Shown here: one piece after another, positions 1-64,000 of the stretch
Layout: the number at the start of each line of letters is the position of its first letter
Numbering within the stretch: position 1 is the stretch's first letter
Source: an uncultured Candidatus Saccharibacteria bacterium
GTDB lineage: Bacteria > Patescibacteriota > Doudnabacteria > UBA920 > O2-02-FULL-48-8
Assembly (NCBI GenBank): GCA_964605735.1
Contig: CAZSDS010000001.1
Span: forward strand, 480,126-544,125
Direction of reading: 5' to 3'
Length of the DNA stretch: 64,000 nucleotides
The notes under the pieces: model-generated
Told to the model about the DNA's origin: nothing
Databases searched by the model: none
What the model saw: only the letters and a program-made list of their open reading frames with translations
Made by a program: the position numbers and the translations under genes

Positions 1-132
1 GCTGAGTGATAACCGGATCTATTGTGTTTGGTCTTTGTTTCTGTAGAGTTTTTTACTCTATATATATTATAGCAAAATTTGAGGAAGTTGTAAAGATCTC
101 GGAACGAGATGCGGACAAAAACAGAAAAATAT

Positions 133-161
133 TTGACAGGAAAAATTGCCGGCGCTAATAT
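133..161 (+). promoter_or_regulatory. sigma70-like promoter (TTGACA, 17-nt spacer, TAATAT)
   Basis: Read directly: ttgaca at 133-138 and taatat at 156-161. Downstream is a ~250-nt leader before the lipoprotein gene, with a T-run at ~318-330. Confidence 0.4.
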
Positions 162-413
162 GCGGTTACTGCAACTTACAAATCGACGAATATTTTTGGT
201 TTAGGGGAAGTTAGGTTAAATTCCTACGCTGTGCCGCAACCGTGAATTCTTTACAAGAATCAAGCCGGGATACCTCAACCAAAATACGTGCAAGCTACTC
301 CCGAGCAGGAGCAGGCAGATTTTTTTTCGAAAATATTCCACTTGAAAAAATCAACCTTCCCCTGCTTTGAGCGGGAGAAGGTTTTTTCTTTCCAGGAGGA
401 TGAAGTGAAGAAG

Positions 414-773
414 ATGAATCGACGGGAGTTCGGCGAAAGCATGCTGGTTTTCATGATGGCCAACGTGCTGATAAGCTGTGGGGGCGAAAGCAGTTCGCCA
501 AATCCAATCACTGCGCCATCTGCTCCGATGCCACAGCCCCAGACCTTGGTCGCACGAGTCATTGAATCAGGCTACCGCAGTGCGAGAAGCGTGGTAGACA
601 GCGAGTATCCAGGAGCTTCCCGGATTTCAATCAATGGCGAACCCTGGGATGTGAACTGGAACTTTTACGTGGGCGGCTCGCTGATCCTGGTAGGTTCAGG
701 ATCCCAGCCGACAGCTGACGTTGCCAATCTGATGATTCCGCACACGTCAGCCGTGGAAGTAAGAAAGGTTTGA
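414..773 (+). CDS. putative lipoprotein (hypothetical)
   Basis: AGGAGG lies 14 nt upstream of the ATG at 414. N-terminus MNRREFGESMLVFMMANVLISCGG has a hydrophobic core plus lipobox-like LISC. The 288..773 ORF in the track begins on a doubtful upstream GTG. Confidence 0.5.
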   Translation: MNRREFGESMLVFMMANVLISCGGESSSPNPITAPSAPMPQPQTLVARVIESGYRSARSVVDSEYPGASRISINGEPWDVNWNFYVGGSLILVGSGSQPTADVANLMIPHTSAVEVRKV

Positions 774-813
774 CGGGAAGGGTCCCCCTTCCCTATTTTT
801 TTAAAAAATTTTT

Positions 814-2475
814 ATGAAAAAAATATTATCAATTTTGGTTTTAGGGTGCTTGGCTTTTTTAGCAACTCAGACGCGGGCGGCAAACTTGAATGCGGCTGTT
901 TCCACTTTGCCGCAAAATGAAGAATGGTCTTTGATGGCGCGCTCTGCCATTGACCAGTACGCCGGACAAAATTTCTTGCGAGGAAAAATTTCTGATGCAA
1001 GCGCATTGGATTTGGAAAAACGAATTTTGGCAATAACTGCTCAAGGGCAGAATCCGCGCACTTGGAGTAAGCAGAATTTTGTCTCCTCCCTGCTTTCAAA
1101 ATTTGATGGCAATCAAATTGGTGACAGCAATTTATTGAACGATGACATTTTCGGTCTGCTCGCTCTTTCTTCCGCCGGTGAATCAGGCGACGTAATAAAT
1201 AAAATTCGTGCGCATATTTTGGCGAACCAAAATTCTGACGGCGGCTGGGGATTTTCCCGCGGCGGTTCGTCTGACTCCAACACCACGGCTATGACAGTGG
1301 CTGCCTTACGGGCATCCGGCGGCAACGCGCCCGGTAATGCCATTTCGTATCTGAAGAACACCCAAAACCAGGATGGCGGTTATGGCTATACGCCATCCAG
1401 TGAATCAGATGGCGCTTCAACAGCCTGGGTCATTATTGGATTGCGGTCTGCCGGAGCAAGTGTCCCGCAAAACTCCATCAACTATTTGGAATCACTGCAA
1501 CTGCAAGACGGCTCCTTTAAATGGATGAACAGCAGCAGCGGGTCAAGTTTGGTAACGGCTTACGCTGTCATTGCACTTTCCGGGAAATCCATGCCAATCA
1601 GGTCAATCGCGGCTTCACCGACACCAACACCCTCACCAAACCCGGCTCCAAACCCAACTCCAACCAATCCAAATCCACAAACACCCACCGTACATACCCC
1701 ACCCCCAGCAGCACCAACTCTTCCAGTAAACGACTCACAATGCGTATCCATTACGGCTCCAAACCAGGTTCAAACTAACCAGACGTTTGTCTCAACCGTG
1801 GTTTTTGTAAATACTGGGACAAAAACCTGGGTAATAGACGAAAATCCACACCTTCTTGGCTCCCAAAACCCTCAAGACAACGTTTTATGGGGCACTGCCA
1901 GGGTCAATTTGCCAGGAAATATTAATCCAGGTGCGTCCGCAGGGTTCAGTTTTACGGCAAAAGCCCCCTCAACTCCTGGCTTACACCAGTTTTCCTGGAG
2001 AATGGTTGAGGAGCATGTCCAGTGGTTCGGCGATCTTTGCACCAAGGCTATAACTGTCAGCGCCCCCGCACCTCCGCCGCCCGCACCGGTTCAGGCACCT
2101 TCTCCCCCTCAACCAGGCAATTCCACCTTTTACGTCACAATTTCTTATCCGGGAAACAAAATCTATGTAGGCAAGACAAGTTTTTCTTCAGTAAACTTTA
2201 CGGCTTCAAATGGCCAACAGTATTCGTATAATACTCCGCGCGCGATTGGGACTTTGGTAAACGCGGCTAAAGAAATAAATTTATTGTACGAAATCAAAGG
2301 CTTGGGGCTCGGCCCGTTTGTCCATACAATTAATGGATATGCCCCTTTAGGCAGTTCAGGCTGGCAATACGCAGTAAATGGAACTGCTCCAACGGCAAGC
2401 TCAGCCGATTACGTGCTTAAATCAGGAGACGTGGTTCAGTGGTTCTACGGCCCACCAAATACGCTTCCTTATTAA
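814..2475 (+). CDS. secreted multi-domain protein: alpha/alpha-toroid (prenyltransferase/terpene-cyclase-like) repeats, Nbr1-FW-like Ig domain, C-terminal DUF4430-like domain
   Basis: Signal peptide MKKILSILVLGCLAFLATQTRA. Repeats with DGGWGF / QDGGYGY / QDGSFKW motifs. Pro/Thr linkers. Middle domain (VSTVVFVNTGTKTW...GLHQFSWRMV...VQWFGDLC) matches the Nbr1 FW four-Trp pattern. C-terminal YVGKTSF...GWQYAVNG...GDVVQWFYG resembles DUF4430. Confidence 0.85.
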   Translation: MKKILSILVLGCLAFLATQTRAANLNAAVSTLPQNEEWSLMARSAIDQYAGQNFLRGKISDASALDLEKRILAITAQGQNPRTWSKQNFVSSLLSKFDGNQIGDSNLLNDDIFGLLALSSAGESGDVINKIRAHILANQNSDGGWGFSRGGSSDSNTTAMTVAALRASGGNAPGNAISYLKNTQNQDGGYGYTPSSESDGASTAWVIIGLRSAGASVPQNSINYLESLQLQDGSFKWMNSSSGSSLVTAYAVIALSGKSMPIRSIAASPTPTPSPNPAPNPTPTNPNPQTPTVHTPPPAAPTLPVNDSQCVSITAPNQVQTNQTFVSTVVFVNTGTKTWVIDENPHLLGSQNPQDNVLWGTARVNLPGNINPGASAGFSFTAKAPSTPGLHQFSWRMVEEHVQWFGDLCTKAITVSAPAPPPPAPVQAPSPPQPGNSTFYVTISYPGNKIYVGKTSFSSVNFTASNGQQYSYNTPRAIGTLVNAAKEINLLYEIKGLGLGPFVHTINGYAPLGSSGWQYAVNGTAPTASSADYVLKSGDVVQWFYGPPNTLPY

Positions 2476-2576
2476 ACGATCAGTTATATTGTTCAAACGC
2501 ATTTATTGTTAGCATTTATTACCCGAACGTTAGTGAGAATTCTCAAGCCCATGATAACTATCGAAAGGTGGCAAGC

Positions 2577-2915
2577 GTTGACAAATAAGCAATAACATGC
2601 CATAATGTTCCATCAACCGCAAAGAGGAACAAACCCTGCTGGATCCAGAAAGGATGGACGCATGACGTGCACTGGCGTATTCCGACCCGGCGATGACAAC
2701 TGCCAGAATCCGAACTGCGATGCCAAGAATCGCAGCCGCAGTTCGCACCAGACCAACCAGAGAAAGACGGATCAACTGGTTGGCCCCCCGCACCGCAGAC
2801 CCGACATCCCGCACTCGAACAAATTCTCGTTCGGCGACCACCGCGACCACGTCCGCTGGTAGCACGACCAGCCGACGACCATTTTGCCTAAGCTTTACAT
2901 GCTTAGGCATTTTTT
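2577..2915 (+). ncRNA. orphan GC-rich transcription unit (candidate novel sRNA): promoter TTGACA-17-CATAAT at 2577-2606, intrinsic terminator at 2887-2915
   Basis: Read directly: -35 ttgaca 2577-2582 and -10 cataat 2601-2606. Hairpin gcctaagc...gcttaggc followed by TTTTTT at 2887-2915. The ~290-nt interval is C/A-rich and GC-rich relative to flanks. The only ORFs start inside the -10 box (+) or inside the terminator hairpin (-). Confidence 0.35.
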
Positions 2916-3516
2916 ATTTGCAAAATCCCACAATAAAGGATTTTATAAGAGTAGGATTTATGCGGTCCTGTAAGGCAGAGGACCGCGAGCGCTGTGAGTA
3001 GATTTCAGACAATTAAAAACAGTTCTGGCGCAACCCAGTCAGCGAAGCCTCCAAGAGGAGGACCAGATTGCGTCGGAACCGTATGTACGTATATTAGAAC
3101 ATTCAGATTTTCGCGCACTTGTCAGTTTGTATCTTTAGCAGTTCAATTTAAGCAAGCATTTTGTGCAAACAAATTCCTTATGTGGATAGCCCCAGTGAAG
3201 CAACTCAAAACCCCGGCGATATCCGAGGTTTTGCTGTACTCAAAATCTGAGCAGTTCAGATGTTTCCCGGCCCGGTAAACGAACCCGGAATATTTTCGAA
3301 CATAGTGATCCTTACAAGCCCACTATATATCTCTTATAAAGAACACTACTCTGTTGAATTTTAAATCCCTCACCCCTTTCTTTAAGTTCTGCTTATCGCA
3401 GAATTAATGCATCCGGTACGAATATTCTGCCCTACCCCGACCTTTGCAACAATTGATTATTCGTACAAACGAACACGCAAATAAATTCTTCTATTTAGTA
3501 ATCTCACACAAATTTT

Positions 3517-4791
3517 TTATTTTCCGAAAGCAATTGCGTCTGGTGCATAGTCCTGCGTGTGGACAAGCAAACCTGGACGGATCGTAAACTCCCCATATTT
3601 GTCGTTGATCAAATCCAGCGAGTCGTTTAGATTCTTTTCAGTTTTGCCAAACAGCGACAACTGATCCGTTCTCTGCGACAATTCAAAGAATCCGCAGGCT
3701 ACAAACGCCACTTCTGAATGAAATCGCCAGTTTTTCCAAATCATCAAAGCCTCTTCATATAATCCGGAACCTGTTTCAATGTCCCGATGCAATTTTTTGG
3801 ACTGGTGGTAACCGGTCCCGTCAGCCATGCGAATGGTCAGATAAATGCCCTGCGCCTTAAAATCTTCCCTGCGCATGCGGCGAGCCGCTTTTTCTGCCAG
3901 CCGCATGATAACCGGCGCTATTTTCTGCTTGTCAGTGCTCCTGAAATTCAGCACCCAGGAATGGCCAAAAGATTTCGGCGGATCCTCATCCGAACAAATT
4001 TCGTCAATTTCCAAGCCATTGATCCGATTCCAAATGTAGTATCCTGGCTTGCCATAAGCCGCCATCAGGTTCGCCAGCGGATAATGCAGGACATCCAAAG
4101 GCGAAGCTATGCCCAAGCGGGCCAACCGCCTCTCCCACCCCCGGGCCACTCCCCATAAGTCGGATAATTTCTTTCTCTTATATATTTCCGGCAACTGCTC
4201 GCGCCAAACCACAGCCAAACCATCCGGTTTTTGCATATCAGCCGCCAATTTAGCCATAAATTTGTTTTGCGCAATGCCAATTGAACAAGTCAGCGCCTCC
4301 CCCACCTCATCCCGAATTCGGCGCTTGATCTCAACCCCTGCCTGCACCGGACTGATTTGGCTTTCGCTTAAATCCAAAAACGACTCATCAATACTGTAAT
4401 GCTCAATCCGGTCTGAGTAATCGTCCAAAATCCTGTTCATCCGGCGATTCACTTCCCGGTATTTCTCAGGCTCAGACTCAACCAGCACTATATCCGGACA
4501 GATTTTCTGCGCTTTCCAGATCAAAGTCCCGGTTTTAATCCCCATCTTCTTGGCTTCCTTTGACGCGGCAATCAGACAGCTCGTTTTGTGCAGGGACGCA
4601 CAAACCCCCACAGGCTTGCCGCGCAACCGCGGATTGGCCTGCTGTTCCACAGATGCAAAAAAGGAATTCATATCCAAAAGCATGATATGCGGGAACTTCC
4701 CGGAATCAGGTGATCCACCCGCCATTTTGTAACTTGAAACCGGCAAAAAGCTGTTCATAGCTACTCTATATATGACTCCAACAGTGTCCAA
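3517..4791 (-). CDS. dinB: DNA polymerase IV (Y-family translesion polymerase)
   Basis: Motifs MLLDMNSFFASVEQ, CSIGIAQNKFMAKLA and DVLHYPL are typical of the DinB/UmuC family. The true start is probably an internal Met (MAGGS... or MLLDM...). Confidence 0.9.
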   Translation of the reverse strand: MDTVGVIYRVAMNSFLPVSSYKMAGGSPDSGKFPHIMLLDMNSFFASVEQQANPRLRGKPVGVCASLHKTSCLIAASKEAKKMGIKTGTLIWKAQKICPDIVLVESEPEKYREVNRRMNRILDDYSDRIEHYSIDESFLDLSESQISPVQAGVEIKRRIRDEVGEALTCSIGIAQNKFMAKLAADMQKPDGLAVVWREQLPEIYKRKKLSDLWGVARGWERRLARLGIASPLDVLHYPLANLMAAYGKPGYYIWNRINGLEIDEICSDEDPPKSFGHSWVLNFRSTDKQKIAPVIMRLAEKAARRMRREDFKAQGIYLTIRMADGTGYHQSKKLHRDIETGSGLYEEALMIWKNWRFHSEVAFVACGFFELSQRTDQLSLFGKTEKNLNDSLDLINDKYGEFTIRPGLLVHTQDYAPDAIAFGK

Positions 4792-5006
4792 TTCAAATTA
4801 TCTGAATTGAACTGCAGTTTGAAATAATTATTGTTATCTGACACGGCAAAATAATAAATTTTGGCCCGGCCCTCAAAGTTGCTGTAGGTTAAGTTAATCT
4901 TGCGAACCAGGTACTCCCGCCCTTTCCACAAAAACTTGAGAGGTTTTAATTCCCCGTCTTTGAATAAGGTAGCTACCTGCACTGGTTCGTTAATTTGTTC
5001 GTACAT
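4761..5006 (-). CDS. hypothetical 81-aa protein immediately upstream of and overlapping dinB
   Basis: ORF overlaps the dinB start by ~30 nt on the same strand, suggesting translational coupling. No recognisable domain. Confidence 0.45.
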   Translation of the reverse strand: MYEQINEPVQVATLFKDGELKPLKFLWKGREYLVRKINLTYSNFEGRAKIYYFAVSDNNNYFKLQFNSDNLNWTLLESYIE

Positions 5007-5431
5007 AAATCCCTTTATTTTCCGCCAAACCTGAAATTAAGGCAAAGAAAAGACGACCTCTAATCTAAAATTAAAGGCCGCCTTTTTCAAATTGTAGAGT
5101 AATGGTATTCCGTTAAATATTAGGTGTCAAGCAAACAAGATTTATTCAACTGATCCGCCCGGAGACAAAGGAGTTTCTTGCAATTCCTGTTGGTTGAAGA
5201 TAAAATCTCCCCAGAAAATTGTCCCAAAAATTACCACACCAGCTAGAATTATTCCGAACACTATCAATTTAGTATGTTTCATGATTCAGATTTTTTTCTC
5301 CTGCGAAAATCAATGCATTAATTATACCACAATCCTCAACTCCGCCGCAAAAAAAGGCTGGCAATTCCCCATTGTTTGTGTTATAATTGCTGAAAGTCCA
5401 GTCAATAACTGGATTTTTTTAAAGCAGGTAA

Positions 5432-6613
5432 ATGAAAATACTTTTCAACGGATACAATTTCGAAAGGAAGGGCAAACAGCTTCATTACGGAGGCCCTCGG
5501 AACTTCACAAAAAGACTGCTCAATTTCCTGGATAAAACCCCTCACAGTTATATCAGCTTGGTGATTGAAGGGAAAAAGGAAAAAAATGAGCGTTACTCCC
5601 TTTCAAAGTCCGCCAGAGGAAAAGGAATTTTTCTGAAACTTAGGCTGAGACTGAATACCCCTGATGTTTTTCTCGCAAAAAGCAAAGCCATGCCTGCCAG
5701 CCTCAACACGCCCATTAAAATCATCGGTAAAATAATCAGCGAGCAAAACCCTGACGCTGTCCTGCTCAATGGATACTCCATAGTCAACTGGATGATCCTG
5801 AGAGCGTGTAAAAATCACGGCATTCCGGTTGCAGTCTGCCATCACGGTTTGTGGTTTAAGGAAATCCAGGACGCATCCAGCAAAGTCACCAAAGCGGCAA
5901 TCCATATTATGCGCGAAATGGAAAAGGACGCCGCTAGGTTCGCAGACAAGGAAATTTTTCTAAACGAATTCAGCAAAAAAGAATTCAACCAAAAACTGGT
6001 AAAAACAGACGAATCTCGAACAACAATCATCCCGCTCCCGTACAACGATGTTTTTCACAAACCGGTAAAGCGACGCCCTGGCACTGAAGTAAAAATCGGC
6101 TTCGTGGGAAGATGGGACCCCATCAAAGACCCGCTCGCCTATTTAAAGCTTGCTGAATACGCTAAAAAGGCCGGACTACCCTGGCAATTCAGCGCGGTTA
6201 TGAAAATTTACGCCGAATACCCGGCGCTTCTCGCAAAAAAAGATGCCTTCCTTCAGACAATCCAGACCATCGAGCAGATGAAACCTGAAAAACTGCGGCA
6301 CTACTATGCGGAGCAAAGCCTGCTGGTAATGCCGTCGAGGTTTGACGTTTCCCCCACAGTGGTAATGGAATCTCTCCTCCAAAATACTGGAACATTGGTT
6401 TCGCCAAACGTAGGCTGGTCCACACTCTACAGGAAACTAGGCGCAGAAAAATGGATAATTGACTTCAAAGATCCGAAAAAAGTGGCAGACAGGATCAAAT
6501 ACTTATTGAAAGCAAAACCCCCAACCAAACTAATCAAATACATTAGAACCAACCACAGTCCGAGAAAAGTTTTCAGCGAGTATATCAAAGTATTAAGATC
6601 AATCCAGAAATGA
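5432..6613 (+). CDS. glycosyltransferase, GT4-like
   Basis: C-terminal half has KIGFVGRWDPIKDP ... LLVMPSRFDVSPTVVMESL, resembling the GT4 E-x7-E region. Stop overlaps the next GT gene (ATGA). Confidence 0.65.
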   Translation: MKILFNGYNFERKGKQLHYGGPRNFTKRLLNFLDKTPHSYISLVIEGKKEKNERYSLSKSARGKGIFLKLRLRLNTPDVFLAKSKAMPASLNTPIKIIGKIISEQNPDAVLLNGYSIVNWMILRACKNHGIPVAVCHHGLWFKEIQDASSKVTKAAIHIMREMEKDAARFADKEIFLNEFSKKEFNQKLVKTDESRTTIIPLPYNDVFHKPVKRRPGTEVKIGFVGRWDPIKDPLAYLKLAEYAKKAGLPWQFSAVMKIYAEYPALLAKKDAFLQTIQTIEQMKPEKLRHYYAEQSLLVMPSRFDVSPTVVMESLLQNTGTLVSPNVGWSTLYRKLGAEKWIIDFKDPKKVADRIKYLLKAKPPTKLIKYIRTNHSPRKVFSEYIKVLRSIQK

Positions 6614-7665
6614 GAATAGCACAATTAGTTTCAAACCTGCACCGTGTTCACCTGGCGTCCAACCAGGCAATTTACTCCCACACAGCCCGCTTGACCAACG
6701 GTTTAATTCGCCGCGGCAATGATGTGACGCTTTTTGCCTCCGGGGATTCAGAAAGCCAGGCCAAGCTTTATTCCGTCATAGAAAAAAATACGCACGCCTT
6801 GGGATTGGATCCGGACGACACCAGAAACTATAACCAATTGCTAATCTCAAAATGCTACGAAAACGCGGCAAATTTCGATATTATCCACTCTCATTACAGT
6901 TTATTAACCTCCTATTTCACTGCTCTGACCCGCACGCCTACAGCCCACTCCTTCCACAGTCCGATCCTGGAAAGGCAAAAACCTCTGCTCAGGCATTATA
7001 AGGACAAAAACTATATCTCTTTCTCGCTTGCGCAAAGAAAACAAATGCCTGAATTGAACTGGATAGCCAACATTTACCACGGCATAGACACGGAATACTT
7101 TGCTTATAATGACAAGCCAGAAGATTATTTGCTCTATCTTGGCAGAATAACGGAAGAAAAAGGCGTGCACTTTGCCATTGAGGCTGCCCGGGCTGCCAAT
7201 CTCAACCTTGTAATCGCCGGCCGTTCCTACCCAACCGAAAACTACTGGCATAACTATATCGAAAAATTCGTGGACGGGAAGACCGTCAACTACGTGGGAG
7301 AGGCTAATCTTGAAACCAAGCTCGGCTATCTGCAAAATGCCAAAGCCTTGCTATTTCCTACCCAATATGATGAAGTTTTTGGCCTGGTCATGGCAGAAGC
7401 CATGTCTTGCGGAACCCCAGTCATTGCCTGGAATAAAGGCTCGGTTCCTGAAATTGTCCAGGACGGCCACACCGGCTACATCATCAAAGACGTAAACGGC
7501 ATGGTCAAAGCCATACAAAACATAGATAAAATCAGCAGGCAGGAGTGCCGCAAACGCGCCGAATTGTTCTTCTCCATCGAGAAAATGGTTACCGGATATG
7601 AAAAAGTCTATATGCGAATAATCGAAGAAAACACTGCCAGACTGAAGAGCCAAAAAAATCCCTAA
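6610..7665 (+). CDS. glycosyltransferase family 4
   Basis: VTLFASGDS, LYLGRITEEKGVHFAIEAA, PTQYDEVFGLVMAEAMSCGTPVIAWNKGSVPEIV form a classic GT4 (RfaB-like) signature. Confidence 0.85.
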   Translation: MRIAQLVSNLHRVHLASNQAIYSHTARLTNGLIRRGNDVTLFASGDSESQAKLYSVIEKNTHALGLDPDDTRNYNQLLISKCYENAANFDIIHSHYSLLTSYFTALTRTPTAHSFHSPILERQKPLLRHYKDKNYISFSLAQRKQMPELNWIANIYHGIDTEYFAYNDKPEDYLLYLGRITEEKGVHFAIEAARAANLNLVIAGRSYPTENYWHNYIEKFVDGKTVNYVGEANLETKLGYLQNAKALLFPTQYDEVFGLVMAEAMSCGTPVIAWNKGSVPEIVQDGHTGYIIKDVNGMVKAIQNIDKISRQECRKRAELFFSIEKMVTGYEKVYMRIIEENTARLKSQKNP

Positions 7666-7677
7666 CGGGATTTTTTT
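7649..7677. terminator. bidirectional intrinsic terminator between convergent GT4 and GT2 genes
   Basis: Hairpin aaatccc-taac-gggattt flanked by A-run and T-run. Confidence 0.5.
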
Positions 7678-8405
7678 GTTAACAGCTTGCTGTAAAGTTG
7701 GGTGTAGTACGCCCGTTCCAGATCATAAGTGCCACTGCTGCGGTCAATTTTGTTCATTTGATCAGGATGAACCCGGTAAAGGCTGAGGTAAGAATCGATC
7801 AAATACAATTTTACCTTCTTGCTGGCGAGTTTCAGCCACATGTCAAAATCTTGCGTGCGAAGTTTAGGGTTCCAATACCCTGACTTCTCCACCGCCTCCT
7901 TTCGTAATGTCACTGTGCCATTTGGAATAAAGCACCTGTGCCATAAGCTGAAGAAAAGATCATGCTTCGGTTCATAATTGATGTTGTACTCCTTCAAGTC
8001 ATCAAAAAGCCGGTTATTCACGTCAATATACAAGAGTCGACCATAAGACCATAGCGCCTTAGCGCTCTGTTTATGGAAATTATAGCGAATCTGCAGGCTG
8101 GATAGCGGCAACATGTCATCGTCATCCAGAGGAACTATCAAATCTCCTTTTGCCCTTTTATATCCCACATTCAAAGCATCGCCTGCCCCCCAATTTCTTC
8201 GATTTTTTACGTATTTTATGCGTTTGTCTTTCCGGGCAAACTCTTTGACCAGCTTCTCTGTCCGGTCTGTTGAGGCGTTATCGACTATTATGTGCTCATG
8301 GGCAAACCCAAACTCTCTTTGGTTCTGCACGCTTAGGATGGTTTGTGGCAAAAAACTGTCAGCCCTGTTATGCGTCGGGGTCAAAACTGAAATTATATTG
8401 TTCAT
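7662..8405 (-). CDS. glycosyltransferase family 2
   Basis: N-terminus ISVLTPTHNRADSFLPQTILSVQNQ...HEHIIVDNASTDRT...VPLDDDDMLP carries the GT2 DxD signature. Confidence 0.85.
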   Translation of the reverse strand: MNNIISVLTPTHNRADSFLPQTILSVQNQREFGFAHEHIIVDNASTDRTEKLVKEFARKDKRIKYVKNRRNWGAGDALNVGYKRAKGDLIVPLDDDDMLPLSSLQIRYNFHKQSAKALWSYGRLLYIDVNNRLFDDLKEYNINYEPKHDLFFSLWHRCFIPNGTVTLRKEAVEKSGYWNPKLRTQDFDMWLKLASKKVKLYLIDSYLSLYRVHPDQMNKIDRSSGTYDLERAYYTQLYSKLLTKKSR

Positions 8406-8747
8406 GATTGTAACTTTTTTGGTCGCGCTTCGTTTATATTTTTGAAGTGACTAAATTGTATCACAAACTTTGCCTTGAGACTGCTCTTTCAGAGAAAATT
8501 TTTTTCAAAACGCGAGTTATTAACAGGACAAAAAAATTTTTGGTGTTTATAATGATGACAGAAGCTCCCGCTTAACGGAAACTTAATCACCTTTTTGAAC
8601 TCCTGTGTGATAAACATATAAAAACTTTGGCGCGTTGAATCTGATTGCTATCTGAAAGCAACAATTGAATGGCTGTTTTGCTTGGCACATAAATAAGCTA
8701 AGCTCCCGAATTTATCCTGAGAGAAATAAATTAACATTTGTACAGCC

Positions 8748-10949
8748 ATGTACGTGTACGTCCCACGCTTTAATTTGTTGGGTTTGGTTAAAAGAATCAA
8801 ACCAACCAAGCATCTTCTGCTACCAGCGGCTGTGTTGCTGATGGCCTGCGCCATAATATTTGACATTTACAACCGTTCATTGCCTGATATAAGCAATGTT
8901 GCGGCCATTGGCCCTGTGTCTTCCAAAGTTTTGGATAGAAACGGGGTTTTATTGTATGAAATCCATGGCGAGACCAAGCGCACCCCGGTAGGTCTAAACG
9001 AAATATCCCCGCATCTGGTCAAAGCAACCATCGCCATAGAGGATGAAAGATTTTACGATCACCGCGGCGTATCCCTGATAGCAATTGCCCGGGCAGCGTA
9101 CGCCAACTACAAAGCCAAAGATATAACCCAGGGCGGCTCCACCATCACCCAACAGCTGGTCAAACTCACCTTGCTGACAAGCGAAAAATCATACCAGCGC
9201 AAGCTAAAAGAAGCAGTATTGGCCATAAAATTGGAGCGGGAGTACACAAAAGATGAAATCCTGGAGATGTATCTGAATCGCATCCCGTACGGACGAAACA
9301 CTTATGGGGCAGAGGCAGCCAGCCTGGCATACTTTGCCAAACACGCCAAGGATCTAACTTTGGCAGAGTCTGCTTATCTGGCTTCCCTGCCCAAAGCCCC
9401 ATCCCTGTACAGCCCAACCGGCGCCACCTCTGAGGAGTTGGAGCACCGCAAGAACCTGGTTTTGGACAAAATGGTCCAACAGGGCATGATTACCAAAGAA
9501 GAAAAAATTGCGGCCAGCCAGGAAAAGGTCGCGTTTACCCGCGGCAAAACAGAATTGGCTGCCCCGCACTTCGTACAATGGGTTGAGTCCTTGCTCATCC
9601 AGAAATATGGCCGCGACTATCTGGAGCAGGAAGGTTTGATTATCCAAACCACACTTGATTATGCCATGCAGTTGATAGCAGAAAAGGCTGTAGCAGACGG
9701 AGTGGAACGCAACCGCCGCCGGAACGCACATAATGCAGCGCTGGTGGCAATTGAACCGCAAACCGGATACATTTTTGCCATGGTTGGTTCAAAAAACTAT
9801 TTTGGCGTGCCGGAACCGGCAGGGTGCTCCCCTGGCGCAAACTGCGCCTTTGACCCAAAAACGAACATTGCTTTGTCCAACCGCCAGCCAGGCAGCAGCT
9901 TTAAACCATACACCTACGTCACTGCGTTTTCTGAACAATTTGGATTTGCACCGGGCTCACCCATCTTGGACAGATCTCAAAACTTCAGCAAGAACGCGGT
10001 TCCATACCGTCCGGTAAACTACAGCGGAAGGGAGTATGGACTGGTCTCAATGCGACAAGCACTGGCAGGAAGCTTGAATATTGCGGCGGTCCGGACGCTT
10101 TCCATGATTGGCGTGGACAGCGTGGTTAAAAACGTTAAAGCCATGGGCATCACCACTCCAATGGAAAGCTGCGGCCTGTCCCTGACTTTAGGCGCTTGCG
10201 AGGTTAAACTGCTGGAGCATGTAGCCGCCTTCTCTGTTCTGGCCAATTTGGGTGAAAAAGCTGATGTTACGCCACTGCTCAAGATCACAGACAAGCGTGG
10301 TCAGGTGCTGTACGAACACAAACCATTCAAAACCCGAGTCCTTAACGCCCAGGCCGCTTATGAAGTTGTGGATATAATGTCCGACAACCGCGCGCGCAGT
10401 TATATTTTCGGGAGCCGTTCACCTCTGGTTTTACCAGACAGAAAAGTTGCAGCAAAAACCGGCACCTCGCAGGACTTTAAGGACGGGTGGACAGTTGGCT
10501 TTACTCCGCAGATTGCCGCAGGAGTCTGGGTGGGCAACAACGACGGAAGGCTAATGCGCAACCAGTCAGACGGCGTGGTGGTCGCCGCCCCTATTTGGAA
10601 CCAATTCATGAGGGAAGTCCATAAAAACCAGCCAGCCCTGGATTTTGAGGCACCGAGCGGCATCCAGAGGGTCAGAATCAGCAAACATTCAGGGAAGCTG
10701 GCCACTGAACATACACCAGACGCAGTTATGGAAATTTTTGCAGATTATGCCGTGCCAAAACAGCGTGATCCTTACGTACCATCACCGGTGCTGGTGGTTG
10801 ATGAGCTGCCTGACATAGGTGGAAGCAATGAGCCTCTGCCCGGGGAAGCAACCCTACCTACCTGGGCAGAAGAAGCCAGGCAAATACTCAATTCCCGCAG
10901 GGACCAACAAAGCACAAGCCGCCGTCCACAAACCAGCAATGACAGCTAA
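8748..10949 (+). CDS. penicillin-binding protein 1A family (bifunctional transglycosylase/transpeptidase)
   Basis: GT51 motifs EDERFYDHRGVS and GGSTITQQLVK. Transpeptidase motifs include SSFKP-type SxxK, SxN and KTGT. Confidence 0.9.
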   Translation: MYVYVPRFNLLGLVKRIKPTKHLLLPAAVLLMACAIIFDIYNRSLPDISNVAAIGPVSSKVLDRNGVLLYEIHGETKRTPVGLNEISPHLVKATIAIEDERFYDHRGVSLIAIARAAYANYKAKDITQGGSTITQQLVKLTLLTSEKSYQRKLKEAVLAIKLEREYTKDEILEMYLNRIPYGRNTYGAEAASLAYFAKHAKDLTLAESAYLASLPKAPSLYSPTGATSEELEHRKNLVLDKMVQQGMITKEEKIAASQEKVAFTRGKTELAAPHFVQWVESLLIQKYGRDYLEQEGLIIQTTLDYAMQLIAEKAVADGVERNRRRNAHNAALVAIEPQTGYIFAMVGSKNYFGVPEPAGCSPGANCAFDPKTNIALSNRQPGSSFKPYTYVTAFSEQFGFAPGSPILDRSQNFSKNAVPYRPVNYSGREYGLVSMRQALAGSLNIAAVRTLSMIGVDSVVKNVKAMGITTPMESCGLSLTLGACEVKLLEHVAAFSVLANLGEKADVTPLLKITDKRGQVLYEHKPFKTRVLNAQAAYEVVDIMSDNRARSYIFGSRSPLVLPDRKVAAKTGTSQDFKDGWTVGFTPQIAAGVWVGNNDGRLMRNQSDGVVVAAPIWNQFMREVHKNQPALDFEAPSGIQRVRISKHSGKLATEHTPDAVMEIFADYAVPKQRDPYVPSPVLVVDELPDIGGSNEPLPGEATLPTWAEEARQILNSRRDQQSTSRRPQTSNDS

Positions 10950-10976
10950 AAACCCGATCCAGTGATCGGGTTTTTA
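10948..10976. terminator. bidirectional terminator shared by PBP1A (+) and msrB (-)
   Basis: Hairpin aacccgatc-cagt-gatcgggtt followed by TTTTTATTT. The msrB stop codon lies within the T-run. Confidence 0.5.
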
Positions 10977-11372
10977 TTTCTTCTCAAGCAATAAACAGGC
11001 AGAGTTTATACAATATCGCTTACCGCCCTTATCAGGCGGGCCATCGTCAAACAAGTGACCTAAATGAGAACCGCAGTTTTTGCATACCACTTCAGTGCGG
11101 ACCATCCCATGGCTGTTATCTTCATGCAATTCTATGTTTTTTAAATTTACCGGATCCGTAAATGACGGCCAGCCTGTTCCGGAATCAAATTTGGTTTCTG
11201 AAGAAAACAATTCCTGTCCGCACGCCGCGCATTTATACATCCCTTGTTCGTGTGAATCGTAATACTTGCCCGTGAAAGGAGCCTCAGTCCCCTTTTCCCT
11301 TAAAATTTTATACTGCTCAGGAGTCAGCTGTTCCTTCCACTCCTGTTCAGTTTTGGGTTTCTGCATTGTCAT
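10974..11372 (-). CDS. msrB: peptide-methionine (R)-S-oxide reductase
   Basis: CAACGQELF...GWPSF...[16 protein letters not shown] is the SelR/MsrB zinc and catalytic signature. Confidence 0.9.
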
Positions 11373-11464
11373 AACCGCCTTTCTTTAAGTACACCCAGTT
11401 TAAGACTTTTCCAATAAAAAGAAAAGGCCGGTTTCCCGGCCAGCGAACATGAACGTACCATCAA

Positions 11465-11668
11465 CTACTCAATTTCCTGATTGATGCGCGAATCATGCTC
11501 ATCAATACAGTACTCTGGAACAAGCGGATCCCAGTTATTAGGATCACTGTTTCTTGGGAACCGTCTCCGGTCCCTGGCGGCAACAAGCTTAATGCCGTTG
11601 TTTTCAAGCACCTGTACCATGCACGTCTGCACGTGAACGGCTTCCCCCTTGATGTTGTTTTGATTCAT
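11465..11668 (-). CDS. hypothetical small protein (67 aa)
   Basis: ORF only. No domain recognised. Confidence 0.3.
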   Translation of the reverse strand: MNQNNIKGEAVHVQTCMVQVLENNGIKLVAARDRRRFPRNSDPNNWDPLVPEYCIDEHDSRINQEIE

Positions 11669-11823
11669 TCACACCTCACTGGATAATTCCGCGATTAGGC
11701 AAACTCATATTACCAACCCGCATCCGGATTTCCTATGGACACTAAACGCAGGCTTAAGCAATTTTATTTGGTCATTTCAGACAACAAAAAACCCGCCCTT
11801 GTGGGCGAGTTTTCAAGGTTTAT

Positions 11824-12450
11824 TTAACGCCTTTTTGCAAGAAACACGGCCACAACAGACACAGCAACAGCAATCATGCTTAAGAACAAAGAATCGTCGT
11901 ATTTTTTGGATTGTTCAGTTTGCTGAACTGTGGGAGCAGGATCGCTCAAGTCATCTATGACTTTAGTCTGGCTGGCTGGACCGAATTGGGAAAAATCAGA
12001 TGAGCCGTCGGTATTCTTGGGTTGCTCCTGGTTTGGCGCCAGCTCCCAGGCAACTACAGTCCCATCGCGGTAGGTCTGGTAAGCTTTCCACAACAAAGTT
12101 GACTCCTGGCCCGGTACTTTGGCGCTGAAAGTGAAATCGTCCCGGAAATTGGCTGGGATACTTCCGCCAGTCCAAATAACTTCCTTCACGACGTTTCCGT
12201 GGTCACCTTCCCCTTCCTGCACAAGTCTGATGTTCCATCCTGGTTTTACCGTTGGGGATACGTGCTCCAATCCTTCCGGTACCACAAGTCTTATGCCAGT
12301 GGTTGGCATATCCTTTTCGCTAGGAACGGAAATAGAAAATGTTTGGAACGAACCAACTCCAGCTTCGCTCGGTTTTACTGTAACATGGGCAGAAGCTGAT
12401 CCGGCTATAAACAAGGCCAAGACCGGCAAAATTGCTATGATTTTTTTCAT
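11824..12450 (-). CDS. YcnI-like (DUF1775) putative copper-binding surface protein with C-terminal TM anchor
   Basis: Signal peptide, then mature N-terminal His (SASAHVTVKP...), which is the YcnI/DUF1775 hallmark. C-terminal hydrophobic anchor and KRR. A terminator hairpin with an A-run lies at ~11786-11815. Confidence 0.6.
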   Translation of the reverse strand: MKKIIAILPVLALFIAGSASAHVTVKPSEAGVGSFQTFSISVPSEKDMPTTGIRLVVPEGLEHVSPTVKPGWNIRLVQEGEGDHGNVVKEVIWTGGSIPANFRDDFTFSAKVPGQESTLLWKAYQTYRDGTVVAWELAPNQEQPKNTDGSSDFSQFGPASQTKVIDDLSDPAPTVQQTEQSKKYDDSLFLSMIAVAVSVVAVFLAKRR

Positions 12451-13004
12451 TTGTTTCTCTTTCTTAATTTGCTGAATAGCTCATATACAATTATACCAGA
12501 AATAATTACAGCGCCACCAATAATGTAGTAATTCCGCAAAGAATTGTCTGCTTCATCAGCTGCCTGCTGGACGGGAGCTGTTGCGGACTCGCGGTCCACA
12601 CGGACATCATAATCAAGCCTGAAATCTGGATAGTAATCAGCCTTTGAACTGCCCTGCAGGGTAACCACATACAGACCGCGGCGCGGGAAGGTATAATCCA
12701 CGCGCGAAACATTAACCCCCCAATCCGGGGCTTCGTCTTCCGGCGTCAGTAATCTATCCACCAGAACCTCACCACCAAGTTTTATGGTCACCTGGCACTC
12801 GCAGTCAGGAAAAGTGAATTTTTCCGCCTTGTCAGTGACTGAAAAATATAACTGAGCTGGTTCACGGGCAATTGGATCGTCTTCCGGATCCCTATGGAGC
12901 AAAATCTCCAGCGTGCCAGTTGTTTTAATTTCATGCGCACTGCCTGCGTAAGGCAAAAACGCGAGCACTGCAAGCAAAACGGAAAGAAAAATTTTCTTCA
13001 TCAT
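12447..13004 (-). CDS. secreted protein with predicted N-terminal His after signal peptide and a C-terminal TM anchor (CopC-like / His-brace candidate)
   Basis: Signal peptide ...AGSAHEIKTTG gives a mature N-terminal His. C-terminal TM plus KLRKRNK. Overlaps the YcnI-like gene by 4 nt (operon). Confidence 0.5.
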   Translation of the reverse strand: MMKKIFLSVLLAVLAFLPYAGSAHEIKTTGTLEILLHRDPEDDPIAREPAQLYFSVTDKAEKFTFPDCECQVTIKLGGEVLVDRLLTPEDEAPDWGVNVSRVDYTFPRRGLYVVTLQGSSKADYYPDFRLDYDVRVDRESATAPVQQAADEADNSLRNYYIIGGAVIISGIIVYELFSKLRKRNK

Positions 13005-13017
13005 TTATTTCCTAAGA

Positions 13018-13632
13018 TTATTCTTCCAAAAATGCCACGACTATGAATCTTTTAAAAGCCGTACCAATCGGATAAGAAGTTTGCAAAGTTAATTGTTTTT
13101 TTGAAAAGTCCTGGTTGAGCACACCCAGGTCTGAGGGGCTGATTACTTTGGTTTCTGCGGCAGCGTACTTATATATTTTGCCCTGCGGATCGCTTATTTC
13201 AATTATATCACCTTGCTTTATTTTCGGAAGAAGGGCAAAAACCGTTTTGTAGTTTCCTGGTGCAGTTGGAAAATCTGACGAGTGTCCAAATATATAAACA
13301 TTACCCGGTTCTCCGGGATGAGCCGTGTTCGGATAATGCACCACCCCGTTCTGCAGTGCCTTCTGGAAACTGTCTTCGTCTTCGTCATCCGTGTAGACCA
13401 CCGGAGCTGTAATTCCAAGCGACGGTATGCTGATCCGGTCAGGCTCGCCGCTTGGCTCAAGCTCTTCAGTTTCCGTTGAGGACGGCTGGACTTGCGGCGG
13501 ATCCAGATAATATTTGACTTGGACGTACAGGTACTGCCAATTGAGAACAGAATAAACCAAAACAATCGCAGCAATCAGCTTAAGTCCAATTTTCACATGT
13601 TTCATAAAATCATAATAACCCGGACCAAACAA
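13018..13632 (-). CDS. sortase-family transpeptidase homologue with the TLxTC cysteine replaced by Ser (TLQTS)
   Basis: N-terminal TM anchor. IFGHSSDF (catalytic His region), LTLQTSYP where sortases have TLxTC, and a downstream FKRF Arg. The Ser codon was checked on the reverse complement (tct). Confidence 0.8.
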   Translation of the reverse strand: MFGPGYYDFMKHVKIGLKLIAAIVLVYSVLNWQYLYVQVKYYLDPPQVQPSSTETEELEPSGEPDRISIPSLGITAPVVYTDDEDEDSFQKALQNGVVHYPNTAHPGEPGNVYIFGHSSDFPTAPGNYKTVFALLPKIKQGDIIEISDPQGKIYKYAAAETKVISPSDLGVLNQDFSKKQLTLQTSYPIGTAFKRFIVVAFLEE

Positions 13633-13670
13633 AAATACCAGCTAATTGCTGGTATTTTCGTGTTTGCAAG

Positions 13671-16600
13671 TTATGCTTTCTTTTTTCTTCCGAATAGCGG
13701 AATGAGGCCAGCCGCCGGAATGACCAGCATCCATGATAAGGCAAAACCCGTTCTAGGAAGAGTTTTACCCTCAGGCTCTGCTTCCGTGCTTTCCCCGAGA
13801 ACTAATCCCTGTTGGTTATTGCCACCATCTGTGGATGGAGGAGGTGGAGGAGTTGGTCCCCCGCCGCCACCGCCAAAAGTGGTGATACAGTTTGCGGTAC
13901 AGCCGCCTTGTGAAGTATTCCTGACACCGAAATCTCTCTCAACATGATCATCACTGTCAACAATAACATCATGCTTAGCCTCTGGTGTTGGGAAAATTAT
14001 TTCCCAATCTTGGCTTTGCAACACCAACCTCACTGTATAAGAACCATCAGCAAGACTGACGAAGCTATATGGCGAGGCAGTAACATCGCTTGGCTCATCC
14101 TCGTCATGCACGCCGTCATTGTCCAAATCAAGGTACACCAGCCAGTCAGACAAAGAATTTTCAGGAGTCATTTCATCCTCTTCCAAAGTTCCGTTGTTGT
14201 TTGCATCATTGTAGACTGAGCCGCTGATGGAACCTGGGGTATCCAGCGGTCCACAATCCTCGCCTTCACAACCGCCGCCATCATCCCCGTCCCCGCAGTT
14301 TTCGCCGCGGCATGGTTCAGAGCTGGTTGAATGGTTACCAAAGTCATAGCCGAAGAATTCATCACCAGCCAGCAGATTAATTGAATGGTAATCATTTGGC
14401 TGAGGATAGGTCTGCTCCCATCCGTCCTGTGGAACCTCAAAAATCAAAACATTTCCAACTGATCCATCCAAAGTCAGAGTGTAATCGCCACTGAGGTCCG
14501 TAACGTCATAAGCGAGGACTTTATAAATCTTGACCTGAAGACTGCCGCTGTTGTCGCCGTACCAGCCTGGGTTGATTGTGTTCGTGTCAGGATTGCCGTC
14601 AAAGACTTTGAAATTCAATGAGCCGCCGCCTGTGGAATGCAGTCTGTAATAGTCATGGTCAGCGACGAACGAACCCCAGTCAACGAAATTGTTGTCCATT
14701 TGCAGGTCAAGCAAATTCCAGTAGTCGTTCAAACCAAATACGGTCCAGGCAGGATCGCCGTCCATGCCTGCGGTTGCAAAACCGTCATAACTGTTGTATT
14801 CAGCGTCCACTGTGTCTTGTCCGTTGCGGTTAAGCCATGTCCCTGAAACGTGGATAAAGTACTGACCAGCGGCCAGAGCCGGAGAATCTACTCCGTCCTG
14901 ATCCTGCGAATCAACCGCAAAGTCTGCAACCGGTGTTGGATCAACAGCAATAATGGTCCAACCTGGGAGCCCACCCTCATCAGAAGTGCCGTCTGGCAAT
15001 TCTCCGTCTTTGTCTTTGTCATTCCACTTCATTCCGGAAACTGTTTTTTCACAGGTTAGGTAGTGAGCCTGCACTGCGTCAATGTCAAAGCCATCAGCAT
15101 CAGCTGCGTTATTAAGGCCAAAGTTGGTGCTGTCAGTAAGCATGACGTATTTAAACCAAGTCAGGCCACTGCCTGAAATATCAATGCCAGTTGTGCCAGA
15201 AGGTTTGCTTGAAGCAACCCCTACCTGGACCCAACCCACTCCATCCTGGCTGATTTTTACCTGCGCCTGCTCTTCAGGATAGGAAGCTCGACCATTTGTA
15301 ATTTCATATATGGTCAGGTCTGCGCCGGCCCCATCAACAACCATTCCCCCAAAACCCAAAGTGATGCTTCCGCCTTTACCCAAGCTGTAAAACATGCCTT
15401 CAGCCGGACCATTTGGCGCGCCGAGCACATCTGAACTGTCAGAGCGTGATGCCAAAACAGGCGTGTTATTTTTGCGCAAACCTTGATTCTCTCCCAGAAC
15501 GTCAGTTGCCCAAGTTGAGGTGATTACGCAAGGTTCAATGAGTTCAATTTCTTTATTGACTACGTTGAAGGTTTCCGTAGGCTCATCCACTTCAACCGGA
15601 CCAGTGCCGCTAACCAATTCCCAGCCTTCTTCCATCAGTTCGCTGAGGTCATATTCTCCCAATGGCACTTTCTGGAAAGTTACACAACCATTCTCACCAG
15701 TTATACCCATGTAACCTTCATAAATATCAACGGTCAAAAAATCGCTGTTATCTGCGTACTGGTCATCCAGGATGCGGAATTTCATCTCAGAACCTGGGTG
15801 GGACACTGAAGTGTGATAAATATGGCTCGGATTGAACTCTGAACCCCAGTCTGTGAATGATTCATTAATCTGGATCCCCAGCCAACCTGTGTGCGGATTA
15901 GAAAAATCGTTGACTCTTACCCATGGAGCATATGGCCCGCCATAAACAGTATCCGATTCCAATCGCTTGGAGTAGGCCGCGTCAGAAACGCTGGCATCAG
16001 GATCGCTTGGCCTATAAGTGTATTCACCGCTGGCCCTGACCACATAATTACCGGCTGGCAAAGAACCTGATAAATAATTTGTTCCGTTCGGATATACCTG
16101 CACTGTGCCAACGTGATCACCCAACAGGAACATGGTCCAGCCTGGCAATGCGGTATTTTCAGAAACTTCCGTATCGTACTTGCAGATTGTAACTGTTGAA
16201 CTGCAATACTCATTCTGCAAAACTACATTGTCCAAAAAACTTCCAAATGAATCAGCTGTCCCCGCTTCACGGAACTCCAGTTTGCTGATGCCGTCAATTC
16301 CTACAACTGTCACGGTTTCGTCTGACCAATCAACGCCTGCCTGCCCCTCCCTTGTCACGGAATGAACTTCCACGCCGTTCCAGAACACTTTCAGGATGCT
16401 GGTAGCGCCTGCGTTCCCCGGTCTAGGAGAGTATGCAAATGCCAGTTTGTAATCAACACCTTCTTGTGTAGGAATGTTTTGATAAAGCGAAATATTTGCT
16501 GGTTCGCCTGAGGTGCTAGAAGCTGGCCCGAACCAGTCAGCATCCATTTCAGCATGCTGCACGCCATCTGCTGAGGTCCAACCATTTACTCCCTTGTGCA

Positions 16601-17525
16601 ATTCCAGATTGGCGATTGCAGGTTTGGTGTCGCTGTTAAAGCTGGGGCCTACGTCAGCAGTCCATTTTATCACCCATCCCATGCCGGGCGTACCGCTTAG
16701 GTAAACATCCCAGTTCTGAGATGAGGTAACGACTGGAAATTCAAAACTGCCGTTAACAACCATATTCTGTCCGCAAGGAACGACTTCGTTTGTCGGCTCT
16801 TCAGGTTCTTCAGGCTCTTCCTCAACCAAGGTGTTTGTAAACGTACAGGTGACCACCTCATTGGCGTTCAATTCAATGATTGCTGATCTATCGGCTAGAT
16901 TTACCTCAGAGTTGCTGTCATCACATACAATCGAACTCAGTACTGAATTTTGCGAAGCATCCTCAGTGACATGATACGGTACACTATTTTTTTGAGAATT
17001 AGCCGGGACATTTTCAAATACAATCTGATTGCTAAATGTGTCATCTACACCGCCGTCATCATCAAGAATAAAGGAACTTGGAATAAGTTTTGGGGCAGTG
17101 AAATTAAAATCCTGGCCATTGTCAGGCACCGTATCTTTTACGATTATGATTGTTCCGTATTCGTCTTCACAATCTTTTTTATTATTTGCCTCGTCGTAGC
17201 AAGGATAGCCTTCGTTCTCTTCCTGCGCATTATCTTCTCCTTTTTTATCCTCACACTTGCCGTTATCCGAATGGTTTTCGCATTGCGGACCGTTGTCTTT
17301 CCCGTTGTTGCCATCATTCCCTTGGTTTCCATTGTCTGGGATATCAAACCTGTTGGCATTCATTTCTTCGGCGTAAACCGTATTTGGGAAAACCGGGACC
17401 AGCAACTGAACCACCAGAGCCAAAACCGCAAAACCCGCCAAAATCGACTTGATTTGGCTGGTTTGGGTCCCATGGCTCCTGCGGTATTTAGAAATTGAGT
17501 ATTTCATATACTTTCTTAAGACCAT
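13671..17525 (-). CDS. giant cell-surface protein (1284 aa) with LPRTG sorting signal; Ig-like/SdrD-B-like and internally repeated domains; putative adhesin
   Basis: N-terminal signal peptide. C-terminus ...LPRTGFALSWMLVIPAAGLIPLFGRKKKA is LPXTG, a hydrophobic segment and a basic tail. Contains a Cys/Gly/Asp-rich linker, an SdrD-B-like segment (KWNDKDKDGELPDG) and two homologous ~200-aa repeats. Confidence 0.9.
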   Translation of the reverse strand: MVLRKYMKYSISKYRRSHGTQTSQIKSILAGFAVLALVVQLLVPVFPNTVYAEEMNANRFDIPDNGNQGNDGNNGKDNGPQCENHSDNGKCEDKKGEDNAQEENEGYPCYDEANNKKDCEDEYGTIIIVKDTVPDNGQDFNFTAPKLIPSSFILDDDGGVDDTFSNQIVFENVPANSQKNSVPYHVTEDASQNSVLSSIVCDDSNSEVNLADRSAIIELNANEVVTCTFTNTLVEEEPEEPEEPTNEVVPCGQNMVVNGSFEFPVVTSSQNWDVYLSGTPGMGWVIKWTADVGPSFNSDTKPAIANLELHKGVNGWTSADGVQHAEMDADWFGPASSTSGEPANISLYQNIPTQEGVDYKLAFAYSPRPGNAGATSILKVFWNGVEVHSVTREGQAGVDWSDETVTVVGIDGISKLEFREAGTADSFGSFLDNVVLQNEYCSSTVTICKYDTEVSENTALPGWTMFLLGDHVGTVQVYPNGTNYLSGSLPAGNYVVRASGEYTYRPSDPDASVSDAAYSKRLESDTVYGGPYAPWVRVNDFSNPHTGWLGIQINESFTDWGSEFNPSHIYHTSVSHPGSEMKFRILDDQYADNSDFLTVDIYEGYMGITGENGCVTFQKVPLGEYDLSELMEEGWELVSGTGPVEVDEPTETFNVVNKEIELIEPCVITSTWATDVLGENQGLRKNNTPVLASRSDSSDVLGAPNGPAEGMFYSLGKGGSITLGFGGMVVDGAGADLTIYEITNGRASYPEEQAQVKISQDGVGWVQVGVASSKPSGTTGIDISGSGLTWFKYVMLTDSTNFGLNNAADADGFDIDAVQAHYLTCEKTVSGMKWNDKDKDGELPDGTSDEGGLPGWTIIAVDPTPVADFAVDSQDQDGVDSPALAAGQYFIHVSGTWLNRNGQDTVDAEYNSYDGFATAGMDGDPAWTVFGLNDYWNLLDLQMDNNFVDWGSFVADHDYYRLHSTGGGSLNFKVFDGNPDTNTINPGWYGDNSGSLQVKIYKVLAYDVTDLSGDYTLTLDGSVGNVLIFEVPQDGWEQTYPQPNDYHSINLLAGDEFFGYDFGNHSTSSEPCRGENCGDGDDGGGCEGEDCGPLDTPGSISGSVYNDANNNGTLEEDEMTPENSLSDWLVYLDLDNDGVHDEDEPSDVTASPYSFVSLADGSYTVRLVLQSQDWEIIFPTPEAKHDVIVDSDDHVERDFGVRNTSQGGCTANCITTFGGGGGGPTPPPPPSTDGGNNQQGLVLGESTEAEPEGKTLPRTGFALSWMLVIPAAGLIPLFGRKKKA

Positions 17526-17747
17526 AATTGTTAAAAAAGCCCAGGTTTTTCGAATAAAAAAAGCCCTTCCAGGCTCCTGTTCCCTTTATTTCAAAATAAG
17601 TATAACGGGAGCAATAAACGCAGTCAACGTTTGTACCTTAAGTGGTTAATGACACCATAAACTGACTAAAAATCCAAATTATTACGCCTTGCTCCCTCAT
17701 ATGTTTCACCTATTCCTATTTTAACGGCCTGCCGATATATTTTCTCC

Positions 17748-18551
17748 ATGACGGAATTCACATCAATTGCCACAACCCACCTGAAAGGGTTTTCCAAAGC
17801 TTTCGTATCTCTCATTAAAAGAAACGACTACGATATAATTGTTGGCCCTGCAAACTCAGGGTCAGCGATGATTGTGTTTGCGGAGATTACAGCCCAGGCC
17901 GCGAGCCTGAATTTTCCACCAACCTTGATCCTCCCCATTTTCACCAACAACGCACCTCGTCCAAACTTCAACAATGACTTCTTGATTCCCAAAATCCAGA
18001 CAAATCCCTCTCTGGAGGAGACATACCGGCGAATTTTGTTCATTGACGACGAAATCAGCGTAGGTGAATCCTTTTATTCCTGCATGAATTTGCTCAAAAA
18101 ATCGGGGAAACTTGCAGAGGACGCGGAATGCACAATTCTCGCGGAAGGAAACGGGCAAACCTGGGAATACCCTTTCACAGGCATTTCCACAGACTTTCTT
18201 CCTTATGCCATCAAACCGAACGCCAGCTGGCACGGTTTGATCTTTAACCTGATGCCAGACCACATCCTTGAGGAATTCCAAGATAAGGTTGATTATCGAC
18301 TCACACCGAAAGAAACAGCTTGTTTGCTTTTCTCCCTTCCATTGAAAGACATGCTCAATGGCTCGCCTTTTCTTAATTACGAAACGCTTGAACGAAGTGA
18401 AAAAAGGCTGCCTAAACTGATGGAACTGCAAGGACAGTGGCTGGAATTATGCGCCCTTGTGATAACCCGGGCTGTCCACGAACAACGCACCAAAGAACAA
18501 GCGTCCCCTCCTGAAATAATCAGTTTGAATAAGTTGTTGTTCGAATTCTGA
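17748..18551 (+). CDS. phosphoribosyltransferase-domain protein (type I PRTase fold)
   Basis: RRILFIDDEISVGESF matches the PRPP-binding motif of type I PRTases. Confidence 0.55.
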   Translation: MTEFTSIATTHLKGFSKAFVSLIKRNDYDIIVGPANSGSAMIVFAEITAQAASLNFPPTLILPIFTNNAPRPNFNNDFLIPKIQTNPSLEETYRRILFIDDEISVGESFYSCMNLLKKSGKLAEDAECTILAEGNGQTWEYPFTGISTDFLPYAIKPNASWHGLIFNLMPDHILEEFQDKVDYRLTPKETACLLFSLPLKDMLNGSPFLNYETLERSEKRLPKLMELQGQWLELCALVITRAVHEQRTKEQASPPEIISLNKLLFEF

Positions 18552-18556
18552 TCGTT

Positions 18557-19846
18557 TCAACTCTCTGAATTTTTGCTCTCCGGTTTTTTGCGGCCGCGCC
18601 TGAAAATGTTCGCGGCCGCCCCGCCAAAAAACTCCCCTGTATAATCCCGCCCTTTTTTCAACAGCTGGTAAAGTGTCGGCATCCTCCCTGGATCATATAT
18701 TTCGGACCAGGGATTTTTTCGTCCCCTCACCAAATCAGTCAGCAACATGGCGGTTATTCCTGAATAAGTCATGCCGTTTCCGGAAAACGCGGTCCCAACA
18801 TACTGGTCCGGATATGTCTGCCCTATCAAAGCCAAACCATCACTGGGCTCCAGGATCGGCCCATTCCATTTCCTGGTGATGCGGTATTCAATCCCCGAAA
18901 AAAACTCGGCCAGATAATCCTCCAGCGCCTTAAAATTCTTTTCCTGGTCCATTTTAATTTCCTTCCTGTGGTCCTGTCCGCCAACGACCATCCTGTCATG
19001 TCCGCCGTCAACCGCATCCACACGGAAATAATTGTAAGGATTGTCATCATCCCAGTATATCGCCTCCGGCAAAATTCCCTGGGGAATCTCCGCCTCAAAA
19101 ACGTAGCTGACATACATACCCTTTTTGAAATATGTTGGACGCGGATTGTTGAAAGGCTGATAAGTGGTGACAATCAGCTTGCCAGCGCTGATTTTCCCTT
19201 CGGGTGTGCCAACCTCCCAGCCATTTTCAGTTTTCTCAACGCTAACAGCTTCCGAATTCTCGTAAATAACAACACCCTGCTGGCTTGCTTTTTCAGCCAA
19301 TTGCCACAAAAATTTCAGCGGATGAAACTTGGCCTGGTCCTTGGTTTCCATAACTCCGTAATTTTTGAACTGAAACGGATTGGTTCGGTGCAGATCCACT
19401 TCAAACCCCATTTTCCTGGCGGTCGTATATTCTTCCTCAAGCTCCTCCAGCCCGTCTTTGCTGATTGTATAAACATAAGCCGAACAGCGCATAAATTCGC
19501 AATCCAGTTTTTCGGCTTTGATAATATCTTCCAGTAAATCAATTGCCTCGCCATGCGAATCCCACACCAGCCGGGCATTTTTAGGCCCATACATTTTTAC
19601 CAACTCCCTGAGGTCTGTGTCTATATCCTGAGTGATAAAAGCCGTGGTATATTCAGTTGCCCCAGACCCGATTTGATCCCTTTCCAGGACAGTGACTTTC
19701 AACCCTTCTTTGTTCAGCAAATATGCAGTCAAAATGCCGGCCAGTCCCCCGCCGACAATAACAACATCCGTTCTTTCTTTACGGGTAAGTTTGGGGTAAT
19801 CCTTAATCCTCTCATTTTTCCATGTTGGCTGTTCTCTTATGCTCAT
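18557..19846 (-). CDS. FAD-dependent oxidoreductase (DAO family)
   Basis: DVVIVGGGLAGILTAYLL is a Rossmann dinucleotide-binding motif. Length and layout fit the DadA/glycine-oxidase-like family. Confidence 0.8.
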   Translation of the reverse strand: MSIREQPTWKNERIKDYPKLTRKERTDVVIVGGGLAGILTAYLLNKEGLKVTVLERDQIGSGATEYTTAFITQDIDTDLRELVKMYGPKNARLVWDSHGEAIDLLEDIIKAEKLDCEFMRCSAYVYTISKDGLEELEEEYTTARKMGFEVDLHRTNPFQFKNYGVMETKDQAKFHPLKFLWQLAEKASQQGVVIYENSEAVSVEKTENGWEVGTPEGKISAGKLIVTTYQPFNNPRPTYFKKGMYVSYVFEAEIPQGILPEAIYWDDDNPYNYFRVDAVDGGHDRMVVGGQDHRKEIKMDQEKNFKALEDYLAEFFSGIEYRITRKWNGPILEPSDGLALIGQTYPDQYVGTAFSGNGMTYSGITAMLLTDLVRGRKNPWSEIYDPGRMPTLYQLLKKGRDYTGEFFGGAAANIFRRGRKKPESKNSES

Positions 19847-19911
19847 ATATAAAGCTTAAAATAAAACAGACATATAACCATTGGTTATATGTCCAAAGCA
19901 AATTTATTTAT

Positions 19912-20487
19912 TTATTTCCTCGGGTTCTTGCTTATAATTTCTTTGATTATGTCGGCTTCCGGACCTGACTGGCCAACCGGCAATATGTCTTCTCGCAAAG
20001 TCAGCGCAGAATACCCCTTCCAGGCCAGATACAGCGAACCTGCAACTGCGGCAAAACCAAGCGATGAAATTAACCCTGCCACCAGACTGGTCTGTGAGAT
20101 CAGCCCAGCTTCCATCAAAATATAATTCCAGTCGTGGACAACTGCTTCACCGCCCAGCAAAGACAATTGCATTTTTATGGCATCAGCCGCGTAGTAACTT
20201 ATATAAAACAGGTTGACCGCAATCCATTGCAACATAACGGCAGCAGAATATTTTTTCCCGCCGCGGAAGAAATAAAGGAAAAACAAAGCCGGAATAATTA
20301 CCTGCAGTAAACTTCCGCCAAGAGCCGTTATAAAATTCCCCAAGGGATAAAAAACCAAGTGACCCGCCTCATGGATAACAACGTTGACATTGTCAATAAA
20401 GTGCCAAGCGCCTTGGTAAGTTGATTGGTAATGGTACGCGCAATACAAAGCGCCTGCAACGACCAGCGCAAGTTTGATTTTTCTCAT
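19912..20487 (-). CDS. small polytopic membrane protein with HEAGH (HExxH) motif; putative intramembrane metalloprotease-like
   Basis: Several TM segments. HEAGHLVFYP is in the first TM region, as in S2P/M50-like proteases. Confidence 0.5.
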   Translation of the reverse strand: MRKIKLALVVAGALYCAYHYQSTYQGAWHFIDNVNVVIHEAGHLVFYPLGNFITALGGSLLQVIIPALFFLYFFRGGKKYSAAVMLQWIAVNLFYISYYAADAIKMQLSLLGGEAVVHDWNYILMEAGLISQTSLVAGLISSLGFAAVAGSLYLAWKGYSALTLREDILPVGQSGPEADIIKEIISKNPRK

Positions 20488-21546
20488 TTAAGGATATTTA
20501 TCTTTTAAAGTTTTGTTTATTTTTTTGCTTAGTTTTTTGGCGTTCAACCGGCGTTCTGTTTCCTTGGATTTGCTGGTTTTGCTTTCCAGATACTCCGCTT
20601 CCCTGACCATTTTGATGTAGTTCCTGTACCTGGCCGGATCCAACCGGCCTGCTTCCAACGCCGCTTTTATGGCACAGCCAGCACTCTTTTCATGGTCGCA
20701 CTTGCCAAACCTGCACTGAAGCGCCAGCTCCTCAATGTCAGCAAAAGCGTTTTCCAGCTCATTCTCATCAGCCCAGAGGCTGACTTCCCTCATCCCAGGC
20801 GTATCAATCAAAATGCTGCCGTCTTCCAGCACGATCATTTCACGCTTGGTGGTGGTGTGCCGCCCTCTGCTGTCATAATCGCGTATTTCCCGGGTTGTCT
20901 GTTTCTCTGTTCCCACAATTGCATTAACCATACTGGATTTGCCGACTCCTGATGATCCAAGGAACACAAAAGTCATGCCTGCCTTTAAAAACTCCTTTAA
21001 TTGATCAATGCCCCTGCCGGTTTTTGCGCTGACAGGAACCACCTCAACATCCTGAGCCACGGATTTGGTTTCCGTGACCAGATCCAAATAATCCTGTTTC
21101 AAATCAATTTTATTCAAAACTACAACGGGTTTGGCCCCGCTTTGCCTGGCTATGACCAAATATCTTTCCAAACGGCGCAGGTTATAATCATCCGGCAAAG
21201 CCTGGACAATAAAAACCACATCTATGTTTGCAACAATCACCTGCTCTATTTCATCATCCGGGCTCTTCCTTGAAATTTTTGTCACCCGAGGCAGTATTTC
21301 TTCAATGACCACTTTTTGTTCATTAGGTAATTTCGTGACACGCACCCAGTCCCCGACTTTTGGGAAACCTTGGCCGTCAAAACCCTTTAAAGTTTTTCCC
21401 CGCAATATACCAGAGCATTCGCCATACTTGGTCAGGACCGTGAAATTCGTCTTATTCTCAATGCTGACTCTGCCAACATCAAAATCCGCTTTTTCCAAAG
21501 CGGTTAGTTTTGCGTATTTATCCCAGCCGATTAAGTTCAAATCCAT
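20488..21546 (-). CDS. rsgA: ribosome small-subunit-dependent GTPase A
   Basis: OB-fold N-terminus, circularly permuted GTPase motifs (VVLNKIDL, FLGSSGVGKSS) and a C-terminal zinc knuckle CRFGKCDHEKSAGC. Confidence 0.9.
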   Translation of the reverse strand: MDLNLIGWDKYAKLTALEKADFDVGRVSIENKTNFTVLTKYGECSGILRGKTLKGFDGQGFPKVGDWVRVTKLPNEQKVVIEEILPRVTKISRKSPDDEIEQVIVANIDVVFIVQALPDDYNLRRLERYLVIARQSGAKPVVVLNKIDLKQDYLDLVTETKSVAQDVEVVPVSAKTGRGIDQLKEFLKAGMTFVFLGSSGVGKSSMVNAIVGTEKQTTREIRDYDSRGRHTTTKREMIVLEDGSILIDTPGMREVSLWADENELENAFADIEELALQCRFGKCDHEKSAGCAIKAALEAGRLDPARYRNYIKMVREAEYLESKTSKSKETERRLNAKKLSKKINKTLKDKYP

Positions 21547-21998
21547 TACCTGCTCCTGGCGGACTCGTAAGCCATGATTAACTCATCTACGCTTGTCAGT
21601 GCAACTGCCTTTCCAATGACATCCAAAGGCAGATCTTCCAGGTTTTTGAACCTTACGCAGGATTTGCCAACGTCCATTTTCTTCCCACTAGCCTTGTAAG
21701 CTTTTTCAAACCATTTTTGATTCTTGTTGTTCATGTAGATATTAAGCAGGTACACTGCCATATGATTTTTTTGCGAGGCCAAGGATGCGTACGGAAGCGG
21801 CACGTCCTTCTTACCCAGGTAACCGGCCGGGTATTTTTTCAGCGGCACCACGTAACTGATCATGCCGTACTGCATGGTTTCTTCGTATCCTTTTGGGAGG
21901 CTTTTTAAAATGACCTTGCGGACAGCCTGCAAGGCTTTTTTCCTGTCTTCAGGCAAACTGTTGAGGTAATCTTCCGGGCTTTTTGCTTTGCTAATCAT
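21546..21998 (-). CDS. DUF1801 (YdhG-like) domain protein
   Basis: Matches the DUF1801 pattern (DYLNSLPEDRKKALQAVRKVILKSLP...). A paralogue lies at 25169..25546. Confidence 0.65.
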   Translation of the reverse strand: MISKAKSPEDYLNSLPEDRKKALQAVRKVILKSLPKGYEETMQYGMISYVVPLKKYPAGYLGKKDVPLPYASLASQKNHMAVYLLNIYMNNKNQKWFEKAYKASGKKMDVGKSCVRFKNLEDLPLDVIGKAVALTSVDELIMAYESARSR

Positions 21999-22056
21999 GG
22001 AATGATTATATCAAACAATGACCCGGCGGGAACAGGACTTTAATCTGATACGCCCT

Positions 22057-22632
22057 CTATCCTGAGGATTGCCACTCCTTTATGGCTTCCAATGGATAAA
22101 TCAGCATTATAATATTCAAAATCAAATTGTCCCTGATCATGTACCCCACAAAGGCTTCCATGCCTAAAACCAGTACCACAGATAGCCACACTGGCAAACG
22201 GTAAGCCAAAACAAATCCCAACACCATAGCCAGTTGGTCCGCTACAGAGTTGATGATGCTGTCCCCATAATAATCCAAGGAGATGGTCACTTCCCTGTAC
22301 CGGTTTATGACCATATCAGTATTTTCAAAAATTTCCCAAGCTGCTTCTATTAACACCGCCATCACAAATAACGCACCCAAAGGCAGTCGCTTCCTGAAAA
22401 TCAATCTTAGCAAGAAATAAAAACCAAAACCGTGGATGATGTGCGAGAAAGTATACCAGTCAGTAATGTGCTGAGAGTTTTCCGAACTGAAGGTTACCCC
22501 ATGCCAGAACTTAACGTAACCACATTTGCAAATCGGGACCTGATCCATAAAATATAAAACCACTGCAGAAAGCAGTATTATCCCAAGTCCGACCAACACG
22601 TATTGCTTTGCGGACAAGCGTAACCAATGCAT
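22057..22632 (-). CDS. polytopic membrane protein (DUF2585-like)
   Basis: About six TM helices. Family assignment is from memory of the pattern and is uncertain. Confidence 0.5.
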   Translation of the reverse strand: MHWLRLSAKQYVLVGLGIILLSAVVLYFMDQVPICKCGYVKFWHGVTFSSENSQHITDWYTFSHIIHGFGFYFLLRLIFRKRLPLGALFVMAVLIEAAWEIFENTDMVINRYREVTISLDYYGDSIINSVADQLAMVLGFVLAYRLPVWLSVVLVLGMEAFVGYMIRDNLILNIIMLIYPLEAIKEWQSSG

Positions 22633-22676
22633 GGATTCAGTATAGCACTTTTATGCACACTATTAAGAAGCCAGCT

Positions 22677-23582
22677 CTAATTCAACATCCTTAGAGGCTC
22701 CCCAATAGGCAATTCTGCAATCCACTGTTCACTCACCGTATTTATGCCTTCCGGCAAACCACCCTCGGCAAGGAAGGTCTCCCAAGTCATCGCAAGACCG
22801 TGCCTGGAAACTCCGTCTGGGTGAATCTCCCAAACTGTCGGGTCGCCAAAAGTTCTGACCCAGCGCGGCTGTTGGTACACAACCACTGCCGCATTTTCCA
22901 GAGCCCCCCAATTATTCAAAAAGTCATCAACGCTCCACCTTAGTTCCCCGTAAATCGGATCCATCAGAATCAGGCTTTCAGGGTTCGTCATTGAGCCGGC
23001 GTACCCTGCCAGAACCCGGGCGTGTTCCCCGTTAACGCCATTGATGTGCCTGCCTGCAGGCGTGGTCCACTCTATTCGGTTGCCTCGGCCAAAATAACCC
23101 CAGACCACCACCGGACGCCCTTGGTTCAAGTGGTAAAGCAATTGTGGCAGTGAACCGTTATGGATAACTTCAGTCCTTCGATATTTTAATCCCACTTTTG
23201 CGACCGGATCCCAATAAACACCGTAGCCGTCACCCATCATCTTGCCGTCAATGTTCCCCACAAATCCCGTGTACGGATCACCCCAAACACCATTGCGCCT
23301 CTGAGTGGGGTCAAAATTCAGACCAGCAATCAGATCAGACTCGGGTACGTTTATGCCAGCGCCGGCCAGCGCCATCTTCAAACTGGCAATTTCACAGCTT
23401 AACGAGTGCTCTTGCCTGTGGAATGGGACATTTAGCTTGTAAATGCTGTTCCCTGCCACCTCCCCCATCTGCGACCACCTTGCGCTCAGTTTTCCTGTCA
23501 GGTAAGTAATCTCAGGCCTGTACCCTGCATACACAGCGCCGGCAAGCATAATTGCTAACAAAAGTATACCGATTTTTTTCAT
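22677..23582 (-). CDS. secreted peptidase C39-like (YvpB-like papain-fold) domain protein
   Basis: Signal peptide. PFHRQEHSLSCEIASLKMAL is typical of Peptidase_C39_2, with the nucleophile Cys in context. Confidence 0.65.
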   Translation of the reverse strand: MKKIGILLLAIMLAGAVYAGYRPEITYLTGKLSARWSQMGEVAGNSIYKLNVPFHRQEHSLSCEIASLKMALAGAGINVPESDLIAGLNFDPTQRRNGVWGDPYTGFVGNIDGKMMGDGYGVYWDPVAKVGLKYRRTEVIHNGSLPQLLYHLNQGRPVVVWGYFGRGNRIEWTTPAGRHINGVNGEHARVLAGYAGSMTNPESLILMDPIYGELRWSVDDFLNNWGALENAAVVVYQQPRWVRTFGDPTVWEIHPDGVSRHGLAMTWETFLAEGGLPEGINTVSEQWIAELPIGEPLRMLN

Positions 23583-23627
23583 AAACTAATTATAACAAAA
23601 GCAAAACAATTGGATATTGGACAAAAA

Positions 23628-23651
23628 TAAAAGCACCGGTCCATTGCCGGT
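23628..23651 (-). terminator. intrinsic terminator downstream of the SurA-like gene
   Basis: Hairpin agcaccgg-tccatt-gccggtgct with the A-run on the plus strand (T-run on the transcribed strand). Confidence 0.45.
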
Positions 23652-23659
23652 GCTCTGTT

Positions 23660-24316
23660 CTAAAAAGAAACGAATTCTTTGATGGAAGCTTTGTTTCGGG
23701 TTTCATCAATCCACGCCGTAATTTCCCTGCTGAATTTATCCTGTTCCAGGCTGTCTTTGATTATCCGCCTTTGTTCTTGCTCAGTTCCCTCTTCCAGAGT
23801 CTGGCCAGTGTCTGAAAGGTATTGGTCAATCTCTTCTTCGGATACTCTCATTTTATCGCCAAGAATTTGCTTAGCTTTCAATTGAAGAACAATCTGATCA
23901 TCCAGTTCCTCTCGGGTGATCTGCTCCATTTCCAGAGTTTCTTCCAAGGTGCCACCATGCTGTGCAAGCTGGTCCTCAATCTTTTTTATCTCATCCTGCA
24001 GATGCTCGTTTGTTATTGTTATCTTTTGGTTCTTGGCTTCATTTTCAATCAACACCCGGTTAATCAAAGAGTCCAAAGCCTGTCGGCCTGCGGTTTTTTC
24101 CATTTCACCAATCACTGCGAACCTTGAAATAGGTGTTCCGTTCACGGTGGCGGCAAGAAACAAACCCTTATAAGCATATGCCAGGGCCAAAATCGCCACT
24201 ATCACCGCAACCCATACAATCCGCTTTGGGGTGATATATGCCGGAAGCTTTATTCTCTTTTCAGAAACTGCTGGAGTTTCAGATGCTGTTATATCAGCGT
24301 TATCAATGTTGTTCAT
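23660..24316 (-). CDS. membrane-anchored SurA N-terminal-domain-like chaperone (no PPIase domain)
   Basis: N-terminal TM, then SurA_N-like helical region (ATVNGTPISRFAVIGEMEKTAGRQALDSLINRVLIENEA). Confidence 0.55.
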   Translation of the reverse strand: MNNIDNADITASETPAVSEKRIKLPAYITPKRIVWVAVIVAILALAYAYKGLFLAATVNGTPISRFAVIGEMEKTAGRQALDSLINRVLIENEAKNQKITITNEHLQDEIKKIEDQLAQHGGTLEETLEMEQITREELDDQIVLQLKAKQILGDKMRVSEEEIDQYLSDTGQTLEEGTEQEQRRIIKDSLEQDKFSREITAWIDETRNKASIKEFVSF

Positions 24317-24364
24317 TTATCCACTATATCAGGAAAAAATGATTTAATGAAGCAAAGCCCGTTT

Positions 24365-25120
24365 TTACTCCATTAATGCGGCACGGGTGCGTGGCCCAAC
24401 CAGCCCAAACCCCGTGCTGGATTCATCTCCGGAACAAACTATGTTTTTTGCGCACTGGAAACGCCTGACCGCTTCCCTGGTCAATGAGCCAAAATATAAC
24501 GTCTCATTGCCTTGCGAGCCGGGGCCGCTGCTGGCCAGGGTAAAACCTTTCTGATTAAGAATTTGCTGGAGCGCCATAACCTGCGCATGAGACATGCCAA
24601 GTTTTAGCGTCAGCGATATTTGTGTACTTATGGATCCTGGTGCTGGAACCGGAGTTGGCATCGGGGCAGGTGCAGGCAATGGTGAAGGTGCTGGTGAAGG
24701 GGTTGGCTGTGGAATGTTTGGAGCCGGTACCGGATTAGGCAGACAGGACTTCCAAGGATTCGTCCCGCTGTTGAAATACATGTACCTGGCGTAAGCAATG
24801 TTCCCTTCTATGGTGTTGATGTCATAGGCCCTGTCCAACGCCCTTTGTCTGTGCAACCGTTCATCAATCTGGAAAATGCCAATATAGTTTTTTCCTGCAC
24901 CGCCCCGCAGTGCGGTTCCGTCAGCGTTAAACTGTCGGAAACCGGATTCGCATTTGGCGATTTCAGTCATGCCCGGCATGTCTGGGAAAGAGGCCCGGAC
25001 AATCGCCTCAACATTCGCATTTGGGTTGGCCTTAGCTTCCGAAGCAGCAAAAGCAGTGAATAAAAGCAAACACACGAAAACCAAAAAACCTGCAACCGAT
25101 TTATGTCTATTATTTTTCAT
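24365..25120 (-). CDS. secreted transglycosylase-like (RPF-type lysozyme-like) domain protein with C-terminal peptidoglycan-binding domain
   Basis: Signal peptide. IAKCESGFRQFNADGT...YIGIFQI is the transglycosylase-like motif. Pro-rich linker. C-terminal PG_binding_1-like segment (AQVMALQQILNQKGF...TREAVRRFQ). Confidence 0.7.
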   Translation of the reverse strand: MKNNRHKSVAGFLVFVCLLLFTAFAASEAKANPNANVEAIVRASFPDMPGMTEIAKCESGFRQFNADGTALRGGAGKNYIGIFQIDERLHRQRALDRAYDINTIEGNIAYARYMYFNSGTNPWKSCLPNPVPAPNIPQPTPSPAPSPLPAPAPMPTPVPAPGSISTQISLTLKLGMSHAQVMALQQILNQKGFTLASSGPGSQGNETLYFGSLTREAVRRFQCAKNIVCSGDESSTGFGLVGPRTRAALME

Positions 25121-25168
25121 GAAGTAACTTTAGCAAATATATACTCTCAACCGAAGCGCGATCAATCT

Positions 25169-25546
25169 TTAGCCTTTGCTTTTACGGGCCTTAGCCCTTT
25201 CCCGGTGACGCTTGAGATTTGCCTTAACCAGCTTTTTTATCAACTCCAAAGGAAGGGGTTTATCAAGAGGAAATTTGACTGTACCCCGGCCTGATCGATA
25301 TTTTTCTGCAGCCTTACCAATGGATTCCAGAAAAGGATACATGCTGATATGGTTCTCAAACCCCGCCAGGTAAACCATATATTTACCATCCAGTTTATAT
25401 GTAGGAATGCTGTAGCTGATGGTTTCCTCGGTCTCCTTTGGGAGGTTTTTCTTGATCACCCGCCTGATTTTTTCCAATAAGACCTGTATTTTAGGCGGAA
25501 AATTGTTGATGTATTCATCAACGCTTTTTACCGGCTTTCTTTTCAT
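25169..25546 (-). CDS. DUF1801 (YdhG-like) domain protein, paralogue
   Basis: VDEYINNFPPKIQVLLEKIRRVIKKNLP... has the same pattern as 21546..21998. Confidence 0.6.
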   Translation of the reverse strand: MKRKPVKSVDEYINNFPPKIQVLLEKIRRVIKKNLPKETEETISYSIPTYKLDGKYMVYLAGFENHISMYPFLESIGKAAEKYRSGRGTVKFPLDKPLPLELIKKLVKANLKRHRERAKARKSKG

Positions 25547-25850
25547 TTTTTTGTTGTTTAAACGTTATTTTTCTCTTCCTCATCTCCTGTTTGAGTATAC
25601 CCATGGCTTTTGGCCCCATGCCATGAAGATTAGCAACTTCTTTTTCCGTAAATTTTCCCAAATCAGACATTTTCCTTATGCCTTTGGACAATAATGCCCT
25701 TAGTGCGGGAGCTGCAGTTTTTGGAATATCTGTTTTCTTCAGATTTTTGTAATACCCTGCCCAGCAAACTGGGCAGACGGGACAATCACTGCTCTTATAA
25801 AACTTGTGCCCTCTACTGCAAATTTTTAAAATTCTTGCACTCATTACCAC
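25518..25850 (-). CDS. small zinc-ribbon protein with helix-hairpin-helix-like C-terminus
   Basis: CSRGH...CPVCPVCW is Cys4-like. The basic tail is KKAGKKR. Confidence 0.45.
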   Translation of the reverse strand: MVMSARILKICSRGHKFYKSSDCPVCPVCWAGYYKNLKKTDIPKTAAPALRALLSKGIRKMSDLGKFTEKEVANLHGMGPKAMGILKQEMRKRKITFKQQKNEKKAGKKR

Positions 25851-27592
25851 CCTCCTCCTCCGCCGCCGCCACCTCCGCCCCCGGAGAATCCGCCGGACAT
25901 TCCGGAGCTTGATCCGGGAGGAGTTGCGGCAGAAGCCACTGCTCCTGCAAAACTTTTGCTGACATCAGAAGAAAATTCCGTGGGGCTGAAATGCGCAAAC
26001 GAACCATGATACCACAAAGGAACATAACCTACACCCCGGCTTTCAAGGCGGGCAAAAACGTCCTTAAACTGTTCTGCCCACTGGTGCGAAACCCCAAGCG
26101 CCAAGGCGTACGGCAACATTTTCTCAAACAGCTCAGGTGTTTTTTCCGGAGGATTATGGAAGGCTAACCTATCTTTTTCAGTCACGGACAAGAAGAGTTT
26201 AAAACCTTCAATTTCATCAGCAAGCTTTCTTCCTTCCACCGTGTAAGCTTTCATCAGCCAGGCAAAAATTGCATTAACTATAATCAAACCAAGCACCAGA
26301 GCAACCCAAAAAATTATCTGGACACCGGATGTTATGCCGTACCTGAATGTCGCTGCACCAATGACCGCCCCGGCAATTGTCACACCAGACAGGAAAATCC
26401 CAATAACAATGGCTGGAATATTTTTCTTAAAATACCTTTTCCCTGCCTGCTTATCCAGAGCCTTGGTGAATTTATTTTTTATCTTTGAAATCTTGGAAGC
26501 TGATTTGCTTTCCAACACGATTGAACTGCTTTCAGCGAAAAGTTCGTCGAACAAAATCTTCTCATCTTCCGACAACACACCCTTTGCCGGTGCATCCAGC
26601 TTTTCTAAAGTGTAAGTCTTTTTACGCAAAAATTTCTTATTCTCAGTAATTTTCACATATCCCTTAACGCCAAGATTTATTATTGCGGCAGCAAATGACT
26701 CGTTGTCACTGCCCATCTTTTTTATGTGCCTTAAAAATGCCGGGGAAAAACCTTGCGGAGATTCGTATTGGGCGATCACTGCGCCCGGTTTTGGGTCTCG
26801 GCCATGCTTGTGCCAGGCATAGGAATAGAACACGATTACCAAAGCCAAACCCAACAATCCGATAATATAATCAAGATTCGCCTTGAACGAAGCCCAAAAA
26901 TTTTCTGCGGCTGTCGGTTCCGCCACAACACCTTTTGGCCAGCTGACCACCACAGTCAATCCCTCAAAAGGCCTCAGCGGCTGTGTAGCAGCAAACGAAA
27001 CTGTATTGTCGTTAATGGTAAAACGGCCGTCCTGGGCAGATGACCCTTGCGGGCCGGTATAGAGCTTGGCGCTGATCTGATCTGCGGGGACATTTCCCGG
27101 CAATGTGACTGTTGCTGAAGCCGCATCAATTCCAAAAATCCAACCATTCCCAGTCACGTTCCAATACAGCTCGTCATGATTCTCAAAAAATCCAAGCTGT
27201 CTGTCAGTTTTATAAGTGATTGTATAAGTGTGTTCTCCTGGCGGAATAAAGACGTTTTCCTCTCCCAAATAAATCCTGATGCCATTCCCTGCCCGCTCAG
27301 TGTGGTAAGGCTCAGGTGAACCGTTTCGGGTGGCGTTCAGCAACTCAAACCCAACCAAATATCTCTGGCCGTTCCGGTCAGTGTAAGACAGAGGAAAATC
27401 ACGGTAAATTCCACGCCGAATCTGTTCACCGGCACTTATTACCTGGATGGTCTCCATAACAGTCATTGACCCATCTTCATGGATCTGAATTTGGCTGTCG
27501 TATGAAATGATCCGCTCTGCAGACTGGGCTGTAGCCAGCATTGGCAGGAAAACCAGGGCCGCCAGCAGAACGCTTTTTATTATCTTATTCAT
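25844..27592 (-). CDS. DUF2207 domain membrane protein
   Basis: Signal peptide, IISYDSQIQIHEDGSMTVMETIQV start typical of DUF2207, a central TM block and a Gly-rich tail GGFSGGGGGGGGGGGW. Confidence 0.8.
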   Translation of the reverse strand: MNKIIKSVLLAALVFLPMLATAQSAERIISYDSQIQIHEDGSMTVMETIQVISAGEQIRRGIYRDFPLSYTDRNGQRYLVGFELLNATRNGSPEPYHTERAGNGIRIYLGEENVFIPPGEHTYTITYKTDRQLGFFENHDELYWNVTGNGWIFGIDAASATVTLPGNVPADQISAKLYTGPQGSSAQDGRFTINDNTVSFAATQPLRPFEGLTVVVSWPKGVVAEPTAAENFWASFKANLDYIIGLLGLALVIVFYSYAWHKHGRDPKPGAVIAQYESPQGFSPAFLRHIKKMGSDNESFAAAIINLGVKGYVKITENKKFLRKKTYTLEKLDAPAKGVLSEDEKILFDELFAESSSIVLESKSASKISKIKNKFTKALDKQAGKRYFKKNIPAIVIGIFLSGVTIAGAVIGAATFRYGITSGVQIIFWVALVLGLIIVNAIFAWLMKAYTVEGRKLADEIEGFKLFLSVTEKDRLAFHNPPEKTPELFEKMLPYALALGVSHQWAEQFKDVFARLESRGVGYVPLWYHGSFAHFSPTEFSSDVSKSFAGAVASAATPPGSSSGMSGGFSGGGGGGGGGGGW

Positions 27593-27639
27593 AGGCTTTA
27601 TAAGCGAATCATACCAATAATCGATTAAAATAAAAAGTC

Positions 27640-28935
27640 ATGTATAATAGAAACATGATGACAAATTTTCAAGAAAGAAAAATAAAGAACAAGCTCAGTA
27701 TTGCTGAATACAAAGCATTTAATCCGGCACAATATAAATCAATAATTTCAAAAAGCAATTCACTGCACGGCAAAACCATACTGCACATAAACGCCACTCC
27801 GGAAGGAGGAGGTGTTGCTGAACTGCTGGCCAGTCAAGTGGCTTTGGAAAGATCATTGGGCATCAACAGCAGATGGTTTTACATCAATACTCAACCGGAA
27901 TTTTTTTCCGCAACGAAAAAAATTCACAACTTACTTCAGGGCCAGCCTGGAAAACTAAACTTCAGCGAACAGGGCGTTTATTTGGAGACCAACCAGATCC
28001 TCGGCGAATCACTGGCCCAGCTTGCCTACCGGATAAACCCGGACCTTATTGTCATTCACGATCCTCAACCGTTGCCGGTTATAAAATATTTCCAGGACCG
28101 CTCCAAACTTATATTGAGACTGCATATCGACCTTTCAGAGCCAAACCCTTGGATGGTTAAGTTTCTCATGCCATATTTGAATGAATATGGCCAGATTGTC
28201 ACAAGCGGCAGCAGTTTCGCCAAGCAATTGCCTGCGCAAGTCCGCAAAAAACTGTCTGTCATCTACCCGGCTATCGACCCGCTTTCTGAAAAAAACCTAA
28301 CGATGGATCCCAAATACGCAAATCTGATCATGAACCGGCTGAAAATCGACCCTTACCGCCCTATCATTTCCCAGGTCTCAAGATTTGATCCGTGGAAAGA
28401 TCCGGTGGGTGTGATAGACGCTTTCCTTCTGGCCAAAGAGGAAATCCCGAACCTTCAATTGGTGCTTGCCGGAATAATCAAAGCCAAAGATGACCCCCAG
28501 GCTTGGGAAATCCTGGACGAGGTTAAAAAGCGAGCCGGCAACAATCCTGATATTTTCCTTTTTTGGGACGAAGTACAAATCAAACCATATAAAATTGACG
28601 AGTTTGTCAATGCAGTTTTCACATCAAGCATGGTCGTTGTCCAAAACAGCAACAAGGAAGGATTTGGATTGACGGCGACGGAGGCCATGTGGAAAGGAAA
28701 GCCTGTAATCGGAGGTCCCGCGCACGGAATCAAAGTCCAGATAAAGCACAACAAAACCGGATTTATCGCACCTGATAAGTTGAAGCTTGCAAAAACAATG
28801 ATCAAACTGGTCAAAGACCCAAAATTGTGCAAAAAAATTGGGACCGCGGGACAGCTCTCAGTCAAAAAACAATTCCTGCTCCCCCGCTACCTGCTGGATA
28901 ATCTGAAAGTTTACGCCAAACAGAAAGCAAACTAG
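27640..28935 (+). CDS. glycosyltransferase family 4 (TreT/sucrose-synthase-like subgroup)
   Basis: HINATPEGGGVAELLASQ near the N-terminus. C-terminal EGFGLTATEAMWKGKPVIGGPAHG is the GT4 E-x7-E region. Confidence 0.8.
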   Translation: MYNRNMMTNFQERKIKNKLSIAEYKAFNPAQYKSIISKSNSLHGKTILHINATPEGGGVAELLASQVALERSLGINSRWFYINTQPEFFSATKKIHNLLQGQPGKLNFSEQGVYLETNQILGESLAQLAYRINPDLIVIHDPQPLPVIKYFQDRSKLILRLHIDLSEPNPWMVKFLMPYLNEYGQIVTSGSSFAKQLPAQVRKKLSVIYPAIDPLSEKNLTMDPKYANLIMNRLKIDPYRPIISQVSRFDPWKDPVGVIDAFLLAKEEIPNLQLVLAGIIKAKDDPQAWEILDEVKKRAGNNPDIFLFWDEVQIKPYKIDEFVNAVFTSSMVVVQNSNKEGFGLTATEAMWKGKPVIGGPAHGIKVQIKHNKTGFIAPDKLKLAKTMIKLVKDPKLCKKIGTAGQLSVKKQFLLPRYLLDNLKVYAKQKAN

Positions 28936-29017
28936 CGATTGGAACCTTTTCCAATGGATAATTTTATTATCCCGAACCATAATTGGGGTAATATCATTAA
29001 CCAAAGGAAAACCATAT

Positions 29018-29413
29018 ATGGCACGCCGATTAGACTCAACGGGTCCAAACGAGCGCAATGTCACATTTAATGCCAATAGAGACGAAACAAGGCACTTTGC
29101 GGACGATTATACAACCCGCAGTAATCCAATGTCCCGCCTGGTTTGGTGGATCGCTGGAATCATTTCAGCAATTCTTGCGTTGCGGCTCCTCATGCGGGCA
29201 TTTGGCGCGAATCCCGAAGCAGGGTTTACGGAATTTGTTTACAATCTTGCCGAGCCGTTTAGGGCACCATTCAGAAACAGCTTTGATGTGATTAACATAG
29301 AAGGAGCAGGGGTGTGGGAGTGGTCTACAGTTCTGGCAATAGCCGTATATCTGCTGGCCGCCGCACTCATTTCCGCTCTATTCTCCATGACTTCAAGGCA
29401 AGCGCTTAGATAG
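29018..29413 (+). CDS. YggT-family-like small membrane protein
   Basis: Two TM segments with a ...RAFGANP...FVYNLAEPFRAPFR pattern resembling YggT. Start may be the internal Met (MSRLVWW). Terminator hairpin at 29418-29448. Confidence 0.45.
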   Translation: MARRLDSTGPNERNVTFNANRDETRHFADDYTTRSNPMSRLVWWIAGIISAILALRLLMRAFGANPEAGFTEFVYNLAEPFRAPFRNSFDVINIEGAGVWEWSTVLAIAVYLLAAALISALFSMTSRQALR

Positions 29414-29417
29414 GAAA

Positions 29418-29448
29418 AACTCCCGATGGATTTCGGGAGTTTTTTGTC
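29418..29448 (+). terminator. intrinsic terminator
   Basis: Hairpin aactcccga-tggatt-tcgggagtt followed by TTTTTTG. Confidence 0.5.
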
Positions 29449-29464
29449 AAACACGAACGTTATC

Positions 29465-29962
29465 TTAAGCAGAGCAATCATCAAACCAATTCTGGTTCAT
29501 AAGCGAGAAATCCACGGTATTCACTATTCCATCCCTGTTTATATCTGCAATCGACCCGGAAGCAAACCATTCTGAATTCATTATTGACCAATCAATAGAA
29601 TTTACGAAACAGTCACTGCTTAGATCTCCGACCAAACTGGTCAGGCCTTGTCGCTTGAAAAAATCCCACATCAAAGCATTGGCTGAGATATCTCTTGTGG
29701 TTCGTCCTATCAGAAGCGAACTTACATACTGCCACCCATCAGGCCAGGTATGACCCCCGCCTACTACCTGATAAAGTTTAACCTCCCCCTGAAGGGTGCA
29801 ACCCGGATAATCATGCAGAACCACGGAAGTAGCATCACTCACATTATCAGGCAGGTTAGTGGAATTTGAATTGACATTGCATGAATTTGTGTTTGCGAAG
29901 AGCCCGGCGGTGGCAAACGCAGAAAGAACATCACCTTTTTCAAGATATAGAGTCAGCTCCAA
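29465..29962 (-). CDS. dockerin-type-I-repeat protein whose N-terminal part resembles only the C-terminal (His-loop) region of a PHB-depolymerase-type esterase; possibly a 5'-truncated gene
   Basis: C-terminal repeats DLSSDCFVNSIDWSIMNSEW and DINRDGIVNTVDFSLMNQNW fit DxNxDGxVNxxD. Upstream VVGGGHTWPDGW resembles the esterase His motif. No GxSxG region is present. Overlaps the next gene in another frame. Confidence 0.5.
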   Translation of the reverse strand: MELTLYLEKGDVLSAFATAGLFANTNSCNVNSNSTNLPDNVSDATSVVLHDYPGCTLQGEVKLYQVVGGGHTWPDGWQYVSSLLIGRTTRDISANALMWDFFKRQGLTSLVGDLSSDCFVNSIDWSIMNSEWFASGSIADINRDGIVNTVDFSLMNQNWFDDCSA

Positions 29963-30803
29963 AACCAGATTGTTCGTATATATTCTGATAAGAAATTTTT
30001 ACCAAATCTTTCCATTCTATATTTGGATTTTTGTTTCGGAATGATTTAACAACCCAATATCCTAAGCCGTACCCTGCCCAAACTTGGTAATCGTCACTGC
30101 CAAAAAATAGCTTCCTGGAAAAATCCTTATCTACTTCCAAAAACTTAAACTTTGCTTTCTCGAAGATGGCATTGGCTTCCTGCTCGGAAATTGCCCCTGA
30201 AATAAATGGTTTTTTGTTAAGAACCGTTTCCACATAATTTTCGGCCATTCCTTCATGGACCACTTGTTCCAAAGTGCGCCATTTGAATTCTGGGTCAGCC
30301 AAAATAATTTCTTGTGCAATGGAGTGATTATATTCATGCACCAAAGTTTCGTACAACATTTCCTCCCAGCCAGAAACAGTATTTATAAAAACAATGATTG
30401 CATTCTTCCAGCCGCACCAGCCCGTCACGCCATGCATTTTTTGTTTAACAAAATCCATAAAAGTTGGGAAAATGTATACATGCGTGGTGTTCTGCGTCGG
30501 CAAAATCTTTGTACAATCCCCAATTGCCCTATCAATCACCTCTGAAATTTTTCCTACATCAAAAGTCGAACTGTTTAAATCTGGCATGCTTACGTCAAAT
30601 CCAAATATTTGATTCTTCAAGATAGGTTCTAACTGCTCCAGCCTGGAATACCCCGCGAAACCCACTTCCTTGTCTTCCTCCACATGCTGGCTTAAAGACC
30701 GAATAAAACCACCCTGATCTGCGAAATCAGTTTTAAAATCCAAAAAGAAGTGTTTTTCCAGTCTTACATTCATAACTTTAGGGCTATTTACAAATACTAT
30801 CAA
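29940..30803 (-). CDS. putative Zn-dependent protease (HExxH; DUF2268-like)
   Basis: LVHEYNHSIAQE HExxH motif in a ~290-aa soluble protein. Family call is from memory and uncertain. Confidence 0.6.
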   Translation of the reverse strand: MIVFVNSPKVMNVRLEKHFFLDFKTDFADQGGFIRSLSQHVEEDKEVGFAGYSRLEQLEPILKNQIFGFDVSMPDLNSSTFDVGKISEVIDRAIGDCTKILPTQNTTHVYIFPTFMDFVKQKMHGVTGWCGWKNAIIVFINTVSGWEEMLYETLVHEYNHSIAQEIILADPEFKWRTLEQVVHEGMAENYVETVLNKKPFISGAISEQEANAIFEKAKFKFLEVDKDFSRKLFFGSDDYQVWAGYGLGYWVVKSFRNKNPNIEWKDLVKISYQNIYEQSGFGADSIS

Positions 30804-30834
30804 AAAACATTAGCTTCCGCTAATGTTTTTTGTC

Positions 30835-31251
30835 TTAAGGTTTTTTAGGTGATATGTTAACCAACCACCTAATACCAAACTTGTCAGTCAACATGCCGAA
30901 CCTGTCACCCCATGGCGCTTGTTCCAGCGGCTGTTCTATATTCCCGCCTTGCGCCAGCTTGTCCCAATAACCCTGCAACTCCTGCTCATTGTCTCCACTG
31001 AGCGAAAGAGACACGTTATTCCCCGGCTTGTACTCCCACCCACTAGGAATGTCTGAGGCCATCAAGGTAATGCCATTATCAGCAGCAAAATGCGCATGCA
31101 TGACTTGGTCTTTTTCATCAGGAGAAACTGACATGCCACTTTCTCCGAAAGTACTAATATTCAATTTGCCGCCAAAGATCTTGTTATAAAATTCCATTGC
31201 TTCTCTGGCATTGCCCTCGAAATTCAAATATGGGTTGAGTTTACTCGTCAT
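30835..31251 (-). CDS. VOC-family protein, PhnB/YjdN-like (glyoxalase/bleomycin-resistance fold)
   Basis: NPYLNFEGNAREAMEFYNKIFGG start and APWGDRFGMLTDKFGIRW are typical of PhnB-like proteins. Confidence 0.75.
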   Translation of the reverse strand: MTSKLNPYLNFEGNAREAMEFYNKIFGGKLNISTFGESGMSVSPDEKDQVMHAHFAADNGITLMASDIPSGWEYKPGNNVSLSLSGDNEQELQGYWDKLAQGGNIEQPLEQAPWGDRFGMLTDKFGIRWLVNISPKKP

Positions 31252-31277
31252 TATTTTTTTGTTAATTATTTAAAAAA

Positions 31278-31463
31278 TCATTCCTTGGGATGTCTTTCCA
31301 AAAAATCTTTAATCATGGCTTCCTGTTCCTCGACAAATTCATGGCCACTGTGTTTTTCCAGAAACTTTCTAAGAAACCCGACTTCAGCGCGAAGCGCCAT
31401 CAGGGTGCCCTGCTCTTCGCCAAACCGGTTGATTAATTCTTGGACGAATTCCGGATATGTCAT
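31278..31463 (-). CDS. hypothetical small protein (61 aa)
   Basis: ORF only. Confidence 0.3.
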   Translation of the reverse strand: MTYPEFVQELINRFGEEQGTLMALRAEVGFLRKFLEKHSGHEFVEEQEAMIKDFLERHPKE

Positions 31464-31521
31464 GGATGCATTCTACTACAAGGCTGGCGAATTTCAATTA
31501 TGCAAAATGGCAAAAACCTCA

Positions 31522-31833
31522 TTACGCCCTTCTATTAAGCACAGCTTGAACCGAAGGGCTGATTTTCTTATCCTTGCGGTGAATGCAGCCCAGCCAGCAA
31601 CAAGGCCTGCGCATGCCCTCCTTAAGTTCCCTAATCGTCCTTTTGACGTGGTCTTTCCTGGTCTCGTCTTTTTTGACAAAAGTCACCCAGCAAATCCATT
31701 CATTGCGCGCCAGTGGAGTAAGGTCCTCCCACAATGCCAAAGCCGCTTTGTCTGAAGTCAAAGCTTTTCGCAAGTCAGGTGGCATTTTATGCGCAGTCCC
31801 TCCGGAAATCTGTTTGGTGGTAAATTTAGCCAT
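31522..31833 (-). CDS. YdeI/OmpD-associated family protein
   Basis: PPDLRKALTSDKAALALWEDLTPLARNEWICWVTFVKKDETRKDHVKRTI fits the YdeI_OmpD-associated pattern. Confidence 0.55.
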   Translation of the reverse strand: MAKFTTKQISGGTAHKMPPDLRKALTSDKAALALWEDLTPLARNEWICWVTFVKKDETRKDHVKRTIRELKEGMRRPCCWLGCIHRKDKKISPSVQAVLNRRA

Positions 31834-31867
31834 AACTCATTATAACAATACATCAGAAAAATGAAAC

Positions 31868-32977
31868 CTATTCCCTGCCGCTTAAAATCTGTTCGTAAAT
31901 CTTTTTATACCCCGCGGTCATCCTGGAGGCGCTGAATGTTTTTAGCGAATATTCCCGGCAATGAAACCGGTCAATGTCATCAATATGCTCCAAAGCATCC
32001 AGCATGCCTTCAAGGTCCTGGACAATAAACCCGGTTTTGCCATTTTCGATAATTTCCGGAATGGAGCCTTTATCAAACGCAATCACCGGACAGCCGCACG
32101 CCATGGCTTCTATCAAAGTCAGTCCAAATGGTTCACGCCAGGTCACTGGATGCAAAAAAGCCATGGCCTTGCTCATCAAGTCATTGCGCGTTTTTTCATC
32201 CACTTCACCCACCCATGTAATATGTTCGGACAAACGCGGTTCAATATACTCATGGAAATACGGCTTGTCCACTGGCTCCAGCTTTGCCGCAATTATCAGC
32301 GGAAGATTAAATTGCTGTGCAACATCAATGGCGTAGTGCACCCCCTTCTCCGCAGATATCCTTCCCACGAACAAAAGATATCCTTCATGTTCTTCGGAGA
32401 AAGGATAATGGTCCATGGACAAACCGTTATAAACCATTCCCGCATAATTCAGGCCAGGAGCCGGATAGCTTTGGGCATTGGAAATGGTTACTAAATGCGG
32501 ATTGCGGAACATGCTGAAAATTTTCCTGACTTCAGGAGTAAACGGCCCATGCATGGTCATGACCACCGGAGTTTGCGATAAATTCGCCGCCACTACGCTC
32601 AGGTAACCATTATGGTCGTGGATGATGTCAAAGTCCTTTTGAAGCTGGTAAGCCAGACCAATATTCATATACGTGTATATGTTCGTTCCATAAATGTCCC
32701 GGAGTTTTGCTTCCCGCAAAGCTCGCGGATAAACAGACTCCAGCTTAGCTGAAGTAATTGAGTCCCCGCTGGCGAACAGCGTCACCTCGTCTCCCTGCTT
32801 AACCAACTCTTCCGTAAGAGTGTAAACCACACGCTCGGTTCCGCCGTACTTTTTAGGGGGCACTCTTTCTATAATTGGAGCGATTTGTGCTATTTTCATT
32901 CTTTGAAGGGCTGAATTAATGATCTGAGCACATAAAAAAACACCTCTAAATCTAGGTGTTTTTTGAAAAAAAGACAA
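31868..32977 (-). CDS. glycosyltransferase family 4 (paralogue of 6610..7665)
   Basis: MKIAQIAPIIERVPPKKYGGTERV...VTLFASGDS...EPFGLTLIEAMACGCPVIAFDKGSIPEII. Start probably at the internal Met (MKIAQ). Confidence 0.85.
   Translation of the reverse strand: MSFFQKTPRFRGVFLCAQIINSALQRMKIAQIAPIIERVPPKKYGGTERVVYTLTEELVKQGDEVTLFASGDSITSAKLESVYPRALREAKLRDIYGTNIYTYMNIGLAYQLQKDFDIIHDHNGYLSVVAANLSQTPVVMTMHGPFTPEVRKIFSMFRNPHLVTISNAQSYPAPGLNYAGMVYNGLSMDHYPFSEEHEGYLLFVGRISAEKGVHYAIDVAQQFNLPLIIAAKLEPVDKPYFHEYIEPRLSEHITWVGEVDEKTRNDLMSKAMAFLHPVTWREPFGLTLIEAMACGCPVIAFDKGSIPEIIENGKTGFIVQDLEGMLDALEHIDDIDRFHCREYSLKTFSASRMTAGYKKIYEQILSGRE
32940..32972. terminator. bidirectional intrinsic terminator
   Basis: Hairpin aacacct-ctaaatct-aggtgtt with A-run and T-run on either side. 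Confidence 0.5.
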
Positions 32978-32994
32978 TTGGACGGACTGAAGCG

Positions 32995-33222
32995 TTACCT
33001 TACAGCAGGTCTGGTGGTTTCACCTGCTCTGCTGCTGGCAGCCAATAACACGTATAGTCCTGACAAGCCTACTAAAGTGTAAAGAGTTCGGGTGAAGCCA
33101 GACATATCTCCAAATATTGCGGCAACCAGATCGAAGTCAAAAAGCCCAACCAGTCCCCAATTAATGGCGCCAATGATAGTTAAAATAAGCGCCACCCAAG
33201 TCAACCCATTTAACCTGAACAT
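32995..33222 (-). CDS. DUF378 domain membrane protein
   Basis: GAINWGLVGLFDFDLVAAIFG is the DUF378 signature. Confidence 0.75.
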   Translation of the reverse strand: MFRLNGLTWVALILTIIGAINWGLVGLFDFDLVAAIFGDMSGFTRTLYTLVGLSGLYVLLAASSRAGETTRPAVR

Positions 33223-33324
33223 ATATACTCTATTTTTAATAATTAGAAACTTTATGATATAACGAGCTAATAAATAATATATTAGACGAAATACCAGTAG
33301 GATAAATAGCCAACTTTCCGTTGC

Positions 33325-33594
33325 TTGTGCTACAATAAGGTCAAATTAATTAAGTTATATATGCTTAAAACAGTTCATTCTGTGGCCTATTGGGTATTTG
33401 TCGCCTCTATAGTCATACTCACTCTGTTTGCCGTACTTTCCATCTGGGACGTATTTGGGAAGGAAGTATTTTGGAAATCAGTGGCAACCATTGGGGTAAT
33501 CACCTTTTCATCAGGAATTACCATGACAGTCACTCGTAACTTCGAGAAAGAGAGAGAAAAGGATAAAAATATTCCCAACCCTCCTCTTCAATAA
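33325..33594 (+). CDS. hypothetical small membrane protein
   Basis: Two predicted TM helices. Terminator follows at 33614-33645. Confidence 0.4.
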   Translation: MCYNKVKLIKLYMLKTVHSVAYWVFVASIVILTLFAVLSIWDVFGKEVFWKSVATIGVITFSSGITMTVTRNFEKEREKDKNIPNPPLQ

Positions 33595-33613
33595 GTAAAA
33601 ATAACTGCAACAG

Positions 33614-33645
33614 AAAAACACCCTTGATGGGTGTTTTTAGTTTTT
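33614..33645. terminator. bidirectional intrinsic terminator
   Basis: Hairpin aacaccc-ttgat-gggtgtt followed by TTTAGTTTTT, with an A-run upstream. Confidence 0.5.
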
Positions 33646-33646
33646 C

Positions 33647-35014
33647 TCATACTACATCTTCTGCTTTAGACTCTTGCAGAACTTCAACCGCCGATTCTGT
33701 TTCTGTTTTCTCAGGTTCTTCAATTTCCTGTTCAGTATCTTCATTAATCGGTTCCGATTCCTTAAACTCTGACTCCCTAACCGCTTCTTCTAATTCTTCA
33801 ACTTCTTCTGTTTCTGCTTTTTCTTCTGGTTCTTCTTCAGCTTCGCCAAAAAGCGTATAAGTCGACGACCCTCCATTGCTTAATCCCGGAGTAGGATTGC
33901 TGGTGATTACCCAATTGCCGCTGCCATCAGGAACCTGTGCGTATGTTTGGCCTCGTTTTGTTTGGCCGCAAGTCTCATCTGCATCGCAAACGCCTGGGTC
34001 AGGATATTCATACGAATCCACCAGAATATCAGAATTAAACAAACGTATTACATCTTCCTTGTTATTAATCTGAAAACCTTTTGAATTACAACCCGGAGAA
34101 CCTTTGGCGTAAACTGCCAGGAAACCATTTGGCGGAATGACAGTACTGCCCGTATTGGTCAAACAACCCCTGATCTCGATATAATGACTTCCTTGATTAT
34201 CCTTGCTGTCTCTGATCTTCCAGCCCTCAACGTCTACCGAATCCGTTTCAGATGGATTATAAAGTTCAACCCATTCTGAACCAGGCATATGGCTCTCATT
34301 CTCCGGCCATGGCATAAACTCATTGATGATAATATCCCCGGAAGACGGATTAGGATGTGAACCGCTGGATATGAAATTACCCAATTCTTCAACGTGGCTA
34401 AATCCGCTCTGCTTGTTAGGCAAATTAATCTGCCAACCAACAAATTCCAAATCAAACCTGCACTCCTCATTTAATGCTTCTTCCCCCGCGGAAAGCGGCA
34501 ATGTCAGGCTGAAAACCCAGTTTTCTGGTTCGCTAAAAACAAAAGGTCCCACATCAAACTTATCCAAACGCCCCCTAAACACCATGTCGTCATCACGATA
34601 CGCCCTCAATTCCAGTACGTCACAAAGATCTGACGAAGAAAAATTATTAGCCTCAACTTTATATTTGAAATCCAAGTTCCCCGTATTTACCATCCGAACA
34701 TTTCTGGACGAACCATCCCCTGGCGTAATCCCTGAAGGTTCAAATCCGGTTTCAGAAATAATATCAAAGGACAAGCGTCCAGAATTTATTTCTGAACGCA
34801 TGGAAGTGGCAGAATCAGAAAAGTACGCGAGTGTGGACCTGACAAATGGGAAACAAGCGGTTACCAGAACGACAAACATTAAATTAAGGACAGCAATTTT
34901 TCTGTAAGGAATTGCTCTTTGTATTTTTTTAATTCCGGAAGATTTTTGTTTCAGGCCGAATGCTGAATCAAAACTCTTTGGTACGTTTAGGGGTTTGTTA
35001 ATCCTGTTATTCAT
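33647..35014 (-). CDS. SipW-cognate-type secreted protein with C-terminal lamin-tail domain (LTD) and acidic tail
   Basis: N-terminal TM, then AYFSDSATS (TasA/SipW-cognate cleavage-region motif). IIINEFMPWPENES...SEWVELYNPSETDSVDVEGWKIRD...GFLAVYA matches the LTD consensus. Overlaps sipW by 8 nt. Confidence 0.75.
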   Translation of the reverse strand: MNNRINKPLNVPKSFDSAFGLKQKSSGIKKIQRAIPYRKIAVLNLMFVVLVTACFPFVRSTLAYFSDSATSMRSEINSGRLSFDIISETGFEPSGITPGDGSSRNVRMVNTGNLDFKYKVEANNFSSSDLCDVLELRAYRDDDMVFRGRLDKFDVGPFVFSEPENWVFSLTLPLSAGEEALNEECRFDLEFVGWQINLPNKQSGFSHVEELGNFISSGSHPNPSSGDIIINEFMPWPENESHMPGSEWVELYNPSETDSVDVEGWKIRDSKDNQGSHYIEIRGCLTNTGSTVIPPNGFLAVYAKGSPGCNSKGFQINNKEDVIRLFNSDILVDSYEYPDPGVCDADETCGQTKRGQTYAQVPDGSGNWVITSNPTPGLSNGGSSTYTLFGEAEEEPEEKAETEEVEELEEAVRESEFKESEPINEDTEQEIEEPEKTETESAVEVLQESKAEDVV

Positions 35015-35525
35015 TGTTTTCTGCCTTTCGCCTATTCCGGATCTTCTTTATTTCATCCCAAATAACGGATAATTCCTCAATTATCAAAAGCACGGCCGGC
35101 AAAATTATCAGGATTGTGAATCCGACTGGCTGTTTTGCAAAGTCAATAATGTATCCTACATGCGGCACGGTGAGAAAAACTTTGCCGATAATCTCATTTT
35201 GCACGACTTCATTTTGATCATCCGAATCATTTGCATCACCTTTAGTGGTGAAGGTCTCATTCGTATTTTTCCGAATTATCCTGTGAGTGGTCGGGACTGA
35301 ATTGGCTTTGCCAAAAGTTATTATATCTCCAGCGGTGTATGAAGCCTGTTGTTTGACAAATACTAAACTCCCCGTCATGACGGCTGGTTCCATGGAACCG
35401 GACTCAACCACATACGCCTTAAAGTTTCCAAAGACAGGGAATGCGGTCAGCAATAACAAGAACCCGATTGCTGAAAGCAGCAAGGTTAGAAATATTGTTG
35501 CGGTTTTTGTTGCCAGTTTTTTCAA
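35007..35525 (-). CDS. sipW: signal peptidase I, SipW (archaeal/ER-type S26B)
   Basis: N-terminal TM. SGSMEP catalytic Ser motif and downstream His region (TTHRIIRK) are typical of SipW-type peptidases. C-terminal TM. Confidence 0.85.
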   Translation of the reverse strand: MKKLATKTATIFLTLLLSAIGFLLLLTAFPVFGNFKAYVVESGSMEPAVMTGSLVFVKQQASYTAGDIITFGKANSVPTTHRIIRKNTNETFTTKGDANDSDDQNEVVQNEIIGKVFLTVPHVGYIIDFAKQPVGFTILIILPAVLLIIEELSVIWDEIKKIRNRRKAENNE

Positions 35526-35589
35526 AGGGGTTGAAGTTAGTTAACCTTATTAGCCGCCTGAAAAAAATTTCCGGCGGCTTAAAGATGAG

Positions 35590-36375
35590 CTAAGGAACGA
35601 TCTGATAGTCTAAATTACCACGTAGCCAGTTATTGTGCCCATGGTTTGGTCCAACATAACCCGGAGTTGACGTTAGGAAACTATCAAGCGCTGCGTCATT
35701 GGTTTGGGTAGCGTCAACAGTTAAACTCAAGCTTAAACTCTGATTTTGATATAAGTTACCAGCTTCTTCTGCCATACCTAATCTGAAACTGAATTTGTAT
35801 GCATATCCTGGATTCAAAGCGCCTGATAGATTATTCCCCACACCAATATTCCAAATGTTCATTCTGGTATTCCAAGTATCCAAGCTGATTTTTCCAAAAT
35901 CATATGATGTAGCGCTAACAGGCCACCTTCCGCTTCCAATACCATCAGTAATAAACTGATCAACTACTGGTCCATCCGGAGCTGGGTCAGGATATCCAAA
36001 ATCCGGTTGTGCCCAGCTACCGCCATCAGGTGTTAAAAAAGCCATCTTAGCATCTTTGATGTAAATGGCTTTTTCCATACCTTCATCCCCCATAACATTA
36101 AAATGTCCAAACCAAGCCAGAGGCATTGCACCGTCATTCTTGACTATCACATCGACCCAATCTGTTGAGTCACCAGGAGCCAAAACCAAATTATCAGCTA
36201 AGGTCCATTCAAAAGACTCTGCTGAATCATTTTCATTCACATCCAAACTTAAAGTACCTGATGACAAAGTGCTTGTAGCACTTGTTGTAGTGTCAGTGAA
36301 AAACGCACCAGTGGCAGCAGTAACCGCAACCGCAATGATCACAATCATGCTGACACTCATTAATATTCTTTTCAT
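35590..36375 (-). CDS. TasA/camelysin (peptidase M73)-family SipW-cognate protein
   Basis: Signal region ending ...ATGAFFTDTTTS (AFFTD motif typical of TasA/CalY). Size and composition fit the family. Confidence 0.8.
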   Translation of the reverse strand: MKRILMSVSMIVIIAVAVTAATGAFFTDTTTSATSTLSSGTLSLDVNENDSAESFEWTLADNLVLAPGDSTDWVDVIVKNDGAMPLAWFGHFNVMGDEGMEKAIYIKDAKMAFLTPDGGSWAQPDFGYPDPAPDGPVVDQFITDGIGSGRWPVSATSYDFGKISLDTWNTRMNIWNIGVGNNLSGALNPGYAYKFSFRLGMAEEAGNLYQNQSLSLSLTVDATQTNDAALDSFLTSTPGYVGPNHGHNNWLRGNLDYQIVP

Positions 36376-36728
36376 TTTTAACCTTTCTTTTTGCGCAAAT
36401 GCGCGATTAGTTATTTGTTCCTGTTATAACCCCAAATGTCGAAAATACATTATGGGAGCATCACGCCCCCAACTGGAGCAAGGAAATTTTCCCGGCCCCA
36501 TACCGGGGGCCTAACAGAAGATTTATGGCTATCCGCTTAGAGCGTTCGACCAATAGCCTCTCGCATATAGCTTTATGCTTAGCAATAAGCGTAAGCCTAA
36601 GCAATAACGCCGTCAATGCCTTTTTGTGAATAACAAGTGCATAACATGTGCACAAAAATAAAACCATAAGTTCGCTAAAACTCATGGTTTGTACGTAATC
36701 CTGCCCTGTTTTAACAAAGACCTTTAGG

Positions 36729-38342
36729 TTAAATAGTCTTAAGCCAATTTCCGTTCATGATGGAAAAATCAACAGTGTTAACTAAACCATCCTTGTTCAG
36801 ATCAGCAACCGGGTCTGAAGTCAGCCATTTGGAATTCATAATAGACCAATCAATGCTATTAACAATCCGGTCACTATTTAGATCACCCAACAAACCCGGA
36901 GGTGGAGGGGGCGGACCACTGGAATTTGCAAACTCATATGCTCCCACGTCATAGGCACTGCCCTGCGGCCTTGCCACGCCATCCTTGTCTGTCTGCACTG
37001 AACTGACAAATACCCCGGCATCTAAAGCCAGCGAACCACTGGCCAAATGATAATTGTAGGCAGGCATATTCACGAAATCAGATCCGGAAGCAAGCCTGCT
37101 TGATGAAGAATTTTTTGCGATAGCAGGCATAGAGGTTCCATACACCAACAAATTGCTGATGAACACAGGGTTGGTCTGGGCTGTCCCTGCCTGGTGGAAC
37201 GGAACGGTAATGCCGGAACCAAAAGTGTTGTTAAACAGGCGCAAATTGTTGATGTTGTCTTCGTACCTCACTGCAGTTGAGGCATTGTAAATCAGGTTGT
37301 TGTAAGCAATCACTTCTGCTCCCCCATTTGATCCGGGTCCCCGCAAACGCAAGGCAATCTCAGAATCATAGATTTCATTGCCTTCCACAATGGCAGAAAT
37401 ATTTTCTTTCAAATTCAGCGCGGCCATGTTGCTTATCAACCCGTTACGGTATCCGTTAAAAACATTGTTCCTAATGTGCAAAGTTCCTCGAGGCGCAGTC
37501 CCGCTGATTTTGGTATCAATGGCATTCTCACCCGGCACCATCCCGGCTGAATAGCCGTTCTGGGCGGACGGAAGCGGCCCCAGCCAAAAATGGGAATTCT
37601 CCACTACAACATTTCTCCAGCCATTGGCGTTTCGGCCCGGGTCAATTTGCAGGGCATCGCCGGAGAAACTGTGAATTTCAGTGTTCCTGATAATTAAGCC
37701 GTCAGTAAAACTGCCTCCAGCCGCTATTCCATGAGCATCCGCTCTGCCAACTGCAGGATCCCAATAAAGGCAATGGTGAATCAAACTGTTTTCGATCAAA
37801 ACATTGTCCGGCCCGCTCATGTCCATGCAGTCCCGGCCTGCCCGCCTCAACTCACTGTTTAAAAACTTGAAAAAGTTGCCACCGGAGGTAACCCTTGCCG
37901 CGTCAGCCGCGGAGTACTGCGCGTCAAACGTCAAACCATCCACCACTAAGTGCTCGTGGCTGATGGACAGCACCTGTCCGGATTTGGTAATGAGGACAGA
38001 ACCGCGGCCCTGTTCAGAACGGACTGTAATCGGGGCCTGGGCAGTGCCGGAGCGGACACTTGTTAAAGTTTCGTTGTACGTCCCGGGAAGAATAATTAGA
38101 GTGTCTCCCGGCTGGAGCGCACCAACACCTTTTGCCAGGGTCTTATATGGGGAGTTCTTTGTTCCGGAGTTCGCGTCATTCCCGGATGAAGAAACGTAGA
38201 AAGTTGTTGCTGCACGGGACACGTTAAAGTTAATGTTAGAACGCTGGGCAACAAGGAAAGCCAGGACAAGGCAAAACGCCAAGCCAAAAGTCCATAATAT
38301 AACCCAGAGCACATCTACTTTGTGTTTCTTGCTTTGTGACAT
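36729..38342 (-). CDS. right-handed parallel beta-helix (pectate-lyase-fold) protein with C-terminal dockerin-like module
   Basis: N-terminal TM/signal. Multiple NxxxN-type beta-helix repeats (IRNNVFNGYRNGLISN...). C-terminal DLNSDRIVNSIDWSIMNSKW and DLNKDGLVNTVDFSIMNGNW are dockerin type I-like repeats. Confidence 0.8.
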   Translation of the reverse strand: MSQSKKHKVDVLWVILWTFGLAFCLVLAFLVAQRSNINFNVSRAATTFYVSSSGNDANSGTKNSPYKTLAKGVGALQPGDTLIILPGTYNETLTSVRSGTAQAPITVRSEQGRGSVLITKSGQVLSISHEHLVVDGLTFDAQYSAADAARVTSGGNFFKFLNSELRRAGRDCMDMSGPDNVLIENSLIHHCLYWDPAVGRADAHGIAAGGSFTDGLIIRNTEIHSFSGDALQIDPGRNANGWRNVVVENSHFWLGPLPSAQNGYSAGMVPGENAIDTKISGTAPRGTLHIRNNVFNGYRNGLISNMAALNLKENISAIVEGNEIYDSEIALRLRGPGSNGGAEVIAYNNLIYNASTAVRYEDNINNLRLFNNTFGSGITVPFHQAGTAQTNPVFISNLLVYGTSMPAIAKNSSSSRLASGSDFVNMPAYNYHLASGSLALDAGVFVSSVQTDKDGVARPQGSAYDVGAYEFANSSGPPPPPPGLLGDLNSDRIVNSIDWSIMNSKWLTSDPVADLNKDGLVNTVDFSIMNGNWLKTI

Positions 38343-38458
38343 AAGCGGTTCAGGCGGATTATTGCCTCACCAATATTATGACAAAAGCATAACAAAAAAC
38401 ATCACCCATGACTATTTCAAGAAGCCGAGTGATGTTTTTGATAACAATCGTTTATATA

Positions 38459-38923
38459 TCAAGCTTGCGGTTCAGAAAGGACTTTAATTCGGGCCAGCGC
38501 CTGAGGGAGTTTATCGTTGAAGTATTCAACCAGCTCATCAGGCACATCCTGCGTTATAGAAAGAGTAACTTTGCCATTGTTTTCTTCCAGGTCATACCTT
38601 TCCGTGCCGCCAGTCCATTGGTCGTCTCTTTTTTCTATCCCCCCGTCATCTTTAACCACAATATCCGCGATTCGGGTAAATAAAATGTGCTGGTTTGGAA
38701 CCAGTTTTTCCACCCTACTGGTCACGCCATAGCGGACTCCGCCATCGCTGTTCCCTATGAAATTAATTTCGTTACCTTCTTCCAGCTTGCCTTCCATGTA
38801 GGTGCCTTCGTCTATAAAGCCTGACCAGTCACGAAAAGTCTGGTCAGACCAAAGCACTTCCCAAACTTTCTCTTTGGGTGCGTTGATTTCTATTGAATGT
38901 TTCATCTCATTCATTTTGCTCAT
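38459..38923 (-). CDS. SRPBCC-family protein (AHSA1/polyketide-cyclase-like)
   Basis: IEINAPKEKVWEVLWSDQTFRDWSG is the Activator-of-Hsp90-ATPase/SRPBCC N-terminal pattern. Confidence 0.8.
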   Translation of the reverse strand: MSKMNEMKHSIEINAPKEKVWEVLWSDQTFRDWSGFIDEGTYMEGKLEEGNEINFIGNSDGGVRYGVTSRVEKLVPNQHILFTRIADIVVKDDGGIEKRDDQWTGGTERYDLEENNGKVTLSITQDVPDELVEYFNDKLPQALARIKVLSEPQA

Positions 38924-38932
38924 TGCAAATGT

Positions 38933-39643
38933 TTAGTATCCGGAAAATTCTTCAGTTTTGATGTAGTCGTCGTCTACTTTCAGCTCAGCCAGTATCCCCC
39001 GCATTGCTTTTACCATGCCGGCAGGTCCTGACAAATACCAGACAGCATTTGTATCAGCAACATATTTCTTTATCATTTCAGCCGTAATGTAACCCTGCTC
39101 CTTATCCCACGGCTGTTGGGATTTCTGCATTTCAGTCATTGTCGGAATGAACTTGAAATTGGAATTCTTTTGCTCCAAATCAGTAAGCTCCGGCAAAAAC
39201 GCTGCATCTTCCGGCCTTCTGTTCGAGTAGAACAGGAATAATTTATGCGGCAGATTTCTTTCCGTTGCATCTGTCAAAATCGACATGACCGGCGTTATTC
39301 CGATCCCGCCAATCAAAAAAATCGCTGGCTTGCTGACGTCATTGTGGAGGGTAAACGAACCCATGGCTTCCGTAATTTCCACTTCCGAACCGACCGGCAA
39401 ATTTTTAATCACTCTTTTAAATGCCGTGTCTCGCATTCTGGTTGCCACAGTTATCACATCTGCTTGCGGCGAATTGATAATGGAAAAAGTTCGGCTGCTG
39501 CCTTCATCATCCGTTTCAGATGGGTTGATTAAAGTCACGTCAATGTTCTGGCCTGCTTTGAATGAATACCCCACAGGCTTTTGAAACATGAAGGACATAG
39601 TTCCTTCGGCTACCTCTTTTTTATCGATAAGTGTTGTTGTCAT
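38933..39643 (-). CDS. FAD/NAD(P)-binding oxidoreductase, ferredoxin-reductase (FNR)-like
   Basis: FAD-binding beta-barrel, then PAIFLIGGIGITPVMSIL NAD-binding motif. Ends YIKTEEFSGY (FNR-like aromatic C-terminus). Confidence 0.75.
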   Translation of the reverse strand: MTTTLIDKKEVAEGTMSFMFQKPVGYSFKAGQNIDVTLINPSETDDEGSSRTFSIINSPQADVITVATRMRDTAFKRVIKNLPVGSEVEITEAMGSFTLHNDVSKPAIFLIGGIGITPVMSILTDATERNLPHKLFLFYSNRRPEDAAFLPELTDLEQKNSNFKFIPTMTEMQKSQQPWDKEQGYITAEMIKKYVADTNAVWYLSGPAGMVKAMRGILAELKVDDDYIKTEEFSGY

Positions 39644-39646
39644 CAG

Positions 39647-39958
39647 TTATTCTATTGCGTTAAGGATTGATTCTACTATTTTATTCTTGTGGTTTAGGCT
39701 GTAAAAAACGGTCTGGCCTTCTTTAACTTTGGTCAGCAGGTCGCCGTTGAGCAGCACTTTAAGGTGCTGGGAAGCAAGGGGCAGAGAGACTTCAACGATT
39801 CTGGCCGCATCACTGACGGAAAGCTTCTTGTATTTGGCGACAGCGCGAAACATTTTGCATCTGTTTGGTTCGCTTAATACTTTGAAGATTTCGGCCAGGT
39901 CTTCGTCCCTTGCCCCAAGATATTTCTTTACTTTTGCGATTTCTTGATTGGATAGCAT
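39647..39958 (-). CDS. ArsR/SmtB-family transcriptional regulator
   Basis: LSEPNRCKMFRAV...VSLPLASQHLKVLLNGDLL is a winged-HTH ArsR signature. Confidence 0.8.
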   Translation of the reverse strand: MLSNQEIAKVKKYLGARDEDLAEIFKVLSEPNRCKMFRAVAKYKKLSVSDAARIVEVSLPLASQHLKVLLNGDLLTKVKEGQTVFYSLNHKNKIVESILNAIE

Positions 39959-40030
39959 AATTATTACACTTGGATTGAGTTAAATGCCGATATACCTAAG
40001 TGTATACTGAATTATGCACTAACTCAATGC

Positions 40031-40702
40031 TTAGAATTTTTCAGGGAATTGTTTAATTATCCCGGCAGAAAGGACGTCTGACATGCCCATGATGTGTTCG
40101 AAAACCGCATCAAACGCCTGGACATCCTTCACGTAATCCTTATTCAATCTGGCCACGGCTTCGTCTGTGGTCGTTTTCAGGTGCATGTCCATTGCTTCTG
40201 CCAGAGCCTGCTCAGGCCAGTGGTTGTTGGCCTGGCTTAAAAAGGAGGCGATGTCTTTGGCATTCTGGCTCCAGTCGTCATTGGCGGTTTGGAACTTGGA
40301 CTGGTCATTGGATTTGGCTGCTGCGATCAGATCCACGGCAATGGTGATGTGTTCTTTCAAAAGCTCAGTAAGCCTGTCCCCTGCCTGCTGGCCATAATAT
40401 GGGACAATAGCCGCCCCAATATCTTCCTGGTTCTTCATCAACCGTTTTGCCGCATTATCAACGTCAGCAGTGCCGTCGATCGCGCCGACTACGTATTCTC
40501 TTGTCCAGATAACGTGATCAGCCCAAAGCTTGCGCATGTTTTGGTGGAGGGCAAGCTTTTTGTCGGCTGTGGACGCGCTCATCATGTTATGAGTTTGTTC
40601 AGCGGCGGGATCATCGCCTGGCTTAATGGTATAACCTATCAAACCGCCCAGTACCAGGGAAATAACGAGCATGGAAACAAAAAACACCTTGTTGTTTTGC
40701 AT
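40031..40702 (-). CDS. membrane-anchored helical protein (hypothetical; ferritin-like/four-helix-bundle guess)
   Basis: N-terminal TM, then all-helical sequence. No confident family. Confidence 0.45.
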   Translation of the reverse strand: MQNNKVFFVSMLVISLVLGGLIGYTIKPGDDPAAEQTHNMMSASTADKKLALHQNMRKLWADHVIWTREYVVGAIDGTADVDNAAKRLMKNQEDIGAAIVPYYGQQAGDRLTELLKEHITIAVDLIAAAKSNDQSKFQTANDDWSQNAKDIASFLSQANNHWPEQALAEAMDMHLKTTTDEAVARLNKDYVKDVQAFDAVFEHIMGMSDVLSAGIIKQFPEKF

Positions 40703-40783
40703 TTTTGTATATTTAATAGTTAAACAATCGTTTAACTATACATTATAAACATCCTGCATTATTGTCAAGGGTTAAAAAACACC

Positions 40784-40806
40784 TGCTATTAACAGGTGTA
40801 ATTTGG
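40784..40806 (-). terminator. intrinsic terminator downstream of mscS-like gene
   Basis: Hairpin acacctg-ctattaa-caggtgt preceded by an A-run on the plus strand. Confidence 0.45.
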
Positions 40807-40834
40807 CTCGGACTAACGGGCGACTTTCCTAATT

Positions 40835-41662
40835 TTATTTTGCTTCGTTTTTGAGATGCACCATTCTTTGAGGAATTGGGATCCTGATTCCTTCCTTATC
40901 AAAAGCGATTTTGATTCTTCTCCGCAGTTCGCCCATAACATCCCACTGCCTGATCGGCTTGGTATCTCCCAGAATTTTGATAACCACTGCTGATTCAGCG
41001 AAATCATCCACACGGTAAAATTGCGGTGGTTTGATGATATCTGCTTTCCATTTCGGGTCCTCTGCCAGTTCATGGCCTATCTCGTTTACGAGTTTGATTA
41101 CTTTTTCGAGATCCGCCGCATAGTCAACCCTGAGGTTGATATCCACTCTGGACCAAGTTTTGGTCAGGTTTGAAACTTTTTTTACCTCACCATGAGGGAC
41201 ATGATGCACTGTGCCGTTTAAGTCCCGCAAGGTAGTCATGCGCAAGCTGATGTCTTCCACGAGGCCGCAAGTGTCTCCAAAGCAAACCACGTCCCCTACT
41301 CGATACTGGTTTTCCATGATTATGAACAGCCCGCTCACCAAGTCTTTTATCAGGTACTGGCCCCCAAATCCAACTGCCAAGCCGGCCACCCCAGCCGCGG
41401 CCAGGAGAGGACCGATGTTTAAACCCATTTCAGAGAGCAGCATCATTCCAGCCGTAATCCAAACCAATATGCTTACAGTCCCCGCAATAATACGGATAAG
41501 AGTATTCTCTCTTTTTATCTCCGCCTCTTTGTCCATAGTTTCCCCGGAAACTACGCTTTTGCGAATTACCCTTTCTATCAGACGGTGGCCGAATTTATGG
41601 GCTATATATGCTCCGATAAGTATGGAGAAAACAGCAACTCCGCGTTCAAATATTTGTTCCAT
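40835..41662 (-). CDS. small-conductance mechanosensitive channel (MscS family)
   Basis: Three TM helices and LAAAGVAGLAVGFGGQYLIKDLVSGLFIIMENQYRVGD are conserved MscS pore/beta-domain motifs. Confidence 0.85.
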   Translation of the reverse strand: MEQIFERGVAVFSILIGAYIAHKFGHRLIERVIRKSVVSGETMDKEAEIKRENTLIRIIAGTVSILVWITAGMMLLSEMGLNIGPLLAAAGVAGLAVGFGGQYLIKDLVSGLFIIMENQYRVGDVVCFGDTCGLVEDISLRMTTLRDLNGTVHHVPHGEVKKVSNLTKTWSRVDINLRVDYAADLEKVIKLVNEIGHELAEDPKWKADIIKPPQFYRVDDFAESAVVIKILGDTKPIRQWDVMGELRRRIKIAFDKEGIRIPIPQRMVHLKNEAK

Positions 41663-41867
41663 GTGCTAAAAAGGTTAATGGCATGTCTGTTTATTATAGT
41701 AGTTTTTCTTCTTTGCTTAAACACTTTGACTGTGGAAAAATATTTTTCCAATGTTTTTGCTTAGAAAGTTTTTCTTTTAGTACGATTCCGGTCTCAGCAG
41801 AAAAATTGGTAATGGTAAATCTAAACTTTGGATAAAACAAAAAGCACCTCTTTTGAAGAGATGCGCT

Positions 41868-41950
41868 TTGTTTGGCTCAACATCGTGAACAACGTTGGAA
41901 ACATACTTCAGAGGCAGAATCAGTATGTTTATATACCTGATTTACAATCT
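41868..41950 (-). repeat. conserved 3'-UTR element, copy a (family of three: 41868-41950, 46534-46612, 47108-47169)
   Basis: All three copies share TTGGCTC(A/C)(A/G)ATCG(G)TGGAC(A/G)A...TTAGA. Copies a and b also share CAGTAT(G/A)TTTAT(A/G)TACCTGA(T/C)TTA. Each copy sits between a minus-strand stop codon and a different terminator hairpin. Confidence 0.5.
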
Positions 41951-41960
41951 GCCCGATAAA

Positions 41961-44411
41961 TTACTTGGTAACTGTGAATACAGAACTTACTGTAAAACTC
42001 CCATCAAGATTTACTAATTGAATTTTATATTGGCCTGGTTTTACTTGAGTATCTGCTCCACCCTCAAAACTACCATTTGAATCTACAAGTTGAGCCGTCC
42101 AATATAACTGTTTAGCAGTGCTGCCAGCATATACTTGCTTCGTGCTTATATATCCCGTAAAACCGCTATTATCTGCAGGGATAAGCATCAAGTTTATTTC
42201 GCCTAACGTTGGACCGTCCCATTTAAGTAAATTGTTACCACCTTGCTTCATTGTCGTAGGGACAACAAAATTCGTAGCTTTAATGCCTGAAACATTATCG
42301 AATTTTATACTGCTTACCATTTTTAATATAGCATCTCTATCTGTTGTATTATTCCATACCACTTCTATACGCCCACAAGAAATACTAAAACTTGAATCGC
42401 ATTTAGTCCATGCAGATACTGTATCCGTAATGTAATATCTTTTCATTCCTAAGCTTCCAGAAGTCCAAGTCCTTACAGTTGCGTTTTTACCACCGACTTT
42501 TTCAGTTGATGTCGTAGGAGTTACATTTGGATTGTTTTTGAAATCAAACCCGCCTTTAGGGACTATAGCCATATAGTTTCCGTAATCAGAGGAATCTCTA
42601 CTCCATAAGTATCTGCCAGTTTGGCTTTCTAAAGCCCAATTTTTTGGTATTGATACCTGATAATGGTCATCAGTATTTATGAAAGGTATAGCATCCGAAG
42701 TGCCGCTTGTGGAATTAGAACTTTGAGGATTCCTGAAATCCAAAGGCTTTTTATACATATCACTTATATCACTGGAGGTAAGAGTTGCTTGATATTCTGC
42801 ATCTAGTCCTTTAATTTCCCAAATACCTAAATCTAAGCTTGATGCAATCAAATAAACTAAGGTATCTCCGTCCAGATCTGCAGCAACTGCCTTCATATCT
42901 GGAATATAACTATCTACTTTTTCAAGATTACTGGCGTGATATTTACTTGGTAAGCTCTGAAGAGCTTTAAATATGCGGTCTTGTCCAGCCACAGTAGAAT
43001 CGTCTGTTTTTCTATTCCAAGCAGGGTCATCAATCATAGTTAATTCAACCCTGGCCTTACCAGCCTTTTCAATATATAAAAACAATTTATCCAGATGACC
43101 TTCTAACCGCCCTTTGCACCAAATATCGTTAGGGTCATTTATGAAATCCAATAATTCTGTTGACAGTAATCCATCCTCATCTTTCAGAACAGCATAAGTG
43201 TATCCTTCCCCGCCTAATTGTGCCAGTCCAGTATTTTTGGTATCTAATACCTCTACAATCTCGAATTTCATATCTGAACGGACATAATTCACGTTATAGT
43301 ATTTATCTTTATAACGATGTGCCCCAACTGAATCAATATCACTTATACAAGACAAGTATCGATTAATTTCTTGAGCTCTTGGTGCATTCGAAGCGACTAA
43401 GTTATCTTGTTCATAAGCCATCGGTATACCAAGTGTTATAATTTTGCCGACATTAGGGTCATTCTTTTGAACTTGGTCTTTTGTTCCGCTATTAACAACA
43501 AAATAAATCGGCCATCCAACCAGTAACACTAAACCTATCCCGATAACAATTGAGGTATATTTCCAAATTTTCTTTTTTCGAATTTGTTCTGGAGTAAGCT
43601 CAGGTGCTGCTGGGACTGGAATTGATTGGCTAGGATTATTCGGGTCAACCATCATCGTAGGTGCAACAATCATTTGTTGTTTCAACAAGCCCCTAAAGTA
43701 AGCGTAGACTAAGGCAACTGGCCCCAAGAAAGGTAAGATAAAAAAGAATGGAAGGAAAAGTATAAATAAATTGAACGCTGCAATTTGAGAAGAGAAAGAA
43801 CCCGAAGTAAATGAAAGTGAAGTAAGTATTCTAAACAGCTCGACAACTACGACAAACAAACCCGTCCAAACTACTAATAAAGAACGGCTCCATTTTTTCC
43901 AGAAATAAAACAGTATCAAAAGCGAAATAACAAAATCTGTGAACGACAAAATTTTAGTTACCAAAGCTTGTCCTAGAAAAACTCTACTTAATATGCCATT
44001 AGCAATGTAATAAACCAAATAAGCATTCCCGATAGTAACCAAAATTAAAACGATTATCTTTTCAATACTTTCTAGTAATCTAGGCTTCGGTTGATTTATT
44101 TCGATTGGTTCTGGATTTTTTCTATATTTTATATAGTAAGCAATACATCCAATTATATAACCATATATAAGCTGCCCCAATAAAGGAGTTAAAAACAATG
44201 TTAACAATCCACCCTTCTTAAACAAAAGAGCGGCTCCTACGCCGCTCCAAAAGAAACCCCCAACAAAAGCTTGGACAATTATACTTGAAACTATATTACC
44301 TTTAGGTAGAACCGCTGCTAAAGAAAACCCAACTATCATTAAGATAATTGCAGTTGCAAAAGCCCAAGCTATCCTGTGTTTGGTTGGCTTAAAGGCTTGT
44401 TTTATTGTCAT
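41961..44411 (-). CDS. large polytopic membrane protein (816 aa) with C-terminal extracytoplasmic domain; hypothetical
   Basis: About 10 N-terminal TM helices, then a ~500-aa soluble region. No recognised domain. Confidence 0.7.
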   Translation of the reverse strand: MTIKQAFKPTKHRIAWAFATAIILMIVGFSLAAVLPKGNIVSSIIVQAFVGGFFWSGVGAALLFKKGGLLTLFLTPLLGQLIYGYIIGCIAYYIKYRKNPEPIEINQPKPRLLESIEKIIVLILVTIGNAYLVYYIANGILSRVFLGQALVTKILSFTDFVISLLILFYFWKKWSRSLLVVWTGLFVVVVELFRILTSLSFTSGSFSSQIAAFNLFILFLPFFFILPFLGPVALVYAYFRGLLKQQMIVAPTMMVDPNNPSQSIPVPAAPELTPEQIRKKKIWKYTSIVIGIGLVLLVGWPIYFVVNSGTKDQVQKNDPNVGKIITLGIPMAYEQDNLVASNAPRAQEINRYLSCISDIDSVGAHRYKDKYYNVNYVRSDMKFEIVEVLDTKNTGLAQLGGEGYTYAVLKDEDGLLSTELLDFINDPNDIWCKGRLEGHLDKLFLYIEKAGKARVELTMIDDPAWNRKTDDSTVAGQDRIFKALQSLPSKYHASNLEKVDSYIPDMKAVAADLDGDTLVYLIASSLDLGIWEIKGLDAEYQATLTSSDISDMYKKPLDFRNPQSSNSTSGTSDAIPFINTDDHYQVSIPKNWALESQTGRYLWSRDSSDYGNYMAIVPKGGFDFKNNPNVTPTTSTEKVGGKNATVRTWTSGSLGMKRYYITDTVSAWTKCDSSFSISCGRIEVVWNNTTDRDAILKMVSSIKFDNVSGIKATNFVVPTTMKQGGNNLLKWDGPTLGEINLMLIPADNSGFTGYISTKQVYAGSTAKQLYWTAQLVDSNGSFEGGADTQVKPGQYKIQLVNLDGSFTVSSVFTVTK

Positions 44412-44650
44412 TTTGTTTCATTGTAATTTAATGATGCCTTTTGCTCATTCTAGCGGAAAACTGAGCAGAACGCTAGTTGGAACTAACCGAGAAAACTTTT
44501 GAGTTAGCTACTTACGCCACAAAGTATTTATTACTACCAAAGGTAAAGAAGGGTTAGAACTCAAGAAAGAAATTCTATTGGCTTTAGGTCCAACCCCAAT
44601 AGTAATAAACAAAGAACCAACCATTGAACCGAATGAATGGTTTGTTCCTA

Positions 44651-44845
44651 TCATACTCCATATCTGACCCCACTATCACTGTTCCCTATGAAGTTGACCT
44701 CGTTACCCTCTTTCAATTCACCATCCATATATGTTCCTGGATCAATAATACTAGACCAGTCCCGGAAAGTCGTATCACTCCAAAGCACTTCCCACACTTT
44801 TTCTCTAGAAGCGTTTATTTCAATAGAATGTTGCATTTTATTCAT
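44651..44845 (-). pseudogene. truncated paralogue of the SRPBCC gene at 38459..38923 (first ~64 codons only)
   Basis: Translation MNKMQHSIEINASREKVWEVLWSDTTFRDWS...NFIGNSDSGVRYGV is ~75% identical to the N-terminus of the full gene. Nucleotide identity includes 14-15-mers. The reading frame ends with a stop where the full gene continues. Confidence 0.6.
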
Positions 44846-44861
44846 ACACTAATGATACACT

Positions 44862-45494
44862 TTAGAATAGATTGTCCGCTACGGATCTCAACCATGCTTT
44901 CGAGTACTCAACATCCTGCCTGGTCAACCCATGTCCTGCAGCTATTTTTTTAACTTCAGCGTCAGCTCCTTTAGCAGTCAATGCTTTGGTTAACTTATCC
45001 GTGTCTTCAGACCCTACCATTTCATCCATTAGTCCTGACAATATTAAAACTTTTGTTTGAGTCAACGGTGGCATTTTTTTGGACAAAGCCTCAGACATGG
45101 GCCTGAAAAGAATACCCATTTTCAAAACCTCTGGTTTGTCAGTCATCAAATGAAGAGCAATATTGGCTCCATTGGAATAACCTACGGCAACAAGGCCGTT
45201 TAGGCTAAACCCGTAAGTTTTTGAACTTTCGACGATAAAATTTGCAAGCTCGTTTGAACGTTTCTCTAAATCCTTAAAATCAAATACACCTGGTGACAGC
45301 CTTTTGAAAAACCTTGGCATGCCATCTTCTATAACTTGCCCTCGCGGACTGAGGATGTTAGCACTAAAATCTAAGTCCTCACCCAATGGGACCAAGTCAT
45401 GTTCGTTTCCACCCGTGCCGTGCAGCAACAATAAAGTCAGTGGACTTTTTTTATCTATATAGATATGTTCGAAACCTTGAATCGCTTTATTCAT
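44862..45494 (-). CDS. phospholipase/carboxylesterase-family alpha/beta hydrolase
   Basis: LLLLHGTGGNEHDL and GYSNGANIALHLM (GxSxG) are typical of PF02230-like esterases. Confidence 0.8.
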   Translation of the reverse strand: MNKAIQGFEHIYIDKKSPLTLLLLHGTGGNEHDLVPLGEDLDFSANILSPRGQVIEDGMPRFFKRLSPGVFDFKDLEKRSNELANFIVESSKTYGFSLNGLVAVGYSNGANIALHLMTDKPEVLKMGILFRPMSEALSKKMPPLTQTKVLILSGLMDEMVGSEDTDKLTKALTAKGADAEVKKIAAGHGLTRQDVEYSKAWLRSVADNLF

Positions 45495-46440
45495 TTTTAG
45501 GCAATATCAATTTAGGCAAAACTTTTTCTATTTCACTACGATGCGGTTCATACAGTGGTGTTAGGCTTAAGGATGTGCCTAGTTTTTCTTCCGGCTCGTC
45601 TATGGTGAACCCTGGACCATCTGTAGCTATTTCGAACAACACTCCACCCGGTTCATGAAAATAAATTGATTGAAAATATGTTCTGTCTATGATCGGTGAA
45701 ACGTTTGCTCCAATGCCGGATAATTTTTTGTGCCATTGCTCTTGCACCGTACCATCCTTAACCCGAAAAGCCACATGGTGGATAATTCCTGTGCCCATGC
45801 TGCCGGGAAAAAAATCAGGAGCCTCTCTAACATCTATGAAAGTACCCAAACCACTTTCCGGCAAAGAATACCTGTAGGTATTTTCGGTTTGCCCTAGCAG
45901 TTGATACCCCATCATTTCACGAAGAAACTTGTCCGTATCCTCAAAGCCATCTTCTAATAAAGTAACCGAATAAAAACCTCGGATAGCGTGCTCTGTTGGG
46001 ACGCCGTAACCGGCAAAAACTTTTTTATTCACGGTTTTATTGTCAGCCACAAGTTCAAGCAATATATCATCCGGGTCCCTAAAACTTATATAGTTATCAA
46101 TAAACCTGGTACCCTTATTTTTTTCAAATGGGATACCCTTAGCAGTAAGTCGCCCGATCCAAAATTCCATTGAGCTCTCGGGAATTGAGAAGGAAATAGT
46201 AAATGCCTGGTTAACACCCTTTTGACCTTTCCTGCCACCTTCCCAAGCAAAAAAAGTTAAAGCCGTGCCAGGAGAGCCCACTGAATCACCAAAATACAAA
46301 TGATAAGTGCCAGGATCATCCTGGTTTACAGACAATTTTACAAACTTCAAGCCTAAAACCTGTGTGTAGAAGTCTATATTACGTTGCGCGTTATTTGTTA
46401 TGGCTGTTATATGATGCAAACCTAAAATTGTGTCTTTCAT
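45487..46440 (-). CDS. two-domain VOC-family ring-cleaving dioxygenase-like protein (MhqO/YfiE-like)
   Basis: LGLHHITAITNNAQRNIDFYTQVLGLKFVK plus a second VOC module (HHVAFRV...). Glyoxalase/extradiol-dioxygenase fold. Confidence 0.75.
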   Translation of the reverse strand: MKDTILGLHHITAITNNAQRNIDFYTQVLGLKFVKLSVNQDDPGTYHLYFGDSVGSPGTALTFFAWEGGRKGQKGVNQAFTISFSIPESSMEFWIGRLTAKGIPFEKNKGTRFIDNYISFRDPDDILLELVADNKTVNKKVFAGYGVPTEHAIRGFYSVTLLEDGFEDTDKFLREMMGYQLLGQTENTYRYSLPESGLGTFIDVREAPDFFPGSMGTGIIHHVAFRVKDGTVQEQWHKKLSGIGANVSPIIDRTYFQSIYFHEPGGVLFEIATDGPGFTIDEPEEKLGTSLSLTPLYEPHRSEIEKVLPKLILPKNE

Positions 46441-46533
46441 ATACTCATGAGTATACCCCTGGTTTTAATAAAAATGAAGCAATATTTTTCTCTAAAATAA
46501 AAAAACGTCCGACCACAAGGGTCAGACATTTTT

Positions 46534-46612
46534 CTTTGGCTCAACATCGGTGGACAATGTTAGAGCTAATATCCAAAACAAGAACAGTATATTTATGTAC
46601 CTGACTTAAGTA
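46534..46612 (-). repeat. conserved 3'-UTR element, copy b
   Basis: See copy a. Followed, in the direction of transcription, by terminator hairpin gacc-acaag-ggtc plus a T/A run at ~46500-46535. Confidence 0.5.
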
Positions 46613-46615
46613 ATG

Positions 46616-46900
46616 TTAACCAAAGTATCCCGCACTAAACAGAGATAAAAATGCAAATATTGCTAATAAAACAACTATTGTCCAAAGCACATATCTTAGC
46701 AAGTTATTCTTACCAGTGTTTTGAATACCTGAAGAGAAAAATCCAATTATAGTAAGGGTTGGAATAAGCACAAAGGCTCCGAAAAATGCATAAGGCGAAA
46801 GTAATGAATGAACAATAAATTGAATTCGAGAACAAGTGCTAAGTACTAGAAGTCCATAAGTAGTTATTGGTGCATTTCCCTGAATAAGACGTAATTCCAA
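46616..46900 (-). CDS. small hydrophobic membrane protein; adjacent overlapping ORF 46839..47045 suggests a possible frameshifted single gene
   Basis: Two overlapping minus-strand ORFs, both hydrophobic, overlapping by ~60 nt in different frames. Confidence 0.35.
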   Translation of the reverse strand: MELRLIQGNAPITTYGLLVLSTCSRIQFIVHSLLSPYAFFGAFVLIPTLTIIGFFSSGIQNTGKNNLLRYVLWTIVVLLAIFAFLSLFSAGYFG

Positions 46901-47107
46901 TTACAACACATACAACTAACAATAGGACAAGATATGTCATAAAACCTTTTACAAAACCATCAAATAACCTGTTTTCTGAAGATGGTTTCTGGGAAACTGG
47001 ATTGTCTATGTTTGTTTCCATATATTTTTTCTTTAGCGTAAGCATATCACAGGCATAATTCTAGCGTCCACACACTTGAACAAAAAACACCAATAAACAT
47101 TGGTGTC

Positions 47108-47169
47108 CTTTGTTGGCTCCGAATCGTGGACGATATTAGAACGTACTATATGCAAATAGGTAGTGCGTC
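47108..47169 (-). repeat. conserved 3'-UTR element, copy c
   Basis: See copy a. Followed by the perfect hairpin caccaat-aaac-attggtg with an A-run and T-rich flank at ~47047-47100. Confidence 0.5.
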
Positions 47170-48477
47170 TTATTCTGGAATGCTTTGATCTTGTGAAGGA
47201 ATATCCTCCCATTCTCCTTTATCATTTTTTCTCCTATTCATAACTTCGGGAGGAAAACGGGTCCACTTACCTTTCTTACCTCTAACCATTCGTTTTATTA
47301 CAATGTGTCTAGCTTGATCAGAATCAAGAATGTTATTAGGTTCTGGCGCACTTTTTGCCTGTCGTTCAAACTCCCGAATTTTATTCATAAGTTCTTCGGA
47401 TGCTTTTGTCTTTGGAGGAGGTCCATCATTCAATTTTCTTTGTCTCCAATCTTTTGCCATGTATTTGTCCCATAAACCACAAATCATGAATGAACCATCT
47501 TGCGGCGGAAACATAGCAAAACTTGAAACGCCTTTTGCTTTGGTCTCATCAGATAACGCATTGTAATGTTGATCTAATGCTTTAAGGTCAGCTTTAAGAT
47601 CAGGGCCAGCAATGAAGGTTTGATCATCACGGACAAAATACGGGGCAACCTGCTGATGTAATTTATCACTCGAAGTAAATACCTTGCAGAATGGCAAGTA
47701 ATAAAGATAGGCCATGTCAATTTTATGGCTCTGTCGACCTCTTCCAATCAAATCAGAGGCAATGGCAAGATAAAAAAACATATCAACCGACAAAACATAA
47801 GCAAAGTAAGGCGCAAACTTTCTAATGGGTGGCGTTCCTAAATTTTTCCAGCGTTCTAATACAAGTTTTTGAGAATGAAAAGGAATACCAATTAGCCACA
47901 TTCCAAATACCAGCATGTGTTCTTTATTTGGTCCATCAATAAGTCCATCAGTTAAAGACTTAATCTCGCTTAAATTTTTAGGTTTGCCGGAGTTAAAAAA
48001 TTGCTGAAATAAAAGATATTTATCTTCAAGATTGATATTGGATAAAGCCGCTCGCCATCCTTTTGCGTGCAAGCGCTCAATTTCCATAAAATCTCCATCT
48101 TGCCATCTTTCAAAGGCTTCTTCCTCGGGCGACTGCTCAAACATAATTCCATAGCCTTCCTCTGTTTCTACATGCTTGCCACCACCGATTATTGGTCGAC
48201 CACTCATTTCAACATTCCCTTGGCCGGTCAATTCTCCGGCCAAAAGTGTCTGATGATGGACACCCGGCCGCGCACTCATATCAGGAGTTTTGTAAGCAAG
48301 GCTTCCTACAACTTCTTCTGGTTTTCGTCCAGACTTAATTTCTTTTTCCAGATCAGCAAGGGTCTCAATGAAAAATAATGGAGTAATGTTGCTATTGAAA
48401 AAATTATCAAGCCACATTGCTTCGTCAGGATTCAAACTTTGAAGAAATGATTTATCAAAAATTAGACTTGGACCCAT
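47170..48477 (-). CDS. hypothetical protein (435 aa), third gene of a tightly coupled three-gene operon
   Basis: Start is 1 nt after the upstream gene's stop. No recognisable motifs. Low-GC composition. Confidence 0.6.
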   Translation of the reverse strand: MGPSLIFDKSFLQSLNPDEAMWLDNFFNSNITPLFFIETLADLEKEIKSGRKPEEVVGSLAYKTPDMSARPGVHHQTLLAGELTGQGNVEMSGRPIIGGGKHVETEEGYGIMFEQSPEEEAFERWQDGDFMEIERLHAKGWRAALSNINLEDKYLLFQQFFNSGKPKNLSEIKSLTDGLIDGPNKEHMLVFGMWLIGIPFHSQKLVLERWKNLGTPPIRKFAPYFAYVLSVDMFFYLAIASDLIGRGRQSHKIDMAYLYYLPFCKVFTSSDKLHQQVAPYFVRDDQTFIAGPDLKADLKALDQHYNALSDETKAKGVSSFAMFPPQDGSFMICGLWDKYMAKDWRQRKLNDGPPPKTKASEELMNKIREFERQAKSAPEPNNILDSDQARHIVIKRMVRGKKGKWTRFPPEVMNRRKNDKGEWEDIPSQDQSIPE

Positions 48478-48478
48478 A

Positions 48479-49228
48479 TCACGGGATCTCCTTTTGCAGA
48501 TATCTGCTTAAAATACGTTTTCCATGTTCTTCCGGAATATGTATAACTCGCAATTCCCCGGATTCACTAATTGCTGCCTCTATGACCCACGGACGCATGG
48601 AAGAAGTTAACGGAGATATTACAAAGATGTAAAGCATTCCGCTAATTAGGAAATTATATCCAATAACGCCGGATTCCATTCTGATTTTTTTAGGTTCTGA
48701 AATTAGCTCCTTGGGCAATGAAGCGTGTTTAGTATAACTGTTGATTATACAAGGAAAAAGATCACTTGGTCCGGGATCCTCTTCCACCAACATTTTACGA
48801 ACTACTTCTTCGTATTTTCCAAGTGATACTAAACCAAAGAATGGTCGTTTTGAAATACTTGCCCTCCATAGTATGGACAATAGAAACAGTTTGAACTTTT
48901 TGTAATCAATTCCAGTCGCAAATGTAAACTCTACTCCATGTTGATTCTTTTGATTCTCAAATCTGATATTGACGCCTTTTGGGAGTTTCCCACCGTAGAG
49001 AATAAGTCTTCCATAGGTTTCGAACTTACTTAATTTCGCCTCACAATCCCTGCAGAGAATCCCAGCTTCGAATTCGCCTGTATGAAGTTTCCTCTCCTTA
49101 TCCCAATCATCCGATTTGAATCTAATTAAGCTATGGTTTTCATCGAAAATATCAGAATACATAAAATCAGGAATGATATGGGACTTGTTAACTAATTGTT
49201 TATCGCAAAGACAAAGTTTACAAATCAT
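48479..49228 (-). CDS. HNH-like nuclease-motif protein (249 aa), second gene of the three-gene operon
   Basis: N-terminus CKLCLCDKQLVNKSHIIPDF...DENH...CRDCEAKL has a Cys pair, His, Asn/His and a second Cys pair arranged like an HNH/zinc-finger nuclease motif. Start overlaps the upstream gene stop by 4 nt. Confidence 0.55.
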   Translation of the reverse strand: MICKLCLCDKQLVNKSHIIPDFMYSDIFDENHSLIRFKSDDWDKERKLHTGEFEAGILCRDCEAKLSKFETYGRLILYGGKLPKGVNIRFENQKNQHGVEFTFATGIDYKKFKLFLLSILWRASISKRPFFGLVSLGKYEEVVRKMLVEEDPGPSDLFPCIINSYTKHASLPKELISEPKKIRMESGVIGYNFLISGMLYIFVISPLTSSMRPWVIEAAISESGELRVIHIPEEHGKRILSRYLQKEIP

Positions 49229-50844
49229 AATAATCGCTCCTGTTCTTCTGACATCGGGACTTGCAGATCGTCTTTGTAGAATTCCTTAAATTTTTTATCC
49301 AAGAAGTTCGGAGAGGGTTTTAGGTTATTCTCCTTAAACGCTTTTGATATTTCAGCAGATACTCCGGAAGCCGGATTTTGATTTGCCCTTTTTGCTACTT
49401 CGTCAATCTCGATATAGTCTTTGACGTAGTAGTAGTTTTCTAATTCTTCCACGGAAAATAAAGTATATTCAAAGTCTTTAATCCCTGGACATTTGCTATC
49501 CATGCCTTCTAAGGCTTTTTTGATATCTTCTTGGTAGATAGTGGTTGAAACAAGCGGGATATCATAGAAAATACCTACGCAAGTTAGCTTCTTTTTTTCA
49601 AAGCCTTTTAGTTCCGGATATTTGCCAACATCCGAACACCTATCATACATTTGTTTGATAGTTTTTGTTATTTTTTCAAAAACTTCTTTCCTAATTAAAT
49701 CAGGATCTCCTGTTTGCAATGTGCCTAATGGGAACTGATAACCTTTCGCTTCAAAGAGTAAAATATTTTCATCTTTATGAACTATCCAGTCAAAAAAAGT
49801 CTTCTTATCTTTTTTTGTGCCATAAGGGATACCACGCATAACAGCACTTTCTCCATACATGTCCTTCAATACCATCCCAACATACTCTTCAAACAATAAA
49901 CCGAAGTAATCACGGAATGTTTTTCCAATTGCATTTTCGAAGATCCAATACAAGCCCCTAAATGCGCCTTTAACATAAGCGCTAATGCTCGGTGCGATAT
50001 AATCATTTACGCCCAGTTTTACAATTGGTTTTTCCCATAATGGGTTATATCGATTCTTGGTGTATTCAGGTTGTAATTTTGCATTATATTTCTGATCGAG
50101 ATTGCGTAGTTCTTCTGGACTCCCAGCAAGCAGCGCTAAGATCGCATTTACTTTTTCGTCAGTAAGAACTTCGGCTAAACCTCCTTGGATAGTTGATCCG
50201 GTAAACTTACCCATATTGAATCTTGGCGAATTCATAATCGCCGCAAAAATAGCGAACGATAATTTAACGTATTCTTGTATGCTCATACCAAATTTTTCAA
50301 AAAGGATTTTGTCCAAATTGATTTGACTGTTTATGTTAATTTGGGCTGACTGAAAAATAAGCAACTGTCGCGTAAAAGCATCTTTGATATCTTGCTGACT
50401 ACTAAACTGCTGGTATGTCATAGGGACCAGTAAAGCTGCTATCCCTTTTTTGTTTATTGGTTGGACAAGGGTGCTGAAATAGATATTAAATAATGCTAAG
50501 ACATCATCCTTATTTTTTATGCTTAAACTTTTATGGTTATTGGAGCCAGAAATGAGTAATATATTGCTAATGTATTCAATTGCGAAATCAGTAAGAAATA
50601 AGCCGGTAAGTTTGTGGATTGCAAAGCCAACCTTTTCTTTTTTAATGGCAGAATTTTCATGAAAATTATTATCAAAAAGTTTGTTTGAAATATCCCCTAA
50701 AATTGATAGCGCCTCGTCCAGCTTGTACCCTTTCAAGGCATTACAAAACTCCTCCTGAGATACTGTCAGTTCGGGCTTGTTGCATAACGCTGATAGTCTT
50801 GGTTCAGCTTCCAGAATGTATTTACCTTGTTGATCCCTGAACAT
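49225..50844 (-). CDS. hypothetical protein (539 aa), first gene of the three-gene operon; C-terminal region contains a possible PD-(D/E)xK-like motif
   Basis: FDWIVHKDENILLFEAKGYQF has D...E-x-K spacing reminiscent of a restriction-endonuclease-fold core. No P-loop found. Very AT-rich relative to flanks. Confidence 0.55.
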   Translation of the reverse strand: MFRDQQGKYILEAEPRLSALCNKPELTVSQEEFCNALKGYKLDEALSILGDISNKLFDNNFHENSAIKKEKVGFAIHKLTGLFLTDFAIEYISNILLISGSNNHKSLSIKNKDDVLALFNIYFSTLVQPINKKGIAALLVPMTYQQFSSQQDIKDAFTRQLLIFQSAQININSQINLDKILFEKFGMSIQEYVKLSFAIFAAIMNSPRFNMGKFTGSTIQGGLAEVLTDEKVNAILALLAGSPEELRNLDQKYNAKLQPEYTKNRYNPLWEKPIVKLGVNDYIAPSISAYVKGAFRGLYWIFENAIGKTFRDYFGLLFEEYVGMVLKDMYGESAVMRGIPYGTKKDKKTFFDWIVHKDENILLFEAKGYQFPLGTLQTGDPDLIRKEVFEKITKTIKQMYDRCSDVGKYPELKGFEKKKLTCVGIFYDIPLVSTTIYQEDIKKALEGMDSKCPGIKDFEYTLFSVEELENYYYVKDYIEIDEVAKRANQNPASGVSAEISKAFKENNLKPSPNFLDKKFKEFYKDDLQVPMSEEQERLL

Positions 50845-50944
50845 AAAATTAACGTTTATTCCTTATATTTTAGCATTTTGCAGCACTTAATTAAATCAGC
50901 TATAACTGTTATAATTTACTCACAATTCATAGTAGCCTAAACCG

Positions 50945-51080
50945 AACAGAAATGGTCGGCATGGCGAAAAAAGTCCCATGGAAGATACTGAACCCTACGT
51001 TCAGCGCTCTTCCATGGGCCATGCCGGGAAACTGGCATGGGGACCGCAAGGTCCCGGCTGGCGTGGGGCTTTGTGTTTTA
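50945..51080 (+). other. GC-rich structured element (two or more stable hairpins) upstream of a 48-codon membrane-peptide ORF
   Basis: Read directly: ccatggaaga...tcttccatgg (10-bp stem) and gggacc-gcaa-ggtccc hairpins. No ORF with a plausible start. Confidence 0.3.
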
Positions 51081-51104
51081 CGCCGGCAGAAAGGATAAAA
51101 ACCC

Positions 51105-51251
51105 ATGGATATCATTTGGGGAATCATAGTTCCGGTGTTGATAGGACTTATCGCTTACGGCCTCACCAAAGGCCTAAAATGGCTCGCTGGGCGATCAAAG
51201 ATCTTCAAAAAGGTAATTGATCTGGCTGAAAGACCGATTGGGAAAAAATAG
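51105..51251 (+). CDS. 48-aa hydrophobic peptide (single TM; holin/type-I-toxin-like)
   Basis: aaggataaaaaccc precedes the ATG. Translation MDIIWGIIVPVLIGLIAYGLTKGLKWLAGRSKIFKKVIDLAERPIGKK. Below the size cut-off of the ORF track. Confidence 0.35.
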   Translation: MDIIWGIIVPVLIGLIAYGLTKGLKWLAGRSKIFKKVIDLAERPIGKK

Positions 51252-51453
51252 GTGCACATCCGTTCATCTTGACGGCAAAAAGATAAACATTTACGATTAA
51301 TCTAACAATTGAAAAAGTCTTGTTTAGTTATTAGGAATTGATTGCTGTCAGCAATCGGGACAAAAGCCCTTACCCAATGACTACGTTCAAAAATGACTCA
51401 ACTGGTATAACAGTTGGCTAAACAAGTATCTTGAATAAAGATCGGCACAAAAG

Positions 51454-51510
51454 CCCATAAATTTGAGAATTACAATTTGTAATTCTGAGGTTTATGGGTT
51501 TTTTGGTTTT
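51454..51510 (+). terminator. 45-bp imperfect palindrome followed by TTTTTTGGTTTTTT (strong terminator, or candidate recombinase att/operator site)
   Basis: cccataaatttgagaattacaa|tttgtaattctgaggtttatggg then a T-run. Confidence 0.45.
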
Positions 51511-51524
51511 TTAACCTAAAATTT

Positions 51525-51818
51525 ATGCCCGGAGAAACATCAAAACTTAATGGAATGAAAGGTGGCCGGCCAAGCGGTAGCAAGGCAGCTCACACTCTTG
51601 AAGCGCAGACTCTTAGGCAATATCTAATAAGCCGAACGATTGAAGAGCATAAGCCCTTAGTTGAGGCTTTGATCCGGAAAGCAAAACGCGGAGATTTGGG
51701 TTCAATTAAAGAGGTTTTCGAAAGGGTGCTGGGCAAGGAGAAAGATCCAACCACACCGAAGATTATTGTCCAAACGCTTCAAAGAAGCATAGAGGAAGAC
51801 AGAGAAAAATACGCTTAA
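51525..51818 (+). CDS. hypothetical basic protein (97 aa) within the integrated element
   Basis: ORF. No SD, and it starts directly after the terminator-like palindrome. Confidence 0.4.
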   Translation: MPGETSKLNGMKGGRPSGSKAAHTLEAQTLRQYLISRTIEEHKPLVEALIRKAKRGDLGSIKEVFERVLGKEKDPTTPKIIVQTLQRSIEEDREKYA

Positions 51819-52310
51819 TTATATTCCCGAGGCACAAAAGTCCGTTATGGACTGGGTAGAACCAACGCCTCGGGACTACTCAGCCCTTAATGGATTTTTA
51901 TGTTATTGACCGAAGAAGCATTAAAAGAATTTGAAGAAATTTGGCATAAAGAAAACCCTGATCGCCTAATTTCTCCGGAAGAACTCTCAGTACTTGCTGA
52001 ACGAGTTTTGAATGCTTTTAAGGTTATTCTGTCGAAATAATGACTATACAGGTTTGATGCGATATTCGCGCTAAACCTGTGGAGTTATTCCATAGTCGCA
52101 AGGGGCATACATGTAGTGCTGCAAAGACGACTTAAAAGATCTTGGCAAAGATTTACATGCTTCCGTATCCGCCACCTCGATATACTGTCTTCACATCAGA
52201 ACCTCAATGGAAACCTCATGCGCGAGCGCATAGGAAACATTAGGGGAAGAACAGGTAGAGAGGGAGAGGAAGGGAAGGGGTTGGGGTTAAGAGTTAATCC
52301 GGGGAGCGCT

Positions 52311-52484
52311 ATGTCGACAAATTTACAAAAGAGAGAAACGAAGCAAATTAGAATAGAAATCGGACTTCATCGTTCACTTAAAATAGCATCGGCTCAAAAC
52401 GGCAAAACAATGTCCAAGCTGCTTGATGAAATCTGTGAACAGTATTTTAAGCATGAAAACCTTAAACATGATAAAATTAAATAA
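52311..52484 (+). CDS. ribbon-helix-helix (Arc/MetJ/CopG-like) DNA-binding protein
   Basis: Internal Met start preceded by a purine/G-rich tract. KQIRIEIGLHRSLKIASAQNGKTMSKLLDEICEQYF is an RHH beta-strand plus two helices pattern. The ORF-track entry 52116..52484 probably over-extends it. Confidence 0.55.
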   Translation: MSTNLQKRETKQIRIEIGLHRSLKIASAQNGKTMSKLLDEICEQYFKHENLKHDKIK

Positions 52485-52494
52485 ATAAAGACCC

Positions 52495-54251
<1,757 letters not shown>

Positions 54252-54261
<10 letters not shown>

Positions 54262-54494
54262 ACAATTGATTTCAAAAACTCTTTGCCGTATCCACTCTTG
54301 AGCCGTTTTTCATGAATACGGGCCTCGGCTCTGGTTTTATACACTTCTGTATAAAACAAGGTCCAGGGTCTATATCCTTTCGTTGAAAAAACTTGGCCTA
54401 GGTTATGTTCTCGCAATCTACGACCTACATTGGTAGTCATACCAACATAAATTCTTCCATGTGCTTCGCTTTTTAGAGCATAGACTATGTACAT
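54252..54494 (-). CDS. GIY-YIG nuclease-superfamily small protein (80 aa)
   Basis: MYIVYALKSEAHGRIYVGMTTNVGRRLREHN is the GIY-YIG motif. Stop is 1 nt from the tRNA-Asn 5' end. A TATAAT box lies 9 nt upstream of the ATG. Confidence 0.8.
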
Positions 54495-54510
54495 AAGAGA
54501 TTATTATACA

Positions 54511-54590
54511 CTAGTCACTTGCTCCCTGCCTACCGGCAGGCAGGTACCGCTGAGCTATCTACCTGCCGGCAGACAGGCGCCCGAACGATT
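54511..54590 (-). pseudogene. degenerate copy of the tRNA-Asn 5' half interrupted by two ~20-nt GC-rich near-palindromes
   Basis: Reverse complement: GTTCGGGCG-[CCTGTCTGCCGGCAGGTAGA]-TAGCTCAGCGGTA-[CCTGCCTGCCGGTAGGCAGG]-GAGCAAGTGACTAG. Outside the brackets it is identical to tRNA-Asn positions 1-33. No anticodon loop or 3' half follows. Confidence 0.5.
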
Positions 54591-54668
54591 ATTTACGAGC
54601 CATATTCACTGCCAGATTAGCATCTGACAACAGACAAATATTAACAAATATTTGCCGATTTATCAAGG

Positions 54669-54689
54669 GCCCGCTTTTAGCGGGCCCTG
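54669..54689 (-). terminator. hairpin downstream of rpoD
   Basis: gggcccgc-tttta-gcgggccc. The T-run on the transcribed strand is weak. Confidence 0.35.
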
Positions 54690-54697
54690 ACCAGTCC

Positions 54698-55981
54698 TTA
54701 GTAATCTCTCAATTTGCTGATATTGTAGTGTTCTTTGATTTTTTCCAAGGCCTTGGCTTCAATCTGTCGGATACGTTCCCTGGTAACCCCGAACTCCTTG
54801 CCGACTTCTTCCAAGGTGTGTGTTACGCCATCTTCCAAACCAAATCGCATCTTCAAAATTTTCTGCTCACGAGGATCAAGATCCTGCATAATCCCCTGGA
54901 CATATTCGCGCAGCAATTGTCTCCCCGCAGTTTCAGAAGGAGTTACAGAATCCTGGTCTTCAATGAAGTCACCAAGGTAAGAATCTTCTTCATCCCTGTC
55001 CCCAACCGGCGTATCAATGGACACGGTTTCCTGGGAGATTTTCTTCAACTGGTAAACTTTCTCAACCTCAATCCCCATCTCAGCGGCAATTTCTTCCGGT
55101 AATGGTTCGCGTCCCAAATCCTGCACCAATTGGCGTTCAGCCTGCGCATACTTGTTCAAAGTTTCAACCATGTGCACCGGAATACGGATGGTTCGGGACT
55201 GGTCAGCCAAAGCTCGGGTAATCGCTTGCCTGATCCACCAGGTTGCGTAAGTGGAAAACTTAAAGCCTTTGCGCCAGTCGAATTTTTCTACCGCACGGAA
55301 CAAACCCAGGTTTCCTTCTTGAATCAAGTCCAGAAGACCTAAGTTTCGTCCCATATACTTCTTAGCAATGGACACAACCAGACGAAGGTTCGCTTCAATC
55401 AGCCTTTTGCGAGCAGTGACATCTCCCTTAACTATGCGCTTTGCAAGTTCAATTTCTTCAGCACCTTTAAGAAGCGGCGTCTTACCAATCTCACGCAAAT
55501 ACATCTGAATAGAGTCGTCGTAAATATCACCCAAGTCATAAGACTCGGCAATCTGTTCCTCTTTCTTGGTCTTCACGCGCGCTGATTCCTGCGCCTGCTG
55601 CCAAACCGAAGCCATTTCCGCTTCCACCACTTCCAAACCTTTTGCATCAAGCTGGTCCAGCAACTGCTCCAAAGCCGGAATATCTTCCTCCAGCTCAGGC
55701 ATTGCGTGCAGAATTTCAGACTCAGTCAAAAAGCCGCGGGCAACCCCCCGGTCAACCAGGGACTTTATCACCTGTTCGCGGTCCTTTCTTTCCTTTGGCG
55801 CTTCCTTGACGGAACTATGGAGCGCTTTGGATGCTGCCTTGCTTGCAGATTTTGATTTATGTGCAGACTTGCTGGCCGTCTTCTTGCTGTTTTTCTTCTG
55901 AACCGGCTTTTTGCCTGCTGGCTTTTTTTGTTTTTTACCGCTCTTGGCGGACTTCTTATTAGCCATTAAAATTATCCTCAA
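54698..55981 (-). CDS. rpoD: RNA polymerase sigma factor, sigma-70 (RpoD)
   Basis: Regions 2-4 are conserved: [40 protein letters not shown], region 4 [27 protein letters not shown]. Basic/Ala-Lys-rich N-terminus. Confidence 0.9.
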
Positions 55982-56020
55982 TTAAATGATTGATGAAATA
56001 CGAACCAGCCAGTGACAAAA

Positions 56021-57790
56021 CTAGCCTTGGTCGTAAAGTCGCACTTCTTGCGTAAGTTTTGAAAACTCTGCTGAAAGTTTTAGGAGAGCTTCTTTGTCGT
56101 GAGCACGCTCCGCAGCTTTTAGCTGTTCGGTGATGCTTTGCATCCGCTCTTTGATGACGACTTTCTTAAGCTCCGCCTTAACACGCAGCAGCTCTGTCTC
56201 CGGCTTCCAATTCTGTTCCTTTCCCTCCTCTGTTGCCGCAAACAGTAGCAATTCAATTTTCCCCGCCAGTTCCGGATGGGACTTTTCCACATCCTTGGCA
56301 CTAACAAAACCGCGCTCTAAGAGCAGGCGGTAAATTGGGCGGTTATTCTCTGAGAAATCTTGCTCCCCAAAATCCTTCAAATGGCCTATATTCTTGGCCG
56401 CAAGGCTTAAGCCTAGTAATTGATCTTCCAGGATCTCGCGCCGGTTTTTGCGTATTTCTGGGCCTTTTTGGGGCTTTACCGGCTTTGGGAGACTTAACCT
56501 ATTTATTATATCCCAAATCGCCTGTTCTGCAACATCTATCCCATTACTTAACTTACGAACAAAATGCCCGCGGGTAACAGGATCTGACATACGCAGGATC
56601 AGCGGCGCCAGCTCTTTGGTGACCTGTCTCTTAACTTCCACATTCGAAACATCAGCGTTTCGCAAGGTTACGTCAAAGAAAAACTCCGCGAAATTAGGCG
56701 CCGTGTCCACTGCCTTGCGCCACAACCCGATTCCTTTCTTTATCAGTTCATCTGGGTCTTTCGCCCCTTTCATGTCTGCAATCTTTACATTAAAGCCCAG
56801 GTTCAATGCTTCCTCCAGTGCGCGCCTGGTGGCGGTCATACCCGCGGAATCAGTATCAAAAGCAAAAATAAGATTTTCAGTGAAACGCTGAAGGGCCCTC
56901 ATCTGGTCAGACCCAAGCGCTGTTCCGGAAGATGCCACTGTCTGGTTGAATCCTGCCTGATGGGCGGATATCACATCCATATTCCCCTCCACCAACACGG
57001 CCCTGTTCTCTTTTCTGATTTGGTTCTTGGCCTGAAACAGCCCAAACAGTTCCCTGCTCTTGTGGTAAATTGGCGTTTCCGGAGTGTTCACGTATTTGGC
57101 AGTATCTTTTTTATCTTTTAAGATGCGGCCGGTAAACCCAACCACTTGCCCATGGATATTCAAAATCGGGAACATGACTCGCCCCCTGAACCGGTCAAAA
57201 AACTTGTCCTGCTCATTGCGCGGTTCATCTTTTTTGACTATCAATCCAGCCAGAACAATGTCTTCTTTTGGAAAATATTTGCCCAAAAAAGTTTCCAAAA
57301 CATGAAAGTCGTCAGGCGCAAACCCTAGTTGCCAGTTTCTGATTGTCTGGTCAGTCAAACCGCGCCCTCTTAAATACAAAAGCGCTTCATTCCCCGCCCT
57401 GCTCTCCCACAACACTTTGCTGAAAAATTTGGCTGCTGCAGTGTTAATGTCATAAAGCGTATGCTTTTTTTCAGTGGTCTTGATTTCTTCCTGTGTTGGT
57501 TTACGCAACTCAATCCCCGCCCGGTCTGCAAGAATTTTCAGCGCTTCCGCAAACTCCACATTTTCAGCCAGTTTGATGAACTCAAAAATATCCCCGCCCA
57601 AGCCGCAGCCAAAACAGTGCCAAATCTGCTTGCTCGGCGACACCATCAAAGACGGTGTCTTTTCATTATGGAAAGGACACACGGCTTTCAGATTGGTCCC
57701 GGCCTTTTTCATCTGAATATAGTCGGCCAATACATCAGTAATCGGCAACCGGTCTTTAATCTGCTGAATTGGACTGTCGAATGTAGCCAT
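56021..57790 (-). CDS. dnaG: DNA primase
   Basis: Zinc-binding CPFHNEKTPSLMV...HCFGCGLGGD, and a TOPRIM region with E...DxD (LVEGNMDVIS, AFDTDSAG). Classic rpoD-dnaG arrangement. Confidence 0.9.
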   Translation of the reverse strand: MATFDSPIQQIKDRLPITDVLADYIQMKKAGTNLKAVCPFHNEKTPSLMVSPSKQIWHCFGCGLGGDIFEFIKLAENVEFAEALKILADRAGIELRKPTQEEIKTTEKKHTLYDINTAAAKFFSKVLWESRAGNEALLYLRGRGLTDQTIRNWQLGFAPDDFHVLETFLGKYFPKEDIVLAGLIVKKDEPRNEQDKFFDRFRGRVMFPILNIHGQVVGFTGRILKDKKDTAKYVNTPETPIYHKSRELFGLFQAKNQIRKENRAVLVEGNMDVISAHQAGFNQTVASSGTALGSDQMRALQRFTENLIFAFDTDSAGMTATRRALEEALNLGFNVKIADMKGAKDPDELIKKGIGLWRKAVDTAPNFAEFFFDVTLRNADVSNVEVKRQVTKELAPLILRMSDPVTRGHFVRKLSNGIDVAEQAIWDIINRLSLPKPVKPQKGPEIRKNRREILEDQLLGLSLAAKNIGHLKDFGEQDFSENNRPIYRLLLERGFVSAKDVEKSHPELAGKIELLLFAATEEGKEQNWKPETELLRVKAELKKVVIKERMQSITEQLKAAERAHDKEALLKLSAEFSKLTQEVRLYDQG

Positions 57791-57791
57791 C

Positions 57792-58265
57792 CTAAATTAG
57801 CGCTTGTTTAGCTTTTTTAAGCATCTCTTTATCCCCATTATACTTCAACTTTTTGGCGGCTTCATCCAGCTCAAACCAGACAGCTTCCGCAACCTCATTG
57901 TCATGGTTTGCCGTGTCCCCGCTGACATATTCCATCAGGTAAAAATGCACAGTCTTGGCAATCCTCTGACCCTGCCAGGTAAAGAAATAATTGGATTCGC
58001 CAAGCTTGCCAATAACGCTGGCGCTGACCCCGGTTTCCTCACGCACTTCTCTCAGGGCTGCCTGTTCGTAAGATTCAGTCCCGTGATCACCCACCAAACC
58101 TTTTGGAAAGGTCCAGGCAGGTACAAACGAGCTGTCTTTAAACTCTTTTCTCTTCATTGGCATTATCAATAAAACAAAAACCCGCCCGTCTTGTTTTTTG
58201 TAAACAATGCCGCCAGCGGACACTTCCCTGCTCGTTCTCTTGCGTTGTTGCAGTCTTTCGTTCAT
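57792..58265 (-). CDS. NUDIX hydrolase
   Basis: Nudix box ...GDHGTESYEQAALREVREETGV. Confidence 0.8.
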   Translation of the reverse strand: MNERLQQRKRTSREVSAGGIVYKKQDGRVFVLLIMPMKRKEFKDSSFVPAWTFPKGLVGDHGTESYEQAALREVREETGVSASVIGKLGESNYFFTWQGQRIAKTVHFYLMEYVSGDTANHDNEVAEAVWFELDEAAKKLKYNGDKEMLKKAKQALI

Positions 58266-58321
58266 TCATTCTCCCGAATATGTTCAGAGGTTTGCCTACC
58301 AATTAATGATATGCAAACCTC

Positions 58322-58409
58322 TGGCGGAGAGGGGGGGATTCGAACCCCCGATACCTTGCGGTAAACTCGCTTTCCAAGCGAGCGCACTAGGCCACTATGC
58401 GACCTCTCC
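58322..58409 (-). tRNA. tRNA-Ser (anticodon GGA), 88 nt with long variable arm and encoded CCA
   Basis: Reverse complement: GGAGAGG..GCA-TAGTGGCCTAG-TGC..CTCGC-TTGGAAA-GCGAG-variable arm (TTTACCGCAAGGTATC)-GGGGG-TTCGAAT-CCCCC-CCTCTCC-G-CCA. Confidence 0.85.
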
Positions 58410-58568
58410 AAAGCCCCTATTTCCTGCGATAAATTAGTTATCCATCAGGCGGTTAGCCGCCTTATTATACCTAAAATCACTGTTTTTATCAAACCTTATA
58501 TACCCTGCTGTTGAAGCGGGCAAACCATGCCTTGCTATTTGTTTGATTAAGTCCTTGTTATAATTAAA

Positions 58569-59090
58569 TTGATGAGGAAATCCAAGGCTTTTACGTTAAT
58601 CGAACTGCTGGTGGTGATAGCGATCATTGGCCTGATTTCAAGCGTAGCGTTGGTCGCTATGAACAAATCCAGAGATAAAGCAAAAATTGCCAGAGCCAGA
58701 CATGACTTGAGGCAAATTTTGAATGCAATCTCAATGTTGTCTTTCGATACCGGGAAATGGCCAAATGGATGCCCTCCGGAAACGCTGGGAGGACCTGAAA
58801 CCTATCTGGACAGCCAATGGGCTGGGCTGGTTTCCGCACCAACGATTGGCTTTGACAACAGTTTCAGCACCAATGCCGGCGGATGCGGCTGGGTGGCCAT
58901 GGACCAGACAAACTGGAAGGGTCCTTATCTGGCCTCTGCAACCGACCCCTGGGGGCACGCTTACTTTTATGACCCTGATTTTCATGATGTTGGAGGGGTT
59001 TTGCGGGTCGTTGTGCAGTCATTCGGACCTAACGGCGTGCAAAACTACTTTACAGGGTCCTCGGATGATATAGTTTCAATAATCAGATAA
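58569..59090 (+). CDS. type IV pilin / pseudopilin-like protein with prepilin N-terminal methylation motif
   Basis: KAFTLIELLVVIAIIGLISSVALVA is the class III (prepilin peptidase) signal. Confidence 0.8.
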   Translation: MMRKSKAFTLIELLVVIAIIGLISSVALVAMNKSRDKAKIARARHDLRQILNAISMLSFDTGKWPNGCPPETLGGPETYLDSQWAGLVSAPTIGFDNSFSTNAGGCGWVAMDQTNWKGPYLASATDPWGHAYFYDPDFHDVGGVLRVVVQSFGPNGVQNYFTGSSDDIVSIIR

Positions 59091-59116
59091 TCTTTTTTTG
59101 CGCCAAGCAGTATCGC

Positions 59117-60166
59117 TTAAAAAACGCGAGTCTTGGTTTTTTTCAACGCTGACTTTCTCGCTTTCATCCACTTACTCCAGTCTATTTTCGCCTTTTCAGC
59201 TACCTCAATAATTCGTTTCATTGTTTCAACCGTTTTGACCGGGTATTTGCCGTTGGCGGTTTCACCGGACAGCATCACAGCGTCAGCCTGATCCAATACG
59301 GCATTCGCCACATCCGACATCTCTGCCCGGGTTGGCCGCGGGTTATTGGTCATGCTTTCCAGCATTTGTGTGGCTACGATCACCGGCACGTCATATTCAT
59401 GGCAAAGCCTGGTGATCATTTTTTGGTGCAAAGGCACAAGTTCCATATCCAAATTAAGCGCCAGATCGCCGCGTGCGATCATGATGCAGTCAGCTTCATT
59501 GATAATGGATTTGATATTGGCAACCGCCTCGACCGTTTCTATTTTAGCCACTATAAACTGGTCCGGGTTGCCCAGGCGCTTGCAGTGCTCGCGCAGATCT
59601 TTTATGTCTTTGGCGGTTTTGATGAACGAAATCGCAACGCCATCCACCCCCTGCTGGATGCCAAACTCCAAATCCTTCAAATCCTTCTCAGACAGTGACG
59701 GGAGATCAACTTTAATTCCAGGCAGGCTTACGCCTTTTCTTGGCTTAACTTTTCCGGGAACAACCACACGGCATTCTGCAAAATCTTTTCCAACCTTCTG
59801 CGCTACCACTTCCACCGCACCGTCGTCTATCAAAATCACCTGTCCGGCTTTGATCCACTGCCAAATTGGCTTTTCTACAGGCAGCCCTTTTGCGCCAAAA
59901 CGGATTTTGCCGCTTTCCTTTGCTTCAAATTCCTCAAAATCACCCAGGCGCAATTTAGGCCCGCAAAGATCCTGAATTATTTTTACCTTTTGCTTCAACT
60001 TCTTTTCAAGTTTTCGGATATTCTGAATGCGCTTCCCGTGCTCTTCATGGCTGCCATGGGAAAAATTCAGGCGCGCGGCAAACAAACCAGCTTTTACCAG
60101 AGCTTCCAGTGTTTTTGGATTTTCTGATGCAGGACCGATTGTCGCCAAAATCTTCGTGTGATTCAT
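59117..60166 (-). CDS. pyk: pyruvate kinase (short form lacking C-terminal regulatory domain)
   Basis: TKILATIGPAS...ARLNFSHGSHEEH..., MIARGDLALNLDMELVPLHQK... Conserved PK barrel and active-site motifs. Confidence 0.9.
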   Translation of the reverse strand: MNHTKILATIGPASENPKTLEALVKAGLFAARLNFSHGSHEEHGKRIQNIRKLEKKLKQKVKIIQDLCGPKLRLGDFEEFEAKESGKIRFGAKGLPVEKPIWQWIKAGQVILIDDGAVEVVAQKVGKDFAECRVVVPGKVKPRKGVSLPGIKVDLPSLSEKDLKDLEFGIQQGVDGVAISFIKTAKDIKDLREHCKRLGNPDQFIVAKIETVEAVANIKSIINEADCIMIARGDLALNLDMELVPLHQKMITRLCHEYDVPVIVATQMLESMTNNPRPTRAEMSDVANAVLDQADAVMLSGETANGKYPVKTVETMKRIIEVAEKAKIDWSKWMKARKSALKKTKTRVF

Positions 60167-60434
60167 ATTTTTTAAGGGTAAATTTTAGACAAAAATTAAA
60201 TGCCATTCGGAAACGAATGACAGATTGAATAAATCAAAAATACACTCGAACTTAGAAATTGTAGCAGAAAATTGCGCTCAGAACAAGCCTGCCTGTTTTT
60301 GGCGCTTCAGCACACTGATGCCAATTATTCCAATCCCTTTTTATCCGCCCAAATACCAATATTCCCAGGAGTTAAATCCTGGGAACAGGCGCGGGAATAC
60401 CGCGAATGAATTTGCAGATCAGCGATTATTCTCA

Positions 60435-60773
60435 TTATGCGGCCACGGACCACTCATCTTCTTCGTCTTCGTCCTCATCTTCTGCGGCGGAGTCCTTAAG
60501 GTAGGCGCTTAAAACTTCCGCTTGTTCATCTTCATCGCCCATTGTATCCGTTAGCTGGTTATCAAGGTTCCTGATTTCCTTTAATATGGCTTCCGTATTC
60601 TTGCCTTTATTGATCTTTTTGATAACCCTGCTCATCAACGATGCATTTTCGCTGGTTGACCATGATTCTTCAAAAGTTTCTAATTCTTCCTTCACTTCCG
60701 GATTTTGCTCTACTTCATTTTCGCTTTCCGGGTCAAAGTATCCTTCGCCAAAGCGGCTGCCGTATTCGTTCAT
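60435..60773 (-). CDS. hypothetical highly acidic protein (112 aa)
   Basis: ORF with Glu/Asp-rich N- and C-termini. No domain recognised. Confidence 0.4.
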   Translation of the reverse strand: MNEYGSRFGEGYFDPESENEVEQNPEVKEELETFEESWSTSENASLMSRVIKKINKGKNTEAILKEIRNLDNQLTDTMGDEDEQAEVLSAYLKDSAAEDEDEDEEDEWSVAA

Positions 60774-60896
60774 AATTTTATTTCTAAAAAGCCTTTTTAA
60801 TCAACAATACTGAGTTTACAACTGCTTATTAAAATTGTCAACATTTTCCGAAAAAGCAAACTAAACAATTTGAGGCAAATAAAAAAAGCTTACCAA

Positions 60897-61298
60897 TTAG
60901 TGGTGTTGGTAAGCCTTCTTGGGCTGTTCAGCCTCAAGTTTGTCGATCAGTTCCTGAATACCCTCTTCAGTCGATTGAGGGTCCTCCTCGATGAAGTCGA
61001 CGTCTGTGACCAGTTCGCAGGGTTTCATCCGCTCCGGGTCGCCCAATCCGGTGAATTTGACCATGATCACGTTGGTTTCGAAATCATGCCCCGGAGAGAC
61101 AAACCCCACGATGCGTCCGAACTTTCCTGCACCAATGTGTCCCGGCGCCAGTTTGTTCGAAAGCACCGCCTCCCCCAGCGTCAGCTCCTTGAAAGCTTCG
61201 CCGTCTCCGCACAACAACCACATTGCAACAACAGTGCTCAGATGGTTGTACAACAGGACAAATTCGCCGTACTCCTCCACTCGGTTTATTGGACCCAT
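60897..61298 (-). CDS. hypothetical protein (133 aa), GC-rich relative to genome
   Basis: Strong SD (GAGGTGG) 5 nt upstream of the ATG. The overlapping plus-strand ORF 60870..61430 was judged spurious. Confidence 0.5.
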   Translation of the reverse strand: MGPINRVEEYGEFVLLYNHLSTVVAMWLLCGDGEAFKELTLGEAVLSNKLAPGHIGAGKFGRIVGFVSPGHDFETNVIMVKFTGLGDPERMKPCELVTDVDFIEEDPQSTEEGIQELIDKLEAEQPKKAYQHH

Positions 61299-61511
61299 AT
61301 ACCACCTCTTCTGGTATGGGTAAATGATAGCTTTAATTGCTTTTACAGTAAAGCGGAAGCAACCCGAAGGGTCTCAAATAAAAAATGCAAAAAAAAAGAC
61401 CGCGCGCAGTCAGTCAACTTAAACTCATAGAGCCACGCACAGTCTGCGGAACGCTTCAGCTTCTAGCTGATTAGATATTTCGTCAAAAGCCAAGTCAAAT
61501 CAAAGCTCGGC

Positions 61512-61748
61512 TTAAGGGTCATACGGCACCCTATTTTTCTCCGCCGCCTTAATTATCCAATTTTCCATCCGTTCAGTTCGGGTATTTATAATGGTAACTT
61601 CTTTGCCTATTTTGTCAGTGTTTTTTGCTATTGCATCTAAACTATTCAGGATTTGATTCATATTATCCTTTGTTGCCATTTTCTCTTCAATGGCTCCAAG
61701 CCGAGCATCGTGTTCTATTAACTTTTTAGAGATTTCTTTATAGCCCAT
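61512..61748 (-). CDS. small coiled-coil protein (78 aa), paralogue of 62894..63130
   Basis: The two products share length and C-terminal ...N(T/S)R(T/L)(E/N)(R/N)(M/I)ENW...(A/S)AEK... Palindrome ATATGATAAATCATAT lies ~75 nt upstream. Confidence 0.5.
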   Translation of the reverse strand: MGYKEISKKLIEHDARLGAIEEKMATKDNMNQILNSLDAIAKNTDKIGKEVTIINTRTERMENWIIKAAEKNRVPYDP

Positions 61749-61943
61749 GGATTTTGAATTAATGTAGATAACATTTTAAATCCGTATTAAGCCCAGGTCA
61801 ACAGCTCCCTTGTGGATAAAATATGATAAATCATATTTGCTTCGCTCGCTCATATTGGATGAAATGTAAACAATTTGATCAGTTCGCTCGCTTGCAAATA
61901 AAAAAGCCGCGAAAGCGCAGCCTTGGTTATCGATGAAACTTTG

Positions 61944-62282
61944 TTAGGCGTAAAGATTGTCACGCACCAGTTTAGACACCCTTATAAGCTCTGAAACCAG
62001 GTGCCTGTTGCGGTTCAGCAGACGTGCCGCTTCCAGTGTGCTAACGGAGGTTATCCTCAAGTCAGCCGTCAAGGTAACCTGCATCCTCGACATTGAGTGG
62101 CCTCCGTCGGACAATTCGAGTATTTCCTTGCGCTTGTCAGCAGACTGGTACACGGAGTCAAAAACCCCATAAACAGACTCCCTTGTCCCAACTCGGGAGA
62201 CCTTCAGCAAAGTCACGCCTCTCCTTGGCCGCAGCCGTTTCAGTTGCATCCTAACCCGTGATACATCGCTCAACCTAGCCAT
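61944..62282 (-). CDS. hypothetical basic protein (112 aa), GC-rich
   Basis: AGGAGG lies 7 nt upstream of the ATG. GC visibly higher than neighbours. Confidence 0.5.
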   Translation of the reverse strand: MARLSDVSRVRMQLKRLRPRRGVTLLKVSRVGTRESVYGVFDSVYQSADKRKEILELSDGGHSMSRMQVTLTADLRITSVSTLEAARLLNRNRHLVSELIRVSKLVRDNLYA

Positions 62283-62318
62283 TTAATATCCTCCTCTGAT
62301 TACTCAAAGTAACAAATA

Positions 62319-62342
62319 CCCAAGCATTAGTCAATGCTTGGG
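62319..62342 (-). repeat. repeated hairpin CCAAGC(A/G)T(T/C)AGTCAA(T/C)GCTTGG (three copies: 62319-62342, 62680-62702, 63367-63390)
   Basis: Three near-identical hairpins, each at the 3' end of a small minus-strand gene with adjacent A-runs. Identical reused terminator modules. Confidence 0.45.
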
Positions 62343-62369
62343 TAAATAAAAAAGACCGCAATTTGCGAT

Positions 62370-62591
62370 CTACTGACTCAAAAACCTTTCGCCTTCTTCT
62401 GTCACTTCGATGCGACACCAAGATCCAGTTTCGTCCTTGTACGCGCTGATGGTAATAAACCCCCGACCCACAGCTTCCATCAGCGTCATGAAGATGACAC
62501 CTGCATCACTGTAATGCGGAGTGTAGGTAAATGGACAACCAGTGATACCTGCATCGCTTTGGGACTTCAAGCTCCTTAATAAGTCTTTCAA
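62370..62591 (-). CDS. hypothetical small protein (73 aa)
   Basis: ORF only. Confidence 0.35.
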   Translation of the reverse strand: MKDLLRSLKSQSDAGITGCPFTYTPHYSDAGVIFMTLMEAVGRGFITISAYKDETGSWCRIEVTEEGERFLSQ

Positions 62592-62690
62592 TGCCTATGG
62601 GCGTTCACGATTGTGCTCCAAAGAGTGTCCGGTATAAAACCTCATTTGTGCCCTCCTTGGCTTTGAAAATAACAAAAAACCAAGCGTCAG

Positions 62691-62897
62691 TCAACGCTTA
62701 GTTTTTGCATACTTTGTTTTCAGAGGTTCTAAAGGATCACTTTTGACCAAATTGTGTTTAATTAAGAAATTGATAACTGGTGCACCGCAAGTTTCACAAA
62801 GCTCTGTACGACTGTACCAACCAATCGAGGCGTTTACGGTCTTAGAGTTTTCAGTTATAACCTTTTTGCATATGTCGCATTTTTTGATATTCATCAC
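62691..62897 (-). CDS. small zinc-ribbon protein (68 aa; CxxC...CxxC)
   Basis: KKCDICKK...CETCGAP. GTG start. Overlaps the upstream gene by 4 nt. Confidence 0.45.
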   Translation of the reverse strand: MMNIKKCDICKKVITENSKTVNASIGWYSRTELCETCGAPVINFLIKHNLVKSDPLEPLKTKYAKTKR

Positions 62898-63130
62898 TGC
62901 TTGAATTTAATGCCAATTTTTTCAGCTGACTGCTTAGCCCAATTTTCTATATTATTGAGTCGAGAATTTGCAATTTTTAACTCTTTCGTGGTGTTAAATG
63001 TGGTGATTGCAATTTTATCAACAGAGCTTTGCAAAACAGAAAAGCTATTTTGCATTTCATCTAATCTTTCATTGACACCGCCAAATTCGTCTTTTAAATA
63101 CTTCATGAGTGCGGTAAGATTATATTTCAT
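62894..63130 (-). CDS. small coiled-coil protein (78 aa), paralogue of 61512..61748
   Basis: See 61512..61748. Confidence 0.5.
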   Translation of the reverse strand: MKYNLTALMKYLKDEFGGVNERLDEMQNSFSVLQSSVDKIAITTFNTTKELKIANSRLNNIENWAKQSAEKIGIKFKQ

Positions 63131-63522
63131 AAATTTTTGTTAATGGATTTTAATCATAAATCTAGTATTTGAGATCGTCAATCCCTAGCTTGTGGACAAA
63201 AAAGACCGCGCACGGCGCAGTCTAGCATAGGCCACATAAACAATGCCTACTAACCACAGAACCACACCGAGTATTGCACCCCACCTTGCACCACGAATTG
63301 CATCTGGGTTAGTGTCGTCTCACATAACACCTCCTTAATTTTGGTGATATTCAGGGGTAGCAAAAAGCCAAGCATTAGTCAACGCTTGGCTGGAAGCAGA
63401 TATATGTCTAAAAATGTCCGAATTGGATGGCGAGCAGTTCGTCCAATGAGGACGTTGTGAGTTCCACGTCCGAATGGACGACTGCGAGCCTCTAATACAA
63501 GCATTTTTAGGCAAATTAAAAA

Positions 63523-63637
63523 CCCCGCACTGCCTACTTTCCCATCAGTCTTACACTGAAGTATCATGAGCGGTCTTGCGTTTCACTTCTGAGTTCGGGA
63601 TGGGATCAGGTGGTGCCACAAGCCTTGAAGCACGGGG
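63523..63637 (-). rRNA. rrf: 5S ribosomal RNA
   Basis: Reverse complement contains CCACCTGATCCCATCCCGAACTCAGAAGTGAAACGC, matching the universal bacterial 5S loop B/C region. Terminal helix CCCCGTGC/GCAGTGCGGGG pairs. Followed by a T-run. Confidence 0.8.
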
Positions 63638-63639
63638 AG

Positions 63640-64000
63640 ATTAAACTAAATTTATGTAGCCGGAAGCGTATTCGGTGTTAGTGCGAAAACCACAAAGGTC
63701 AGCGCTGCTAAGAACAACAGTACTCCAACTAGTTTGAATGACGGAGAATATTTCTGCATCAGCAATTCCATTACTTTTCCTCATCAATTATAACTAATAT
63801 TCTGAAGATTAGCAACACGAAATACTGCCGTCGATTGGAAACCTAAACAAATTTTTGCCGGATATATGCTAGAAAATGGTGCCAATTGCTTAAGATCTCG
63901 AATTGGCGAAGAGATTGGACGGGAGTAATCAGATCGTTTGCCGCGATGAGAGCATGGCCTGCCATAATCGCAGTTCACAAACCTGACAACTCCCGGTGGT
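63640..64000 (-). rRNA. possible 3'-terminal fragment of 23S rRNA (partial, runs off window)
   Basis: Sits ~20 nt upstream of 5S on the same strand. ...GCACTAACACCGAATACGCTTCCGGCTACA loosely parallels the 23S 3' end (...GGTACTAATGAACCGTGAGGCTTAACC). No sarcin-ricin loop sequence is seen in the available 360 nt, so this is uncertain. Confidence 0.3.

Follow-up and report, generated by a model that had tools for sequence, protein, structure and literature searches.

The 64-kb window, which is the whole stretch of DNA analyzed here (64,000 nucleotides), encodes a sortase homolog that carries a serine (Ser177) in place of the catalytic cysteine and lies next to the gene for a 1284-aa protein with an LPRTG sorting signal. 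The preferred reading, to which a probability of roughly 0.6 is assigned, is that this protein is an active sortase that uses Ser as its nucleophile and anchors the neighboring protein of 1284 aa; catalysis by Ser is inferred, as is the acceptor, and there is no biochemistry. The gene is probably neither an error nor dead, but an undescribed, serine-based form of sortase. A broader proposal, given slightly better than even odds, is that a branch of serine-nucleophile sortases extends across the CPR, in which LPRTG-specific cleavage and transpeptidation proceed via an ester acyl-enzyme and Gln175, Tyr104, and Asp111 make the hydroxyl competent. For the protein and the clade of Ser-type sortases to which it belongs (Ser clade), the fold, the residue equivalence, the conservation throughout the lineage, and the conserved pairing with LPRTG substrates are direct observations. 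The features of the locus are collected in Table 1.

Table 1. Features of the Ser-type sortase locus, in positions of the window
Feature	Position	Strand	Basis or detail
Ser-type sortase gene	13018..13605	(-)	195 aa from ATG at 13605; Pfam, AlphaFold, Foldseek, homolog P0001
N-terminal membrane anchor of sortase, roughly residues 5-29 (predicted)	13519..13593	(-)	hydrophobic stretch KIGLKLIAAIVLVYSVLNWQYLYV
His108 codon CAC, motif IFGHSSD, catalytic His equivalent	13282..13284	(-)	aligned to GH of solved sortases
Asp111 codon GAT, motif GHSSD, enriched in Ser clade	13273..13275	(-)	clade alignment
Gln175 codon CAA, two residues ahead of Ser177, Ser-clade-specific	13081..13083	(-)	clade alignment
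Ser177 codon TCT, catalytic Cys position	13075..13077	(-)	sequence; aligned to Cys of 4D70 and 8T28
Arg186 codon, motif FKRF, catalytic Arg equivalent	13048..13050	(-)	aligned to Arg of 4D70 and 8T28
Intergenic hairpin and U-tract between substrate and sortase genes	13632..13658	(-)	RNA fold
1284-aa secreted surface protein gene, presumptive substrate	13671..17525	(-)	ORF; signal-like N-terminal segment
Cell-wall sorting signal	13674..13760	(-)	sequence; LPRTG (13746-13760), hydrophobic FALSWMLVIPAAGLIPLFG, RKKKA
Promoter-like site upstream of substrate gene	17599..17627	(-)	TTGACT-17-TATACT, 10/12 consensus matches only
Two downstream genes: 185-aa protein of unknown family and 208-aa DUF1775 protein	11824..13004	(-)	ORFs
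Terminator-like hairpin closing apparent four-gene unit	11787..11814	(-)	12-bp stem, 6 GC pairs, T-run

The mechanical ORF of the sortase gene spans 13018..13632 on the minus strand, with its upstream end at a TTG at 13632. The existence of this ORF, as reported in the earlier note, stands, with one correction to its start: the ATG at 13605 is probably the true start, because the TTG lies in the U-tract of the intergenic hairpin and because P0001, a sortase homolog with 99% identity, is likewise 195 aa long. Residues are counted from this ATG (His108, Ser177, and Arg186), and the translation includes ...NVYIFGHSSDF...KKQLTLQTSYPIGTAFKRFIVVAFLEE. A single N-terminal hydrophobic helix is predicted to anchor the protein and to leave the catalytic domain extracytoplasmic, a topology that rests on the hydrophobic stretch and on the AlphaFold model, which has helices at residues 2-21 and 23-34.

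By both sequence and fold, the ORF product is a true sortase homolog. It matches the Pfam Sortase family (PF04203) with an E-value of 1.2e-24 and 86.8 bits (cut-off 26.6) and the NCBIfam model TIGR01076 (sortase_fam) with a score of 56.4 (cut-off 39.35). The AlphaFold model has a pLDDT of 94.5 and a pTM of 0.88, and Foldseek found 118 matches in the PDB at E ≤ 0.001, of which the 50 listed are all sortases of classes A, C, and D; superposition on 4D70 gave an rmsd of 2.4 Å over 139 columns. None of the class-specific NCBIfam cut-offs was reached, be it for class D (NF033746, 56.6 vs 165; NF058671, 59.1 vs 140), class E (NF033747, 43.9 vs 160), class C (NF033745, 42.5 vs 160), or class F (NF033748, 37.5 vs 166), and on these profile scores the protein belongs to no curated sortase class among those scored (D, E, C, and F).

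The phmmer alignment sets "tlqtSyp" opposite "tivtCtn" of 4D70 and "tlvtCtp" of 8T28, with Ser on the catalytic Cys. In the model, the strand 101-106 stops just before His108 (the xGH motif is at the end of strand beta4), and the strand 185-193 starts at Arg186, in keeping with the Arg that is expected at the start of strand beta8. The Pfam match, the model, the Foldseek matches, and the alignments thus agree with what the earlier note had read from the letters alone, namely a sortase homolog with a TM anchor, His (IFGHS), and Arg (FKRF) in the sortase order and Ser at the nucleophile position of TLQTS. The Ser codon is also as described there (tct, one transversion away from Cys), with TGT reached by a C-to-G change. 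The sortase superfamily (MEROPS C60 fold) criterion of a catalytic Cys in TLxTC is failed: since Ser177 occupies the Cys column and the protein has no Cys, it is a sortase-fold homolog and not a canonical cysteine sortase. A Cys elsewhere in the protein acting as the nucleophile was considered and is ruled out by the same absence of Cys.

The earlier note had raised the question of whether Ser is conserved in the lineage, and it is: all 230 closest relatives (31-99% identity, from many independent assemblies) have Ser at the nucleophile position, in the motif L-Q-T-S-[YW]-P. The clade of Ser-type sortases, part of a set of roughly 6800 homologs, is large and specific to CPR/Patescibacteria, with members in complete or near-complete genomes such as OY968788.1, JAVHLR010000001.1, METB01000001.1, and CAVYGQ010000001.1, and where tandem duplicate sortases occur (loci L018 and L024), both copies are Ser-type. 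His108 is invariant in the Ser clade and in the Cys clade; amongst the Ser-clade sequences, Thr176 is kept in 227/230 and Arg186 in 229/230, with a gap in the other one. The catalytic domain is without Cys in 197 of the 230 members, and 161, including the window protein, are Cys-free overall. A Cys at position 103 is present in only 23/230 relatives and faces away from His108, as judged by strand alternation. Ser177 is encoded by TCT (31), TCC (19), TCG (18), TCA (14), and AGT (1) across 81 loci, and the use of all four TCN codons together with one AGT indicates that selection acts on the amino acid.

The closest Cys relatives are also from CPR bacteria (Andersenbacteria, Peregrinibacteria, Gracilibacteria, and Saccharibacteria; e.g., P0226, P0208, and P0243), with a median identity of ~40% in the catalytic domain, and 33 of the 36 nearest separate cleanly from the Ser clade in the tree. 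They have GHSS, Glu77, His90, Gly-Asn102, Tyr147, Pro179-x-Gly-Thr, and Arg186 in common with the Ser clade, but [I/M/V]-T-C-[T/W/Y] in place of Q-T-S-[Y/W], with further differences at positions 104, 111, 127, and 183. Gln175 is found in 230/230 Ser-clade sequences, whereas the same position is Ile, Met, or Val in 35 of the first 36 Cys relatives; amongst 113 further Cys relatives, the residue two ahead of Cys is always I, M, V, L, or F and never Gln. Similarly, Asp111 occurs in 222/230 Ser-clade sequences, whereas 32/36 Cys relatives have Asn, Gly, or another residue. The window protein carries all of the clade-specific residues (L-Q-T-S-[Y/W]-P-x-G-T, GHSSD, and Tyr/Phe104). However, the clade-specific substitutions represent essentially one ancestral event, without independent covariation, and may reflect substrate (Arg) specificity rather than nucleophile chemistry. 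The three genomic contexts of Cys relatives that were examined lie after rplJ-rplL or near cell-envelope genes (two near mraZ), and none of the three has an adjacent LPxTG gene, so nucleophile-driven and specificity-driven changes cannot be separated.

The proximity of the sortase to a presumptive LPRTG substrate of 1284 aa, another point of the earlier note, was confirmed along with the layout of the signal: LPRTG is followed by 19 hydrophobic or small residues and then the basic tail RKKKA. This is the sole credible sorting signal in the 64-kb window, and neither a second sortase nor another LPxTG protein was found there. The 1284-aa protein matches Pfam SpaA_4, with weak matches to SpaA and SdrD_B and to choice-of-anchor C in NCBIfam. 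Amongst the related loci, the directly upstream, same-strand gene ends in LPxTG, a hydrophobic segment, and a basic tail for 60 of 81 Ser-sortase genes; the motif is LPRTG in 53 of these neighbors, LPVTG in four, and LPKTG, LPTTG, and LPGTG in one each. The upstream substrate proteins are homologous in 52 related loci, and the upstream proteins carry DUF11, SpaA, and SdrD_B adhesin folds. Glu77 of the enzyme is present in 53/54 LPRTG-paired sortases and in 3/7 of those paired with other motifs (Fisher p 3e-4, uncorrected). That position 77 appears to track the X of the neighbor's LPXTG hints at direct recognition of the substrate, a suggestion based on residue counts without binding data. The peptide VLGESTEAEPEGKTLPRTGFA is one example of a proposed assay substrate.

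A sortase fold with Ser in the Cys column may also be a non-catalytic pseudo-sortase, which would bind LPRTG as a chaperone, retention factor, or display regulator without cleaving it, while a Cys sortase encoded elsewhere anchors the surface protein or the protein simply stays in the membrane. This reading is unlikely, although the conserved synteny and the hint from Glu77 require binding only and not catalysis, and closely related Cys sortases are present in other CPR lineages. In pseudoenzymes, the catalytic residues are usually lost or variable, whereas His108, Thr176, Ser177, and Arg186 are essentially invariant in the 230 sequences, none of which has Ala, Gly, or Thr in place of Ser177. 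Amongst 50%-cluster representatives, the median pairwise identity is 49% in both clades, and the number of columns conserved at a level of at least 95% is 18 in the Ser clade versus 19 in the Cys clade; the constraint on the Ser clade is not relaxed and is equal to that on the Cys clade. The substrates, too, have retained a complete signal that could be cleaved, with the Thr-Gly bond intact. A Cys sortase was found neither in the 64-kb window nor in the +/-8-kb flanks of 80 related loci (~16 kb each), although its absence was checked only in the window and the locus flanks and not genome-wide. When the contigs of Ser sortases were compared by length with the longest contigs of the 113 further Cys relatives, the sole match in size (6382 bp) was a distinct contig with only a Cys sortase, a result that does not extend to whole genomes. 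The strongly reduced activity of the C184S variant of S. aureus SrtA, as summarized in PMC4827206, indicates that Ser is not automatically competent in the sortase fold; the same variant has been employed in spin labelling where a background without Cys is wanted (PMC5578623). Conservation and synteny favor an active enzyme over a pseudo-sortase, but computation cannot settle the choice.

No conserved third partner gene that could supply a missing function was found across the related loci. In the window, the two downstream genes follow the sortase gene closely, with a gap of 13 nt and an overlap of 4 nt, and the 208-aa protein matches DUF1775 (E 5.5e-26), but neither gene is conserved beside Ser sortases elsewhere amongst the neighbor clusters listed. 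The hairpin between the substrate and sortase genes (-24.8 kcal/mol, z -4.9, matched by 0/200 shuffles) is possibly an attenuator or a partial terminator. Recurrent neighbors besides the substrate include hrcA, grpE, dnaK, murG, ftsW, uvrA, and a CAP-domain protein. There are 19 Ser-sortase loci without an adjacent substrate, most of which have the sortase right after a murG-like gene (about 11 of them by C-terminal similarity and 9 by clustering, with ftsW upstream). The genes murG and ftsW are lipid II genes, and this setting counts in favor of an active sortase. A class A PBP is also encoded in the 64-kb window.

That the sortase gene directly follows murG and ftsW in ~9-11 loci argues against a further possibility, in which the enzyme would work as a Ser hydrolase, be it a sheddase or a maturase. 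Ser177 and His108 would then cut LPRTG between Thr and Gly, water would resolve the ester, and the surface protein would be released from its membrane anchor. Such an activity would be compatible with the same conservation evidence as the active sortase. General chemistry holds that aminolysis is harder for oxo-esters than for thioesters, which could disfavor transpeptidation by a Ser enzyme, and that the balance between hydrolysis and aminolysis lies further toward hydrolysis for oxo-esters. However, Ser-based PBPs are generally known to transpeptidate efficiently, so Ser is no bar, and the substrates resemble adhesins and have Ig-type folds (DUF11, SpaA, and SdrD_B), as is typical of wall-anchored proteins; release by hydrolysis is regarded as unlikely but still possible. 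Finally, the gene could be that of a normal Cys sortase in which TGT appears as TCT through faulty sequencing or assembly, one of the options left by the earlier note, or in which a recent mutation abolished activity. Neither has anything in its favor except that Cys is one transversion away, and both are ruled out by Ser in the same motif in 230/230 closest relatives from independent assemblies, by the five Ser codons, and by the presence of Gln175 and the other clade-specific residues in the window gene.

If the protein is an active Ser-nucleophile sortase, the 1284-aa protein would leave the cytoplasm by the Sec route and remain lodged in the membrane via the hydrophobic segment and RKKKA tail at its C-terminus, where its LPRTG motif would be bound by the sortase. 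With His108 as the general base, Ser177 would attack the Thr-Gly bond to form an ester acyl-enzyme, and Arg186 and Thr176 would have their usual roles in transition-state stabilization and positioning. Gln175, Tyr104, Asp111, and Tyr/Trp178 may tune the active site for attack by a hydroxyl, although the geometry is unmeasured. That Ser is catalytic, what Gln175, Asp111, and Tyr104 contribute, and which acceptor is used are inferences only.

By definition and in their classification, sortases are cysteine transpeptidases, and both their inhibitors and "sortagging" depend on the thiol. A conserved natural Ser clade with intact LPRTG substrates raises the question of whether the sortase fold can run on a hydroxyl, with Gln175, Tyr104, Asp111, and Tyr178 as candidate second-shell enablers. 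A CPR serine-nucleophile sortase, if true, would be the first non-cysteine sortase as far as the literature searched shows: a full-text search found no description of natural Ser sortases, but most subscription journals are outside its coverage and a prior description is not excluded. CPR bacteria depend on surface attachment to hosts, and an active enzyme would show how these host-attached bacteria display large adhesin-like proteins; it would also be thiol-free, and therefore insensitive to oxidation, with a defined LPRTG specificity. An inactive one would represent a pseudo-sortase that is conserved to an unusual degree and has its own dedicated partner, something likewise undescribed. Either way, counts of "sortase" genes in the CPR (e.g., PMC6744442) merge two chemically different groups.

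The closest known systems include class D/E sortases in general; amongst them, the class D sortase of Clostridium perfringens (CpSrtD, 4D70) is the best sequence match with a solved structure (E 2.5e-11, 32% identity) and also gives the best superposition of the catalytic domain. The two proteins have in common a single N-terminal anchor, the GH motif, a short spacing between nucleophile and Arg, and a Pro-containing segment after the nucleophile, whereas CpSrtD has TIVTC with a Cys nucleophile in place of TLQTS with Gln at -2, and the cognate signal in the window is LPRTG rather than LPxTA, the kind of signal given for SrtD in NCBIfam. Sortase A of S. aureus is the mechanistic paradigm (His120, Cys184, and Arg197) and shares with the window protein the fold (Foldseek class A matches), the order of His, Thr-nucleophile, and Arg, and the LPXTG-hydrophobic-basic layout of the substrate. 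SrtA operates with a thiolate and a thioester intermediate, whereas Ser is natural and conserved in the Ser clade. SrtA also has a housekeeping function, serving many substrates and accepting any residue at X, unlike the Ser-type sortase, which usually goes with a single neighboring substrate in which X is almost always Arg.

Transpeptidation of peptidoglycan itself runs via either a Ser ester (PBPs, which are D,D-transpeptidases) or a Cys thioester (L,D-transpeptidases), and the Ser ester chemistry of PBPs indicates that a Ser nucleophile poses no chemical obstacle to cell-wall transpeptidation in which an amine resolves the intermediate. PBPs offer a mechanistic analogy only, as their fold is unrelated, there is no homology, and they use Ser-x-x-Lys chemistry and not a His/Arg site. 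The rhombosortase/GlyGly-CTERM system, as described in PMC3237569, is alike in having a Ser nucleophile, a tripartite C-terminal signal, and a dedicated pairing of enzyme and substrate, but rhombosortase belongs to the intramembrane rhomboid proteases, whose fold is unrelated, and it differs in both signal and mechanism.

The gene is one member of a large and conserved clade of sortases with Ser in place of the catalytic Cys, a clade that is confined to CPR bacteria and goes together with LPRTG surface proteins. An earlier note on this DNA had described a sortase homologue with a Ser codon (TCT) at the nucleophile position of the TLQTS motif, a TM anchor, His (IFGHS) and Arg (FKRF) in the expected order, and an adjoining gene for a 1284-aa LPRTG protein, and all of these points hold. 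The protein matches Pfam Sortase PF04203 (E = 1.2e-24, 86.8 bits against a cut-off of 26.6) and scores above the cut-off of the general NCBIfam sortase model TIGR01076, and phmmer alignments place Ser177 exactly on the catalytic Cys, and the His and Arg of the two motifs on the catalytic His and Arg, of solved sortase structures. Built on an alignment of 65 sequences, the AlphaFold2 model has very high confidence (pLDDT 94.5, pTM 0.88) and shows N-terminal helices at residues 2-34, His108 right behind strand 101-106, Ser177 at the end of strand 170-178, and Arg186 at the start of strand 185-193. Foldseek searches against the PDB gave 118 matches at E ≤ 0.001; every one of the 50 matches listed is a sortase, and 4D70 superposes most cleanly on the core (rmsd 2.4 Å, 139 columns, 32% identity). 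Homology, fold, and residue equivalence are shown rather than inferred. Within the sortase fold superfamily, the protein falls far below the cut-offs of the curated NCBIfam classes D, E, C, F, and GN, and it is not a class D or E member because the catalytic Cys in TLxTC, the defining feature, is absent and no curated class fits.

Residues are numbered from the ATG at 13605 (His108, Gln175, Thr176, Ser177, and Arg186), which is probably the true start rather than the TTG at 13632, because the TTG lies inside the U-tract of a hairpin and a 99% identical homologue (P0001) is 195 aa long. The apparent transcription unit, for which the evidence is at consensus level only, runs from a promoter-like site through the substrate gene, the hairpin and U-tract, the sortase gene, and two closely packed genes to a terminator-like hairpin. 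The hairpin and U-tract may act as an attenuator, lowering sortase expression relative to that of the substrate and so fixing the proportion in which the two are made. The two closely packed genes encode small exported proteins with a His behind a signal-peptide-like “SA” (SAHVTVKP and SAHEIKT) and with a TM segment and basic tail at the C-terminus; they look like a small metal-binding pair that has nothing to do with the sortase, and they were not associated with Ser sortases in the other loci. The genes around the sortase in the window serve the cell envelope and redox functions, and the presence of a class A PBP indicates that peptidoglycan is made.

Features of the window surrounding the sortase gene
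Feature	Position	Strand	Remarks
Cobalamin riboswitch aptamer (RF00174)	180-297	+	34.4 bits, just above gathering score 31.5; directly 5' of ORFs 288-773 and 814-2475
Three glycosyltransferase genes	5432-8405		
Class A PBP	8748-10949	+	Transglycosylase and transpeptidase
MsrB (SelR)	10974-11372	-	
Strong terminator-like hairpin	11814-11787	-	End of apparent unit
185-aa protein and 208-aa DUF1775 protein	11824-13004	-	3' of sortase; 185-aa protein without family match
Sortase ORF	13018-13632	-	Includes NVYIFGHSSDF and KKQLTLQTSYPIGTAFKRFIVVAFLEE
Ser177 codon	13077-13075	-	
Residue 77 codon	about 13375-13377		In sortase gene
Hairpin (11 bp), then U-tract	13658-13632	-	Between substrate stop codon and sortase start; RNA fold z -4.9
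Substrate gene (1284 aa)	13671-17525	-	Directly upstream of sortase
Promoter-like site	17627-17599	-	Start of apparent unit
FAD-dependent oxidoreductase	18557-19846		
LOOT RNA (RF03000)	50934-51055	+	Full-length match, 96.3 bits (gathering score 46.4); structured RNA, function unknown
tRNA-Asn(GTT)	54187-54261	-	
tRNA-Ser(GGA)	58322-58409	-	
5S rRNA gene	63522-63637	-	Near window end; suggests that an rRNA operon may run on beyond it

Among 5.8 billion proteins, a word-indexed search gave 1005 matches, of which the best 120 (47-99% identical) have Ser at the nucleophile column within a nearly invariant motif, L-[TS]-[LVI]-Q-T-S-Y-P-x-G-T. When 1.84 billion cluster representatives were searched exhaustively with HMMER, 6807 homologues were recovered (121 at E ≤ 1e-30). 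In the two sets combined, Ser occurs in 230 proteins and Cys in 36, and 2 proteins are truncated. When one genome per GTDB species was scanned with Ser-containing peptide patterns, which count the Ser clade only, a relative was encoded in 175 genomes. The informative records all belong to CPR/Patescibacteria (Doudnabacteria, Uhrbacteria, Yanofskybacteria, Kazan, and “Patescibacteria group”), and the few labelled “Gammaproteobacteria” or “Binatia” are probably mislabelled bins. In three much longer predicted proteins, P0121 (517 aa), P0132 (919 aa), and P0147 (673 aa), the Ser-sortase domain is C-terminal, which could mean either that the genes are genuinely fused or that the gene call ran on from the substrate gene upstream.

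The nearest Cys sortases share a median of 40% identity with the Ser clade over the catalytic domain, and those that are named also come from CPR bacteria (Andersenbacteria, Saccharibacteria, Peregrinibacteria, Gracilibacteria, and the Parcubacteria group). Both groups have GHSS, Glu77, His90, Asn102, Tyr147, and Arg186 in common, whereas the motif of the Cys relatives is [I/M/V]-T-C-[T/W/Y]-P-x-G-T. Positions with 90% or higher conservation in the Ser clade that have other residues in the Cys relatives are Gln175 (230/230; Ile, Met, or Val in 35 of the 36 Cys relatives), Ser177 (Cys), Tyr/Trp178 (mostly Thr), Tyr/Phe104 (mostly Val), Asp111 of GHSSD (222/230; mostly Asn or Gly), Pro127 (Asp or Glu), and Ala183 (Ser or Asn). 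Moreover, Gln at position -2 is absent from all 113 further Cys relatives. A neighbor-joining tree computed without these clade-specific columns has a single split that separates 33 of the 36 Cys proteins from all 230 Ser proteins; the exceptions, P0202, P0238, and P0265, are long-branch Cys proteins on the Ser side, with Ile or Met instead of Gln. From these sequences, the switch between Cys and Ser looks like essentially one ancestral event, and the accompanying substitutions are therefore clade-defining rather than statistically independent covariation. Based on the usual alternation of β-strands, the side chain of Gln175 is inferred to face as Ser177 does and that of Tyr104 as His108 does, so both are plausible active-site neighbors.

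The substrate protein, signal-peptide-like at its N-terminus, contains SpaA-type, choice-of-anchor-C-like, and SdrD-B-like domains and has a C-terminus that reads LPRTG-FALSWMLVIPAAGLIPLFG-RKKKA. No second sortase or other credible sorting-signal protein was found within the 64-kb window. The pairing with intact, cleavable signals is conserved: directly upstream of 60 of the 81 Ser-sortase genes in the 80 related loci, a gene on the same strand encodes a protein with LPxTG, a hydrophobic segment, and a basic tail (LPRTG 53, LPVTG 4, and LPKTG, LPTTG, and LPGTG 1 each). In 52 loci, the window among them, the upstream proteins group into a single homology cluster, and DUF11, SpaA_2, and SdrD_B folds were found in the two examined with Pfam. 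Glu77 is present in 53 of 54 LPRTG-paired enzymes, whereas just 3 of the 7 enzymes with a different neighboring motif have it (Fisher p = 3e-4, uncorrected for about 135 positions and for phylogeny), and it is replaced by Gln, His, or Asp in the other four (L040, L055, L062, and L064). This is only a hint that Glu77 may contact the substrate Arg of LPRTG. In 19 loci, no LPxTG gene was found within ±8 kb; in most of these, a murG-like gene immediately precedes the sortase (about 11 loci judged by C-terminal similarity, or 9 judged by clustering, where ftsW lies upstream), and in three uvrA does. The sortases without an adjacent substrate directly behind ftsW and murG, in the dcw cluster for lipid II synthesis, represent about 9-11 species (L018, L023, L028, L030, L047, L052, L054, L066, L073, and others), and hrcA-grpE-dnaK is often downstream of the sortase. 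Three Cys-type CPR sortases examined are in housekeeping contexts, two after rplJ-rplL near mraZ and one amid other cell-envelope genes, and none had an adjacent LPxTG gene. In locus L001 (DASPNG010000088.1), a homologue of the FAD-dependent oxidoreductase of the window with a similar C-terminus directly precedes the Ser sortase, which suggests insertion or loss of the substrate gene between these two in related genomes.

An active serine sortase is the favored reading (probability of roughly 0.6), with every chemical step inferred. The exported LPRTG protein would be retained by its C-terminal anchor and bound through LPRTG by the membrane-tethered enzyme; Ser177, activated by His108, would attack the Thr-Gly bond to give an ester acyl-enzyme, with Arg186 and Thr176 acting as in canonical sortases, and an amine of the peptidoglycan precursor would resolve it. 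Gln175, Tyr104, Asp111, and Tyr178 are candidate adaptations for a hydroxyl nucleophile. The main objection comes from S. aureus SrtA, which is crippled by a simple C184S change (PMC4827206); this variant also serves as a Cys-less background (PMC5578623). A pseudo-sortase that only binds its substrate is unlikely given the invariant catalytic residues of the Ser clade, yet it stays possible, since the absence of a Cys sortase from the whole genome is not established. Lineage-wide purifying selection acts on the Ser, His, Thr, and Arg: His108 is invariant, Thr176 occurs in 227 and Arg186 in 229 of 230 proteins, and Ala, Gly, or Thr is never seen at the Ser column of the pooled clade. Among 50%-identity cluster representatives, both clades have a median pairwise identity of 49%, with 18 (Ser) and 19 (Cys) columns at least 95% conserved, and this equal conservation indicates that selection on the Ser clade is not relaxed. 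No substitute Cys is apparent, as the catalytic domain is Cys-free in 197 of the 230 proteins and 161, including the window protein, lack Cys entirely; the sole recurrent Cys (position 103, 23 sequences) is on the opposite face of the His strand. A role as a hydrolytic sheddase is given slightly less weight than the pseudo-sortase. The sequencing or assembly error that the earlier note had also considered is refuted, since the check for Ser in the lineage found it in all 230 of the closest relatives, encoded by varied codons (TCT 31, TCC 19, TCG 18, TCA 14, and AGT 1 across 81 loci). This mix reflects free synonymous drift with the amino acid under selection. The AGT codon occurs in one genome only (L076:8477), and a move between TCN and AGT must pass through a Cys or Thr codon unless two bases change together.

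No description of natural Ser sortases was found in a full-text literature search, although an earlier mention is possible as most subscription journals are outside it. A survey of CPR protein families reported that over half of CPR genomes have a sortase family, without mentioning the nucleophile (PMC6744442). In the phmmer alignments at the nucleophile, “tlqtSyp” of the window protein lies against “tivtCtn” in 4D70 (C. perfringens SrtD) and “tlvtCtp” in 8T28 (A. oris SrtC2). The sorting signals of the partners are extended, commonly (Q)VLGA-[TS]-x-E-LPRTG with X almost always Arg (loci L003-L080, e.g., L007:466-3003 and L015:3342-7898), whereas classical LPXTG signals are much less stereotyped.

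Follow-up and report, generated by a model that had tools for sequence, protein, structure and literature searches.

Three consecutive genes on the minus strand of the 64,000-nt stretch of DNA analysed here (the window) are probably transcribed together as a unit for building an extracellular, SipW-dependent fibre of the TasA type, assembled by donor-strand exchange and carrying a minor subunit with a lamin-tail domain (LTD) in the position of TapA. All in the same orientation, they encode a TasA-like protein (35590-36375), a signal peptidase (sipW, 35007-35525) and an LTD-bearing accessory protein (33647-35014). An earlier sequence-only reading of this DNA had described three such genes and an 8-nt overlap between sipW and the LTD gene; both descriptions hold, with ATGAATAA spanning the sipW stop and the start of the LTD gene. 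Directly 3′ of the accessory gene, a hairpin followed by a U-tract and resembling an intrinsic terminator (33614-33638, minus strand; ΔG about -14 kcal/mol, then UUUUUCUGUU) marks the end of the transcription unit. A terminator-like site also follows the gene upstream of the unit, and together the two bound it. A scan for sigma-70 promoters in the 353 nt ahead of the TasA-like gene returned no convincing promoter, with sites no commoner than in shuffled sequences. The flanking genes (a beta-helix/dockerin protein, DUF378, a GT4 glycosyltransferase and a 154-aa protein) are not conserved beside related operons and for that reason were left out of the unit. Across the whole 64-kb window, a hydrophobic stretch with a SipW-cognate motif was found only in the TasA-like and LTD proteins; the sole exception is a low-complexity ORF on the strand opposite the LTD gene. 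With the motif confined to two real ORFs and the gene order recurring in dozens of independent metagenome contigs, the arrangement exceeds chance.

The middle gene encodes an ER/archaeal-type signal peptidase I of 172 aa with N- and C-terminal transmembrane (TM) segments. It had been called a SipW-type peptidase with an SGSMEP motif, and profile searches bear this out: the protein scores 105.9 bits against TIGR02228 (archaeal-type signal peptidase I), well above the cut-off of 51.85, and carries SGSMEP at residues 42-47. In an alignment of 57 homologues, S44 (SGSMEP), H81 (THR), D97 (GDAN) and D103 are invariant; these four are the presumed catalytic residues of an ER-type peptidase. The score against NF046067, the equivalog model for Bacillus SipW, is 115.7 bits and falls below the cut-off of 190. 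Judged by these scores, the window peptidase is best classed as SipW-like and not as an equivalog of the Bacillus enzyme. The only possible start codon of sipW is TTG, with no Shine-Dalgarno site nearby. The gene lies beside those of motif-bearing putative substrates, and fusions of the peptidase to a substrate also occur; SipW would be expected to cleave the two neighbouring proteins.

The TasA-like gene encodes 261 aa as we read it, or 252 aa in a public gene call that takes M10 as the first residue; its ATG start is preceded by GAAAGG, a Shine-Dalgarno-like site 6-7 nt upstream. A family profile built from seven members matches B. subtilis TasA both in the fibre structure (8aur_A, E 5.5e-6) and in the monomer structure (5of1_A, 3.9e-5). 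The alignment is collinear and falls into two segments, query residues 31-81 on chain residues 6-53 and query 190-225 on chain 187-221, in which TasA and the family profile share an N-terminal GTLxL...PGD...NxG and a C-terminal NxYQG...F..ATQ. These matches at both ends uphold the earlier designation of the protein as TasA/camelysin-like, as does Pfam PF12389 (Peptidase_M73), though only marginally (22.8 bits against a gathering threshold of 22.5) and over residues 2-71 alone. Against NF046066, the NCBIfam TasA equivalog, it reaches 14.4 bits where the cut-off is 450, so that on sequence it appears to be a distant member of the TasA family and not a TasA orthologue. A word-indexed search found seven close homologues, and at all ten genome loci encoding the family SipW is adjacent. 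Residues 1-24 (36304-36375, minus strand) are predicted, from sequence, alignment and a motif scan, to form a SipW-type signal peptide ending within GAFFTD (residues 23-28). By analogy with mature TasA, which begins at residue 28 (PMC10151520), cleavage would fall at TGA|FFTD or one residue earlier. The mature protein would then begin with a putative donor strand, residues 25-45 (FFTDTTTSATSTLSSGTLSLD; 36241-36303, minus strand); this segment aligns to TasA chain 8aur residues 6-53, beside the TasA donor strand (PMC9674648). In an AlphaFold2 (AF2) monomer model the predicted strand is of low confidence and unpacked; the model as a whole, made from a 7-sequence alignment, is poor (pLDDT 62), and its Foldseek matches were meaningless and discarded.

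The accessory gene (33647-35014) encodes 455 aa, and its start is preceded at a distance of 10 nt by an AAAGG site that lies within sipW. Its first 63 residues (34826-35014, minus strand) comprise a Lys/Arg-rich, cytoplasmic n-region of about 39 aa, a hydrophobic segment and the predicted cleavage site STLA|YFSD, and correspond to the loop and third TM segment that join SipW to its substrate in natural fusions. The motif TLAYFSD occupies residues 61-67 and is well kept among 63 family members (T61 in 55, A63 in 51, Y64 in 49, F65 in 55 and D67 in 59). TIGR04088, the model for cognate SipW signals, gives the accessory protein 12.9, below its cut-off of 19, and does not match the TasA-like protein at E ≤ 0.1. 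The assignment of signal peptides rests for this reason on motif, alignment and synteny: despite these scores, both proteins flanking SipW have a conserved motif in which T-x-A-(Y/F)-F-(S/T/N)-D comes after a hydrophobic segment, in keeping with the SipW-type signals that had been claimed for them.

Behind this signal lie a donor-strand-like N-terminus (residues 64-82) and a predicted beta-sandwich domain (residues 83-222; together 34349-34825, minus strand) in which C131 and C185 are invariant and which ends in an FxxxFxGWQ motif. This N-terminal half is related to TasA, a point that the sequence-only reading overlooked. The N-terminus aligns with the TasA-like family with an hhalign probability of 92%, and direct sequence comparison with the predicted donor strand of the major subunit gives 10 matches in 22 positions without a gap; the resemblance parallels that reported between the N-termini of TapA and TasA (PMC9674648). 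The Peptidase_M73 score of the accessory protein, 21.1 bits, lies just below the gathering threshold of 22.5, and searching the PDB with a sequence profile of the accessory family gave no significant relative. Residues 61-83 are the best-conserved stretch of the family, yet the AF2 model leaves them unpacked (pLDDT 53-71, whereas 10-residue blocks of the domain itself reach 88-98). A strand that is conserved but unpacked beside a confidently modelled domain fits an intermolecular role.

The lamin-tail domain (residues 223-385; 33860-34348, minus strand) is recognised by Pfam PF00932 at 65.1 bits (threshold 34.3) over residues 223-338. It has the conserved motifs NEF..P, GEWVE.YN and PTPG..N, and AF2 models residues 225-385 as a beta-sandwich, mostly with high confidence. 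An acidic, low-complexity tail with about 40% D/E, predicted to be disordered, follows (33650-33859, minus strand): the 75 residues after N380 are 40% D/E, and pLDDT is below 50 at residues 390-445 and 449-455. The description of an AYFSD-motif protein with a lamin-tail domain and an acidic tail was accurate in each of these parts. The tail contains no TM segment, and inspection by eye showed neither a sorting motif nor one for binding the cell wall. Across the family the tails have a median length of 149 aa and contain 28% D/E, 26% P/T/S and 1.5% K/R.

We gathered the accessory family by an exhaustive HMMER profile search, which returned 20,991 matches, 1,073 of them at E ≤ 1e-30. The combination of N-domain and LTD is found in 112 of the 149 best-scoring cluster representatives. 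Word-indexed searches had given only 7-9 matches and the impression of a rare family, which the exhaustive search shows to be an artefact of sensitivity. Giant multi-LTD proteins are also among the matches of this profile search. In a survey of 80 metagenome loci, sipW lies directly upstream of the accessory gene in 49 of 52 assessable copies and is fused to it in one more, so that the unit is kept in 50/52; the two ORFs overlap in most cases, and one to three TasA-like genes stand upstream of sipW in 34 of 38 assessable loci. Conservation of the neighbourhood in relatives had been proposed as a check on the unit, and this is the outcome. These searches also brought to light what the sequence-only reading had missed, namely that the architecture represents a large family, that most relatives have a fourth gene, and that the peptidase and its substrate can be fused. 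The fourth gene encodes a TasA-like protein anchored in the membrane at its C-terminus; it occurs in 44 relatives and has no counterpart in the window. The fusions take several forms: SipW joined to N-domain and LTD (locus L059), to signal, LTD and acidic tail (P0014/L017), to the LTD (L082 and L085), and, in a Woesebacteria genome, to a signal and a PT-rich tail.

Within the 64 nt that separate the TasA-like gene from sipW lies a stem-loop, AGCCGCC-N14-GGCGGCT (35552-35579, minus strand; 7+4 bp, ΔG -16.7 kcal/mol). The hairpin reported earlier at this place is real, but it does not occupy 35553-35584, the interval originally given. In the window it is weaker than in most relatives (z -2.3 over 95 nt). 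The idea of a meaningful hairpin gains comparative backing from related loci, in which a strong stem-loop stands at the equivalent position in 33/33 assessable TasA-like/sipW gaps (median z -4.9). The z-score is below -4 in 26 of these 33 gaps, as against 26% of control gaps (n=19, median -2.4), control intergenic gaps also folding well in many cases. We discarded a canonical intrinsic terminator because no U-tract follows the stem, either here or in most relatives. The structure is a candidate attenuator or 3′-end stabiliser that could set the ratio of subunit to peptidase.

These observations provide the basis for a model of fibre assembly. We predict that Sec exports the TasA-like and accessory proteins, that their signal peptides hold both in the membrane, and that the dedicated ER-type SipW cuts both, near TGA|FFTD and TLA|YFSD, which would liberate a conserved N-terminal strand on each. 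The TasA-like subunits would then polymerise by donor-strand exchange, the strand of one entering the beta-sandwich of the next. The accessory protein would be present in few copies and serve to start or cap the fibre; its layout matches the TapA position and the two-domain build of a tip adhesin, and the LTD and tail may act as a binding or spacing module, a ligand-binding role being our proposal. Stoichiometry could be set at three points. The major gene comes first and pairs its ATG start with a Shine-Dalgarno site; sipW lies behind a strong hairpin, and its TTG start has no such site; and the accessory gene would be translationally coupled to sipW. The absence from the window of the membrane-anchored fourth gene of relatives, which could have accounted for attachment of the fibre, counts against the model.

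The closest described parallel is tapA-sipW-tasA of B. subtilis, to which the locus had been likened with an LTD protein in the accessory position; the TasA and SipW matches, the gene overlap and the synteny support that comparison. Both systems combine a TasA-family major subunit with a dedicated ER-type peptidase, SipW. The accessory protein is a SipW substrate in B. subtilis and is predicted to be one here, and its mature N-terminus resembles the donor strand of the major subunit (PMC9674648, PMC10151520). In both, too, the accessory gene overlaps sipW and the gene for the major subunit is set apart from a low-abundance pair; in B. subtilis tapA overlaps sipW, and both products are far scarcer than TasA (PMC10151520). 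Here, however, the TasA-like gene comes first, followed by sipW and then the accessory gene, where B. subtilis has tapA, sipW, tasA, and the host is probably a member of the Patescibacteria/CPR, not a Firmicute. The accessory protein has no sequence similarity to TapA; it is made up instead of an N-domain related to TasA, an LTD and an acidic tail. By analogy, these hallmarks support a protein that may work like TapA, but not membership of the TapA family.

Other systems share individual features with the locus. In sipW-tasA-calY of B. cereus (calY encoding camelysin) and sipW-bsaA-bsaB-bsaC of Clostridium perfringens, sipW is clustered with paralogues of the TasA/M73 family, much as relatives of the window carry one to three TasA-like paralogues upstream of sipW; we know of no LTD-containing accessory in either locus. 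Weak matches to TIGR04090 (BsaA family SipW-dependent matrix protein) and to Peptidase_M73 are a further point in common, but membership of the family of C. perfringens BsaA is not supported, since the accessory protein scores 18.2 bits against TIGR04090, where the cut-off is 60. [quoted passage not shown] The logic of initiator plus adhesin is the one we propose for the protein with N-domain and LTD. Unlike the window, the archaeal locus has no dedicated signal peptidase, and the first domain of AbpB is TapA-like, not TasA-like, and is accompanied by neither LTD nor acidic tail (PMC9245690). Chaperone-usher tip adhesins such as FimH belong to unrelated families and take an unrelated route, whereas here a monoderm cell would use Sec and SipW with no chaperone or usher; structural matches to such adhesins reflected generic beta-sandwich similarity at high rmsd. 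Prokaryotic PF00932 proteins, which number in the thousands, share the motifs GEWVE(L/I)YN and (S/Y)ARxPDG with the accessory LTD, but here the domain shares one polypeptide with a SipW-type signal, a domain related to TasA and a polyanionic tail, in firm synteny with sipW. The sequence-only reading did not recognise this combination as a described system, and our search of a literature library agrees, finding no paper there that links SipW or TasA systems with a lamin-tail domain or an LTD accessory. One CPR paper mentions an LTD protein only as the neighbour of a CRISPR locus (PMC6509639).

The fibre may be made as we propose while the accessory protein is neither initiator nor tip. It could instead be a matrix linker or anchor, built in along the fibre or at its base, or stay bound through an uncleaved signal anchor, and its LTD and tail could tie fibres to the envelope, to cations, minerals or polysaccharide, or space them by charge repulsion. 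We consider this doubtful but a real possibility. The accessory protein has an unusually long, Lys/Arg-rich n-region together with a TM segment, and in natural fusions this part stays covalently joined to SipW; the TapA of B. subtilis was originally assigned a role in anchoring and assembly (PMC9674648, PMC9245690), and with the C-terminally anchored fourth protein missing from the window some other anchor is needed. Yet the cleavage motif is conserved as well in the accessory protein as in the major subunit, which argues that the accessory protein is released; its tail, moreover, offers neither a TM segment nor a visible sorting or wall-binding motif, and in relatives the separate membrane-anchored TasA-like protein is a more obvious anchor. 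It is rather unlikely that nothing polymerises at all and that the locus is an export-and-maturation module in which two independently acting proteins, one a surface protein resembling camelysin and the other an adhesin or binding protein with an LTD, share one dedicated peptidase. Such a module would suit the naming of the Pfam family after camelysin, a surface-associated protein, the marginal and purely N-terminal M73 match, the lack of a confident fold model for the TasA-like protein, and the spread of LTDs over many secreted multi-domain proteins unrelated to one another, of which the giant multi-LTD proteins are examples. Several observations speak against it: in both proteins conservation is highest in the N-terminal strand, which is nevertheless unpacked in the models, both ends of TasA are collinear with the family profile, and the conserved hairpin sets the presumed abundant gene apart, as expected for a polymer with low-copy helpers. 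Many relatives, in addition, have two or three TasA-like paralogues together with the membrane-anchored TasA-like protein, which suggests a multi-subunit assembly.

Two further explanations concern the product itself. A two-dimensional sheath or S-layer-like coat in place of a linear fibre had been put forward by the sequence-only reading; surface layers are common in ultra-small bacteria, and beta-sandwich subunits that exchange strands can in principle form sheets. Searches of Pfam, NCBIfam and the PDB gave no similarity to S-layer or sheath proteins, leaving the sheath without specific support, and the one specific relative with a solved structure, the TasA fibre, is linear; we regard a coat as very improbable. 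We give almost no credence to the idea that the small proteins give rise, as precursors with a SipW-like leader, to ribosomally synthesised peptides (RiPPs), an idea that derives from the JGI names of the homologues P0003, P0005 and P0007 ('predicted ribosomally synthesized peptide with SipW-like signal peptide'). The source name mirrors only the N-terminal signal model, whereas the proteins are 240-260 aa long, conserved end to end and carry TasA motifs at both ends, and the operon has no modification enzymes; we rejected this explanation.

Among the polymers that monoderm bacteria build by donor-strand exchange, TasA fibres are the best understood; to our knowledge they have so far been studied essentially in Bacilli alone and, distantly, in one archaeon. 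The present loci add a whole family of related operons with a different and undescribed accessory subunit, represented by at least 112 protein clusters (at 50% identity) and dozens of independent contigs. The coupling and fusion of SipW to its substrate, the intercistronic hairpin and the membrane-anchored fourth protein would offer experimental handles on how a fibre is started and dosed without chaperone or usher. Bacterial lamin-tail domains are common and their function is obscure; should hosts and system be as we read them, these domains would gain a defined structural context. If the hosts are ultra-small episymbionts, the system is also a candidate for their poorly known cell-contact surface structures. 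We speculate, as an unlikely extension, that the fibre is typical of ultra-small CPR/Patescibacteria and is an organelle of attachment or capture, with a low-copy subunit that displays the LTD and the long polyanionic tail at its end. If so, it would bind the host-cell surface or capture extracellular polymers or cations for episymbionts; SipW-substrate coupling or fusion would place cleavage and hand-over at one membrane site, in a minimal assembly platform that needs neither chaperone nor usher. The nearest genome relative is a Woesebacteria metagenome-assembled genome, and the metagenomes from which relatives were recovered include 0.1-µm groundwater fractions.

The three consecutive minus-strand genes proposed by the sequence-only reading are open reading frames that fill exactly the span it gave: the TasA-like gene (261 aa, 35590-36375), sipW (172 aa, TTG start, 35007-35525) and the gene for the accessory protein (455 aa, 33647-35014). 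The 8-nt overlap described between the last two is also present, the sipW stop and the accessory start sharing ATGAATAA. Because a terminator with a U-tract (33614-33638) lies 3′ of the accessory gene and a terminator-like site (36690-36661) follows the upstream beta-helix gene, the three genes look like one self-contained unit. This upstream neighbour (36729-38342, minus strand) encodes a secreted protein that combines a right-handed beta-helix, similar to pectate lyases and chondroitinase B, with a choice-of-anchor Q domain and, at the C-terminus, a dockerin-type domain. The gene was not found beside related operons and was therefore left out of the system. Two of the starts are ambiguous: the TasA-like gene begins either at the first ATG (261 aa) or, as in the public gene call, at M10 (252 aa; ambiguity at 36349-36375), and for sipW a TTG is the only possible start, with no Shine-Dalgarno site within 15 nt (ambiguity at 35526-35555).

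The TasA-like protein has a hydrophobic segment followed by GAFFTD (residues 23-28), and seven homologues align with the protein over its whole length at 33-41% identity. A profile of this alignment matches B. subtilis TasA both as the fibre (8aur, E 5.5e-6) and as the monomer (5of1, E 3.9e-5), which upholds the original description of a TasA/camelysin-like protein. Two collinear segments match TasA, one just past the donor strand (GTLxL...PGD...NxG) and one at the C-terminus (NxYQG...F..ATQ). With the Pfam model Peptidase_M73 the match is confined to residues 2-71, at 22.8 bits (gathering score 22.5). On these sequence comparisons we count the protein as a true, if distant, TasA-family member. 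Its score of 14 with the equivalog model, versus 450, rules out TasA orthology, and an AF2 model (pLDDT 62) was too weak for use. Its nearest relative is encoded on a 983-kb Candidatus Woesebacteria chromosome, and the subfamily to which this major subunit belongs is common to Woesebacteria, Chloroflexi and Clostridia; the TasA-like genes of most lamin-tail-type loci match it over the first 50-100 residues only. The adjacent peptidase has the SGSMEP motif and reaches 105.9 bits with TIGR02228 (archaeal/ER-type signal peptidase I; cut-off 51.85), in agreement with its earlier assignment as a SipW-type enzyme, and the Bacillus SipW equivalog gives 115.7, under its cut-off of 190. The catalytic residues S44, H81, D97 and D103 are invariant across 57 homologues from related loci.

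The accessory protein combines TLAYFSD at residues 61-67 with a lamin-tail domain (LTD; PF00932, 65.1 bits versus 34.3) at residues 223-338 and a tail that is 40% Asp/Glu, just as expected of the second SipW-cognate-type protein, with its lamin-tail C-terminus and acidic tail, that had been postulated. Across the whole window, a SipW-cognate motif after a hydrophobic stretch occurs only in the two sipW-flanking proteins, bar one low-complexity antisense ORF. In profile-profile comparison the accessory N-terminal region matches the TasA-like family with 92% probability over 60 columns, which run from the cleavage region through the presumed donor strand into the first strands; Peptidase_M73 gives 21.1 bits, just below threshold. 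Aligned ungapped, the two window proteins share 10 of 22 positions at their predicted mature N-termini (FFTDTTTSATSTLSSGTLSLDV versus YFSDSATSMRSEINSGRLSFDI). An AF2 model built from a 63-sequence alignment has an N-domain (residues 81-220) with pLDDT 88-98 per 10-residue block, an LTD that is mostly good with two weak blocks, and a disordered tail. Residues 61-83, the best-conserved stretch of the family, are unpacked in this model (pLDDT 53-71).

Word-indexed searches gave 9 matches, as if the accessory protein were rare; this was overturned by exhaustive HMMER, in which a tail-less accessory profile matched 20,991 proteins at E <= 1e-3, of which 1,073 reached E <= 1e-30. N-domain and LTD are both present in 112 of the 149 best cluster representatives. 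The usual motif in representatives of the family is T-(L/F/V)-A-Y-F-N-D, and the tails (median 149 aa) contain 28% D/E, 26% P/T/S and 1.5% K/R. A metagenome-contig scan with the 63-sequence alignment yielded 80 loci, with an N-domain+LTD ORF in 66, and synteny was judged on the 52 of these that had enough upstream sequence. sipW lies directly upstream on the same strand in 49, the reading frames mostly overlapping, and is fused in the same ORF in one more; where more than 900 nt were available upstream of sipW, one to three TasA-like genes were found there (34 of 38 loci). An adjacent SipW is likewise encoded at all ten genome loci carrying the window's TasA-like family, which come from the Candidatus Woesebacteria chromosome, Chloroflexi and several Clostridia. 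By their names, many of the related contigs derive from groundwater 0.1-um fractions; together with the Woesebacteria relative of the TasA-like protein, this makes it likely that the window stems from a Patescibacteria/CPR bacterium. One contig, L039, carries two N-domain+LTD genes on opposite strands (512-1729 and, on the minus strand, 3332-7136). A complete TasA-like/sipW/accessory operon houses one of them; the other stands alone at the contig end, with too little upstream sequence to reveal a sipW.

Several related loci (L-numbers) encode SipW naturally fused to its presumed substrate: with N-domain and LTD (L059:297-2465), with signal, LTD and acidic tail (homologous protein P0014, L017:4465-6084), with LTD (L082:5260-6762 and L085:2-1603) and, in a Woesebacteria genome, with a second TM segment, SSSYFTD and a short domain bearing a Pro/Thr-rich tail (L001:10791-11846). 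Between the two parts of the fusions lie a Lys/Arg-rich loop and a third TM segment, the counterparts of the accessory protein's n-region, which is unusually long, and of its hydrophobic segment; the resulting membrane topology is consistent, with the cleavage site outside. Fusion of SipW to its presumed substrate implies self-processing or a fixed enzyme-substrate pair. The synteny (sipW upstream or fused in 50 of 52 loci, together with the TasA-like genes), the fusions and the cognate motifs on both flanking proteins therefore remove the two objections that the sequence-only reading had itself foreseen, namely a lack of SipW-type signal peptides and a locus not conserved as a unit.

Most relatives have a fourth, anchored gene, whereas the window operon ends in its terminator after the accessory gene. 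This fourth gene is conserved 3′ of the N-domain+LTD gene in 44 related loci (for example L042:7480-8703, L003:2196-3257 and L026:7394-8617). Its product starts with a signal peptide and a TasA-like domain (PGD...N.., NEYQN..F.L), continues through a Gly-rich linker into an FN3-like domain (in L003, Pfam Pur_ac_phosph_N), and ends in a C-terminal TM segment and a basic tail; it is plausibly the membrane anchor of the fibre. The gene is absent from the window, where the family HMM matches only weakly, to the two TasA-related domains already described.

The hairpin previously noticed between the TasA-like gene and sipW is real, but it sits at 35552-35579, a few bases from where it had been placed. 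It has 7+4 base pairs (dG -16.7 kcal/mol) within a 64-nt gap and no U-tract after it, and most hairpins in related loci also lack one. The gap between sipW and the last TasA-like gene folds far better than mononucleotide shuffles in all 33 assessable related loci (z < -2 in each, median -4.9, < -4 in 26), compared with a median z of -2.4 and 26% below -4 for 19 other same-strand gaps of similar length from the same loci. The window hairpin is at the weak end of the range (z -2.3, 95-nt segment), and what is conserved is position, not sequence. These features fit a role in dosing, a regulatory effect that would be exerted by partial termination or by 3′-end protection of the major-subunit transcript. 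Translation starts agree with such dosing: the TasA-like gene has an ATG with a GAAAGG site, sipW has only a TTG and no nearby Shine-Dalgarno site, and the accessory start is coupled to the end of sipW. B. subtilis likewise has overlapping tapA and sipW genes, whose products are far less abundant than TasA (PMC10151520).

Based on homology and architecture, we propose that SipW would cut both presumably exported neighbours beside the A-(F/Y)-F-(T/S)-D motif, at the predicted sites TGA|FFTD and TLA|YFSD, which would leave mature proteins beginning at F25 (TasA-like) and Y64 (accessory), and that the TasA-like protein would polymerise into the fibre shaft via donor-strand exchange. In low copy, and as starter or cap, the accessory protein may enter through its own donor strand, its TasA-related domain or both, and it would display the LTD and polyanionic tail. 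TapA is likewise a SipW substrate whose N-terminus is similar, and it is believed to provide the first donor strand (PMC9674648, PMC10151520); in archaeal bundling pili, a pilin and a multi-domain initiator/adhesin form a pair analogous to the TasA-like and accessory proteins (PMC9245690).

We consider it likely that the operon as a whole is a fibre system. Both proteins could instead be secreted, non-polymerising proteins that share one peptidase; we judge this reading unlikely. Assembly into a sheath, as the sequence-only reading had also allowed, or into an S-layer seems very improbable, and we give practically no credence to a RiPP reading, the RiPP naming being an artefact. Within the favoured fibre reading, the case for a specific initiator or tip role of the accessory protein is evenly balanced. 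On this sub-question an anchor or linker role is conceivable though doubtful.

The core of a TasA-family subunit and SipW is an already known kind of system. TasA (PF12389) homologues have been reported in Patescibacteria and Chloroflexota (PMC9245690), and the presence of the family in Patescibacteria has been noted at Pfam-census level. In a literature search short on subscription journals, we found no description of the accessory architecture (SipW signal, TasA-related domain, LTD and polyanionic tail), of its near-obligate coupling or fusion to sipW, of the conserved intercistronic hairpin or of the four-gene layout of the wider family. Nothing relevant linked SipW or TasA to a lamin tail, or camelysin or SipW to CPR, and for SipW and Patescibacteria only the Pfam census (PMC9245690) was relevant. 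Such a system is not surprising in principle; the family is large, coherent and uncharacterised, offers clear starting points for experiments, and belongs to organisms of whose surface structures little is known.

The window is part of a bacterial chromosome, with RpoD, DnaG, PBP1A and 5S rRNA; the 5S rRNA gene (63522-63637, minus strand) is near the window end, and the rest of the rRNA operon may lie just beyond. A low-GC stretch at 42000-54300 (37-40%, versus about 45-48% in most of the remaining window) probably represents an integrated mobile element or a defence island. Within it, a large serine recombinase (52495-54228, plus strand) borders on and overlaps a tRNA gene (54190-54261, minus strand); a GapS1-like antiphage protein (49225-50844, minus strand) and an 816-aa protein (41961-44411) with no NCBIfam match are also encoded there. 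Inside the same stretch, on the strand opposite the GapS1-like gene and just downstream of its start, the Rfam LOOT RNA (RF03000) is matched over its full length (50934-51055, plus strand; 96 bits versus a gathering score of 46). A 1284-aa protein (13671-17525, minus strand) with weak choice-of-anchor C and MARTX-repeat similarity is another large candidate surface protein. At the window end opposite the 5S rRNA gene, a cobalamin riboswitch aptamer (180-297, plus strand), just above threshold at 34.4 versus 31.5 bits, is located upstream of two ORFs, 288-773 and 814-2475, the second of which weakly resembles an SCO2321-family membrane protein and squalene cyclase.

Follow-up and report, generated by a model that had tools for sequence, protein, structure and literature searches.

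Two ORFs of the analyzed window (the whole 64-kb stretch of DNA), both on the minus strand, end in tandem dockerin-like repeats: ORF A (36729..38342, 537 aa) and ORF B (29465..29962, 165 aa); all features given below lie on this strand. ORF A is built of an N-terminal hydrophobic helix, a right-handed parallel beta-helix body, a choice-of-anchor Q domain, a hexaproline linker and a dockerin, in this order, and an identical counterpart of the protein (P0001) is recorded in NCBI and Logan. The hydrophobic segment VLWVILWTFGLAFCLVLAFLVAQ (38244..38312, aa 11–33), with a Kyte–Doolittle mean of up to 2.65 for a 19-residue span, falls within a helix formed by aa 5–38 in the AlphaFold model, and represents either a signal anchor or a signal peptide whose hydrophobic core is long. 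The protein is exported, being secreted or kept by this N-terminal membrane helix. The PPPPPP linker (36897..36914, aa 477–482) was read directly from the translation, and a terminator-like hairpin with a 13-bp stem followed by a T-run (36661..36690) is located 39 nt past the stop codon.

The beta-helix body (37056..38213, aa 44–429) has a carbohydrate-active-enzyme-like fold. Three Pfam families, Beta_helix, DUF1565, and Chondroitinas_B, match it above their cut-offs, and Pel9A-like is found below the cut-off (20.7 bits, compared to 25.2). The model of the beta-helix has a pLDDT of 88, exceeding 90 across most of the body, and its best Foldseek matches are Pel9A (1ru4), GH136 lacto-N-biosidases, a rhamnogalacturonan lyase and PL6 lyases, at 15–18% identity. 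Pel9A 1ru4 is matched with E 2.2e-11, 18% identity and TM-scores of 0.40/0.51, GH136 and PL6 enzymes being about equal; identity to any characterized enzyme is at most 18%. Judging from the modeled fold, which is that of polysaccharide lyases and glycosidases, ORF A probably acts on a polysaccharide; at the fold level this agrees with the polysaccharide-active beta-helix cargo proposed in the preliminary description.

The choice-of-anchor Q domain (36930..37055, aa 430–471) closes the conserved body just ahead of the variable C-terminal module. It scores 46.4 bits against NCBIfam NF041518 (cut-off 25), which places ORF A in this family of beta-helix proteins (Pfam Pel9A-like_beta_helix/DUF1565), and the likeness extends over the body, including the terminal ..RPQG.AYDVGAYE.. 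motif. The C-terminal module of the family differs by lineage: past this motif, some homologues continue with fn3, Calx-beta, Ig-like or CBM-like domains or with a Cys-rich tail and then a hydrophobic stretch, and others end there, while ORF A differs by its dockerin, found only in the window protein among the 120 ORF A homologues listed. The body is 45–53% identical, over approximately 80% of ORF A, to proteins from other phyla that have no dockerin, and just 24–30% identical to beta-helix–dockerin proteins of a related locus (L001, see below), whereas the tail is 66–76% identical to dockerins of Patescibacteria. As the body is closer to the dockerin-less homologues and the tail to the Patescibacteria dockerins, these comparisons indicate that ORF A is a chimera of a widespread choice-of-anchor Q beta-helix body and a lineage-specific dockerin tail.

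The second dockerin-bearing gene is of a different kind. The first 107 residues of ORF B (29642..29962) are a remnant of an Esterase_PHB-type (PF10503) alpha/beta hydrolase, comprising its C-terminal third with the GGGHTWP histidine motif. ORF B has 3188 homologues, and in the single-domain members of approximately 320 aa the alignment covers just positions ~218–317; in the 319-aa homologue P0273 it is confined to residues 220–317, with the motifs GISNGG (148) and GTEDP (198) upstream of the aligned part. The catalytic Ser and Asp are missing and only GGGHTWP is retained, hence ORF B does not contain a complete Ser–Asp–His domain. Pfam identifies no esterase domain in ORF B, and the ~320-aa members match Esterase_PHB via the N-terminal half, which ORF B lacks. 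An intact “esterase-like protein” that could serve as a second cargo is not what we observe, as ORF B retains the final ~100 of ~320 residues.

The start of ORF B is a mechanically assigned TTG overlapping the 3′ end of a DUF2268 gene (predicted zinc protease, 29940..30803), and its reading frame extends for no more than 12 codons ahead of this start. The DUF2268 gene is intact (profile positions 3–194 of 195 in Pfam DUF2268) and lies where one would look for the 5′ two-thirds of an esterase gene. A frameshift linking DUF2268 to ORF B is ruled out by the completeness of the former and the closed frame of the latter. No signal peptide or hydrophobic N-terminus was found in ORF B, so that of the “two secreted proteins” described before, only ORF A, with its hydrophobic helix, stands. 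An intrinsic-terminator hairpin downstream of ORF B (29415..29444; 12-bp stem with a U-run, –16.8 kcal/mol, z-score –5.3) now ends the transcription unit composed of DUF2268 and the remnant. ORF B is the 5′-truncated 3′ stump of a former esterase–dockerin gene, probably encoding no functional exported protein.

Dockerin module A (36732..36893, ORF A aa 484–537) consists of segment 1 (36819..36884) and segment 2 (36738..36803), with the C-terminus reading DLNSDRIVNSIDWSIMNSKWLT-SDPVA-DLNKDGLVNTVDFSIMNGNWLK (aa 487–535, 36738..36884). Module B (29468..29635, ORF B aa 110–165) is arranged in the same way, segment 1 at 29561..29626 and segment 2 at 29480..29545, and reads DLSSDCFVNSIDWSIMNSEWFA-SGSIA-DINRDGIVNTVDFSLMNQNWFD (aa 113–161, 29480..29626). 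The tandem C-terminal repeats reported for both ORFs are thereby confirmed by the translation and by Pfam: each module is formed by two 22-residue calcium-loop/helix segments and a 5-residue linker (22+5+22). The calcium-loop pattern occurs in the six frames of the 64-kb window in these four segments only, so the match is not a chance one.

The modules are of a common type, although not “near-identical” as had been stated: 35 of 51 residues coincide (69%), and the DNA identity is 72%. In the alignment of 51 codons, 20 match exactly, a further 15 show only synonymous differences and 16 encode another amino acid. This distribution points to an old divergence of the modules under purifying selection and not to a recent copy; the DNA identity and the many synonymous differences rule out that one dockerin arose from the other by recent duplication or was homogenized with it by gene conversion. 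In both ORFs we observe the duplicated segment of approximately 22 residues, in which a helix comes after the Asp/Asn ligands. Read at loop positions 1, 3, 5, 9, and 12, these ligands are D-N-D-N-D in both segments of ORF A and in segment 2 of ORF B, and D-S-D-N-D in segment 1 of ORF B. In 22 modules of this subtype these positions are near-invariant in both segments, positions 3 and 5 each deviating once, and the residues W/F13, S14, and W20 of the helix, which lie outside the loops, are invariant. In loop 1 of module B, position 3 is Ser and position 7 is Phe, where the subtype consensus is Asn (21/22) and Ile or Val (18+3/22), respectively.

One might consider ORF B to be a functional small protein, e.g., a free dockerin-bearing adaptor or competitor, and not a dead remnant. 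It has 165 uninterrupted codons, public annotation lists it as a gene (P0121), the gene has a terminator of its own, the dockerin still exceeds the Pfam threshold, and the balance of 15 synonymous-only to 16 non-synonymous codon differences from module A reflects past purifying selection; moreover, a similar 47-aa dockerin stub in one of the related loci (L008/L009) is likewise called as a gene. Still, we regard this as quite unlikely, since without a signal peptide or hydrophobic N-terminus the dockerin would remain in the cytoplasm, the TTG start lies inside the preceding gene, the esterase nucleophile Ser and the Asp are absent, and both changes in calcium loop 1 affect otherwise near-invariant positions.

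The initial assignment of the repeats to the dockerin type I signature agrees with both profile and structure searches. Pfam Dockerin_1 (PF00404, gathering cut-off 22.9 bits) matches ORF A with 28.0 bits (E 2.5e-6) and ORF B with 25.0 bits (E 2.3e-5), both above the cut-off, and no EF-hand or thrombospondin family is found by Pfam in either ORF at E ≤ 1. In a sequence search of the PDB, the top 14 matches all contain dockerins, either as modules by themselves or as part of cellulosomal enzymes. The dockerin part has a pLDDT of approximately 45 within the full-length ORF A model, and 78.6 when modeled alone, with one confident model among five. In the dockerin-only model, a helix is predicted after each loop, and the two loop–helix motifs are packed antiparallel, as in the dockerin fold. 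All 19 Foldseek matches of this model in the PDB are dockerin-containing chains, mostly from cohesin–dockerin complexes, the best one being 2y3n_B (TM-scores 0.77/0.81, rmsd 1.1 Å). A dockerin profile search of a set of 5.8 billion proteins yielded ten short fragments and missed the query proteins themselves, the word index being poor for a 55-aa query. By sequence profiles and the model, the C-terminal repeats of ORF A and ORF B are genuine type I dockerins.

The preliminary description had itself named generic EF-hand or thrombospondin-type calcium loops as what could stand in place of a dockerin; such repeats, in the case of thrombospondin those of type 3, would stabilize the C-terminus without any docking role. 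The 12-residue loop is EF-hand-like by sequence, and the PDB search does contain an EF-hand protein, the sarcoplasmic calcium-binding protein 7wbo, but it is the earliest such match, at E 0.06, and the 14 dockerin-bearing chains rank above it. Dockerin_1 is the only one of these families reported by Pfam, the fold matches are exclusively dockerins, and neither the invariance of W/F13, S14, and W20 in 22 modules nor the clustering of the modules with cohesin genes is explained by a mere stabilizing loop. We consider this explanation extremely unlikely.

The modules share with type I cellulosomal dockerins (PF00404; Xyn10B and Cel48S of C. thermocellum, PDB 1ohz, 2mte, 1daq; Bacteroides cellulosolvens 2y3n_B) two consecutive segments of 22 residues, in each of which a 12-residue calcium loop (D-x-N-x-D-x-x-V-N-x-x-D) precedes a helix, and, in ORF A, the C-terminal position behind a proline linker on an exported enzyme. 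The two segments of ORF A are also near-symmetrical, as in type I dockerins, where near-symmetry underlies the dual binding mode. On the contrary, the inter-segment linker is just 5 residues long, so that alignments to the PDB dockerins need a gap of 5–7 residues, and the helix positions are W/F13-S14-x-M16-N17 with W20, compared to the Ser–Thr and Lys–Arg recognition pairs of C. thermocellum. The cargo differs as well: ORF A carries a beta-helix where a cellulase might be expected, and no known scaffoldin goes with it.

Comparable in function may be the non-cellulosomal cohesin–dockerin pairs, in which the dockerin assembles or tethers non-cellulolytic exported enzymes. One of them, the NagH–NagJ pair of Clostridium perfringens (PDB 2ozn), is represented among the fold matches by 2ozn_B. 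Another non-cellulosomal example is known in Archaeoglobus fulgidus. Both belong to other lineages and have other cargoes than the Patescibacteria pair.

Profile scanning of genome contigs identified the 22+5+22 dockerin subtype in Patescibacteria only, in seven assemblies. In nine of the 11 distinct loci examined, Pfam-positive cohesin genes adjoin the subtype dockerin genes, and in the remaining two the locus stops with the dockerin gene. The loci with cohesin genes within a few kb of dockerin genes are L001, L003, L004, L006, L007, L008/L009, L010, and L011. These clusters (L001–L011), from Parcubacteria/Paceibacteria such as Zambryskibacteria, Nomurabacteria, Azambacteria, and others, have the same dockerin subtype at 50–76% identity, and share with ORF A the exported-protein context and the combination of a beta-helix with a dockerin. 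In L001, where the latter architecture recurs, at least ten consecutive dockerin-tailed exported proteins are encoded together with a 187-aa protein composed of a membrane anchor and a cohesin. While dockerin genes are often arrayed in these clusters, the window contains two isolated ones, 7 kb apart, one of them a stump. Cargoes of the relatives are beta-helix proteins, a GDSL-like hydrolase, a glucose/sorbosone dehydrogenase, fn3 proteins and metalloprotease-like proteins, with no cellulases, and their cohesin proteins mostly combine a membrane anchor with a single cohesin, and with no more than two, without a CBM match.

A search with the cohesin profile produced 368 proteins, mostly of 190–250 aa, and all named sources among the 120 listed are Paceibacterota, Parcubacteria, Doudnabacteria or the Patescibacteria group. 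Dockerins had been considered “unusual” for an organism of this type; this does not hold, given the named sources among these 120 cohesins and the published reports on candidate-phyla-radiation bacteria. Indeed, cohesin and dockerin genes have been described in Shapirobacterales and Roizmanbacterium as “cellulosome” genes (PMC9123182) and in Saccharibacteria as a “simple two-subunit cellulosome” (PMC6031116), and an essential dockerin-domain envelope protein has been reported in Southlakia (PMC10633639). The ORF A dockerin is an unexceptional representative of an already described system.

The term used in two of these papers (PMC9123182, PMC6031116), the dockerin type I family of the modules and the pectate-lyase-like fold of the cargo could all be taken to mean a true cellulosome, that is, a multi-enzyme complex degrading plant cell walls and assembled on a multi-cohesin scaffoldin with a carbohydrate-binding module. 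The gene content makes this very improbable. The 64-kb window encodes no cellulosomal-type glycoside hydrolase, carbohydrate-binding module or scaffoldin, and neither the window nor the related loci contain a multi-cohesin scaffoldin with a cellulose-binding module; dockerin-borne GH5, GH9, GH48, GH10 or similar enzymes are not observed, the window cargoes being the beta-helix and the esterase stump. The one or at most two membrane-anchored cohesins and the non-cellulase cargoes of the relatives argue in the same direction. The “cellulosome-like” display of the preliminary description therefore overreaches, as there are neither cellulases nor a carbohydrate-binding or multi-cohesin scaffoldin, and cohesins of the relatives are mostly single.

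No cohesin (PF00963) was detected in the 64-kb window by Pfam on its 49 ORFs, or by a custom Patescibacteria-cohesin HMM on six frames (best E-value 2.2). Possible hidden carriers were considered as well: TasA-like, SipW-like and LTD-domain genes by ORF A show no cohesin signal, and neither do a SpaA-like sortase substrate and four large ORFs without annotation, the latter even at E ≤ 1. That the organism is a Patescibacterium is suggested by the relatives of the dockerin subtype, by the 797-kb contig, by a LOOT RNA, and by genes for sortase, TasA and type IV pilins. In having no detected cohesin, the window differs from most of the related loci, where the cohesin gene adjoins the dockerin gene.

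This difference, and the fact that no match from this contig or genome is present among the 120 listed of the 368 cohesins, would suit an orphan dockerin, i.e., a genome without cohesins, in which the ligand is a glycan, the cell’s own wall, or a protein or cohesin on the surface of the host of an epibiotic Patescibacterium. Many genomes reportedly encode dockerin-like modules and no detectable cohesins. Moreover, dockerin-domain envelope proteins of Saccharibacteria have been speculated by Wang et al. to target host glycans (PMC10633639). However, the window spans only approximately 8% of its contig, and the ORF A dockerin is 66–76% identical to modules adjoining cohesin genes in the relatives; its helix positions are conserved to the same degree as in the relatives, which argues for the same partner. 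We hold an orphan dockerin to be unlikely. Even less probable, in our estimate, is the specific variant in which a genome without its own cohesin uses the dockerin to dock to a host-cell receptor or to cohesins of neighboring Patescibacteria, so that the module would provide attachment between cells and enzyme delivery by the epibiont and no self-display.

As cohesin genes adjoin dockerin genes in nine of 11 related loci, a cohesin partner for the dockerins of the window is a reasonable expectation by analogy. The best explanation of the data as a whole, to which we assign a probability of approximately 0.65, is that ORF A is tethered to the cell surface by a non-cellulosomal cohesin–dockerin pair, and ORF B is a stump. 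Both loops would bind calcium via Asp1, Asn3, Asp5, Asn9, Asp12, and a backbone carbonyl, and calcium binding would fold the two helices into a cohesin-binding face. The module may then plug into the cohesin of a small protein, membrane-anchored or wall-associated, whose gene would lie elsewhere in the genome, by which the beta-helix enzyme would be kept on the surface of the tiny cell. Calcium binding, cohesin binding and surface display of ORF A, like its substrate class, are what we infer from the data.

Patescibacteria are ultra-small and live on other cells, and the way they hold enzymes and adhesins on the surface is poorly understood. The related loci constitute a recurrent simple kit of one small membrane-anchored cohesin and many exported proteins, beta-helix enzymes included, that carry the 49-residue dockerin. 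This kit is already annotated in databases and mentioned in a few papers, mostly as a “cellulosome”; in the literature searched, we found no binding measurement or cargo target for any cohesin–dockerin pair of Patescibacteria. The window adds to it one further cargo gene and one decayed gene, which alone would be routine annotation. What makes it worthwhile is that it points to a compact cohesin–dockerin pair, probably an orthogonal one, that is amenable to biochemistry.

The C-termini of two minus-strand genes in the window, ORF A (36729..38342, 537 aa) and ORF B (29465..29962, 165 aa), each consist of a tandem pair of 22-residue segments with a 5-residue joint: DLNSDRIVNSIDWSIMNSKWLT, SDPVA and DLNKDGLVNTVDFSIMNGNWLK in ORF A (nt 36738..36884, minus strand), DLSSDCFVNSIDWSIMNSEWFA, SGSIA and DINRDGIVNTVDFSLMNQNWFD in ORF B (nt 29480..29626, minus strand). 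These four segments are the only matches to the calcium-loop pattern in six frames of the 64-kb window. Both modules exceed the curated Pfam Dockerin_1 cut-off of 22.9 bits, with 28.0 bits for ORF A and 25.0 for ORF B. The repeats might instead have scored better as generic EF-hand or thrombospondin-type calcium loops; for neither ORF does Pfam report such a family, even at E<=1. When the ORF A module is compared by sequence with every PDB chain, the 14 best matches are dockerin modules or dockerin-bearing cellulosomal enzymes (E from 9e-5; among them 2yik, 3ul4_B, 2mte, 1daq, 2ccl_B and 1ohz_B), the earliest EF-hand protein appearing at E 0.06. Alignments to the PDB dockerins require a gap of 5–7 residues, because the inter-segment linker of the module is unusually short compared to theirs. 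AlphaFold gives the module low confidence when the whole of ORF A is modeled (pLDDT ~45); modeled separately from an alignment of 11 sequences, it reached pLDDT 78.6, with just one good model out of five. Foldseek matches this model to 19 PDB chains, all of which contain a dockerin and most of which come from cohesin–dockerin complexes, the best being 2y3n_B (TM 0.77/0.81, rmsd 1.1 A). Sequence, loop chemistry and predicted fold thus assign the module to the dockerin type I family, and the recognition of dockerins in the preliminary description holds.

The two modules were also described as near-identical. They have 35 of 51 residues in common and 72% base identity, and their codon alignment has 20 identical pairs, 15 with synonymous differences only, and 16 with an amino-acid change. 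This pattern points to akin modules that were under purifying selection in the past, not to near-identical recent copies.

ORF B differs from the second intact cargo initially proposed. For residues 1–105 of ORF B there are 3188 homologues; in those that are ~320-aa single-domain proteins, Esterase_PHB-type alpha/beta hydrolases recognized by Pfam via an N-terminal half absent from ORF B, only residues ~218–317 are matched. In the 319-aa homologue P0273, the motifs GISNGG (148) and GTEDP (198), which we take to be the nucleophile and the acid from the usual alpha/beta-hydrolase Ser-Asp-His order, lie upstream of the part aligned to ORF B; the sole catalytic motif retained is that of the histidine, GGGHTWP. 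The frame opens just 12 codons above the TTG start, within the 3' end of the DUF2268 gene, which is itself complete, and no signal peptide is found in ORF B. Two near-invariant positions of its first calcium loop deviate from the subtype consensus, and a strong terminator hairpin is retained. The ORF B protein is not intact, and we read the gene as the 3' stump of a former esterase–dockerin gene. Two related Patescibacteria loci (L008, 1946..2089; L009, 1880..2023) offer another example of 5' truncation of a dockerin gene by a neighbor: a 47-aa stub that overlaps the last part of an AbiEii toxin gene and comprises the second half of the same dockerin subtype and nothing else.

For ORF A, the proposed combination of a docking module with polysaccharide-type cargo stands. 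It comprises an N-terminal hydrophobic helix (aa 11–33), a confidently modeled right-handed beta-helix (pLDDT above 90), a choice-of-anchor Q domain (aa 430–471; NCBIfam, 46 bits against a cut-off of 25), a PPPPPP linker and the dockerin, with a terminator-like hairpin 3' of the stop codon. The beta-helix resembles Pel9A, GH136 lacto-N-biosidases, a rhamnogalacturonan lyase and PL6 lyases, though at only 15–18% identity, and is therefore likely carbohydrate-active. Hundreds of dockerin-less proteins, the named ones from Polyangiaceae and Vicinamibacteria, are 45–53% identical to the ORF A body; after ..RPQG.AYDVGAYE.. they continue with fn3, Calx-beta, Ig-like or CBM-like domains, a Cys-rich tail followed by a hydrophobic stretch, or nothing. 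The body is just 24–30% identical to beta-helix–dockerin proteins of L001, a Zambryskibacteria locus, whereas the tail is 66–76% identical to Patescibacteria dockerins. As the body is nearer to dockerin-less proteins and the tail to Patescibacteria dockerins, sequence comparison identifies ORF A as a chimera, its body being widespread and its anchor specific to the lineage.

ORF A is followed directly by three genes (33647..36375, minus strand), whose products are a TasA/camelysin-like protein (261 aa), a SipW-like signal peptidase (172 aa) and a lamin-tail-domain protein with a camelysin-like N-terminus (455 aa); the arrangement resembles a TasA-type fiber operon. At 13018..17525 (minus strand) a sortase gene adjoins a gene whose 1284-aa product has SpaA/prealbumin-like fold domains and is probably anchored by sortase as a pilus or adhesin, and a type IV pilin-like gene is located at 58569..59090. 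In the region 180..2475 (plus strand), a cobalamin riboswitch (180..297) lies upstream of a 161-aa ORF and the gene for a 553-aa protein; the latter combines a prenyltransferase/terpene-cyclase-like alpha-alpha toroid with an Ig-like domain and DUF4430, and may serve to capture cobalamin at the surface. A low-GC block (41900..54300) has 37–40% GC, compared with 44–49% in the rest of the window, and extends as far as tRNA-Asn (54187..54261, minus strand), whose end is overlapped by the gene for a large serine recombinase (52495..54228, plus strand). Four large ORFs of the block (816, 435, 249 and 539 aa) have no Pfam match, and the block resembles an element that has inserted at the tRNA gene. 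Between the unannotated ORFs and the recombinase it carries a strong match to LOOT RNA (50934..51055, plus strand; Rfam RF03000, 96 bits, cut-off 46 bits); a possible association of this orphan RNA class with mobile elements deserves attention.

Scanning a genome collection with both modules yielded seven loci, all in Patescibacteria assemblies: Zambryskibacteria (76% identity), Nomurabacteria, Paceibacterota, Azambacteria (three) and "Patescibacteria group" (one). The 22+5+22 layout is observed in 21 of 22 modules of the subtype, with D1, N9, D12, W/F13 and W20 invariant and N3, D5 and S14 nearly so. L001 (1..15803) encodes a dense array of exported proteins, at least ten in succession, each tailed with this subtype; among the cargoes are several beta-helix proteins, a GDSL-like hydrolase and a glucose/sorbosone dehydrogenase. 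In an unusual architecture at 12167..14062, the dockerin is internal, between a glucose/sorbosone dehydrogenase propeller and a C-terminal Hint (intein/hedgehog-like) domain. A 187-aa membrane-anchor and cohesin gene (4508..5071) is found inside the array, with the start of a further cohesin gene at the end of the locus.

Pfam Cohesin is above threshold beside dockerin genes in L007, L004, L001, L003 and L008, and an HMM built from these cohesins has matches in L001, L003, L004, L006, L007 and L008/L009. The same clustering is seen in L010 and L011, reached from cohesin matches; L002 and L005, both of which stop at the dockerin gene, have no cohesin. Typically, the cohesin protein is 187–216 aa long and has a single cohesin together with an N-terminal membrane helix; in others, one or two cohesins are combined with Ig-like domains and, in addition, with a dockerin or a C-terminal repeat region. 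A larger cohesin protein of L008 (5669..7276) has a Kazal-type protease-inhibitor domain, and shares with one of L007 (12164..14014) a conserved C-terminal repeat region without Pfam match (..GPDGIKVYIVN..KRHI.. and similar), possibly a wall-binding module. In a set of 5.8 billion proteins the cohesin profile matches 368, most with PF00963, and all those with a source name are from Patescibacteria. No cohesin was found in the window by Pfam on 49 ORFs or by the custom HMM in six frames (best E-value 2.2), and none from its 797,183-bp contig, of which the window is about 8%, is among the 120 matches listed of the 368. As relatives pair cohesin genes with this dockerin subtype, a cohesin is likely encoded elsewhere in the genome. 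The source is probably a Patescibacterium, judging by the organisms that share this dockerin subtype, the small size of the contig, the LOOT RNA, and the genes for sortase, TasA/SipW and type IV pilin.

The system is best described as a non-cellulosomal cohesin–dockerin tether; the earlier suggestion of a cellulosome-like display is overstated, because neither a multi-cohesin scaffoldin with a CBM nor dockerin-borne cellulases are found in the window or the related loci. Non-cellulosomal cohesins and dockerins were reportedly surveyed across the three domains by Peer et al. in 2009. The dockerin was also considered unusual for such an organism, a claim that fails since cohesin and dockerin genes of this radiation are already in the literature: PMC9123182 reports their expression in Shapirobacterales and cites "cellulosomes" of Roizmanbacterium, a "simple, two-subunit cellulosome" is described for a rhizosphere Saccharibacterium (PMC6031116), and an essential envelope protein of Southlakia has a dockerin domain (PMC10633639). 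The more interesting point lies outside the window: a compact cohesin–dockerin kit, for which the literature searched holds no biochemical characterization, is widespread in Patescibacteria.
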